NCBI GenBank assembly: GCA_021654395.1
Contig: AP024486.1
Location: 1-32,000, forward strand
Direction of reading: 5' to 3'
Length of the DNA stretch: 32,000 bases
Source: Candidatus Saccharimonadota bacterium
Lineage (GTDB): Archaea > Micrarchaeota > Micrarchaeia > Micrarchaeales > Micrarchaeaceae
The position numbers were made by a program, and so were the translations under genes. Positions within the stretch are counted from its first letter, which is position 1. Each line of letters starts with the position of its first letter. Of the stretch, positions 1 to 32,000 are shown in pieces. The notes under the pieces are model-generated. The model was not told the origin of the DNA and searched no databases. It saw nothing but the letters and a program-made list of their open reading frames with translations.

Positions 1-364
1 ATGGGTTAGACTCTGACTGCTCATCAAATATATTCTCATCTACATCCTCTCCTAATGAGTACTTTAGCTGATAGAATAGGCCTCTTATACTTGTATGTAG
101 ATCCTCTTTAATAAACTTATAGCACTTTGCTGCTATCGCTAGTGTTTGCATGAATCTCTTAGATTGAGCTATATTAAGGAATGTCCTCTCTTCTTCTGCA
201 TTACCTATCTTCAAAAAGCCTTCTGATTCATCATATCTTACATTAGATCTAGATCTAAGCTTTGTAACTATCTTTGGAGTATTGCCTTTTTCTATATCAT
301 TAATTATGCTATCTGCGAGGCTTTTTATTCTTTGAAGAGCTATCTGATCCAGATTCTCTTTCAT
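1..364 (-). CDS. top6A: DNA topoisomerase VI subunit A (Spo11-like), N-terminal part; runs off the window start
   Basis: Hand translation of the minus strand from ATG (cat at 362-364): [121 protein letters not shown]... The pattern (RS.SN..YDE, KRFMQTL, T.R.L(F/Y)Y, F.EQ.ES) matches archaeal Top6A N-termini. It is absent from the ORF track because it is open-ended. It overlaps the lon 3' end by 56 nt. Confidence 0.75.
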
Positions 365-2312
365 ATATTCTCATCCTTTCAAGCAGCTTACTCTTCTTAG
401 CAGAATCTTTTAATACATAGGATAGTACCTCATCAATATACTCAACTGGAAATATCGTTATATCATTCTTTATATCATCGCTAAGCACTATATCATCTAA
501 GTTGGCCTTTGGAACTATTACCTTCTTTATTCCACTATAGTATGCTCCCTCTATCTTTGCTGATACTCCGCCTACAGGAAGTATCTCGCCTCTTACTGAT
601 AGAGAGCCAGTCATCGCATAAGACTGATCTATCGGTATAGACTCTAGAGCTGAGATTATACTAACTGCTATAGCGATACTTGCTGAATCCCCTTCAACTC
701 CTTCATAAGTTTGCATAAACTGTATATGTATATCATACTTTGATATATCTTTGCCGATATACTTCTTTATAACCGCGCTAACATTCTTTACAGCTTCAGT
801 AGCTATCTTTCCTAGTCTGCCTGTTGGTATAAATCTACCTTCTGATCTTGATCCTGATGGGGTAACCTCTGCCTCTAAAGGCATAACTAATCCATACATG
901 TATGATGACTGCCCAATAACAGCTAATCCATTTACTCTTCCTATCTTGTATCCTTCATTTACTATAAGGCTGTACTTCTTTCTAAGCTCTAGATATGATT
1001 CTGCTATCTGACCCTCTATAGATGTTGATATACCTCTTGCCTTTCTGACGTGCTCTGCTGTAACGAACTCTGCCCCTTCCTCTTTTGCTATATCTCCTGC
1101 TGCCCTTATTAAGCCTCCAAGCTCTCTTAATACTAGAGTTAACTTTCCTTTTACACCTGCTCTTCTCCTTGCTTCATTTATTATCTCTAATACGGCATCT
1201 TTCTTAAAGTGTGGTATATTCTTATCCTTATAAACTTCTTGTGCTACAAATCTTGCTAACAGAGCTCTATTCTCAGGATTATCATCCATAGTAGACTTTA
1301 TATATATCTCATAACCATAACCTCTTATTCTAGATCTTAATGCTGGATGCATTCTCTCTAGATCATGTATATTACCTGCTGCAACTAGTATAAAGTCGCA
1401 AGGTACTGGATCTGTCTTTACTAATGCTCCAGAGCTTAGCTCGCTTCTTCCTGTTATCTGGTATCTCTTTTCTTGCATAGCAGTTAATAGCTCTTGCTGA
1501 GATCTCATATCTAATGTCGATATCTCATCTATATACAAAACTCCTTTATTTGCCTTATGTATAGCGCCACTCTCTACTCTTAGATGAGGAGGTGTCTCTA
1601 GGCCTCCAGACTGGAATGGATCATGTCTAACATCTCCAAATAGAGCTCCTGCCTTTAATCCTGTTGCATCAACAAACGGTGCATGCTCCATTCCTGTATT
1701 ATCGACAATAAGCTTTGGAATATCATTATTTGTATTTAGAGGAATCCTTCTAGTTAATGTATAAGTAAGTAGTATAGCTGATCCGAATACCATTATTCCT
1801 AGCATTAATGCTGCTAATACGATAAGCTCATATGTTTTAAATATACCAGAGAGAGACAGTATAAATAGTAAGATTATTAGGATTGAGACAATCTGCACTA
1901 TAGCTGGTGCTTTCATATTCATACTCTGCATCGCTTTAAGCTTCTCTGCCTTTACTATCATTCTTCCCTGGCCTTCTAGCTTCTTCTCTTTTATTGCTTT
2001 CTCATCTATTCCATTTGGATAGGTCTTAACAACTTTTATTAATGGATTATTCTCATCATTCGGATTCCTATAGACTAATACATCCTCTAGATCTGTAGGT
2101 GGTAGCAGCTCTGCCATCGCTTGAGCCATCATAGTCTTTCCTGTTCCTGGATCTCCTATTAATAGGATATGCCTTCTCTGCTTTGCTGCTTTCTTAATAA
2201 TTCTTACAGCATAATCTTGACCTATAACTTGATCTATTAGTCTCTTTGGTATCTCTATCTCACTTGTATTATCAAAATCCATGTTTAATAGCTTATCGTC
2301 TATCTTCTTCAT
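309..2312 (-). CDS. lonB: Membrane-bound archaeal Lon protease (LonB type)
   Basis: Walker A GDPGTGKT. Two TM helices are inserted in the AAA+ module ([20 protein letters not shown] / [20 protein letters not shown]). Walker B-like LYIDEI. The C-terminal Lon protease domain has GDSAS (catalytic Ser) and VPKAN (Lys). Confidence 0.9.
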
Positions 2313-2427
2313 AAAGATATCCTCTAATTAGCTAATATAATTAGTCAGATTAGTATTAGCAAATAAAATTAAATATATATTATGTAAAAGATATAGAATA
2401 GATTCTTCTTATACTTGTTAATATTTG

Positions 2428-3906
2428 CTAAACTTTTATACCACTTTCATTTGCATATAGATTAATTATATAGCTTAGACCTTTGTAAATATATGAGCTC
2501 TCAGATACCAGATTACTATAATTCTTATATTGATAAGGTATACTAACACTTATATTTTTATTTATATAAGCTAAATATCTATATTCCTCCTCTTCGTTTA
2601 TCTCTACCTTAGATCCTTTTCCAAGTATTATATAGTATATGCAACCCGTATCTCTTGTAATCTTTATTTGACTTGTGCTATTTACTATATAAGATGCTAA
2701 TACTTTTAGAGAATTATTTAAGTTGTTTTCTAAAGCTAAGCTTTGGAGATACTTTGTATAGTTTGATATATTATAGAAAAATAATACTGTAGCATTACCT
2801 TCTATACTTATGTTAACTTTATAAGTCCCGTTATTATATGATCTGCATATTAAGCCAGGCTGATAGCTACGGGATATGTTATATTTATATCTATAGTTAA
2901 TTGTATTGTTTATGTATCTAGCTTCTCTTATAGTCTCTTTTATGGTGTAATAGCCATATACATTATATATTCTGTTGTTTAACCTTAATTCTGAAGAGTT
3001 TTTAAATAATCTACTAAAGATGGTCTGATTTACTGTTATATTGCTATTAGAATAGTTTGGTACTATATATATTCTTAGATTGTTTGTCTTCTTTGTTAGA
3101 TTAAATATAAGATAATTACTTCTATTATCAAGGTTTAAACTCTTGTTTGTATATATTTTAATTGGCCCATTATTAGCGTATACTAATATAGATGTATTAG
3201 CATATATGCTTGTTATGTTATGAAGCATAGTACTATTTATTACTATATAGTATAATCCTGGATTTAACTGAGTTGTATTTGAAGTTAAGTATGCTAGCTT
3301 ATTAATATCTATAATTGGTTTTATTGGATATATTGGCAATAATATTATTACTATCGCCGCTATAATCGAGATTGCATATATTCTGTTTATATTCTTATTA
3401 ATAAACCTTGATAATCTTATTAGTAATCTATTCTTTGAGATCTTACAATCAGAAATAACCTCTATTAAAGAGGCGATTGTCACGCTTATTAACAGATAAT
3501 ATCCCAATATTGCTATATTTTCAAGAATATTGGCTGGTAAGTTTAATATATAATATATCAAAGGCAAGATGAATAGCCAGAATATATACATATAATATTT
3601 ATTTAATTTGTCATAAGACAGCATTACAGAGATTGATATAAATGACATCAAAGTAAATATTATAATGCTTAACTTGTTAAAAAGACCATATACAACTGTA
3701 GTAGATAAAGTTATAAAGGATAATATCGCTGAAACTCTTTTAACTTTTTCTAATAGTAGCATAGGTATAACTAGAAGTAGGAATATTATTATAGAGTATA
3801 ACATAAACTGATCGTTATTGTATATTATAAAATATATTAAAAATATAGCTAGTAATACAAAGTATAAGGCTCTAGCTATGTATTTTATTATCTTAGAATT
3901 ATCCAT
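2428..3906 (-). CDS. Polytopic membrane protein with a large Asn-rich, sequon-dense extracytoplasmic C-terminal domain (function unknown)
   Basis: About 7 predicted TM helices lie in the first ~200 aa. The remaining ~290 aa carry about 23 N-x-S/T sequons (NTT, NST, NIT, NTS, NKS, NRS, NLT, NYS and others). The start overlaps the stop of the upstream gene by 8 nt (ATGGATAA). Confidence 0.6.
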   Translation of the reverse strand: MDNSKIIKYIARALYFVLLAIFLIYFIIYNNDQFMLYSIIIFLLLVIPMLLLEKVKRVSAILSFITLSTTVVYGLFNKLSIIIFTLMSFISISVMLSYDKLNKYYMYIFWLFILPLIYYILNLPANILENIAILGYYLLISVTIASLIEVISDCKISKNRLLIRLSRFINKNINRIYAISIIAAIVIILLPIYPIKPIIDINKLAYLTSNTTQLNPGLYYIVINSTMLHNITSIYANTSILVYANNGPIKIYTNKSLNLDNRSNYLIFNLTKKTNNLRIYIVPNYSNSNITVNQTIFSRLFKNSSELRLNNRIYNVYGYYTIKETIREARYINNTINYRYKYNISRSYQPGLICRSYNNGTYKVNISIEGNATVLFFYNISNYTKYLQSLALENNLNNSLKVLASYIVNSTSQIKITRDTGCIYYIILGKGSKVEINEEEEYRYLAYINKNISVSIPYQYKNYSNLVSESSYIYKGLSYIINLYANESGIKV

Positions 3907-5737
3907 TGCTTCTCACTCTTTTATATTTTATACTGCCTTTTCTTTCTTTTATATAGGAATATATTATAAGTGAAACTAAAGCTCCAAATACTAGATATTC
4001 TGCTATAAATGCAGCAGTTATATATCTCTGCCATTTATAATACAATATTATCTCATAACTCCCTGTTTTGTTTATATAGAATGCATTAGCAAATCCATTT
4101 ACCATTATATGATATCTCTGATTTACCTCTGTGCCATTTTGATAGTATGCAGTCCACGCAGGATCATAAGTTTCTCTGAAGACTAAGTAAAAAGGTGTTG
4201 TGGCATTCTTTATATAAACAATAACCTTTGAAGGATTTACTATCTGAAAGCTTACATTTGGCTTTGACATATTTTTGATATATGATACGTTAAATGTATC
4301 ATTTGTTGCATTATATATATTCATATAACCATAATATAGTATGGATCCATTAACTTTAGGTGCATAGACTGAATAGTTAAATATACTGAAATTATTATAT
4401 TCTATATAGTTAACTATCTGATGTAGTGATATATCCGAGGAATTTAATATCTTTATGTTTGAAGCATATACTAATGGTGTAACTAGATAGTTTTCATAAA
4501 TAGATGAATTAGAGAACTTAGCTTTGAATTGTATGTATTTAGAATTGTTTAGATTATTATAAATATAGCTCATATTGTATGGAATCAAAGGATGAAAAGG
4601 TATGTTAGAACTTTTAGCAGTATCGCCTTGAATTATTATGTATTTTATACCCAATATACCAAGCATTCTTGCTGGATCGAAGTTAATTGATTTCTCTTGC
4701 TCTATAGATTTAGCCACATCCTGATACTCTTCTATCGAAGGAGGAAAGAGATATTCGCTTCCTATAGTAAATCCGCCATTAAATACAGAAGCATTTATTA
4801 CAGATGGGTAGATATCTACGCCTGCATACCAAGTATCTATCTGCCATACAGGATTTGATGGTAAAGTCATAACATTATAGCTATAGCTAATATTTTTATT
4901 TATATAGTCTGCAATTTCTAAAACATGATTTGGCAATTTATCTAGAACAGGCAATGTTATGTTATAATATCCATATACTTTATTTTTAATTATAGGCTTC
5001 ATAACATCTTTGTAAAATGGTATAAAGTAAACTAAAAAGAAAAGTAGATAAATAATAAATATATATGCTAAATACATCTTTACTTTGCTTCTGTAAAGCA
5101 TATATACTATCTTAAAAACAGCTAATGAAAGTAGTATTGATGCTGCTGCATAAATAAAATTCTCATTATTGATTGGAAACCTGAAATCACTAAATAAGAT
5201 AAAATGATTATAAAGATATTTAAATATATTACCAAATGGCCCATATATAGTCTCAGAAAGTGCAAAAAATAGTATCAGCAATGTAATTAGCTGAAGTACG
5301 ATTATATCTTTATACTTGTTTCTAAATTTAATTGCAAGATTTACTAGTATAATGCTAAATATTATAAATATATAAATTAATGCATTTATATTATTAAATG
5401 GATTATAAAATAAGTTTGAAATAGTTTGCGTAATATAGGATCCATAATGTACTATATCATATGTAGAAGTTTCTGAAAAGCTATGCAATATCTCGTATGT
5501 TATATGTGAAGGATAGAAAGCATCAATAATAATGCCAATAAATTCAGCTATGTTTAACGTAATTGCACTAATTAGCATCAAAATTAATATCAAGATAAAC
5601 TTTATTCTACTTGCTTTAACTATAGTTAAATTAAAAATAAGTATTATTATACTAAAAAGTAAAGTCTGGGCTAAAAGGCCGCTATTATAGATTATATCTA
5701 ATCCTAAAAATAAAGTAGTTAAGGCGAAAAGCTTCAA
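3899..5737 (-). CDS. GT-C-fold-like integral membrane glycosyltransferase candidate (YfhO/PMT_2-like architecture); ORF as called from TTG
   Basis: Many TM helices are followed by an extracytoplasmic domain and a final TM anchor. The C-terminal block TPFYLVFRETYDPAWTAYYQNGTEV..MVNGFANAFYINKTGSYEIILYYKWQ..+TM resembles the conserved tail of YfhO-type GT-C proteins. The called start is TTG (caa at 5735-5737), and the frame stays open far upstream (see next feature). Confidence 0.6.
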   Translation of the reverse strand: MKLFALTTLFLGLDIIYNSGLLAQTLLFSIIILIFNLTIVKASRIKFILILILMLISAITLNIAEFIGIIIDAFYPSHITYEILHSFSETSTYDIVHYGSYITQTISNLFYNPFNNINALIYIFIIFSIILVNLAIKFRNKYKDIIVLQLITLLILFFALSETIYGPFGNIFKYLYNHFILFSDFRFPINNENFIYAAASILLSLAVFKIVYMLYRSKVKMYLAYIFIIYLLFFLVYFIPFYKDVMKPIIKNKVYGYYNITLPVLDKLPNHVLEIADYINKNISYSYNVMTLPSNPVWQIDTWYAGVDIYPSVINASVFNGGFTIGSEYLFPPSIEEYQDVAKSIEQEKSINFDPARMLGILGIKYIIIQGDTAKSSNIPFHPLIPYNMSYIYNNLNNSKYIQFKAKFSNSSIYENYLVTPLVYASNIKILNSSDISLHQIVNYIEYNNFSIFNYSVYAPKVNGSILYYGYMNIYNATNDTFNVSYIKNMSKPNVSFQIVNPSKVIVYIKNATTPFYLVFRETYDPAWTAYYQNGTEVNQRYHIMVNGFANAFYINKTGSYEIILYYKWQRYITAAFIAEYLVFGALVSLIIYSYIKERKGSIKYKRVRSNG

Positions 5738-6253
5738 ATTAACCTTGTGCTTGTTTTCATATTCAATATTAAATAGGTATAAAAATAATAAGAATAAAGG
5801 TATCCATAGAACAGGCGTATTAAATAGATTATAACCAACAAAGTATAGTTCAAAGAAAAATGCTGGTATAAAGGCAGTGATTATCGCTAAATCTTTATTA
5901 TAATCTTTAACTAGTTCATAAATAAGTAAAAAATAACCGCTGCTACCAATAAGTATATAGAATGTTGTTACAATAAGTGGAATATTATGCTTAAATAGAT
6001 TAATATATGTAAATGGGAATGCTATTAGATCAAAAAGTATACCTTGAAAATTACCAACCGGAAAGTTTGCATAACCAGAGTAATCTGGATAATACCATAT
6101 GTAATAGCTTAATAAAGTATATTTAAAAGCATAATAGTATAGTGCTGAATCCTCCCGAATATATAGCTAAATCTATAGTAAGCAAGAGCTACTATCAAAA
6201 CTGAAATATTCAATATTAGTAAAGCTATAGCAAGCTTTTATCCATAAAATCAT
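5738..6253 (-). pseudogene. Disrupted or recoded 5' portion of the GT-C-like gene
   Basis: Hand translation shows the frame of the 612-aa ORF stays open for 143 more codons (5738-6166). These codons are TM-like and include ..IREDSALYYYAFKY.., but contain no ATG, GTG or TTG. Two in-frame TAGs follow upstream (6167-6169 and 6173-6175). Further upstream, an ATG at 6251-6253 is in the same frame. A clean TM helix (KLAIALLILNISVLIVALAYYRFSYIFG) is encoded at 6237-6154 in a different frame. Confidence 0.6.
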
Positions 6254-6276
6254 ATTTAGAATTAAATAGAGTAAAC

Positions 6277-6290
6277 CTTTAAATAATTTT
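6277..6290 (-). promoter_or_regulatory. TATA-like box (minus-strand AAATTATTTAAAGG) about 29 nt upstream of the ATG at 6253
   Basis: Its spacing to the ATG at 6253 matches the spacing seen at other genes in this window. Confidence 0.3.
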
Positions 6291-6330
6291 ATTATTTAGT
6301 ATTTAAAAAAATAAGATAAGTAAATAAAGC

Positions 6331-6338
6331 TTTAAATA
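6331..6338 (+). promoter_or_regulatory. TATA-like box TTTAAATA preceded by purine-rich AAAGC (BRE-like), 27 nt upstream of the lig ATG
   Basis: Position relative to the ATG at 6358. This spacing is typical for archaeal leaderless transcripts. Confidence 0.35.
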
Positions 6339-6357
6339 TAATATTTAAACGATATCT

Positions 6358-8151
6358 ATGCTATTTGATGAGTTGGCAGATTATTATTCAAAGCTAGAAG
6401 AGATATCATCAAGAATAGCGATGGTTGATATACTGGCAGATATGCTATCTAAGCTGAATGAAGATGAGATAGATAAAGCAATTTACATAACTCAAGGTGT
6501 CCTATTACCTCCATATCAAGGAATAGAGATAGGTATAGCAGATAAGATGGCAGAAGATTCTATATCACTAGCGACTGGCTATAAAAGAGAGGATATTGAG
6601 AAGCTATATAAGCAATTAGGAGATCTAGGAAGTGTAGTAGAGCATATACTTAATGAAAGAAATACAGCGAAGATAGATGAAAGAAAGCTGAGCATACTAG
6701 ATGTTTATAATACTGTTTATGATATAGCAAAGAGGGCTGGAGAAGGTAGTAAAGCTCAAAAGACAAAGCTTTTAGCAGGCTTAATAACAAATCTCAGCCC
6801 GAAAGGAGCAAAGTATGCAGTAAGATATGTATTAGGGCAGTTAAGGTTAGGAGTGGGAGATGCGACTGTTATAGAGGCCTTATCTCTCATATCTACTAAA
6901 ACAAGAGGTAATAAGGATATAATAGAGAATGCATATAATCTATGTAGCGATCTGGGTTATATAGGTAAGCTGATTAAGCAAGGAGGTATAGATGCAATTA
7001 AGGATTTTAAGATCAGCTTATTTAGACCTATAAGACCAGCGTTAGCTGAGAGATTACCAACAGCGCAGGAGATACTACAAAGAATGAATGGCAGATGTGC
7101 AGTAGAGTATAAGTATGATGGCTTTAGATGCCAGATTCATAAGAAAGGCAATGAAGTAATGATATTCTCAAGAAGATTAGAGAATACAACAGCTATGCTA
7201 CCAGATATCGTAAATGCAGTAAAGAAAGAGATAAAGGCAGATGAGATAATATTTGAAGGAGAGGCGATAGGATATGATCAAGATACAGGAGAGTTCTTCC
7301 CATTTCAGGAGACTATACAGAGAAAGAGAAAGCACGATGTAGAAGAGAAGGCAGAGTCTATACCTCTTAAGCTTTTTGCATTTGATCTAATGTATCTCAA
7401 TGGAGAAAGCTATCTTAATAAGCCATATTCAGAAAGAAGAGCAAAGTTAGAAGAGTTAATAAAAGATAGTAAAGAATCTGTGATAAGACTAACACAAAGA
7501 ATAATAACAGATAATCCTGTTGAATTAGAGAACTACTTTGATAATGCAATAACAAATGGCTTAGAAGGCATAGTAGCAAAGGATCTTAATGCTCCTTATA
7601 TAGCTGGTGCAAGAAAGTTCTCATGGATAAAGCTAAAGAGAAGCTATAAGGGAGAGCTCTCAGACACACTAGATCTAGTTATTGTTGGATATGATGTAGG
7701 AACGGGTAAGAGAGCAGAGATAGGATTTGGAGCAGTACTGGCAGCGACATATAATAAAGAAAGAGATATCTTTGAAACAATATGTAAGATCGGATCTGGA
7801 TATACAGACAAAGAGAGAGAGATTATGAGAGATCTATTAAGAAAGATAGTTGTAGATCATAAGCCTGCTAGAGTAGACTCTATAATTAAGCCAGACTATT
7901 GGGTTGAGCCGAGATATGTTATAACAGTAAAGGCAGATGAGATTACAAGATCTCCAACCCATACATGCGGCAGAACAACGCTACCAGATGGAACAACTGT
8001 CGGCTATGCTTTAAGATTTCCAAGGCTTGTATCACAGAATGATGATCCTATAAGAGAGGATAAAGCACCAGAGGATGCGACAACGACGCAAGAGGTAATA
8101 GAGATGTATAACATGCAAAGAAAGAGCTCTGTAGGGGAAGATGAAAGCTGA
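6358..8151 (+). CDS. lig: ATP-dependent DNA ligase
   Basis: The 597-aa product carries adenylation motif I, AVEYKYDGFRCQIH (KxDG). It also has motifs EGEAI, LFAFDLMYLNGE, GLEGIVAK and WIKLK, and an OB-fold tail. Length and architecture match archaeal Lig. Confidence 0.93.
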   Translation: MLFDELADYYSKLEEISSRIAMVDILADMLSKLNEDEIDKAIYITQGVLLPPYQGIEIGIADKMAEDSISLATGYKREDIEKLYKQLGDLGSVVEHILNERNTAKIDERKLSILDVYNTVYDIAKRAGEGSKAQKTKLLAGLITNLSPKGAKYAVRYVLGQLRLGVGDATVIEALSLISTKTRGNKDIIENAYNLCSDLGYIGKLIKQGGIDAIKDFKISLFRPIRPALAERLPTAQEILQRMNGRCAVEYKYDGFRCQIHKKGNEVMIFSRRLENTTAMLPDIVNAVKKEIKADEIIFEGEAIGYDQDTGEFFPFQETIQRKRKHDVEEKAESIPLKLFAFDLMYLNGESYLNKPYSERRAKLEELIKDSKESVIRLTQRIITDNPVELENYFDNAITNGLEGIVAKDLNAPYIAGARKFSWIKLKRSYKGELSDTLDLVIVGYDVGTGKRAEIGFGAVLAATYNKERDIFETICKIGSGYTDKEREIMRDLLRKIVVDHKPARVDSIIKPDYWVEPRYVITVKADEITRSPTHTCGRTTLPDGTTVGYALRFPRLVSQNDDPIREDKAPEDATTTQEVIEMYNMQRKSSVGEDES

Positions 8152-8156
8152 GATAA

Positions 8157-8528
8157 TCAGCTATCCTTTAATGCTGCGATGTTCTCGTTGTTATAGCTTA
8201 TATCCTTGGAGCTACTTATCTTCTTTATCTTCCTAGAGAAATCCTCTAGAGTGTTTAGCATGCTCACAACTTCTGGATTTATCTTATAACCTAATGTATA
8301 GCATGTTGGTGTTCTTATGTGTGTTGGCTGTATTACATTAAGCTCTAGTGTTAGCTTTCTTAGACTGATTATTAATGTCTTTCTTGTAAACTTATCTGCT
8401 AACTCTCTATATATCTCTTTTGTTGTTCTTGGTGATTTTTCTCTTAGTAATGCGAGTATTGCGTAGTTCGGCTTAGTTATTATCTCCCTTAAGTACTCCA
8501 ATCCATCTGAATCCTTTGCCTTTGACAT
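8157..8528 (-). CDS. Small winged-helix (wHTH) DNA-binding protein, putative transcriptional regulator
   Basis: The segment PNYAILALLREKSPRTTKEIYRELADKFTRKTLIISLRKL looks like an ArsR/MarR-like HTH followed by a wing. No specific family could be assigned by eye. Confidence 0.45.
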   Translation of the reverse strand: MSKAKDSDGLEYLREIITKPNYAILALLREKSPRTTKEIYRELADKFTRKTLIISLRKLTLELNVIQPTHIRTPTCYTLGYKINPEVVSMLNTLEDFSRKIKKISSSKDISYNNENIAALKDS

Positions 8529-8567
8529 TCTATATCACCCAAATATTATAATTCTTAATCTAATAGA

Positions 8568-8574
8568 TTTATAT
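8568..8574 (+). promoter_or_regulatory. TATA-like box TTTATAT, 31 nt upstream of the ATG at 8599
   Basis: Spacing is consistent with the other candidate promoters in the window. Confidence 0.3.
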
Positions 8575-8598
8575 GCTTTTCCTTACTTAAGTAAATTT

Positions 8599-9294
8599 AT
8601 GTTTACTAAAGTAAAACAAATTGAAACATTGATCAATGATAGATATGTAATTGGATATGTTTTACATAATGGTTATTTACATTTATTTAATGAATTCTAT
8701 GTAAAAAGATATAAAATTATTGGTAAATTAAGTAACTTAGATTATAAGATCTACACAAAGGAGATATCAATAGGAGATGTCCTAATAAGATTTAATAGAT
8801 TCTATAGCGAGATAAAAGATAATATAGCTGAGTATATAAGAGAGATCTCTTATATAATGCCAGATATCTATTTTAGATCAGTATCTATGCTTCTAAGCTC
8901 CTATAAATATATAAATAAGGCTTTTAAGATACGTATACTAAATCCTTTCATACTATTTGATTCTATAAGAGCTAACAATCTAGATATAGAGCTTACCGGC
9001 ATTAAAGATAAAGGTAAACTTTATGACTATTCTATAGATCCATTTGCTCTTAGCAATAGGGCTGTAGCAAATATAAGCACCATAGATAATATTGGATCTA
9101 CGCATAGACTATGGCCAAGGATAGTGATCTACGATAATGAGCTACTAGAGATAGATCCATTAAGAGAGCTAGAGAATAGAATCTCTTATAATGATATTAC
9201 TATAAGCAGATCTATATTCAAAGGATATTTAGCATTAGCAAAAGGAAGAAGTATAAAAAGATTAGAAGAGATATACAGCAATAAATCTAGTTAG
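8599..9294 (+). CDS. Hypothetical protein (231 aa), no recognisable motif
   Basis: Long ORF with composition typical of local cytosolic proteins and its own TATA-like box. Its 3' end overlaps the convergent AAA+ gene by 33 nt. Confidence 0.5.
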   Translation: MFTKVKQIETLINDRYVIGYVLHNGYLHLFNEFYVKRYKIIGKLSNLDYKIYTKEISIGDVLIRFNRFYSEIKDNIAEYIREISYIMPDIYFRSVSMLLSSYKYINKAFKIRILNPFILFDSIRANNLDIELTGIKDKGKLYDYSIDPFALSNRAVANISTIDNIGSTHRLWPRIVIYDNELLEIDPLRELENRISYNDITISRSIFKGYLALAKGRSIKRLEEIYSNKSS

Positions 9295-10950
9295 CCATCT
9301 GTAAAGCTTGTATAGCTTACTTGTATTCTTCTTTATATCGCTTATTAGTGCTTTGTAAAGAATTCTCTCTTCAGGATCAAGCTTGCCCTCCTTAACAACC
9401 TGCTGCTTCTTCCCATTAACTATCTCTGTCTCTACCTTATTTATGACATCCTTCTTTACTGTCTCATACCATTCATCTAGGCTGCTATTAGATCTACCGA
9501 ATTCCTTATCTTTTAATACTGCTATTATATCTTTAGTTGTGAGCTTTCTCTCTTTCTTTCTATAGTACTCATGAAGCAGAGGCCTCATCTTAGCCTTTTC
9601 ACAGATATCTGCTATATCTGCAGCAGAGTATCCTATTGTAGCCCTTGCTAATCTTCCGTAATTTAGCTTCTCCTTTGGAGTATTAGCAGTATAGAACTCA
9701 AACAAAGCCATTCTCTCCTTCTTATTTGGAGGTCTTATATATATTCTATCTCCAAATCTACCACTTCTCTTTAGCGCTGGATCGATATCCCAAGGATTAT
9801 TTGTTGTACCTATTACAAATATGCCTTCAGGATTCTTCTCTAGTCCATCCATCTCTGTTAAGAACTGGTTTATAGCAAGTCTTATTGAGCTTGATTCTCC
9901 TTGACCAGAGTCGTTTCTCTTTATACCTAATGCATCTAACTCATCAAATATTATTATGCATGGAGTATTCTTTCTTGCTTGCTCGAATATTGAGTGGAGA
10001 TTCTTCTCAGTATTGCCCGTATACATATCAACAATCTGATTTATTCTTGCTATTATAACGTTTGCTCCTGCCTCGCCTGCAGCTGCCCTTACAATATAGG
10101 TCTTTCCTGTTCCTGGTGGTCCATACAGTATTACTCCAACTCCAAGCTTCTTACCATACTTCTTAAACAGCTGAGGATTCTTTATAGCAAGTATAACATT
10201 CTCTCTAAAGTACTGCTTTATCTTCTCCATACCAACTACAGAGTCAAAGGTCTCTGTAGGTTTAAAGAAAGCAACCTTCTTTATCTGACCTTCTTGTATT
10301 ACATCTTCTTCCTTTGAGCTTATATCATTATTCTTATGTGGCTCTTGCAGTAGCTTCTCTATCTCAAAGGCTCTCTCTTCTTTATAAGATTCTTCTTTTT
10401 TATTAATAACCTCTTCTATAGAGCTTTTAGAGCCCCCCATCTCTTTTTCCTCTTCTACTTCTTCCTCAGTATCATCCGACTCTTCATTCTCTTCATACAG
10501 TAATGCTCTTACCTTCTTTAAGCCCTGAGCTGCTCTTTCGTAAGATGGATCTTTCATAAGAGCCTTCTTAAACCACTCCTCTGCCTCTTTAAGTCTACCA
10601 GTATCTAAGAGAATCTCTCCATACAGATTCATTGCATCTACTGCATCTGGTTGCAATGCTAATACTACCTTAATATCCTCTTCCGCATTCTGATAATCTT
10701 TGATTGACTTATATGTTACTGCTCTATTGAAGTAAGCATCTGCGTAGTTATCCTGGATCTGAATGGCCTTTGTATACTCTTCCTTAGCTTCGTAGTACTT
10801 CAGCTTTAAGAATAGCTCATTGCCTATCTTATAATGGGCTTTTGCTTCTGGATCAACATTATTCTTATCAAAGGGCTTTAAAACCTTATTTGATATTACT
10901 ATCTTATCCTCTTTATTATTATCTGAGCTACTAGCCTCATCAGCAGCCAT
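9262..10950 (-). CDS. TPR-repeat / acidic-linker / AAA+ ATPase
   Basis: N-terminal TPR-like repeats (YYEAKEEYTKAIQIQDNYADAYFNRAVTYKSIKDYQNAEEDIKVVLALQPD... EAEEWFKKALMKDPSY). An acidic linker (EENEESDDTEEEVEEEKE). A single AAA+ module with Walker A GPPGTGKT, Walker B IIIFDELD, TTNNPWDIDPALKRSGRFGD and a sensor region. Confidence 0.8.
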   Translation of the reverse strand: MAADEASSSDNNKEDKIVISNKVLKPFDKNNVDPEAKAHYKIGNELFLKLKYYEAKEEYTKAIQIQDNYADAYFNRAVTYKSIKDYQNAEEDIKVVLALQPDAVDAMNLYGEILLDTGRLKEAEEWFKKALMKDPSYERAAQGLKKVRALLYEENEESDDTEEEVEEEKEMGGSKSSIEEVINKKEESYKEERAFEIEKLLQEPHKNNDISSKEEDVIQEGQIKKVAFFKPTETFDSVVGMEKIKQYFRENVILAIKNPQLFKKYGKKLGVGVILYGPPGTGKTYIVRAAAGEAGANVIIARINQIVDMYTGNTEKNLHSIFEQARKNTPCIIIFDELDALGIKRNDSGQGESSSIRLAINQFLTEMDGLEKNPEGIFVIGTTNNPWDIDPALKRSGRFGDRIYIRPPNKKERMALFEFYTANTPKEKLNYGRLARATIGYSAADIADICEKAKMRPLLHEYYRKKERKLTTKDIIAVLKDKEFGRSNSSLDEWYETVKKDVINKVETEIVNGKKQQVVKEGKLDPEERILYKALISDIKKNTSKLYKLYRWLTRFIAVYLF

Positions 10951-11018
10951 GCTCTTAACCTTTCTAATGATAATTAAGATAGAAAAGGAAATATAAATAT
11001 CTTTCTCATTACAGCAAC

Positions 11019-11107
11019 TGGACTCCGCGGGATTTTCTATTAGTAGCTATTCGAACCCGCAACCTCCCGCACGCCAAGCGGGTGCGCTACCATTGCGCCA
11101 GGAGCCC
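11019..11107 (-). tRNA. tRNA-Ala (anticodon GGC) containing a 17-nt insert (putative non-canonical intron) in the T-loop
   Basis: Hand fold: acceptor GGGCUCC/GGAGUCC with G3:U70 (the Ala identity pair); D arm GCGC-AAUGGUA-GCGC; anticodon arm CCCGC-UUGGCGU-GCGGG; T-stem GCGGG...CCCGC; T-loop UUCGAAU followed by the extra AGCUACUAAUAGAAAAU; discriminator A. CCA is not encoded. Confidence 0.85.
11032..11048 (-). other. 17-nt intervening sequence in the T-loop of tRNA-Ala (position 59/60 or 60/61; ambiguous because of a repeated U)
   Basis: Removing AGCUACUAAUAGAAAAU restores a canonical 7-nt T-loop and a perfect 5-bp T-stem. Confidence 0.7.
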
Positions 11108-11118
11108 AGTATTAAGAG

Positions 11119-11346
11119 CTAAGCAGGTGATAAGAATACTATATTTCCACCCCTTACTAGTATAGTCCCTAGCTTCGCTTTTACCTCGCCATCCTCTATC
11201 TCTTCTGCGTCCTCTAGAACTATGTTCATATGCACATCAAATGCTGTCATTCTTCCTCTTATATTTACATCTCCTTTTATTCTCACTAGTACATTCTTAC
11301 CTATCGACTTATTCAATAGATCGAAAGGCCTTGGTCTCTCTTCCAT
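11119..11346 (-). CDS. Archaeal Sm-like (LSm/SmAP) RNA-binding protein
   Basis: The 75-aa product has an Sm1 motif (VLVRIKGDVNIRGRMTAFDVHMNIVLEDAEE) and an Sm2 motif (ILVRGGNIVFLSP). Confidence 0.9.
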   Translation of the reverse strand: MEERPRPFDLLNKSIGKNVLVRIKGDVNIRGRMTAFDVHMNIVLEDAEEIEDGEVKAKLGTILVRGGNIVFLSPA

Positions 11347-11489
11347 CTGATCACTCTATCTGAATTTTAAGTATAGATATTATTATCTTTAAATACATAA
11401 ATTTAAATATATTTGCTTATCTGCTTTATATTTAAGATATTAACTTTATGATAAACTTATTAATAGTTTAAGATAAAAGCTTATAAATA

Positions 11490-14201
11490 ATGAACAGCTT
11501 CTCAAGATACATAGATGAGATCTCTATAGACAATAATAGCTATAAGGTTATATCATTAAAGGAGCTTTCTAAAGAGTATCCTTTAATAGATCAGATGCCA
11601 CTCTCTTTAAGAATAATCTTAGAGTCTCTTGTAAGAAACTTCGATGGTAATGCGATAGATGATTATTCTATAAAGAATCTATTAAGCTGGAGGAGTAAAG
11701 AGGAGTTCGAGATACCATTAAGGATAAATAGAGTTCTTATGCAAGATTTTACAGGAGTTCCTGCCTTAGTAGATCTCGCTTTAATAAGGGATTATGTATC
11801 TAGACAAGGCTTAGATCCAAAGATAGTAAATCCATCTATTCCTGTAGATCTTGTAATAGATCACTCTGTAGATGTATACTACTATAAGGAAGATAATGCA
11901 TTAGAGATGAACCATAAGATTGAGATAGAGATGAATAAAGACAGATATAAGTTCCTTAAATGGGCAGGCTCTGCATTTAGTAATATAAGGATCTTTCCTC
12001 CTTCTGCTGGTATATGCCATCAGATAAATCTTGAGCTTCTATCACAAGTAGTTTACATTGATAAAAGGAGCGATGCCAACTATCTTGCTCCGGAGATTAT
12101 AGTAGGAACAGACTCTCATACAACTATGGTAAATGCATTGGGAATAATAGGCTTTGGAGTTGGTGGAATAGAGGCAGAAGCAGCATTGCTTAATGAGCCT
12201 GTTTATATAAATAAGCCCAGATTTATAGGAGTAAACTTAAGAGGCAGATTAAATGAAGGGGTTACTGCAACAGATTTCGCATTAACATTGACAAGAGTCT
12301 TAAGAGATTTTAATGTTGTCAACTGCTTTGTAGAGTTCTTTGGAGAAGGCCTAAGATCGCTAAGCTTAGCAAGTAGAGCCACTCTATCAAATATGTGCCC
12401 AGAGTATGGTGCAACTATCGCTCTATTTCCTGTAGATCAGATAACATTAGATTACTTATATCTGACTGGAAGAGATAAGGAGATTATAGATAGAGTAAGA
12501 GAGTATATGAGATATCAAGGGCTATTTAATCCAGATCTGAGTAAGGCATTATATGATGCTGTAATAGATTTTGATCTCTCTACTATAGAGCCAAGCATCT
12601 CTGGACCTTCTCTGCCAAAGCAGCAGATTCCCTTGAGCAGATCAAAGGACTCTTTCTTAGCATATATAAAACAAAGCTATAATCAAAATATAGAGCAGAA
12701 AGACGAGAGCAGATGGAATAATGAATCAGTAAAGGCAGACGCAAATAAGATCTATAATATAAAGGATATTCATGTAGATGGTAAGGAGAGCTTTGAGGTA
12801 AAGGATGGTGATATTGCTATAGCCGCTATAACAAGCTGTACAAACACAAGCAATACAGAGCTTATGATAGCAGCAGGCATACTTGCTAAGAAAGCTATTG
12901 AGAAAGGTCTTAAGGTTAAGAATGTATTTACTAAGACTAGCTTCGCACCAGGATCAAGAGTTGTTTACAGATATCTAAACGACTCTGGCTTATATAAGTT
13001 TCTTAAAGAGCTAGGATTCAACTTAGTAGCTTATGGCTGTACAACATGTATAGGCAATAGCGGCCCGCTATACGACTCATTAAGTAGTTACGTTAAGAAA
13101 GAGAATCTTAAGCTTGTAGCAGTTCTATCTGGAAACAGAAACTATGAGAGTAGAATTAACAATGATGTTGCTGCAAACTATCTGATGTCTCCACCTTTAG
13201 TTATAGCATATGCTATTGCAGGTAGTATACTGAAGGATCTAAGCAGAGAGCCTCTAGGATATGATAAGGAAGGTAATCCAGTATACTTGAAGGATATCTG
13301 GCCAACTAAGGAGGAGATAGATTCAATAGTCAACAAGTATGTAAGTAGAGATCTATATGTTGATACATATAGATCAATACTAGATCTAAATGAAGATTGG
13401 CACAGCTTAAGCTCTGAGTCATCTCTGTTATATAAGTTTGATGAGAGTAATACATATATAAGCGAACCACCTTTCTTAGATATAGATAACAGCATGCCTC
13501 TTAAGAGCCTTTATACATTGGCGGTATTTGGAGATTCTATATCTACAGACCATATCTCTCCAGCTGGAGAGATAGATCCAGAGTCTCCAGCAGGAAAGTA
13601 TCTTATGAGTTTAGGCGTTGAGAAAGATAAGCTAAATACATATGGATCTAGAAGAGGAAATCATAATGTAATGGTAAGAGGAACATTTGCAAATAAGAAG
13701 CTTAGGAATCTTCTAATTGATAAGCAGGGCGGATATACTATCCTATTCCCAGATAATAAGCTTATGTCTATATATGATGCTGCTATGGAGTATAAGATAA
13801 GAGGCCACGGACTAGTTGTATTTGCAGGATCAGAGTACGGCTCTGGCAGCTCTAGAGATTGGGCGGCAAAGGGGCCTGCATTATTAGGAGTTAGAGCCGT
13901 TGTTGCAAAGAGCTTTGAAAGAATACATAGAAGTAATCTTGTAGAGATGGGGGTAATGCCTCTTAGATTTACTAATGGATATGACTACAACAAGCTTGAG
14001 CTTGATCCATCATATCCGTTAGATATAGAGCTTCCAGATGGCATATCAATAAATGGAAGGGCTTTACTATCATATACAGATAAGCATGGCAATAATAGAA
14101 AGATAGAGCTTATAATAGAGCTAAGAAATAAGGTTGAGGTAGATTATTATAAAGCTGGAGGTATAATGAGATATGTATATAATAAGATAATAAGCAAGTG
14201 A
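11490..14201 (+). CDS. acnA: Aconitate hydratase (AcnA/IRP type)
   Basis: The 903-aa product shows conserved blocks LPLSLRIILESLVRN, MQDFTGVPALVDLA, DLVIDHSV, GICHQINLE, VGTDSHTTM, ITSCTNTSN, GCTTCIGNSG, SGNRNYESR and GSSRDWAAKG. Confidence 0.95.
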   Translation: MNSFSRYIDEISIDNNSYKVISLKELSKEYPLIDQMPLSLRIILESLVRNFDGNAIDDYSIKNLLSWRSKEEFEIPLRINRVLMQDFTGVPALVDLALIRDYVSRQGLDPKIVNPSIPVDLVIDHSVDVYYYKEDNALEMNHKIEIEMNKDRYKFLKWAGSAFSNIRIFPPSAGICHQINLELLSQVVYIDKRSDANYLAPEIIVGTDSHTTMVNALGIIGFGVGGIEAEAALLNEPVYINKPRFIGVNLRGRLNEGVTATDFALTLTRVLRDFNVVNCFVEFFGEGLRSLSLASRATLSNMCPEYGATIALFPVDQITLDYLYLTGRDKEIIDRVREYMRYQGLFNPDLSKALYDAVIDFDLSTIEPSISGPSLPKQQIPLSRSKDSFLAYIKQSYNQNIEQKDESRWNNESVKADANKIYNIKDIHVDGKESFEVKDGDIAIAAITSCTNTSNTELMIAAGILAKKAIEKGLKVKNVFTKTSFAPGSRVVYRYLNDSGLYKFLKELGFNLVAYGCTTCIGNSGPLYDSLSSYVKKENLKLVAVLSGNRNYESRINNDVAANYLMSPPLVIAYAIAGSILKDLSREPLGYDKEGNPVYLKDIWPTKEEIDSIVNKYVSRDLYVDTYRSILDLNEDWHSLSSESSLLYKFDESNTYISEPPFLDIDNSMPLKSLYTLAVFGDSISTDHISPAGEIDPESPAGKYLMSLGVEKDKLNTYGSRRGNHNVMVRGTFANKKLRNLLIDKQGGYTILFPDNKLMSIYDAAMEYKIRGHGLVVFAGSEYGSGSSRDWAAKGPALLGVRAVVAKSFERIHRSNLVEMGVMPLRFTNGYDYNKLELDPSYPLDIELPDGISINGRALLSYTDKHGNNRKIELIIELRNKVEVDYYKAGGIMRYVYNKIISK

Positions 14202-14205
14202 TCTG

Positions 14206-15588
14206 ATGGAGATATATGATGTTGCTATAGTAGGAGGTGGAGTGATAGGAACTGCGCTATTCTACTTGCTCTCAAATTATACTAATATAAAAAGCGAGAT
14301 ACTTATTGAAAAGAACTCAGACTTTGGAATGGTAAATACGCATGAGTGGAACAATGCTCAAACATTACACTTTGGGGATATAGAAACCAACTATACTGTA
14401 GAAAAAGCGAAAGAGACAAAGGTATCATCAGAGATGCTCGAAGGCTTTCTACTTAATACTAAAGGATTGAGCAGAGATATATTTAAAAGATGCAACAAGA
14501 TGGTGCTTGCAGTTGGCGATTCTGAGGTAGAGGCATTAAGAGAGAAGTATGAGCTATTAAAGCCAGTATTCAGCTATATAAGATATACGGATAATAGAGA
14601 TATAATAAAGAGATTTGAGCCTTACGTAGTTAAAGGGAGAGACAGATCAGAGAGTATAGCAATCATACAATCAGATAATGGATATATGGTTAACTTTAGA
14701 CTTTTATCTAAGGACTTTATAAGGCTATCAAGAAAGGATAAGAATAAAAAAGTTCTACTTAACACAAAGGTAAAGGATATAAGATACTACGATGGCTTAT
14801 ATAGAATATATACAGATAAAGCAGTATACTCCGCAAAGATCGCTGTTCTATCAGCTGGCAGCTATAGCTTCTACTTTGCTAAAAGGTTAGGATATGCTGA
14901 TAATCTAATAATCTTACCAGTAGGTGGAAACTTTTATAGAACAACTAAGAGATTCACAAATGGTAAGATATATAGAGTAGAAAGGACAGGAATTCCTTTT
15001 GCTGCAGTGCATGCAGATCCAGAGATAGATATGCCTAATACAACAAGATTCGGACCTACTGCTACCTTCTCACCAGTTCTAGAGGTTAGATATATTAGAT
15101 CCTTTCTAGATTATCTAATGACATTAGACTTCAACTTAGATACTATAAAGAGTATAATAAATATACTTAGAGATAAGGATATAATAGAGAAGCTTAGCAG
15201 CAGTATGAGCTATAATATGCCTATAATAGGAAAGAAGGCGTTTGTAGATAATGAAGCAAGGAAGATAATACCATCATTGAGATATGATGAGATATATCTT
15301 GCTAAGGGAGTAGGCGGAATAAGGCCACAGATCGTTGATGAGAAGGAGCATAAGATAAAGCTCGGCACTGGTAAGATAGTTGGTGAGCAGATAATCTTCA
15401 ATATAACTCCTTCTCCAGGGGCTTCAGCATGCTTAAAGATAGGGCTTAGCGATGCATACTATATATCTAAAGCATTAGATCTTAATATAGAACTAGAGAA
15501 GCTTTTCAAGGATCTAGGAAAGGAGAGCATAATGAAAGATATCTTAGATAGGATAAGCAAGGAAAGCTTTTATAATAATTTTATGTAA
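14206..15588 (+). CDS. mqo: FAD-dependent malate:quinone oxidoreductase family protein
   Basis: N-terminal dinucleotide fold YDVAIVGGGVIGTA. MQO-like blocks WNNAQTLHFGDIETNYT, FGPTATFSP, GIRPQIVD and TPSPGASACL. It starts 4 nt after the acnA stop. Confidence 0.72.
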   Translation: MEIYDVAIVGGGVIGTALFYLLSNYTNIKSEILIEKNSDFGMVNTHEWNNAQTLHFGDIETNYTVEKAKETKVSSEMLEGFLLNTKGLSRDIFKRCNKMVLAVGDSEVEALREKYELLKPVFSYIRYTDNRDIIKRFEPYVVKGRDRSESIAIIQSDNGYMVNFRLLSKDFIRLSRKDKNKKVLLNTKVKDIRYYDGLYRIYTDKAVYSAKIAVLSAGSYSFYFAKRLGYADNLIILPVGGNFYRTTKRFTNGKIYRVERTGIPFAAVHADPEIDMPNTTRFGPTATFSPVLEVRYIRSFLDYLMTLDFNLDTIKSIINILRDKDIIEKLSSSMSYNMPIIGKKAFVDNEARKIIPSLRYDEIYLAKGVGGIRPQIVDEKEHKIKLGTGKIVGEQIIFNITPSPGASACLKIGLSDAYYISKALDLNIELEKLFKDLGKESIMKDILDRISKESFYNNFM

Positions 15589-15612
15589 ATCTTATATAAA
15601 GTTAAGAGAGAT

Positions 15613-16359
15613 ATGTTTAAGCCCTTAAGATATACTATAAGCTATTATATAAGTAATATAAAGATTGTAACGTTACTGTCTCTCCCGATACTTATAGCTG
15701 TTATACTATCCTTACTGCTATATAGATACGCTTTACCACAGTCATACGCATTATTTATAAGCATAGATCTAATAGAGAGCAAAAGTATTGCAAATATAAT
15801 AGTTGCTGTTCTAGATCTAATAATACCCAATATCTTTATTAGCTTTAGTATAGCTATGCTTAATCTTCTACTAAAGAGTAGAAGAACGTTTACAAAGATA
15901 ACAAATGACATTATACTATCTATAGAGAGATATACCTCTAGAATCTTTGTAATAGTTATTGCTTATATGATCTTATCGTCATTTATATTCTATCTGGCTT
16001 CTATATCTTCTATTCACATATTCATATTAACTGCTGCACTAATATCTTTTATTATATATGCTCTTATATTCTATGCGCCTAACGCGATAGTGCTAGATGA
16101 TCTATCTATAATAAACTCTATAAAGAAGAGCATCTATTTACAGAGGAAGAGACCTGCCTACTTTATATGCTGGATAGTGCTTTCAGCTATAGTAGTTCTT
16201 CTATTGATACTTATATCATTATATCTTAACCATCTTAATCCATCTTATACAACTTTATATAATTACTTAATATTTACAATATACGGACTATTCTTCTTGC
16301 CATTTATAATACTTCTTCAAGCAAATATGTATCTTGATAGATATAAGCTATTAAAATGA
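15613..16359 (+). CDS. Hypothetical polytopic membrane protein (about 6 TM)
   Basis: Hydrophobic helices run throughout and no motif was recognised. Its stop overlaps the start of the next gene (ATGA). Confidence 0.55.
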   Translation: MFKPLRYTISYYISNIKIVTLLSLPILIAVILSLLLYRYALPQSYALFISIDLIESKSIANIIVAVLDLIIPNIFISFSIAMLNLLLKSRRTFTKITNDIILSIERYTSRIFVIVIAYMILSSFIFYLASISSIHIFILTAALISFIIYALIFYAPNAIVLDDLSIINSIKKSIYLQRKRPAYFICWIVLSAIVVLLLILISLYLNHLNPSYTTLYNYLIFTIYGLFFLPFIILLQANMYLDRYKLLK

Positions 16360-16673
16360 TAAGCATGGATGATTTCCTATACTGCAGCTACATAAATAAG
16401 AGGTATAAACCAATTATAAGAAAGGCGATAATAGAGTATCTTATTAAGAAGGGGTTCTCTCAAGTCTATATATCTAAGCTACTTAACATATCACAACCTG
16501 CTATAAACAAGTATCTAAATAGAGCTATAGATGACAGTTCTATATATAAACAGATTATTAGATACCTTAATAGCGAAGACATTAAAGAGGATGATCTAAG
16601 ATCTTTAGAGGATAAGCTTCTTGCTATGCTTATCTCAGATAGAAAGCTTAGTCATTCTAGAAAGATGGTATAG
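16356..16673 (+). CDS. Small HTH DNA-binding protein, putative regulator
   Basis: GFSQVYISKLLNISQPAINKYLNRA is a classic helix-turn-helix. The gene is translationally coupled to the upstream membrane protein. Its 3' end overlaps convergent ogg by 39 nt. Confidence 0.5.
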   Translation: MISMDDFLYCSYINKRYKPIIRKAIIEYLIKKGFSQVYISKLLNISQPAINKYLNRAIDDSSIYKQIIRYLNSEDIKEDDLRSLEDKLLAMLISDRKLSHSRKMV

Positions 16674-17483
16674 ATACTGCTGAGCATAACCAGCATATCT
16701 CCCCCATCTAGAATATGCAAACTCCTTTATCTTTGAGATCTTTAACCTCTCATTATTAAAGTAAAGCCGCTCTATTGCTCTCTTGATCCATGTATCTATA
16801 GGAAATGCTTCTGTCTTTCCATAACCGAATAATGCTATGCAATCAGAGACCTTATCTCCTATGCCGTAAATATCCATTAATGCATCTTTTATATATTCAT
16901 AGCTCTTATGCTCTAGAGAGTACATATCTAGATTATAAAGCATATATCTAACTGCATTATATAGATATGGTGCTCTGTAGCCCAAGCCAATCTCTCTTAA
17001 TCTCTCAATACTTATCTTCTCAAGTGTGTATAGATCAGGAAATAGCCTATAACTCTTGCTATTAAGCTTTACAACCTTTCCATAGCTATATAGCTTATCT
17101 ATTATACCTCTGATTCTATTTATATTGTTAAACTGTGATATAATGAATACTATAGTTGTTATTACAGGATCTGACTTTGTAAGTCTTAAGCCTTTATATG
17201 ACATTATGGCTTTATGCATTATACTATCTGTATCTATACTTTCATATATCTTATTTAGATTATCTTTGCTTCTTAGTAGCTGCTTCACATAGCTAGCGTC
17301 ATGCTTTGGATATGCTTTTACATATATGCTGTGTACTGGATTATCTATACTCTCAGCATTTATATATAGCAATAGCTTATCCTCAGAGTAAACCAGATTA
17401 TTATTAATAATCTTTGATATGAAGCTTAATGTCTGGCCACTTTCATAAGTTTCCTTTATAGCTATATCTATATCTAATCTCAT
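16635..17483 (-). CDS. ogg: 8-oxoguanine DNA glycosylase / AP lyase (HhH-GPD superfamily, Ogg type)
   Basis: HhH-GPD motif IYGIGDKVSDCIALFGYGKTEAFPIDTWIKR, with the catalytic Lys in GDKVSDC and the Asp in PIDTW. The ATG overlaps the stop of the upstream giant gene (AGATGAGA). Confidence 0.8.
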   Translation of the reverse strand: MRLDIDIAIKETYESGQTLSFISKIINNNLVYSEDKLLLYINAESIDNPVHSIYVKAYPKHDASYVKQLLRSKDNLNKIYESIDTDSIMHKAIMSYKGLRLTKSDPVITTIVFIISQFNNINRIRGIIDKLYSYGKVVKLNSKSYRLFPDLYTLEKISIERLREIGLGYRAPYLYNAVRYMLYNLDMYSLEHKSYEYIKDALMDIYGIGDKVSDCIALFGYGKTEAFPIDTWIKRAIERLYFNNERLKISKIKEFAYSRWGRYAGYAQQYLYHLSRMTKLSI

Positions 17484-20400
17484 CTACTCTTATTTAGATA
17501 GTAATTTAATATTAATGCTACTGCTAGTAAAACTAATAAGATAATAACAGATACTTGACTATAGCTTATTGATAATCCACCATAGTAGGCCTCTATGGAT
17601 GTCTCAGATGGCTGTAGAGTATAGTTATACTCTAAAACTACTAGAAGATTACCCGATGTAACTATGTTGATATGCTGATTACTAGATGTAGGGAATGTTA
17701 TTATAGAAGGTGAGTAGCTGCCTCCACCATTGCTTACTATCTGATTTATTGTCTGATTTGCATATGGATTAGCTGCTATAACAATAGGCATCGGCTCTGG
17801 CGGATTATTACCATAGTACTTTACAATAACAGAAGTTTCACCATTTCCGCATATAGTTATTGGACCTGCTGAAAAGTTACCTAATGTATTTGAGCTACTG
17901 CTCGTTGTAACTATATCTGCTAGGCCTAGCTGTGGCGTTAAGATACCAGTTCCATTCTGGAACTGTGGATCACAGTAAAGCATCTCTCCATTCTGTGCCT
18001 CTGCTATTGGTAAGTTGTAATATCCAAATACGTTACAGTTATAAACCTTCTTCTGTAATAGATAGCCAGCTGGCTTAGAGCATTCATTAGATATACTGTT
18101 AAATGCTGGCTGATATGTAATGTATTTTGCCTCTTCAATTCCGGTCTGATTATAAGATACGCTAGCAGATTTAAGATCCCCGCTATATGTTATTGTCTCT
18201 AAGGGATTTGCAACAGGACATCTTCCAGCGAGGCTGCCAAATGCACATTCTGTAACATATTGAGCATAATCTTGTGGATCAGAGTAAGGTGTTACTATGC
18301 TATTATAATAGTTTATATCTTGTCCTATATATACATATACTGGAGCATTACCTACGCCGCTGCACTGCGTTAATCCACTACCGAAGCATTGATATAGCTG
18401 ACCACTAACATATAAGTCTGTTTGATTCGTATTTGCTGAATCTATTATAGAATTTACTGAGACTGCAAGATAGGTATAGTTTGCGAAGTCAACTGACATT
18501 GGAGCATATAACGTATTATTAAAGTAGTCAAAGAAGTTATAATCTAACCTATTAAATCCATATAGCGGCTTTAAGGTGTAAGCTCCTCCAGGATTATTAA
18601 ACTGCTCTGTCTGCTGATACAGATAAGTTACAATCTTATAGACTGTTGGAAGTGCAAAGGATGCAATTCCTGGAGAGTGTATAGCATTTACTGTAAGAGT
18701 TACTAGACTTGGATTACTATATATATCTGCAGGAGGTATGCTATAGTATCCAGCATCAGTCTGCAATGTAGTTATCGGAGGATGTTGATTAACAACCTCA
18801 TGTGCGTACTGGGGAATCTCAGTAGAGCCAACTTGCTGTGCGTAAGTAACTTGAGTGTATGTTGCATTACTATATGCAAATAATGGGAATGGTATGATTA
18901 GCTTTGTATAAGGATTCTCATAAGATGAGTTCTCAGTAAGATTTACGAAATACTCTCCCAGTATTCTTCCAGTATATATGTTAAATATCATAGCTGGTGG
19001 CATTATTGTCTGATTATCGTAAAGACTTGCATTATAGAACAGGTTAGTAAGATCGTTCTTGATATATACTGTATCTGCTTGTACCTGATCTACAACCTTA
19101 TTAGATAAGAATGGGAATGCAGCATATGAAACCACATTTTCATATGATGAACCTTGTGGATTTAGAGTTGGTTTACATTGACCTGATTCTAGCTCACCAA
19201 CGCTGCATGTAGGCTTTGATGGCTTACAGCATTTAGCGTTACTTTCAGAAGTAGAGTCAGGCACTATTGAACTCTGTACTACAGTTATTCTATACTTTGT
19301 GTTATAGCTATAGTTATAAAATACATATATCTGGCCATCTATCTGTGAACTTAGATTCTCATAAGAGTTTAGAGAAGATACTGTAGATACCTGCTGCGAG
19401 GATGATGTATAGCATGTTGGTGTTAGCCCGCTACTTCCACTGCTAGATGTACTGCTGCATTCTACTGCAGCTGTAGAGCCAGATGATGATGGGCATATAA
19501 TGTTCGCTGATCCGCTACTTGATATTTGACATAATGGAACTGCACATGTCGGTATATAGTTACCAGGTGTTGGATTACTTGGATTCTCTATACAAGAAGG
19601 CACAGGTATAACAGTTCCGGAGCTAGATGAATAAGTAGCACTACATGTAGGAGCAGAAATTTGGCCTTGGCTATTTACGCATTCTATCTGACCATAAGGG
19701 GTACATTCTAGCTGATCTCCTGATGGGCATTGAGGTAATAATTGTTTATAATTGCTGCAGTATGCAAATGCACTTGAGACTACCTGACCATTCGATTCAC
19801 ATACTACCTCTGCACTACCAGACTGTGAACCGCTACTTCCTCCTGCTGGTGCACACGAAGAGCTACCAGCTGGGCATATGCTAGCTAAACCTGCACCTAG
19901 TGAAAGATATCTTAATGGAGTACTTTGTGATAGTGCATACGATGATGCGGAAGTTTCAACTGTTATAGGACCGTATAGCTGAGAAAGGATATAGTATGGG
20001 GCTTTTGTGTTTGTATCTGTCTCTCCTTCTCCAGAGCTACAGCTTTGTTCATCTACGGATGTATTTAAGTAACATATATAATTGCTATTTACTGGTTTAC
20101 TGTATTGGACTATTGTATAGTTATAGGGCAATGGATCAAACTGCACTAACTCAGTATATGGCGTCTTTGCTACATCAACATGAGCAAGTAGCAAAGCGCT
20201 TCCATTTGACTCTACAGCAAAGCCATAGGGCAGACCAGTTATCACTTGTGCTACTGTATGAAGAGACTTTGGTAGAGTTCCGAATATATTTATATTTACA
20301 CCTGTAATCTGTAATCCAGCAGAATTTGGTACAGCAGTCTGCGGGAATGGATTAGCAGATATTGCTGGACCAATTGGTAAGAATCCATTGGTATTTGTAT

Positions 20401-23374
20401 TTGCTGGTGTGTATTCACACTGCGATATACAGAAAGTATAGTACTTTGTATTACCATTACTTAGAGTTACTGATATATTTGCACTTAACGGCCATCCGTA
20501 TGGAGGATAACCTAATGAGAAGTTGACTCCAGACCCTATAAAGGCATTTCCAGGTACTATATCATCTACGCCAAATCCGTTTATTGGCAGCTCTGCAGAT
20601 CCATTTGAAGTTAGCTCTCTTAACATTAGTATTGACCCTTGTACTCCGCATCCACTAAAGTTCCATAGATCTAATACATATAGTATGCCTTCATAAGAGC
20701 CATATCCTAAAACATGATGGTATCCGCTATTATCTGGTAGATAGCAGTCGCTCTGAACTGGTATCTTAACGCCGTATAGGCCACCATTTGCCAAGTATGC
20801 ACTTATATTTAGATCATATATTGTCTCTTTAGTTGAACCACTTAATGTCGATACTGTGGTGGATTGAGAATAGTTTAGATTAAATATTCCTGAGACTGTC
20901 TGCAGCTCGTTGTTTATTATTGTTATATTGCTATTAAAGTAGTTAGATGCATATGAATATGTGCCATCAGGGCTTAATGATAGAAGTGTAACTGGGCATT
21001 CATTACCTTCTAAGCTTAGACCTATTGTATTTGCAACTCCTTGATATACGCTATTGCAGCTCTGCTGAAATGTTATATCTGCTGCACTTGTATGACTATT
21101 TATTCCACCCTTTATAAATACAACAGCTGCGCTACCTCCATTCGGGCCATTCTGGTATCCACCTAACGCTATATCTCCTGCGTAATCTGAAGTCATTACT
21201 AGTGGTTTAAAGTTCTTTATATTACCAATTGAATCTATAATCCAGTTAGATAATCCAAACCATGATGAATGTGTAGAACCCACTAAAGCAGTAGAGAGTA
21301 TATAATAGCCAGAAAGCTGATCTATGAATGAATCGTTTATGTACTGTGCGAAGTTCTGTCTAAACTGCTGTAACAGAGTATTTGCACTCGTCTCTCCAGA
21401 AAGTGGAGGTACTGCTACTTCAAATGGGTTATTAGAATTGTTGAACATACCGCTCTGTACTTGCTTTATGTAATAAAGATAGTAATTAGTGCTACCAAAT
21501 CCAAATAGTCCAGACGATGTTGTATTTAATGCAAGTATATATCCTGCCGGAGATGCATATGCAGATATAGGGTTATGGATTATTAATGAATACAACTCTA
21601 TGTTATTACTTTTATATACTTCCGGTTGAATTGTAGGTGGACCTCTGATATTATCGCTAGAGCTGCCCCCAAATGGTGGTGGTGGAGATCCAGGGCCTAT
21701 TGGATCTAAGAATGCCATACTAGTAAAGTTGAAACCAGAGACATTTCCAGATAGTATGCTTATTGGTATAGTCGTTAGATTGTTATTTAGATTTCCTATT
21801 ACAGCTCCAACTCCTGAGCTGAGATTTATAGGATCTATTGGTAGCTTACCTGCGGGATTTTGACCAAATAGATCCGCTGCTCCGTATATAGAATAGCTTT
21901 CATTTAGATTAACCTTAGAATTACTAAGATATGTTTGTATTATTGGAGCACCATAGTTATAAGTTATATTTGGATAATATGTTGCGTTTGTCTCATTCTG
22001 TATAGTAGTGGCTTGCATAGCTACATAGTTACATCCTTTAGTGTAGAAGTTAGCGCTAGTTGAACAGAATATGAAGAGTATATTTCCTGGTGCACTACCC
22101 TCCTCAACTGCTCCAGGAGTACTTCCTTTATCTTGTGAAGTACCTTGTAGATGCGTAAATACCTTTGCTATATGATATCCAGAAGTTATTCCAGTACTTG
22201 GATTTGGATTTAATATATAAACTGCTGCATAACCTGGCAGTAATGAGTATTGGCCTACGCACTTACCAGCTCCAAATAGATTTTCCAACTGTGTTAAGAA
22301 TCCGCCACCTTCGCCTGCAAGCTGATCTGCACATTGTCCTATAGTTACATGCCTCAATGGACCAAATATAATACCCTGGTAGTAAGAGTAGTTGTAGCTA
22401 TTTATATTACTCTCAAAGCTGCTATTTACTATAGGTACAGTTCCGTTAACGTTATGTAATCCACCTATCCCTACTGTTGATTGATAATTATATATAACTC
22501 CACAAGACCAGCTCTCAGTATTAGAACATGGATCTACACAGATGCCGTTAACGTAAGCTAAGCATCCAGGACATGTAGTGCTGCATTCAACAGTAATAGA
22601 TATGTCATTAAATGTACTTGTTGTAGTTTGCAGCGTATTAGATACTGCACCAAAGTTCGCATAGGCAGCATACCATTCCCATATGCCGTACTGCGGTACT
22701 GTAGGTATCGGCTGATATACAAGGCTTCTCGTACTATAACCGTTAGATATATTGAAGTTTGTACCTATCTGAGCTTCTTCAGCATACCCTAGATTTATTA
22801 CACCTGCATACTGTGGAGACGGGCCTACTTGAATTACTGCTGGATTTCCATTACCATAATCATAAACCAGATCTCCTCCGGCAAGTAGGTTGTATATTGC
22901 TAATCTATTAAATTCAGTGTAAGCATAAGTAGACGAAGACCAGTATGTATTGAAAGTTGCATTCCACCATGTAGTAAACTTAAGGTTACTAGGCAACAGA
23001 CACAAGTTACCTATTGCGAACTCATTTCCTGGCAAGTAGTAATAAAGCGTTTGTATAGTAGAGGGCTCAAATGGGCATGTAATAAGGTAGTTATTATTAT
23101 TTAGATTATACTTTATAGTATTACTTACTACTGGAAAATTAGATTGTTGCTGTACTATCTCATTAGATGATCCAGTATCTGTAATCTCTGTCTGAACTGA
23201 GCAGTTTACATACTGCGTGCCTTGAGCGCCACTTAGAGGAGTAGCAGATACTCCACCAAAGCACTTATAAGAGCTAGATATAGATTTCGAGCTACTTATA
23301 TTTGTTACATATATTAGAGTTAGCAGTAAAGTAATAGACAGTAATGTAAACTTAATACAGTATTTACAAGCCAT
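17480..23374 (-). CDS. Giant secreted, C-terminally membrane-anchored surface (glyco)protein, S-layer/adhesin-like (1964 aa from the corrected start)
   Basis: Signal-peptide-like N-terminus MACKYCIKFTLLSITLLLTLIYVTNISSS, from the ATG at 23372-23374. C-terminal TM plus a basic tail (VSVIILLVLLAVALILNYYLNKSR). Dozens of N-x-S/T sequons, many Cys, very few K/R/D/E. The first 27 codons of the track ORF overlap tRNA-Lys and were trimmed. Confidence 0.8.
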   Translation of the reverse strand: MACKYCIKFTLLSITLLLTLIYVTNISSSKSISSSYKCFGGVSATPLSGAQGTQYVNCSVQTEITDTGSSNEIVQQQSNFPVVSNTIKYNLNNNNYLITCPFEPSTIQTLYYYLPGNEFAIGNLCLLPSNLKFTTWWNATFNTYWSSSTYAYTEFNRLAIYNLLAGGDLVYDYGNGNPAVIQVGPSPQYAGVINLGYAEEAQIGTNFNISNGYSTRSLVYQPIPTVPQYGIWEWYAAYANFGAVSNTLQTTTSTFNDISITVECSTTCPGCLAYVNGICVDPCSNTESWSCGVIYNYQSTVGIGGLHNVNGTVPIVNSSFESNINSYNYSYYQGIIFGPLRHVTIGQCADQLAGEGGGFLTQLENLFGAGKCVGQYSLLPGYAAVYILNPNPSTGITSGYHIAKVFTHLQGTSQDKGSTPGAVEEGSAPGNILFIFCSTSANFYTKGCNYVAMQATTIQNETNATYYPNITYNYGAPIIQTYLSNSKVNLNESYSIYGAADLFGQNPAGKLPIDPINLSSGVGAVIGNLNNNLTTIPISILSGNVSGFNFTSMAFLDPIGPGSPPPPFGGSSSDNIRGPPTIQPEVYKSNNIELYSLIIHNPISAYASPAGYILALNTTSSGLFGFGSTNYYLYYIKQVQSGMFNNSNNPFEVAVPPLSGETSANTLLQQFRQNFAQYINDSFIDQLSGYYILSTALVGSTHSSWFGLSNWIIDSIGNIKNFKPLVMTSDYAGDIALGGYQNGPNGGSAAVVFIKGGINSHTSAADITFQQSCNSVYQGVANTIGLSLEGNECPVTLLSLSPDGTYSYASNYFNSNITIINNELQTVSGIFNLNYSQSTTVSTLSGSTKETIYDLNISAYLANGGLYGVKIPVQSDCYLPDNSGYHHVLGYGSYEGILYVLDLWNFSGCGVQGSILMLRELTSNGSAELPINGFGVDDIVPGNAFIGSGVNFSLGYPPYGWPLSANISVTLSNGNTKYYTFCISQCEYTPANTNTNGFLPIGPAISANPFPQTAVPNSAGLQITGVNINIFGTLPKSLHTVAQVITGLPYGFAVESNGSALLLAHVDVAKTPYTELVQFDPLPYNYTIVQYSKPVNSNYICYLNTSVDEQSCSSGEGETDTNTKAPYYILSQLYGPITVETSASSYALSQSTPLRYLSLGAGLASICPAGSSSCAPAGGSSGSQSGSAEVVCESNGQVVSSAFAYCSNYKQLLPQCPSGDQLECTPYGQIECVNSQGQISAPTCSATYSSSSGTVIPVPSCIENPSNPTPGNYIPTCAVPLCQISSSGSANIICPSSSGSTAAVECSSTSSSGSSGLTPTCYTSSSQQVSTVSSLNSYENLSSQIDGQIYVFYNYSYNTKYRITVVQSSIVPDSTSESNAKCCKPSKPTCSVGELESGQCKPTLNPQGSSYENVVSYAAFPFLSNKVVDQVQADTVYIKNDLTNLFYNASLYDNQTIMPPAMIFNIYTGRILGEYFVNLTENSSYENPYTKLIIPFPLFAYSNATYTQVTYAQQVGSTEIPQYAHEVVNQHPPITTLQTDAGYYSIPPADIYSNPSLVTLTVNAIHSPGIASFALPTVYKIVTYLYQQTEQFNNPGGAYTLKPLYGFNRLDYNFFDYFNNTLYAPMSVDFANYTYLAVSVNSIIDSANTNQTDLYVSGQLYQCFGSGLTQCSGVGNAPVYVYIGQDINYYNSIVTPYSDPQDYAQYVTECAFGSLAGRCPVANPLETITYSGDLKSASVSYNQTGIEEAKYITYQPAFNSISNECSKPAGYLLQKKVYNCNVFGYYNLPIAEAQNGEMLYCDPQFQNGTGILTPQLGLADIVTTSSSSNTLGNFSAGPITICGNGETSVIVKYYGNNPPEPMPIVIAANPYANQTINQIVSNGGGSYSPSIITFPTSSNQHINIVTSGNLLVVLEYNYTLQPSETSIEAYYGGLSISYSQVSVIILLVLLAVALILNYYLNKSR

Positions 23375-23430
23375 TATATATCTAGTTATCTTAAGAAGTT
23401 CAAATATATATAATTTACGTATAGATACAG

Positions 23431-23504
23431 CGGATCCGGTGGGATTTGAACCCACGACCTACGGGTTAAAAGCCCGCCGCTCTGCCAAACTGAGCTACGG
23501 ATCC
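23431..23504 (-). tRNA. tRNA-Lys (anticodon UUU)
   Basis: Hand fold: GGAUCCG-UA-GCUC-AGUUUGGCA-GAGC-G-GCGGG-CUUUUAA-CCCGU-AGGUC-GUGGG-UUCAAAU-CCCAC-CGGAUCC-G. All stems pair, with one G:U at 27:43. Confidence 0.93.
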
Positions 23505-23590
23505 TTAGTATATAACTGATTAGAAAGATTAATTTAAATAAATTTAATGAGTCAGAGATATGTCTAACTCAAGTCTATGCTTTATATTAT

Positions 23591-23600
23591 TTTATATTTA
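23591..23600 (+). promoter_or_regulatory. TATA-like box TTTATATTTA, 27 nt upstream of the ubiD ATG
   Basis: Spacing relative to the ATG at 23618. Confidence 0.3.
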
Positions 23601-23617
23601 TATCTTAATTTGATACT

Positions 23618-25015
23618 ATGAAAGTCATACTTACTTTTAGAGATTTTTTAAAGTATCTTAATTATAAGAAGAGATTAACTTATATTAATGATGAGATAGA
23701 TCCGGAGCTAGAGATAGCTTGCATAACTGATATAGAGAGCAGAGAGCATAAAGACAACGCTAGCTCTTTATACTTCAATAATGTTAAAGGTTATAAGCAT
23801 AGCGTTGTTACGAATCTTTTTGGCAGTATTCAAAGCTTAAGAGAGCTCTTTGATGATAGAATTAAGCTATTTAGTAAGATACTAAATCCTTATAGCCTAA
23901 AGCTATCTGATAAGCTGAATATCCTCAATAGAGCTTTAAAATTAAAGAAGAGGATTATAGAGTTTAATCAGAATACATACACAGAGCTAAAGTCTATATA
24001 TGATATTCCGGTATTGAAGCTATGGCCAAAGGATGCATCAAGATTTATAACCTTGCCTCTAGTTATAACAGAGGGCTCTGATATTAGTAACATGGGCATA
24101 TATAGGATGCAGGTATTAGATGATAGAGCAACTGCTATGCATTGGCAGATTCTAAAAGGAGGAAGATCTGATAGCTATGATAAGAAAGAGCTTAATGTAA
24201 CTGCAGTCATAGGTAGTGATCCATACGCTATCCTAACTGGGGCATTTCCTTTACCAGATTCTATAGATGAGCTTCTCTTTTACAGCTTTATTAAAGGTGA
24301 TAACAGGCTATTAAGATATAAGAGCTATCCATTATTTCCAATAGAGCCAGAGATTGTGATATTTGGAAAAGTCTATACAGATAATCTAGTTTATGAAGGG
24401 CCTTTTGGGGATCATACTGGCTATTATGATAGAAAGGAGCTTTATCCAGTATTCTCAATAGATCATATATTTGCTAAGAGAGACTTCATATATGCTGCTT
24501 CTGTGGTTGGACACTATTATAATGAAGACTCTAATATAGCAAGCTATATAGCAGATGCTAGCTTACCAGTTATAAGGCTGCTTAATGAATCTATAAAGGA
24601 CCTGTATATGCCACCGGAGGGAGTATTTACAGGAGTAGCGATAGTATCTATAGAGAAAAGACTGCCTGGGGATGCTATGAGAGCAGCATTTAGCATACTA
24701 GGCTTTGGGCAGCTATCATTAACTAAGATAGTAATTGTAGTTGATAGCGATATAGATATAAGAGATGAGAAAGCAGTTATATGGGCTATAGCTACTAGAG
24801 TAAATCCATCGAGAGATGTAAAGGTAATAGATGAAACCATAACTGACTCATTAGATCCGTTAAAGCTTTCTACAGGTATAGGATCTAAGCTTATCATAGA
24901 TGCTACAAAGAAAGGCAAGGCCGAAGGCTATATGGATGATTTCCCAGAAGTAATAAGCTATGATGATGAGATCTATAAGAGGATGATTAAGATATGGAGA
25001 TCTTTAAACTCCTAA
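23618..25015 (+). CDS. ubiD: UbiD-family (prFMN-dependent) decarboxylase
   Basis: UbiD blocks GIYRMQVLDDRATAMHWQILKGG, EGPFGDHTGYY and GQLSLTKIVIVVDSDIDIRDEKAVIWAIATRVNPSRD. Confidence 0.88.
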   Translation: MKVILTFRDFLKYLNYKKRLTYINDEIDPELEIACITDIESREHKDNASSLYFNNVKGYKHSVVTNLFGSIQSLRELFDDRIKLFSKILNPYSLKLSDKLNILNRALKLKKRIIEFNQNTYTELKSIYDIPVLKLWPKDASRFITLPLVITEGSDISNMGIYRMQVLDDRATAMHWQILKGGRSDSYDKKELNVTAVIGSDPYAILTGAFPLPDSIDELLFYSFIKGDNRLLRYKSYPLFPIEPEIVIFGKVYTDNLVYEGPFGDHTGYYDRKELYPVFSIDHIFAKRDFIYAASVVGHYYNEDSNIASYIADASLPVIRLLNESIKDLYMPPEGVFTGVAIVSIEKRLPGDAMRAAFSILGFGQLSLTKIVIVVDSDIDIRDEKAVIWAIATRVNPSRDVKVIDETITDSLDPLKLSTGIGSKLIIDATKKGKAEGYMDDFPEVISYDDEIYKRMIKIWRSLNS

Positions 25016-25836
25016 AGGATATAGCAGATCTAATAAGAGCTAGAGCCACTATATTCTCTTTAACATTTACGCTTATTGGAAGTATGCTATTATACATTCC
25101 ATCTTTATATAAGCTGATTCTTATATCTATAGCGCTATTTACATTAAGGGCTGCTGCGATGAGCTTTAATAGATACTTTGGAAGCGATTATGATAAGCTC
25201 AATCCTCTAAAGAGAGATGCAGCGAATGTTAAAGTATTCTCAAAGAATCAGATCTTAATTATATTCTTTATATTCTCTATAGTATTTATAGCTGTTTCTT
25301 ATTTTCTAAATCTGCTAGCATTTGTGCTATCATTTATAGCATTAGCTATAATGGTTATAGAGCCATATACAAAGATAGTATCAAAGCACAGGCATTTTTC
25401 AGTAGGCTTAATAATAGGACTGGGAATAATTGGTGGATATATAGGAGCTTATGGCAGATTTCCATTGCTGATTAGCATATATATTCTGCTAATAAGTTAT
25501 ATGCTATTTGCTGGTGCAAATGATATAATAGCTACTATAAATTACGGATACTTTGATAAGAAGATTGGGCTAAAGAGCTATGCTGCTACTATGAAAAGAG
25601 ATAAAGCACTAATGATTGCAAAGATAGCGCATAGCCTATTTCTAGCTCTTATGCTGATATTCGCATACTTATTAAGATCCTACTATATACTTATAGCTGA
25701 TGTGATATCCGCATCTTTAATAATAGAGGAGTATCTAGCATTAAGAAAAGGTGTAGATAATAATAAGATATTTATAAACTATAATGGCTTGATATCTATT
25801 TTATTTCTTATAGCTATGATAATTACAAAGATATAG
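24994..25836 (+). CDS. UbiA-superfamily-like polytopic membrane protein (putative prenyltransferase; Asp-rich motifs look degenerate)
   Basis: An 8-9 TM protein of UbiA size, directly coupled to ubiD by a 22-nt overlap. The motif-1 region reads FNRYFGSDYDKLNPLKRD rather than NDxxDxxxD. The motif-2 region reads NYGYFDKKIGLKS. Confidence 0.5.
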   Translation: MEIFKLLKDIADLIRARATIFSLTFTLIGSMLLYIPSLYKLILISIALFTLRAAAMSFNRYFGSDYDKLNPLKRDAANVKVFSKNQILIIFFIFSIVFIAVSYFLNLLAFVLSFIALAIMVIEPYTKIVSKHRHFSVGLIIGLGIIGGYIGAYGRFPLLISIYILLISYMLFAGANDIIATINYGYFDKKIGLKSYAATMKRDKALMIAKIAHSLFLALMLIFAYLLRSYYILIADVISASLIIEEYLALRKGVDNNKIFINYNGLISILFLIAMIITKI

Positions 25837-25891
25837 AACCAAAAAGCAAGCATTTAATAATATTATTGATTAAGTTTTATTAGGTGCTTTT

Positions 25892-26269
25892 ATGGCAGAT
25901 GAGAAAGGTTCAAAAGCGAATGAGGACGAAGAAGACGAGGAGGTAATAGATCTATTAAAAGATGAGGTAAAGAGTATGAAAGAGAGCATCGAGAAGTTAA
26001 CTGAGAATCTACAGAATGCTAAAGGTAAGATAGAGACATTTATAAGTAAAGCAGATGAGGATAGCTTGGCCGATATGGATAACGAGATAATAAACATGAC
26101 TAATACGATGGAGGAGCTTCTAACAATTGCTATAGACTATCTAGCAAAGACAGTAGCTGATAAGAATGAGTTAAAGGAGATAGAGGATAATGTTGCAGCG
26201 CTCAACGAGGCTTTGATGAAGCCTATAGAAGAAGTAAAGTCAGTATTAGAGGATCAGAACGAGGCATAA
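25892..26269 (+). CDS. Acidic coiled-coil protein (125 aa), function unknown
   Basis: Highly charged, with heptad-like stretches (EDEEDEEVIDLLKDEVKSMKESIEKLTENLQNAKGKIE.. and NELKEIEDNVAALNEALMKPIEEVKSVLE). The antisense ORF at 25870-26097 is low-complexity Ser-rich and is rejected. Confidence 0.5.
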   Translation: MADEKGSKANEDEEDEEVIDLLKDEVKSMKESIEKLTENLQNAKGKIETFISKADEDSLADMDNEIINMTNTMEELLTIAIDYLAKTVADKNELKEIEDNVAALNEALMKPIEEVKSVLEDQNEA

Positions 26270-26273
26270 CTGC

Positions 26274-26285
26274 TTTTTTTATTTT
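26274..26285 (+). terminator. Oligo-T tract (TTTTTTTATTTT) immediately after the coiled-coil gene
   Basis: A T7 run begins 5 nt after the stop codon. Archaeal RNA polymerase terminates at oligo-T tracts. Confidence 0.4.
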
Positions 26286-26343
26286 ATTCTAAGTCCTACT
26301 TAAGAAAATAATAATTATCTCTTTGCATATTAATTATCTTGTA

Positions 26344-28431
26344 ATGATCGAATCTAGCTCAATAGATATATTAAATAGCTTAAAGAGCTTCTTACAGCAG
26401 TACTGCTCTCAAGAGATAGATGAGATAAGATTAGAGTTCCCTAATAGAAGAAGCTTAGATGTAGATATAGCCTTACTTGCATCATATAACAGAGAGCTTG
26501 CTAGTATGCTTATTGATAACCCTGATTCTATAATAAGAGAGGCAGATAACGCGCTTGCTTCTATCTTGAATCTTGATAAGAGCTATAGATTTCATGTCAG
26601 ATTCTATAATCAGAATATATATAGACCATTGGTTCAGGATGTTGGAACAGAGTATCTAGAGAAGCTTATAACGCTCGATGCGCTAGTTGTAAAGAGATCA
26701 GAGGTACTATCTAAGGTAAGAATCGCTAATGTAAGATGCACAAAGGCAGGATGCAGCTATAGGGCAGAGATAGATCTAGATTATGATGAGCTTCCAGAGA
26801 AATGCCCATTATGCAATAGCAGGATAGCTATTCAAGAGGATCATTCTAGCAAGATAGATATGCAGAGGATAGCTATTCAAGATCCATTAGAGGTACTAAA
26901 AGGAAATGTTCCAAACTGGCAGCTTACTGTTGTACTAGAGGATGATCTAGTTAACTCTGTCCTACCAGGAGATAGAATTGAGGTAACTGGAGTTCTAAAA
27001 GCTGCGATGATAGATAAGAGAAGGAATAGATCAATCAGAAGCAAGGATATAGTATACGCAATGTATCTTAAGGCAGTCTCTTTAATACATAAGCAGAAAG
27101 ACTTTGCATCATTACAGATAACTAAGAGCGATGAGGAGAAGATTAAGGATCTTGCAAAGGATCCAAATATAATAGACAAGATAGTCAACTCGATTGCTGC
27201 ATCTGTATATGGATACAGAGAGATAAAGACTGCTGTAGCATTACAGCTCTTCGGAGGTAACTCTAATAAATCTCTTATAGATAATAGCCCTGTAAGAAGC
27301 GATATACATATACTGCTTATAGGAGATCCTGGAAGTGCTAAAACAAGAATACTTCAATCTGTTGCAGCCCTAGTGCCTAAGGGCATATACGTCTCTGGCA
27401 AGTCTGTAACTGCTGGAGGTCTAACAGCAGTAGCTGAGAAGGATGAGTTCTCAGAGGGAGGTTGGACTCTTAAGGCAGGAGCATTAGTTCTAGGTAATGG
27501 AGGTCTTGTCTGCATAGACGAATTTGATAAGATCTCTGATGAGGATAGATCTGCACTGCATGAAGCTATGGAGTCTCAAACTATATCTGTTGCTAAGGCA
27601 GGAATAGTTGCTAACTTCTCAGCAAAGACATCTATACTGGCTGCAGCTAATCCTAAGTATGGAAGATTTGATCCTAATAAGTATCCTGCAGATCAGTATG
27701 ATATACCACCAACGCTACTATCAAGATTTGATCTTATATTCCCGATAAGAGATCTGATGGATGAGCAGCTAGATAGAAATATAGCAGAGCATATAACTCT
27801 ACAGCACAAGATCTCTGCAGAGAATAACGGCTTAATAACTGATCAGCTTTATAATGAGCAGAACAAGGTATCAAAGCCAGAGATAGATAGAGAGCTGCTT
27901 AGAAAGTATATTGCATATGCCAGAAGAAATATCTTCCCTGCATTAACAGAGGAGGCAAGAGGAAGGATAGTAAGCTACTATACAACATTAAGAAAGCTTG
28001 GTAAGAATATGAATACAACTCCAATAACTCCTAGACAGCTCGAAGGATTGATAAGACTCTCTGAGGCAAGTGCAAAGGCTAGACTGTCAAATAAGGTTGA
28101 GATAAGTGATGTCGAGAGAGCAATATCATTGCTAGATTATGTACTCAGACAAGTTGCTATAGACAAAGAGGGCAGAATAGATATAGATATAATATCCACT
28201 AATATGCCTAAGGAGAGAGTTAGCAAGATAAATATTATTAAGAGCATAATATCTAGTATGGAGAAGAAAGAGGGTGGAGCTGCTAAGATAGATGATGTGA
28301 TAAAGGCTGCAGGTGAGCAAGGAATAAGTACAGATGAAGTGAATAGGCTGCTACTTGAGCTAGAGAAAGGTGGAGAGATATACAAGCCAAGAGTCGGTTA
28401 TATAAAGCTAGTTGAGTATAGAGATGAGTAA
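26344..28431 (+). CDS. mcm: MCM replicative helicase
   Basis: Zn-finger CTKAGC...CPLCNS, Walker A GDPGSAKT, Walker B CIDEFDK, Arg-finger SRFDLIF and a C-terminal wHTH. The ATG at 26344 is preferred over the track's TTG at 26323; both are in frame. Confidence 0.93.
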   Translation: MIESSSIDILNSLKSFLQQYCSQEIDEIRLEFPNRRSLDVDIALLASYNRELASMLIDNPDSIIREADNALASILNLDKSYRFHVRFYNQNIYRPLVQDVGTEYLEKLITLDALVVKRSEVLSKVRIANVRCTKAGCSYRAEIDLDYDELPEKCPLCNSRIAIQEDHSSKIDMQRIAIQDPLEVLKGNVPNWQLTVVLEDDLVNSVLPGDRIEVTGVLKAAMIDKRRNRSIRSKDIVYAMYLKAVSLIHKQKDFASLQITKSDEEKIKDLAKDPNIIDKIVNSIAASVYGYREIKTAVALQLFGGNSNKSLIDNSPVRSDIHILLIGDPGSAKTRILQSVAALVPKGIYVSGKSVTAGGLTAVAEKDEFSEGGWTLKAGALVLGNGGLVCIDEFDKISDEDRSALHEAMESQTISVAKAGIVANFSAKTSILAAANPKYGRFDPNKYPADQYDIPPTLLSRFDLIFPIRDLMDEQLDRNIAEHITLQHKISAENNGLITDQLYNEQNKVSKPEIDRELLRKYIAYARRNIFPALTEEARGRIVSYYTTLRKLGKNMNTTPITPRQLEGLIRLSEASAKARLSNKVEISDVERAISLLDYVLRQVAIDKEGRIDIDIISTNMPKERVSKINIIKSIISSMEKKEGGAAKIDDVIKAAGEQGISTDEVNRLLLELEKGGEIYKPRVGYIKLVEYRDE

Positions 28432-29442
28432 ATGCCCGTAAGAGATATAGATCTAAGAGAGCTTCTCAAGGTATTTACTGCTTTCTTAATAGTCCAGTTC
28501 TTAGGCTTTCTTATGATGCTCCTTGTTTATAATAATGCTTCTTACTCAGTATTAAGCAGCGTATCTTATGGACAGAGCAATATACTCTACTCCATATCAA
28601 TATTTGTATCAGAGCTAATTATAGCCGTTATAATACTTCTCTTGCTTATTAGATTCTTACATGGCGCTTGGTTATACTACTTCATGGAAGGAGCGATACT
28701 ACTCCTTACTCTTACTGTATTCTTTGGTGTTATTATATCTAGCTTTTTAGGAGAGGCTTATCTATTCGCAGCAGGCTATCTTCTACCTTATGTATATATT
28801 ATAGCATTAGCTATAAGTATAGGATTTATAATAGCAAAGCATAAGATAAACTCTATCATACTTAGAAACTTCATAGTTATAATGACAAGCGTTGGACTAG
28901 GCTTACTCATAGGTATATACTTTGGCTTTTTCTTCTCTCTGATATTCTTAGTTATAATGGCTGTTTATGATTATGTCTCAGTATTTATAACTAAGCATAT
29001 GGTTGCATTAGCAGAGGGCTCATTTAGATATAACCTTGCTATGATGCTGTACTTTAGTGAGACTAAAGCACTAGATAAGAGCAGTGTAGATAAGAGAACT
29101 CTAAATGAGATAGATAAGGATCTAAAGAAGAATAAGGAGTTTTATAAGTCATTCAAAAGCATATCTAACAAGTTAAATCTGAGTAGTAGCTATGTGCCTC
29201 TAGTATCTGCAGTTGGCTTAGGCAACGGTGATCTTGCATTACCTTTATCAGTAGTTGTTGCTTCAGTAAAGTATAGCAATAACTTTATACTGCCGTTGAC
29301 TCTAATAGCTGGAGGTGCATTAGGGCTAGCTTTGACATTCTATCTTCTATATAGATATAGAAGACCTCTGCCGGCTATACCGCCTTTAAGCATAGGAATA
29401 CTATTTGCATTCTCATTATATATACTATTGAATATTAAATAA
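28432..29442 (+). CDS. Presenilin / signal-peptide-peptidase-like intramembrane aspartyl protease (A22 family, PSH-like)
   Basis: A polytopic membrane protein with AVYDYVSVFITKHM (YD motif), GLGNGDLALP (GxGD motif) and PLPAIPPLS (PAL-like motif). A hydrophilic loop lies between the two catalytic helices. It starts at the nucleotide after the mcm stop. Confidence 0.7.
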   Translation: MPVRDIDLRELLKVFTAFLIVQFLGFLMMLLVYNNASYSVLSSVSYGQSNILYSISIFVSELIIAVIILLLLIRFLHGAWLYYFMEGAILLLTLTVFFGVIISSFLGEAYLFAAGYLLPYVYIIALAISIGFIIAKHKINSIILRNFIVIMTSVGLGLLIGIYFGFFFSLIFLVIMAVYDYVSVFITKHMVALAEGSFRYNLAMMLYFSETKALDKSSVDKRTLNEIDKDLKKNKEFYKSFKSISNKLNLSSSYVPLVSAVGLGNGDLALPLSVVVASVKYSNNFILPLTLIAGGALGLALTFYLLYRYRRPLPAIPPLSIGILFAFSLYILLNIK

Positions 29443-30587
29443 TGATCTATATGCTATTTATAAAGCTGCCAAAGAGCAGATGCGAGATATTAAGAAAGAG
29501 GCTTAGCAAGATGGACCTTCTTATTAGTAATGTAAAGCCATTGCGATATGATGATTATATAGCATTTCCTGTTAAAGAGTCCATAAAGGATGTAGAAGAT
29601 CCTGAGATAAAGAGCTTAGAGCTTCTAGATATAGATAGTTATGAAGCTATGGATCTTACAAAAGGATCTTTTAAGGATTATCTAAAGAGATATCTAAATG
29701 AGGAGGAGCTTAAGCATATATCTAACGGTTATGATATATATGGAAGCATAGCTGTTATAGACATAGATAACTCATTAAAAGATAAGGCAAAGCTTATAGC
29801 TAAGGCGCTAATGGATTTTGACAAGAGGATAAAGACAGTGCTTGCGAAGAAGAGCGCCGTATCAGGAGCTTATAGAACAAGAGAGTTTAGCTATATATAT
29901 GGTAGAAGAAGCTATATAGCAGAGCATAAAGAGAATGGATGTATCTTTAGATATGATATAAGAAAGGTATTCTTCTCTAATAGACTAGCATTCGAAAGAA
30001 AGAGAGTATACAGCCTAGTTAAGGATCATGAAAGAGTATATGTAATGTTCTCTGGCGTTGCTCCTTTCTCTATAGAGATAGCAAAGCATACTAATGCAGA
30101 TAAGATACTCTCTGCTGAGCTTAATCCTTACGGCCACAGATACGCTATTATAAACTGTAGACTTAACAATATAAGCTATATAGATCTCGACTCTAAGATA
30201 GATAATAGATCTTTAGAGGCAGCTTTAAGCTCTAAGGAGAGAATGATACTTATAAATGCTAATGTATCAGATCTTAGCAATCTAGAAGCTATAGATAGCT
30301 ACTTTGATAGAATAGTTATGCCATTACCAAGATCTACTCTACTATTCCTTAATGAGGCATATAAGGCAGCCAGAGATAATGCAACTGTGCATCTATATGC
30401 ATTCTCAGATATAAACAATCCATTTGAGAGCATAAAGAGGAGGATATTAGAGCATGCGGAGGCAAATGGCTATAAGATTGAGTTCTTATTTGAAAGGGTT
30501 GTAAGAAACTACTCTCCACAAGAGTTAGAGGTTGTTATAGACTATAGAATAATAAAGAATAAAAAGCTTTTACAAGATGTTAAGTAG
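29442..30587 (+). CDS. trm5: tRNA (guanine37-N1)-methyltransferase, Trm5/Taw22 family (Met-10+ like)
   Basis: Motifs YDIYGSIAVIDI, FRYDIRKVFFSNRLAFERKR, VYVMFSGVAPFSIEIAK, ELNP and RIVMPLP. The start overlaps the upstream stop by 1 nt (TAATG). Confidence 0.8.
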   Translation: MIYMLFIKLPKSRCEILRKRLSKMDLLISNVKPLRYDDYIAFPVKESIKDVEDPEIKSLELLDIDSYEAMDLTKGSFKDYLKRYLNEEELKHISNGYDIYGSIAVIDIDNSLKDKAKLIAKALMDFDKRIKTVLAKKSAVSGAYRTREFSYIYGRRSYIAEHKENGCIFRYDIRKVFFSNRLAFERKRVYSLVKDHERVYVMFSGVAPFSIEIAKHTNADKILSAELNPYGHRYAIINCRLNNISYIDLDSKIDNRSLEAALSSKERMILINANVSDLSNLEAIDSYFDRIVMPLPRSTLLFLNEAYKAARDNATVHLYAFSDINNPFESIKRRILEHAEANGYKIEFLFERVVRNYSPQELEVVIDYRIIKNKKLLQDVK

Positions 30588-30600
30588 CAGATAGATAGAT

Positions 30601-30608
30601 TAATATAT
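30601..30608 (+). promoter_or_regulatory. TATA-like box TAATATAT, 32 nt upstream of the ATG at 30633
   Basis: Spacing is consistent with the other candidates. Confidence 0.3.
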
Positions 30609-30632
30609 CTAATTGTATATATAAATATAAAC

Positions 30633-30941
30633 ATGGAAGAGATAAGCTTTGAAGAGGCTAAGCCTCTTTTAGAGAAAGGAAAGAGATTAGTGTGGTTAGG
30701 AGTAGAGGATAAGAGCTATATAGCAGAGCTATTAGGAATAGATGAAAGTAAGATACTACAGCTCTCACCGCAAGAGATCTTCTATATGCATCCAGAGAAA
30801 GCAAAGGAGCTAGAGGATCATCCTTTTATCTGCTACCATGGAAATACATCCAGAGCAATAGGAAAGATACTTGAGAGCAGAGGAGTAAATATCAAGTCTA
30901 TAAAAGGAGGCATAACGGGTATCATAGGAAGAGAGTTATAA
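30633..30941 (+). CDS. Single-domain rhodanese-like protein
   Basis: The size (102 aa) and layout fit: LVWLGVEDKSY.., the putative active-site loop FICYHGNTSRA (C-x-x-G-x-x-S) and a C-terminal IKGGITG. Confidence 0.5.
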   Translation: MEEISFEEAKPLLEKGKRLVWLGVEDKSYIAELLGIDESKILQLSPQEIFYMHPEKAKELEDHPFICYHGNTSRAIGKILESRGVNIKSIKGGITGIIGREL

Positions 30942-30943
30942 TC

Positions 30944-30949
30944 TTTTTT
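30944..30949 (+). terminator. Oligo-T tract (T6) 3 nt after the rhodanese stop
   Basis: Sequence taaTCTTTTTTAAA. This tract also overlaps the TATA-like region of gatC. Confidence 0.3.
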
Positions 30950-30978
30950 AAATTTACTTTATTTAATTCTTTAACATT

Positions 30979-31272
30979 ATGAAGATCTTGATAGATGATG
31001 CTTTAATAGACAAGCTTGCAAAGCTATCTAGAATAGCTCTAACAGAGGATGAGAAGAAGCTATTTAAGGAGCAGCTTAATGCCGTTATAGATGCATTTAA
31101 TATAATAGACGAGCTTGATAATCAGATAAAGGATATAGAGCCAGCCTTTCATCCAATAGAGATTGCTGATAGATTTAGAGATGATATACCAGAGGAGTAT
31201 AGCTGGAATCCTTTAGAGCAGAATCTTAATAATGAGAATGATTATATAAAGGCAAATAGAACTGTTAGGTGA
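30979..31272 (+). CDS. gatC: Asp/Glu-tRNA amidotransferase subunit C
   Basis: A 97-aa product with LIDKLAKLSRIALTEDEKKLFKEQLNAVIDAFNIIDELD, a typical GatC helix pair. It lies directly upstream of gatA. Confidence 0.85.
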   Translation: MKILIDDALIDKLAKLSRIALTEDEKKLFKEQLNAVIDAFNIIDELDNQIKDIEPAFHPIEIADRFRDDIPEEYSWNPLEQNLNNENDYIKANRTVR

Positions 31273-32000
31273 TTCTATTAACTATAGAATCGTTTTTAGA
31301 GAGAAATCAGAATCTAAAGAGAGAAGAGCTCGATGATATAATAGCTAGAGCTAAGGAGCGCTCTCTACTTATAGATAAAGAGTATGATGCATTTATAACA
31401 TTGAATGATAATCTGGCAGTTGAGTCTAAAGGTATTCTCTACGGAGTTGCTATATCTGTAAAGGATAATATATGCACTAAAGGCTTAAGAACAACAGCAG
31501 GTTCAAGGATACTAGAGAGCTATATACCGCCATTTGATGCTACAGTTATAGAAAAGGTAAAGAGGGCAGGGGGCTTTATCATAGGAAAGACAGCGATGGA
31601 TGAGTTTGGATTTGGCTCTTTCTCTATAAACTGCGCATACAAGATACCAAAGAATCCTAATGATAAAGAAAGAGTTACTGGAGGTAGTAGCGGAGGTGCA
31701 GCAGCAGTTACTAAGGCTGCAGACTTTCCACATATAGCTATAGCTCAATCAACAGGTGGTAGTATAACAGCGCCTGCAGCATTTACTGGAACTGTTGGAA
31801 TAACGCCTACTTACGGAAGGGTATCAAGATACGGATTAATAGACTACTCAAATAGCATGGACAAGATAGGTACTATAGGAAAAGATGTATTTGATGCTGC
31901 ACTACTGCTACAGATAATTCAAGGCTACGATCCTAGAGACTCTACATCTATTAAGCTTAATGAAGAGAGCTATATAGATAGTATGAATAAAGAGATTAAA
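31269..32000 (+). CDS. gatA: Asp/Glu-tRNA amidotransferase subunit A (amidase signature), N-terminal part; runs off the window end
   Basis: Hand translation from GTG 31269 (GTGA overlap with the gatC stop): (M)ILLTIESFLERNQNLKREELDDIIARAKE...LYGVAISVKDNICTKGLRTTAGSRILESYIPPFDATVIEKVKRAGGFIIGKTAMDEFGFGS...GGSSGGAAAV...QSTGGSITAPAAFTGTVGITPTYGRVSRYGLI. It is absent from the track because it is open-ended. Confidence 0.9.
   Translation, partial: MILLTIESFLERNQNLKREELDDIIARAKERSLLIDKEYDAFITLNDNLAVESKGILYGVAISVKDNICTKGLRTTAGSRILESYIPPFDATVIEKVKRAGGFIIGKTAMDEFGFGSFSINCAYKIPKNPNDKERVTGGSSGGAAAVTKAADFPHIAIAQSTGGSITAPAAFTGTVGITPTYGRVSRYGLIDYSNSMDKIGTIGKDVFDAALLLQIIQGYDPRDSTSIKLNEESYIDSMNKEIK

What the first reader, a model, noticed from the sequence alone, without database searches (positions are those of the whole stretch)
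5738..6253. GT-C-like membrane gene with a broken or recoded 5' end
The 612-aa ORF is called from a TTG at 5737, but its frame stays open for 143 more codons up to 6166. Stop triplets are common in this AT-rich DNA, so this is very unlikely for non-coding sequence. The extension encodes TM-like sequence plus an acidic loop (IREDSALYYYAFKY), which is the kind of first-loop D/E motif that GT-C glycosyltransferases carry. It contains no ATG, GTG or TTG. Just upstream lie two in-frame TAGs separated by one codon (6173-6175 and 6167-6169). Further up, an ATG at 6251-6253 is in the same frame and sits about 29 nt downstream of a TATA-like box. Between them, the biologically sensible reading is a clean TM1 helix, KLAIALLILNISVLIVALAYYRFSYIFG, encoded at 6237-6154 in a different frame. 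Adding one G to the GGG run (plus-strand CCC at 6154-6156) would give ...YIFG-EDSALYYY... in one frame. A second 1-nt change near 6235 would link that reading to the ATG. The gene is therefore one of four things: a fresh pseudogene; an assembly or homopolymer error; a TTG-initiated gene (6213) needing one frameshift; or a genuinely recoded gene.
Basis: seen in the sequence. Interest (0 to 1): 0.7.

Follow-up and report, generated by a model that had tools for sequence, protein, structure and literature searches.

The report
Frameshift-broken membrane glycosyltransferase gene
A conserved membrane sugar-transferase gene of the cultured DPANN archaeon ARM-1 has lost its start and first membrane helix to one or two single-base frame breaks. 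It is most likely a very recently inactivated gene that the database annotates as a shortened 612-residue protein.

Summary
The window is the start of the Candidatus Micrarchaeota archaeon ARM-1 chromosome, and the 612-aa ORF is ARM1_0003.

- **Open frame:** it stays open for 143 start-less codons (chance about 2e-5), the outlier among the window's ORFs.
- **Family length:** about 60 relatives are nearly all 740-790 aa. Every full-length gene inspected at DNA level is a single ORF starting M-(K/R)-TM1-Y.RF.Y.FGGD.GL.
- **The break:** in ARM-1 this motif is split. AYYRFSYIFG lies in one frame (6237-6154) and (E)DSAL in the main frame, so one base is missing at about 6149-6157.
- **Second lesion:** neither nearby ATG (6253, 6245) is in the helix frame. 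This points to a second 1-nt indel in the A-run at 6236-6239.
- **Not an assembly error:** an independent assembly of the Illumina reads alone is identical here.
- **Not recoding:** there is no slippery heptamer, no stable downstream RNA structure and no frameshift in any relative inspected. TAG is a normal stop.
- **No product seen:** neither this protein nor its conserved downstream partner appears in a proteome that detected 82% of ARM-1 proteins.
- **Fold:** the predicted structure is GT-C (best match AftD), so that label holds at fold level, though no Pfam family matches.

Verdict: a fresh frameshift pseudogene or off-allele with a truncated annotation. Interest is modest.

The parts
3899..5737 (-). 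Annotated 612-aa ORF (ARM1_0003, TTG start). It is really the C-terminal 78% of the gene: TM5 onward, the extracytoplasmic beta-rich domain and the C-terminal anchor helix.
   Evidence: P0001, 100% identity. The model's secondary structure places residue 144 of the 755-aa reading at helix H144-160.
5738..6166 (-). Start-less 143-codon extension in the same frame. It encodes the first external loop, with the conserved D (GAT 6151-6149), W and the Y-S-G motif, followed by TM2-TM4.
   Evidence: It aligns with homologues from profile position 35. Conserved columns D35, W53, Y58 and G60 are shown.
6154..6237 (-). TM1 segment KLAIALLILNISVLIVALAYYRFSYIFG in a different frame. It carries the first half of the family motif Y.RF.Y.FG.
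   Evidence: A profile built from homologues only hits this fragment co-linearly at profile positions starting at 10, with 16.4 bits. Adding it raises the N-terminal score from 15 to 30-41 bits.
6149..6157 (-). Frame break 1: one base is missing in CGGGAGGAT (for example GGGG to GGG at 6156-6154). It splits the conserved F-G-(G/E/K)-D motif.
   Evidence: The junction falls between G33 and D35 of the family motif.
6236..6239 (-). Frame break 2: the A4 run between the candidate ATGs and TM1. Either one A was gained (start ATG 6253) or one A was lost (start ATG 6245).
   Evidence: Read from the sequence. Profile scores are 35.4 and 41.0 bits respectively.
6243..6253 (-). Two candidate ancestral start codons: ATG 6253-6251 (frame of the main ORF) and ATG 6245-6243 (third frame). 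Neither is in the TM1 frame.
6167..6175 (-). TAG-ATT-TAG, which terminates the reading from ATG 6253 after 26 codons.
   Evidence: TAG ends 7 of 22 genes in the window.
6278..6283 (-). TTTAAA TATA-like box, -30 to -25 from ATG 6253. The spacing suits a leaderless transcript.
   Evidence: The ligase gene shows a similar TATA-to-ATG spacing. This is inference only; no transcript data are available.
2428..3906 (-). Downstream partner gene (492 aa, 23 N-x-S/T sequons). It overlaps the GT-C gene's end by 8 nt.
   Evidence: Homologous genes sit immediately downstream of the GT-C homologue in L002, L004, L006 and L008. Its 57.156 kDa product is absent from the proteome list.

Best explanation
This is a conserved gene of about 785 codons for a GT-C-fold membrane glycosyltransferase, recently inactivated by small frameshift mutations in its first 100 nt.

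**Original protein.** It read M-(few residues, K)-TM1 (LAIALLILNISVLIVALAYY)-RFSYIFG-(E)D-SAL.... The aspartate just after TM1 sits in the first external loop, where GT-C enzymes keep an essential acidic residue.

**What broke.** A single base was lost in the short G-run at about 6154-6157, which separates TM1 from the rest of the gene. A second single-base indel in the A-run at 6236-6239 separates TM1 from either ATG.

**Consequence (inferred).** Translation from the leaderless ATG 6253 now ends after 26 codons at TAG. The 755 codons downstream have no usable start. No full-length enzyme is made, and the translationally coupled downstream partner gene is probably poorly expressed too. The annotated 612-aa protein lacks TM1-TM4 and the loop aspartate, so it could not fold or act as a GT-C enzyme.

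**Timing.** The body of the gene is still undecayed, so the inactivation is recent. It may have arisen during enrichment and co-culture.

**Shown:** the frame breaks, the homology across them, the fold, read-level support from Illumina data, and absence from the proteome list.
**Inferred:** the direction and order of the indels, the promoter and start, lack of expression, and timing.
For: 1. The window is Ca. Micrarchaeota archaeon ARM-1. ARM1_0003 is the 612-aa ORF.
2. Family size: 60 representatives at E<=1e-30, nearly all 740-790 aa and matching from profile position 1-20.
3. The seven complete genes among eight GTDB loci are single intact ORFs of 765-788 aa with TM1 in frame. P0011, which appeared N-terminally short, has TM1 upstream in frame.
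4. The family N-terminal motif is Y-x-R-F-x-Y-x-F-G-G-D-x-G-L. ARM-1 has YYRFSYIFG in frame 6237-6154 and (E)DSAL in the main frame.
5. A profile built without ARM-1 hits the off-frame fragment co-linearly (16.4 bits). Repaired N-termini score 30-41 bits, against 15 for the extension alone and 11 for in-frame TAG read-through.
6. DRR248898 is the Illumina MiSeq run (PMC8784108). Its Logan assembly is identical to window 899..8737.
7. In the published ARM-1 proteome (698 ARM-1 proteins identified; the genome has 849 CDSs), the first 16 table rows match window genes in genome order by exact molecular weight. The values 71.101 kDa (612 aa) and 57.156 kDa (partner) are absent.
8. The AF2 model has pLDDT 79.8 and pTM 0.81. 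Foldseek hits: AftD 6w98 E 6e-10, then STT3, AftA, DPY19 and ArnT.
9. In AftD, K39 and D41 just after TM1 are essential (bioRxiv 10.1101/2019.12.22.885152).
10. The lesion is strain-specific. No intact ARM-1-like allele was found among 5.8 billion protein clusters, and no close relative was found in JGI metagenomes.
Against: - The 755-codon body shows no decay. ARM-1 keeps 82 of 90 columns that are at least 80% conserved, exactly the family median. This would also fit a gene that is still used.
- Two indels within about 85 nt and none in the remaining 2,260 nt is unlikely for neutral, uniform decay: about 0.002 if both were independent.
- Absence from the proteome is weak evidence. The protein is polytopic and sequon-rich, the stored table is truncated, and the search database held only the 612-aa form.
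- No raw reads, transcript map or second isolate could be examined.
Confidence: 0.77

Rival explanations
1. On/off heterogeneity. The intact allele persists in part of the ARM-1 population, through slippage at the short A- and G-runs or an ordinary polymorphism. The assembly simply shows the majority off state of a surface-glycosylation operon.
For: - Both lesions lie in homopolymer runs, and both sit at the extreme 5' end.
- The body of the gene is undecayed.
- The gene pair is conserved across Micrarchaeota, so it is likely useful in nature.
Against: - Runs of 4 A and 3 G are far shorter than known phase-variation tracts. This rests on established knowledge, not a test made here.
- Switching on would need two sites to change together.
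- The Logan contig of 33 kb runs through the site without a break.
- No intact ARM-1 allele exists in the protein collection.
Confidence: 0.09
2. Programmed recoding. The full-length enzyme is made by ribosomal frameshifting. This would be either a shift at the A-run plus a -1 shift at GGG, or TTG-6213 initiation plus a single -1 shift.
For: - The 755-codon frame is intact and as conserved as in its relatives.
- The lesions cluster at the start of the gene.
- A -1 frameshift-dependent gene is known in a crenarchaeon (fucA1 of Saccharolobus solfataricus; from my own knowledge, not checked here).
Against: - No relative inspected at DNA level carries the frameshift, including seven complete GTDB genes, and some 40 full-length representatives are single proteins.
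- There is no X-XXY-YYZ heptamer at either site (sequence).
- RNA 6256-6080 folds no better than shuffles (z = -0.97).
- Two low-efficiency events in series would yield almost nothing.
- The product was not detected in the proteome.
Confidence: 0.05
3. The annotated 612-aa protein, or another N-terminally truncated product, is the real functional product, and the upstream 143 codons are a dead remnant.
For: - It is the only reading with a canonical start codon.
- The C-terminal extracytoplasmic domain and anchor helix are complete.
Against: - There is no promoter or ribosome-binding context. TTG 5737 lies inside a helix of the GT-C core.
- The product would lack TM1-TM4 and the loop aspartate.
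- Short representatives exist (for example 558 and 654 aa), but they were not inspected. The one checked, P0011, was a mis-called start.
- The 71.101 kDa product was not detected.
Confidence: 0.04
4. Sequencing or assembly artefact: the real genome has an uninterrupted frame.
For: Both lesions are in homopolymer runs, and PacBio RS II long reads were part of the hybrid assembly.
Against: - Unicycler builds from the Illumina graph.
- A separate k-mer assembly (Logan) of the MiSeq run alone is base-for-base identical over 7.8 kb, including both sites.
- Illumina indel errors at A4 or G3 runs are negligible (established knowledge).
- Two independent errors within 85 nt would be needed.
Confidence: 0.03
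5. In-frame stop-codon read-through or TAG reassignment, reading from ATG 6253 straight through the two TAGs.
For: ATG 6253 is in the same frame as the main ORF, and both intervening stops are TAG.
Against: - The in-frame peptide MILWIKACYSFTNIEYFSFDSSSCLL has no similarity to the family N-terminus. It scores 11.1 bits, against 15.2 for the extension alone.
- It is not a membrane helix.
- TAG terminates 7 of 22 genes in the window.
Confidence: 0.01

Closest known systems
AftD, mycobacterial arabinofuranosyltransferase D (GT-C fold; PDB 6W98; Pfam PF11847 GT-C_AftD)
   Same: - It is the best structural match of the predicted model (E 6e-10, TM 0.51 over the query).
- The architecture is shared: an N-terminal polytopic GT-C domain, a large extracytoplasmic beta-rich domain and a C-terminal membrane helix.
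- An essential Asp sits just after TM1 (D41 in AftD; D35 here).
- The last 100 residues or so resemble the C-terminus of a PF11847 protein, P0003 (hhalign probability 97.6%).
   Different: - No Pfam or NCBIfam model matches any of the 44 family members scanned.
- There is no sequence hit to any PDB chain.
- It is about 785 aa rather than about 1,400 aa, with no ACP partner or CBM array shown.
- It is archaeal (Micrarchaeota and Marsarchaeota, plus a weaker hit in Saccharolobus).
- Donor and acceptor are unknown.
AglB/STT3 oligosaccharyltransferases (GT-C)
   Same: GT-C fold hits to STT3 chains 6ftg_5, 8agc_A and 8age_A. Both have an extracytoplasmic C-terminal domain.
   Different: The WWD[YWFN]G motif is absent from all 44 members, and the structural match is weaker than to AftD.
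Frameshift pseudogenes mis-annotated as shorter ORFs in reduced symbiont genomes
   Same: - Single-base indels in short homopolymers.
- The gene caller rescues the longest start-to-stop piece.
- The orthologues examined are intact.
   Different: The body shows no further decay, and both lesions are confined to the first 100 nt.
fucA1 alpha-fucosidase of Saccharolobus solfataricus (programmed -1 frameshift in an archaeon; recalled from knowledge, not checked here)
   Same: An archaeal gene split into two frames that together encode one conserved protein.
   Different: fucA1 has a canonical slippery heptamer and needs only one shift. Here there is no heptamer, no stimulatory structure, probably two shifts, and no detected product.

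Membership tests
GT-C fold glycosyltransferases | Polytopic membrane domain with the GT-C helix arrangement, followed by an extracytoplasmic domain | tested here: met
   AF2 model with pLDDT 79.8 and pTM 0.81. The top Foldseek PDB hits are all GT-C enzymes: AftD 6e-10, STT3 6.5e-4, AftA 3.4e-3, DPY19 2e-2 and ArnT. This rests on a predicted structure, not a solved one.
GT-C fold glycosyltransferases | Conserved acidic residue at the start of the first external loop, just after TM1 | tested here: met
   D35 of the repaired protein aligns with D in 31 of 43 relatives, plus N in 4. AftD K39 and D41 are essential. A catalytic role here is inferred.
GT-C fold glycosyltransferases | Two juxtamembrane helices in the loop between TM1 and TM2 | tested here: inconclusive
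   The model shows short helices at residues 14-19 and 40-54 before the first long helix at 59-86. However, pLDDT is 55-75 there, and TM1 was not in the modelled sequence.
GT-C fold glycosyltransferases | Uses a polyprenyl-phosphate-linked sugar donor | not testable with these tools
   Biochemistry is needed.
Pfam PF11847 GT-C_AftD | Score above the family's gathering threshold | tested here: not met
   No hit at E<=1 for the ARM-1 protein or close relatives, and none at E<=0.01 for 44 members. Only the distant P0003 carries PF11847, and it matches this family's C-terminal 100 aa only.
AglB/STT3 oligosaccharyltransferase | WWDYG-type motif in the C-terminal domain | tested here: not met
   0 of 44 members contain WWD[YWFN]G.
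Frameshift pseudogene | Orthologues are single intact ORFs, while this copy needs frame changes to give the homologous protein | tested here: met
Frameshift pseudogene | The lesion is present in the reads and is not an assembly error | tested here: met
   The Illumina-only Logan assembly of DRR248898 is identical over 899..8737. Read pile-ups themselves were not available.
Frameshift pseudogene | No protein product | tested here: inconclusive
   71.101 kDa is absent from the genome-ordered proteome table, while its neighbours Lon and ligase are present. However, the stored table is truncated, the protein is a membrane glycoprotein, and the search database lacked the N-terminal part.
Frameshift pseudogene | Relaxed constraint or further decay downstream | tested here: not met
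   82 of 90 conserved columns are kept, equal to the family median, and 755 codons are stop-free. If this is a pseudogene, it is very young.
Programmed ribosomal frameshift | Frameshift conserved in orthologues | tested here: not met
   All relatives inspected at DNA level are intact, and the full-length representatives are single proteins.
Programmed ribosomal frameshift | Slippery sequence (X-XXY-YYZ for -1, or a shift-prone codon followed by a slow or stop codon for +1) | tested here: not met
   The sites read A-TTC-GGG-AGG and ATA-AAA-GCT. Neither has a heptamer, and no rare or stop codon follows.
Programmed ribosomal frameshift | Downstream stimulatory RNA structure | tested here: not met
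   MFE -33.2 kcal/mol against a shuffle mean of -29.9; z = -0.97; 30 of 200 shuffles fold as well.

The most novel reading that the evidence does not exclude
The breaks are not decay but a switch. The 5' end of a conserved surface-glycosylation operon in a DPANN ectosymbiont may be turned off and on by indels at two short homopolymers, or be expressed at low level by two successive ribosomal frameshifts. This would tune the symbiont's surface glycans, with possible effects on host range or attachment. The undecayed 755-codon body and the clustering of both lesions in the first 100 nt leave room for this reading.
Probability: 0.07. Interest if true: 0.7.

Novelty: new member of a known kind. 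Interest (0 to 1): 0.27.

Why it matters
- **Annotation.** ARM1_0003 in GenBank is a truncated call for a disrupted gene. It should be flagged as a frameshifted pseudogene of about 785 codons. The genome paper mentions no pseudogenes or frameshifts.
- **Biology.** ARM-1 is one of the few cultured DPANN archaea. The cultured line appears to have just lost a GT-C glycosyltransferase and probably its partner. This pair is conserved across Micrarchaeota, and in relatives it sits beside GT4 or GT9 glycosyltransferase genes. Loss of a surface-glycan step in co-culture could affect interpretation of the cell-surface and host-interaction work on this strain.
- **The family.** About 60 representatives at E<=1e-30 are missing from Pfam and NCBIfam, yet have an AftD-like GT-C fold. 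The family deserves a model.

None of this is surprising in kind.

Tried and rejected
- **Pfam and NCBIfam.** Scans of the repaired protein, and Pfam scans of 44 relatives, found no family.
- **PDB by sequence.** A profile search found nothing.
- **Closer relatives.** A JGI metagenome scan for close relatives of ARM-1, which could have dated the lesions, found none.
- **TAG read-through.** Rejected: there is no homology in that frame, and TAG is a common terminator.
- **TTG 6213 as the native start with only one lesion.** Not excluded, but it removes 8 residues of TM1 and scores 10 bits below the best repair.
- **A family member that naturally lacks TM1.** P0011 looked like one, but its start was mis-called and TM1 is upstream in frame.
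- **Stimulatory RNA structure for frameshifting.** None found.
- **Structure prediction of the repaired 784-aa fusion.** The 755-aa in-frame reading was modelled instead.
- **Bacterial promoter scanner.** Not used, because it does not cover archaeal promoters. The TATA spacing was read by eye.

Full report
**1. Where we are.** The 612-aa ORF is identical to "hypothetical protein ARM1_0003" of Candidatus Micrarchaeota archaeon ARM-1, on an 814,439-bp contig. The window is therefore the start of the complete genome published by Sakai et al. 2022 (PMC8784108). ARM-1 is a thermoacidophilic DPANN archaeon co-cultured with Metallosphaera sp. AS-7. Window G+C is 34.3%; the paper gives 34.1% for the genome.

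Everything below is on the minus strand.
- The ORF 3899..5737 starts at TTG.
- Its frame stays open for 143 more codons, up to 6166, with no ATG, GTG or TTG.
- It is closed by TAG-ATT-TAG at 6175-6167.
- ATG 6253 is in the same frame.
- The helix KLAIALLILNISVLIVALAYYRFSYIFG is encoded at 6237-6154 in another frame.
- With a stop-triplet frequency of 0.074, 143 open codons have a chance probability of about 1.7e-5.
- Among the window's 25 ORFs of at least 100 aa, the next longest start-less extensions are 55, 44 and 32 codons.

**3. The extension and the off-frame helix are both homologous coding sequence.**
- The first search found one relative, P0002 (787 aa, 32% identity), which aligns from residue 41 of the 784-aa conceptual fusion.
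- A GTDB scan gave eight loci in Micrarchaeota and Marsarchaeota MAGs. Seven hold single intact ORFs of 765-788 aa, and the eighth runs off its contig.
- An exhaustive HMMER search gave 60 representatives at E<=1e-30. Nearly all are 740-790 aa and match from profile position 1-20.
- The family N-terminus is M, a few polar or basic residues, TM1, then the motif Y-x-R-F-x-Y-x-F-G-G-D-x-G-L.
- ARM-1 carries A-Y-Y-R-F-S-Y-I-F-G in the 6237-6154 frame and (E)-D-S-A-L in the main frame. The frame break therefore falls inside the most conserved N-terminal motif.
- A profile built only from relatives hits the off-frame fragment co-linearly, at profile positions starting at 10, with 16.4 bits. It is the best of all off-frame fragments. 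The main frame takes over at profile position 35.
- P0011, which seemed to lack TM1, simply has a mis-called start.

**4. How many lesions, and where.**
- *Lesion 1* is a missing base within CGGGAGGAT (6157-6149), for example G4 to G3.
- *The TM1 frame* is closed by TAA at 6240-6238, and its only canonical start is TTG 6213, inside the helix.
- *Two ATGs* sit just upstream. ATG 6245 joins if one A is added, giving MDKK-LAIALL.
- *Scores against a 43-member N-terminal profile*:

| Reading | Bits |
|---|---|
| ATG 6245 with one A added | 41.0 |
| ATG 6253 with one A removed | 35.4 |
| TTG 6213 | 30.5 |
| Extension alone | 15.2 |
| Unedited sequence with TAG read-through | 11.1 |

- *Sequence versus promoter.* MDKK + TM1 also resembles relatives such as P0010 (MDKKEKIELIAIYL). 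However, the TTTAAA box at 6283-6278 is spaced for a leaderless ATG 6253.
- I therefore leave the choice of start open. Two lesions are most likely; one lesion with a TTG start cannot be excluded.

**5. Not an assembly artefact.**
- The genome was a Unicycler hybrid of PacBio RS II and MiSeq reads. DRR248898 is the MiSeq run.
- The Logan assembly of DRR248898 alone contains a 33-kb contig that is base-for-base identical to window 899..8737, covering both sites.
- Read pile-ups were not available, so minor variants cannot be ruled out.

**6. Not recoding, on any criterion I could test.**
- No relative inspected carries the frameshift.
- Neither site has a slippery heptamer, and no rare or stop codon follows.
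- The mRNA 6256-6080 folds no better than shuffles (z = -0.97).
- TAG is an ordinary terminator, ending 7 of 22 genes in the window.
- The in-frame peptide between ATG 6253 and the TAGs has no similarity to the family.

**7. Expression evidence.** Johnson et al. 2024 (PMC11329633) identified 698 ARM-1 proteins; the genome has 849 CDSs.
- The first 16 rows of their Supplementary Data 1 match genes of this window in genome order by exact molecular weight. Examples are Lon at 73.79 kDa, ligase at 67.432 kDa and a 75-aa protein at 8.3466 kDa.
- Between Lon and ligase there is no row for 71.101 kDa (the 612-aa product) or 57.156 kDa (the downstream gene). Neither number occurs anywhere in the stored part of the file.
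- Caveats: these are membrane proteins rich in sequons (19 and 23 N-x-S/T), and the stored file is truncated.

**8. What the protein is.**
- No Pfam, NCBIfam or PDB sequence match exists.
- The AlphaFold model of the 755-aa in-frame reading, built with a 44-sequence alignment, has pLDDT 79.8 and pTM 0.81.
- Its best PDB matches are all GT-C enzymes: AftD (E 6e-10, TM 0.51), STT3, AftA, DPY19 and ArnT.
- The C-terminal 100 residues or so resemble the C-terminus of a PF11847 (GT-C_AftD) protein.
- In AftD the residues K39 and D41, just after TM1, are essential. The family's FGGD aspartate (D35 in the repaired ARM-1 protein) occupies the equivalent place in the sequence.
Membership of any curated family is not.
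- The annotated 612-aa product begins inside helix H144-160 of the model, so it lacks TM1-TM4 and the first external loop.

**9. Context.**
- The next gene downstream (2428..3906, 492 aa) overlaps by 8 nt. It is homologous to the gene immediately downstream of the GT-C homologue in L002, L004, L006 and L008, so this is a conserved pair.
- Relatives sit beside GT4 or GT9 glycosyltransferase genes. In ARM-1 the pair lies between LonB and DNA ligase.

**10. Age of the lesion.** ARM-1 keeps 82 of 90 columns that are at least 80% conserved, which is the family median, and the 755 codons are stop-free. The inactivation is therefore recent, or the gene is still under selection in part of the population. 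No close relative exists in the collections searched to date it.

**11. Verdict.** Each confidence below is stated on its own; the figures were not normalised to add up to 1.

| Explanation | Confidence |
|---|---|
| Young frameshift pseudogene or fixed off-allele, mis-annotated as a 612-aa protein | 0.77 |
| Population heterogeneity (on/off) | 0.09 |
| Programmed frameshifting | 0.05 |
| Functional truncated product | 0.04 |
| Sequencing or assembly artefact | 0.03 |
| TAG read-through | 0.01 |

It is a useful annotation correction and a small lead for DPANN surface biology, but ordinary in kind.

Noticed in passing
window 2428..3906 (-): A 492-aa ORF with 23 N-x-S/T sequons overlaps the glycosyltransferase gene by 8 nt. 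It has homologues immediately downstream of the GT-C homologue in four other Micrarchaeota/Marsarchaeota loci. It has no Pfam family and is not in the proteome list. This is a conserved, uncharacterised partner protein.
   Followed up: partly
window 11119..11346 (-): A 75-aa ORF (8.3466 kDa) lies in the apparent intergenic gap 10951-11489. Its exact mass matches the fifth row of the genome-ordered proteome table, which has 97% sequence coverage and a high iBAQ. It is a small, abundant protein below the 100-aa ORF cut-off used here.
   Followed up: partly
window 17480..23455 (-) and 23430..23504 (-): The mechanically called GTG start of the giant ORF overlaps tRNA-Lys(UUU). The proteome mass of 210.68 kDa fits a start at ATG 23374, giving 1,964 aa. 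This very large protein was not characterised here.
   Followed up: partly
L012 about 1414..1500 (contig ena:ERZ27237183:k141_509798): The family member P0011 (754 aa) has a mis-called start. The true N-terminus, MSLFRNSRFVIYVLIFLLAFATISSLLY..., with TM1, lies upstream in the same frame.
   Followed up: yes
window 8599..9294 (+), 15613..16359 (+), 28432..29442 (+), 30633..30941 (+): The expected masses of these four ORFs are absent from the first 16 genome-ordered rows of the proteome table. ORF 8599..9294 also has 44 start-less open codons upstream, but these overlap the opposite-strand gene 8157..8528 and look incidental.
   Followed up: no
P0004 (Saccharolobus shibatae, 774 aa) and locus L006 (Marsarchaeota MAG): The family is not restricted to DPANN. 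A Marsarchaeota MAG carries a full-length member, and a Saccharolobus shibatae hypothetical protein is a weaker hit (E 3e-21, 28% of the query covered). Possible exchange between symbiont and host lineages was not examined.
   Followed up: no

Follow-up and report, generated by a model that had tools for sequence, protein, structure and literature searches.

The SPEARE proteins of Nanohaloarchaeota are giant surface proteins of DPANN archaea, with protease, adhesion and nuclease domains. Nanohaloarchaeal giant surface proteins are among the subjects discussed in PMC10266531. In 'Ca. Mancarchaeum acidiphilum' Mia14, four large secreted surface proteins (MIA14_0152, _0331, _0793 and _0946) are of the YVTN/Kelch beta-propeller and PKD type, and a role in cell-cell interaction was proposed for them by Golyshina et al. 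2017 (PMC5498576). The 'surface layer protein' of Methanosarcina mazei (PDB 1L0Q; Jing et al. 2002) is likewise an archaeal surface protein of tandem YVTN beta-propeller and PKD domains. Regarding S-layers, the characterized example from the Micrarchaeota is SLP_Mh (Micr_00292), found in 'Ca. Micrarchaeum harzensis' A_DKE; it has a mass of 101 kDa and an S_layer_N domain and is the most abundant protein of its cell, with homologues reported in all nearly complete Micrarchaeota genomes examined; a second, TM-anchored partner was explicitly expected for it (Gfrerer et al., bioRxiv 10.1101/2021.04.28.441871). SlaA and SlaB make up the two-component S-layer of Sulfolobales, the host lineage of the archaeon studied here, and are sequon-rich, charge-poor surface glycoproteins of thermoacidophiles.

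This archaeon, Microcaldus variisymbioticus ARM-1, is a cultivated, nano-sized, thermoacidophilic DPANN ectosymbiont with a complete genome of 814,439 bp (PMC8784108), in agreement with a preliminary description of the DNA, which had pointed to an acidophilic archaeon of small genome. It grows at pH 1.5-4.5 and 50-75 C and attaches to its hosts via fibres or direct surface contact. In cryo-ET, densities span from its outer layer to the membrane, and the lattice is imperfect. The window analyzed here is the whole 32,000-nucleotide stretch, and its largest gene encodes a giant protein which we read, with confidence about evenly divided, as a type-I membrane glycoprotein, an anchored scaffold that mediates contact with hosts or other cells and does not form the lattice.

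The Giant Gene and Its Surroundings

The giant gene occupies positions 17480..23374 (-), stop codon included, and its ORF call and translation give a product of 1964 aa and 210.68 kDa. The mechanical ORF is longer (17480-23455 (-)) and begins with GTG. This start was rejected as spurious, because the extension overlaps a tRNA-Lys(UUU) (23430..23504 (-); ARAGORN) which lies directly upstream on the same strand and bounds the 5′ end of the gene. The ATG at 23374 yields the 1964-aa frame that the preliminary description had delimited. Between the tRNA and this ATG, sequence reading shows an A+T-rich spacer of 55 bp (23375..23429 (-)) with TATA-like runs (AAATTATATATATTT), the sole space in which a promoter of the gene's own could lie. 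At the other end, the TGA stop shares the tetranucleotide ATGA with the ATG start of the following gene.

Topology and Composition

The hydropathy scan detected just two hydrophobic segments, at residues ~5-24 and 1932-1962. The former belongs to a predicted Sec-type signal peptide (residues 1-27; 23294..23374 (-)) reading MACKYCIK-FTLLSITLLLTLIYV-TNISSS, in which a basic n-region (MACKYCIK) is followed by a hydrophobic h-region of 15 residues (FTLLSITLLLTLIYV) and closed by a polar c-region (TNIS). Complete relatives have comparable N-termini, for instance MKTLPLTVFLAAFVFVALLTAVHA in P0002. The latter contains a single predicted transmembrane helix (residues 1938-1958; 17501..17563 (-); YSQVSVIILLVLLAVALILNY; Kyte-Doolittle maximum 2.65). 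The protein ends in NYYLNKSR, of which YLNKSR (residues 1959-1964; 17480..17500 (-) with the stop codon) would form a basic cytoplasmic tail. Both ends thus match the signal-like N-terminus and lone C-terminal anchor of the preliminary description, and these sequence signals are those expected of a type-I surface protein.

The "dozens" of N-x-S/T sequons mentioned there amount to 44, compared with 32.1 +/- 4.9 in 5000 shuffles (p = 0.013), an enrichment that is real but modest. Their density is 2.2 per 100 aa versus 0-1.3 in soluble neighbors; 43 are in the ectodomain, and the 44th lies within the six-residue cytoplasmic tail. The Cys-rich and charge-poor character described earlier is equally borne out by the counts. 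There are 50 Cys (2.5%, versus 0-1% in neighbors), 48 of them in the ectodomain, where up to 24 disulfides are possible. K+R+D+E make up 8.5% of the residues versus 24-40% in soluble neighbors, the longest charge-free runs reach 54 residues, and the protein is acidic (pI 4.5). In silico, 16 tryptic peptides of 7-30 aa are expected, 10 of which are sequon-free and represent 9.8% of the protein. This share is close to the 8.8% observed by mass spectrometry (nine peptides), a hint of glycosylation.

Conserved Core and Lineage-Specific Inserts

The alignment of 71 relatives provided a conservation map, in which conserved regions alternate with variable ones. The conserved N-terminal region (residues 81-330; 22385..23134 (-)) has the invariant columns LITCP..P, ISNGY.T.S.IF and GIW.W, and is split by a lineage-specific loop with six Cys (residues 261-295). 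With a family profile, this region had no PDB match at E<=10. A second conserved block (residues 461-560; 21695..21994 (-)) is marked by LPY..YN.S.P, LN.SYD.YSPHNY and LDP.

Residues 595-1010 (20345..21592 (-)) show the strongest conservation in the family (SPNDY.YVLN, TSDYAGD.F, SPGGQY.Y..N, YLANGGP, HHP, LYVLD.W.F, ILMLRAF..NGTE.P, YPPYGWPLSAN, C..C and PIGP). The PDB profile matches of this region are YVTN, lactonase and paraoxonase propellers, and its probable fold is a divergent beta-propeller interrupted by long insertions; blade-to-blade hhalign gave E = 0.14, too weak to establish a complete propeller. One YVTN-type blade is clearly recognizable (residues 790-835; 20870..21007 (-); LLSLSPDGTYSYASNYFNSNITIINNELQTVSG). 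In detail, the family profile (A8) matched the YVTN propeller 1l0q_A with E = 4.7e-16 and 5c2v_B with 1.1e-10, and all its PDB-matched stretches pass through this single motif. The blade motif of ~40 residues aligns to each 1L0Q blade in turn, whereas the rest of the 1964 residues is unrelated to the M. mazei protein and, unlike it, includes no PKD domain.

The propeller-like region is followed by a conserved block (residues 1055-1170; 19865..20212 (-)) with YTEL..F....NYTK, Cys1101, Cys1112 and P..F.Y.E..GSP. Next comes a lineage-specific insert rich in Cys, Ser and Gly (residues 1167-1340; 19355..19876 (-)), recognized by its Cys positions and its low occupancy in the family alignment. Its 14 Cys are spaced 5-18 residues apart, and it occupies the main variable insertion site of the family. 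The closest relative, P0076, has a similar Cys pattern at the same site, and other relatives have Ig-like or other modules there. The conserved C-terminal ectodomain block (residues 1341-1935; 17570..19354 (-)) includes GY.LVPYN.TY, NLSD...I.PP, TNR.FGE.Y.N, LGYNRL.Y...D.FNNT...P.D.D.AN.T, Cys1710/1719/1765/1780/1801/1842, NGTG..TSQLGL and CG.G...I...YYG.P.P.P; sequence searches of the PDB brought no hit for it at E<=10.

The giant protein itself gave zero matches to Pfam, even at E<=10, and to NCBIfam, so neither an adhesion or enzyme module nor a catalytic domain was recognized with these libraries, and self-BLAST found no internal repeats. The single blade is the sole Pfam, NCBIfam or PDB match of the family core. 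The earlier remark that no repeat could be recognized by eye agrees with this, and that of no recognizable domain is nearly right, holding for Pfam and NCBIfam but not for this blade, detectable with a family profile only. AlphaFold2 models of the propeller-like region and of the C-terminal block both had a mean pLDDT of 33 and were unusable.

Family Distribution, Modules, and Synteny

The family comprises 241 cluster representatives at E<=1e-3 (187 at E<=1e-30), mostly of 1500-4000 aa; among the matches listed, nearly all stop at most a few dozen residues short of the C-terminus. In 152 relatives, the median length is 1962 aa and the median contents of Cys and of charged residues are 1.9% and 8.6%; a hydrophobic anchor forms the C-terminal end of 139. 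Core identity across the phylum is ~28-30%. Members are labeled as Micrarchaeota, Micrarchaeia or Micrarchaeaceae, except for Marsarchaeota- and Methanothrix-labeled bins, and these differently labeled bins are syntenic with Micrarchaeota MAGs. Judged from the named members, the family is large and Micrarchaeota-specific, and is without a name or earlier description.

Some relatives carry accessory Pfam domains, none of which matches the core. The adhesion-type and other modules are Ig/PKD-like, InlB-B and SprB repeats and the LamG-like DUF2341; the enzyme modules inserted into the common core are NlpC/P60, GH5 cellulase, GH39, GxGYxYP and the lysozyme-like SLT_3. In the family alignment, the module-bearing variable sites are fixed in position. 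Of the members scanned, only a minority have an enzyme module; more of them bear adhesion-type repeats or lack modules altogether. The conserved gene order is ksgA, the giant gene and a conserved membrane protein whose tail is very basic, the last of which follows the giant gene in 10 of 12 related loci and is absent from the window.

The family shares with the SPEARE proteins the concept of a giant modular surface protein of DPANN ectosymbionts, with adhesion-type and lytic modules and a proposed role at the host interface. No homology was detected, phylum and domain repertoire differ, and the copy in ARM-1 lacks an enzymatic module. The Mia14 proteins, compared by description only, have in common with the ARM-1 protein the phylum, the acidophilic ectosymbiont lifestyle, a YVTN-type propeller element and the size class (their four genes make up ~2.5% of the Mia14 genome). 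They were called strain-specific and are known by domain annotation, whereas the ARM-1 family has a phylum-wide distribution and a conserved core that, apart from the propeller element, is unannotated.

Expression and Alternative Roles

The masses of 14 ORFs of the window match, in genome order, rows of the ARM-1 proteome (Supplementary Data 1 of PMC11329633), and the 210.68-kDa row, in order with its neighbors, is the giant protein. It was found in four of four co-cultures (log2 LFQ 29.1-29.7), with host-only cultures near background, by nine peptides (8.8% coverage, score 323, iBAQ 6.1e8). Since the protein is expressed, the objection that the preliminary description had itself raised, a gene without expression, does not hold. 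Its abundance is roughly that of housekeeping enzymes (iBAQ 5.5e8 for UbiD, 1.0e9 for MCM and 1.1e9 for LonB). As this level is also ~200-fold under the presumed lattice protein, tens of copies per cell are suggested, though the measured abundance may be too low, the protein being K/R-poor and presumably glycosylated.

The presumed S-layer protein of ARM-1, by mass and rank only, is the top protein of 106.34 kDa, whose intensity is 3.1e12, compared with 1.6e10 for the giant protein (~190-fold, and ~230-fold in iBAQ). The giant protein is far too scarce for the lattice, and the S-layer option of the preliminary description is unsupported, on this ground and because no S-layer domain was detected. 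That it is the lattice protein or a main subunit is very improbable, even if its composition (acidic, S/T/N-rich, many sequons, signal peptide, C-terminal anchor) is typical of archaeal S-layer glycoproteins and its sole PDB relative, 1l0q, was deposited as a surface layer protein, a match that concerns one propeller blade. Searches with the single sequence and the family profiles detected neither S_layer_N or S_layer_C nor similarity to S-layer families, SlaA or SlaB. SLP_Mh, also an exported, glycosylated and acidic envelope protein of the Micrarchaeota, differs in having 101 kDa and an S_layer_N domain, against 211 kDa, no such domain and 2.5% Cys here; the homologues reported in every nearly complete Micrarchaeota genome examined are those of SLP_Mh. 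Less likely than a contact protein is a minor structural part of the envelope; it could take the form of a membrane-anchored S-layer stalk or spacer, an organizer of the 20-25 nm pseudoperiplasm, or an occupant of special lattice positions (defects, division sites or pores). The C-terminal anchor with a large ectodomain is the topology of an S-layer anchor such as SlaB, whose C-terminal TM helix it shares; the TM-anchored partner expected by Gfrerer et al., the ARM-1 densities between outer layer and membrane with their imperfect lattice, and a phylum-wide core in conserved synteny would also fit. On the contrary, a signal ~200-fold below the presumed lattice protein means that it cannot anchor every unit cell, lytic and adhesion-type modules in relatives are unexpected for a mere spacer, and neither SlaB similarity (PDB chains) nor a predicted coiled-coil stalk was found.

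The enzyme modules within the same core of relatives could alternatively indicate a generic surface-display scaffold for nutrient-acquiring or envelope-remodeling enzymes, with the ARM-1 copy enzyme-less or bearing a cryptic enzyme and acting on polymers instead of partner cells. This is improbable, given the minority of members with such modules and the ARM-1 copy without a detectable catalytic domain; in ectosymbionts, lytic modules would equally fit the breaching of a host envelope.

Proposed Role

Attachment to a host or another cell appears to be the best reading of the giant protein. The phylum-wide core and conserved synteny are more in keeping with a housekeeping part of the envelope than with an adhesin that is host-specific and evolves fast, which counts against it; the missing adhesion or enzyme module of the ARM-1 copy and the partner gene missing from the window were also counted against it.

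According to the contact reading, a Sec signal peptide, presumably cleaved, would export ~1900 residues, and the C-terminal helix with its short basic tail would serve as the anchor in the cytoplasmic membrane. The ectodomain would carry glycans on its sequons as well as disulfides, and its acidic, charge-poor, sequon- and Cys-rich composition would suit the pH and temperature range of ARM-1. The core, made up of the N-terminal region, the propeller-like region, in which a single blade is of canonical YVTN type, and the beta-rich C-terminal region by the anchor, would stand as a scaffold on the membrane, extending to or through the S-layer. Different lineages would mount different modules at the fixed insertion sites, ARM-1 having Cys-rich, Ser/Gly-rich inserts instead. 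The most likely job of the protein would be contact with other cell surfaces, that is, recognition of and attachment to the host or contact between ARM-1 cells.

Gene Boundaries, Composition, and Topology of the Giant Protein

Mechanical ORF calling placed the longest ORF of the window on the minus strand at 17480-23455, with a GTG start. This extended form of 1991 aa was rejected, as its first 27 codons overlap the tRNA-Lys(UUU) gene (23430-23504, minus strand), which shares the orientation of the giant gene and lies 55 bp upstream of it. Because the GTG extension runs into the tRNA, the true start is the ATG at 23374, and the length of 1964 aa given in the preliminary description proved correct.

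The protein has a computed mass of 210.68 kDa, a pI of 4.5, and a net charge of -58. It is dominated by S (12.0%), N (8.8%), G (8.6%), T (7.8%), and Y (7.7%), and its charged residues (K+R+D+E) amount to 8.5% compared with 24-40% in the soluble neighbors, with the longest charge-free runs reaching 54 residues. Its 50 Cys (2.5%) exceed the 0-1% of the neighboring proteins. The 44 N-x-S/T sequons exceed the number found in shuffled sequences (32.1 +/- 4.9, p = 0.013); this enrichment over composition is real but modest. Self-BLAST showed no internal repeats.

Only two hydrophobic segments are found. The first is N-terminal, where a basic MACKYCIK precedes FTLLSITLLLTLIYV, and the second (residues ~1938-1958) is followed by a YLNKSR tail. 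The protein thus combines a signal-like N-terminus, a single C-terminal transmembrane (TM) helix, and a basic tail, that is, the topology of its family. The sequence preceding the helix is EAYYGGLSISYSQ, and a PGF motif is absent from the last 60 residues; an anchor of the PGF-CTERM/archaeosortase type was therefore rejected.

The neighboring genes are archaeal housekeeping genes, that is, those of LonB, ATP-dependent DNA ligase, aconitase, Mqo, UbiD, UbiA, MCM, a presenilin-like peptidase, and Trm5. The TGA stop of the giant gene overlaps the ATG of the following gene (ATGA, 17480-17483), which encodes an HhH-GPD/OGG-like DNA glycosylase. This overlap suggests that the two genes are cotranscribed, although they are functionally unrelated. 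The glycosylase is also found in the published proteome (33.147 kDa, iBAQ 2.0e8). Elsewhere in the window, two overlapping minus-strand genes (2428-3906 and 3899-5737) encode multi-pass membrane proteins, whose extracellular C-terminal parts are rich in sequons (23 and 19, respectively). Neither has a Pfam match, and neither appears between its neighbors in the published proteome. A homolog of the 2428-3906 product adjoins the giant gene in one related locus (L012, 5154-6668, minus strand).

Expression in the ARM-1 Proteome

The complete genome of Microcaldus variisymbioticus ARM-1 comprises 814,439 bp (PMC8784108). This cultivated member of Micrarchaeota/Microcaldota lives as an ectosymbiont on Metallosphaera and further Sulfolobales. 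Its growth range spans 50-75 °C and pH 1.5-4.5, and its mean cell diameter is 320 nm. The ARM-1 proteome was taken from a cryo-ET and proteomics study of ARM-1/AS-7 (PMC11329633), in whose Supplementary Data 1 the computed masses of the window's ORFs appear as consecutive rows (73.79, 67.432, 14.179, 64.503, 8.347, 101.59, 52.567, 12.137, 33.147, 210.68, 53.193, 31.608, 14.05, 77.733, 44.087, and 11.412 kDa). This agreement shows that the window stems from ARM-1. Three of these matches need an ATG lying 3-7 codons past the mechanically called start. In detail, the mass of MCM (26323-28431, plus strand; 77.733 kDa) fits a start at Met8, whereas those of an HTH protein (16356-16673, plus strand; 12.137 kDa) and Trm5 (29442-30587, plus strand; 44.087 kDa) fit an ATG at codon 4.

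The row of 210.68 kDa occurs a single time in this data set. The respective protein was identified by 9 peptides (8.8% coverage, score 323.31, intensity 1.63e10, iBAQ 6.1e8), and its log2 LFQ was 29.1-29.7 in all four co-culture samples compared with 23-25, near background, in the host-only samples. Its iBAQ resembles those of neighboring gene products, for instance UbiD (5.5e8), MCM (1.0e9), and LonB (1.1e9). The giant gene is therefore expressed, and lack of expression, which would have spoken against a surface protein, does not apply. An in silico digest yielded 48 tryptic peptides, of which 16 are 7-30 aa long; low coverage is expected, because so few peptides have a usable length. Ten of these 16 are sequon-free and span 9.8% of the protein. 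The observed 9 peptides and 8.8% are consistent with occupied sequons, which is a fit and not a proof.

Comparison with S-Layer Proteins

Homologs of the Micrarchaeota S-layer protein SLP_Mh were reported for all nearly complete genomes of the phylum that had been inspected (bioRxiv 10.1101/2021.04.28.441871). The preliminary description had proposed the giant protein as an S-layer lattice protein or an adhesin. The most intense entry seen in the ARM-1 proteome, by far, is a protein of 106.34 kDa (intensity 3.1e12, iBAQ 1.42e11, coverage 26.5%), which, judged from mass and rank only, is probably the S-layer lattice protein. It is encoded outside the window, approximately 16 detected proteins past the window's last gene in Supplementary Data 1 (PMC11329633). 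The giant protein is 190-fold lower in intensity and 230-fold lower in iBAQ (6.1e8), that is, far from the abundance expected of an S-layer protein. The ARM-1 S-layer is hexagonal with an 18.5-nm spacing, so a 320-nm cell would carry several thousand lattice subunits; given the ~200-fold lower signal, roughly tens of copies of the giant protein may be present per cell.

S-layer domains (PF05123 S_layer_N, TIGR01564/TIGR01567) were absent from the giant protein in searches of Pfam (E<=10) and NCBIfam (E<=0.1). Homology to SlaA and SlaB of Sulfolobales was likewise not found, as neither the sequence nor three family profiles matched the respective chains in the PDB. The lattice reading is thus disfavored, and these results correct the tempting equation of the largest sequon-rich ORF with "the S-layer protein."

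A Family of Giant Proteins in Micrarchaeota

A word-indexed search with a full-length 15-sequence alignment was swamped by low-complexity candidates and returned three proteins only, and a core-only alignment added three more, giving six relatives in all. A genome scan revealed 11 loci, nearly all from Micrarchaeota MAGs. The exhaustive profile search retrieved 241 cluster representatives at E<=1e-3 (187 at E<=1e-30), including the ARM-1 protein itself at 1445 bits. Members are mostly 1500-4000 aa long, and among the matches listed nearly all extend almost to the C-terminus, stopping no more than a few dozen residues short of it. Their product name is "hypothetical protein," with the exception of one "C40 family peptidase."

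The organism labels of the members are Micrarchaeota, Micrarchaeia, and Micrarchaeaceae, plus a few "Marsarchaeota" and one "Methanothrix" bin. The loci labeled "Candidatus Marsarchaeota" or "Methanothrix sp." (L002, L004, L006, and L007, as well as the protein P0150) include partners of near-identical or syntenic pairs (L004 with L003, L007 with L005, and L002 with L006). A distribution beyond Micrarchaeota was rejected, since these loci are near-identical or syntenic with Micrarchaeota-labeled ones, which suggests that the respective bins are mislabeled or contaminated.

The traits that had caught the eye in the ARM-1 sequence turned out to be family-wide. The medians amount to 1962 aa for length, 1.9% for Cys, 8.6% for charged residues, and 1.6 per 100 aa for sequons; a hydrophobic C-terminal anchor is found in 139 of the 152 members, and complete relatives begin with a signal-like segment. 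BLASTP against three relatives (P0002-P0004) covered residues ~40-1170 and 1420-1964 of the ARM-1 protein. Invariant columns taken from alignments of 4, 15, and 16 sequences define core motifs of the N-block and the C-block, which the ARM-1 protein possesses, namely LITCP, ISNGY, GIW.W, YLANGGP, LYVLD.W, YPPYGWP, NYTK, LGYNR...D.FNNT, NGTG..TSQLGL, and CG.G...YYG.

Conservation was mapped on a 71-sequence alignment, with domain-wise alignments and ARM-1 residue numbering. Conserved blocks lie at 81-120, 201-240, 301-320, 461-540, 601-620, 681-740, 801-820, 881-1000, 1061-1100, 1141-1160, 1341-1360, 1421-1480, 1601-1700, 1741-1870, and 1921-1960. Variable sites are located at 161-180, 241-300, 341-460, 561-600, 1021-1060, 1170-1340, 1361-1420, and 1881-1900. 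Eleven Cys are conserved throughout the family. About half of the Cys of the ARM-1 protein (~24 of 50) are found in lineage-specific inserts (261-295, 1167-1321, and 1382-1400), and the closest relative, P0076, shows a similar Cys pattern at the main insertion site.

The Core Fold

The preliminary description had found no recognizable domain. This holds for the domain databases: Pfam gave no match to the ARM-1 protein at E<=10 and only accessory modules in sets of 15 and 16 relatives, leaving the core unmatched, and NCBIfam gave none to the core of the ARM-1 protein or the members. It does not hold for the family profile, which detects one blade of the YVTN type. In detail, a PDB search with the single sequence showed a marginal propeller match only, whereas a 13-sequence core profile matched, at E = 6.5e-7, the YVTN beta-propeller of 1L0Q, a "surface layer protein" from Methanosarcina mazei. 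With 16 sequences, the matches were 1l0q_A (E = 4.7e-16), hydrazine synthase beta (1.1e-10), and a lactonase propeller (4e-6). All matched stretches pass through one motif of ~40 residues (~790-835), which aligns to each blade of the matched propellers in turn. Other blade-like motifs (SPNDY.YVLN, TSDYAGD.F, and HHP....G.LYVLD.W) were recognized by eye only, and comparing the YVTN blade with the remainder of the region by hhalign gave no significant result (E = 0.14). Taking the blade match and the motifs seen by eye together, residues 595-1010 are probably a divergent propeller with long inserts.

Profiles of the N-terminal (75-560) and C-terminal (1335-1937) regions had zero PDB matches at E<=10. 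AlphaFold2 models of residues 30-1175 and 1176-1940, built from 7-sequence alignments, contained hints of beta structure at an unusable mean pLDDT (32.9 and 32.7, respectively). A Foldseek search of the PDB with the low-confidence C-terminal model gave no match at E<=0.001 and was uninformative.

Inserted Modules and a Conserved Partner Gene

In relatives, the family core carries modules of several kinds. These include InlB B-repeats and PKD, SprB, and STI1-like repeats, and three members have the LamG-like DUF2341. Lytic or hydrolytic modules (NlpC/P60, GH5 cellulase, GH39, GxGYxYP, and lysozyme-like SLT_3) are inserted in the core of some members. For instance, the relative P0088 has an enzyme module at residues 689-802 within the conserved core, and further cases are found among the members of alignment A10. 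Gly-rich stretches also occur in some relatives. None of the repeat, LamG-like, or enzyme modules is present in the ARM-1 protein.

In 10 of the 12 related loci (L001-L009 and L012), the giant gene is directly followed on the same strand by a partner gene (e.g., L003:13139-14509 and L007:9145-10464, both plus strand), and in six loci ksgA is located upstream. The partner protein (~440-540 aa) combines a TM helix at its N-terminus (..VPVIIILILIAAAAGLTRG.DIFALFG..) with a tail of ~400 residues that is very rich in K/R, and neither Pfam nor NCBIfam matches it. It is absent from the window, where tblastn with 10 partners gave a best E of 0.24; the slot downstream of the giant gene is occupied by the HhH-GPD glycosylase instead. 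ARM-1 may encode the partner at another place in its genome.

Two other genes were observed in these loci. In the Micrarchaeota MAG GCA_028866575, a Cas1 gene (L001, 1959-3155, plus strand) lies ~7 kb upstream of the giant gene, to which it is probably unrelated. In L007, a partial ORF of >797 aa (11586-13976, minus strand) is located ~2.4 kb downstream of the giant gene, where it overlaps small opposite-strand genes; its N-terminus (..QSAVEFISTYAFVFLAIAVAI..) resembles a type IV pilin-like (class III) signal of archaea.

Functional Interpretation

The reading that fits best is that the giant protein is a membrane-anchored glycoprotein scaffold, which would present lineage-specific modules at the surface for cell contact. 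We infer this from the topology signals, the acid-adapted chemistry, the even number of Cys in the ectodomain (48), the expression level, the restriction to one phylum, and the modular adhesive and lytic inserts. It agrees with an earlier genome-based proposal for the large YVTN/PKD surface proteins of the micrarchaeon Mia14 (PMC5498576), and with the attachment of ARM-1 to its hosts via fibers or direct contact. The main rival is a minor structural role in the envelope, in which the protein would be an S-layer tether, a spacer of the pseudoperiplasm, or a part at special positions of the lattice; such a role is favored by the conserved core and the synteny.

A further extension of the contact scaffold, which we regard as improbable, would be that the giant protein and the basic-tailed membrane partner of most Micrarchaeota form a phylum-wide, two-gene apparatus for host docking. 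The conserved scaffold would span the symbiont S-layer and bear exchangeable tips, which would recognize the host envelope and breach it locally. In ARM-1, the Cys-knotted inserts would serve as tips, and elsewhere this part would fall to lysozyme-like, C40, GH, or Ig-like modules. The cytoplasmic K/R-rich domain of the partner would link the contact site to the symbiont interior. If true, contact between DPANN archaea and their hosts would have its first defined molecular machine, in a cultivated system tractable by cryo-ET.

Significance

The giant gene is already annotated as a hypothetical protein in the published genome and proteome, without discussion, and DPANN symbionts are already known to have giant surface proteins. 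New here are the definition of a large, Micrarchaeota-specific family dark to the domain databases (~240 clusters; represented in neither Pfam nor NCBIfam), the fixed sites at which its members carry inserts, and the conserved partner gene. The evidence for expression of the ARM-1 member at a sub-lattice level is likewise new.

These findings address the question of how DPANN ectosymbionts recognize and hold their hosts. ARM-1 is among the few cultivated Micrarchaeota, and its genome, host-range data, cryo-ET, and proteomics have been published. To our knowledge, no surface molecule of ARM-1 has been linked to attachment so far, and averaging of its S-layer did not succeed. An expressed, membrane-anchored protein of 211 kDa is thus a concrete candidate for labeling, binding, and blocking experiments, and its family is a marker for comparing the repertoires of host interaction among Micrarchaeota.
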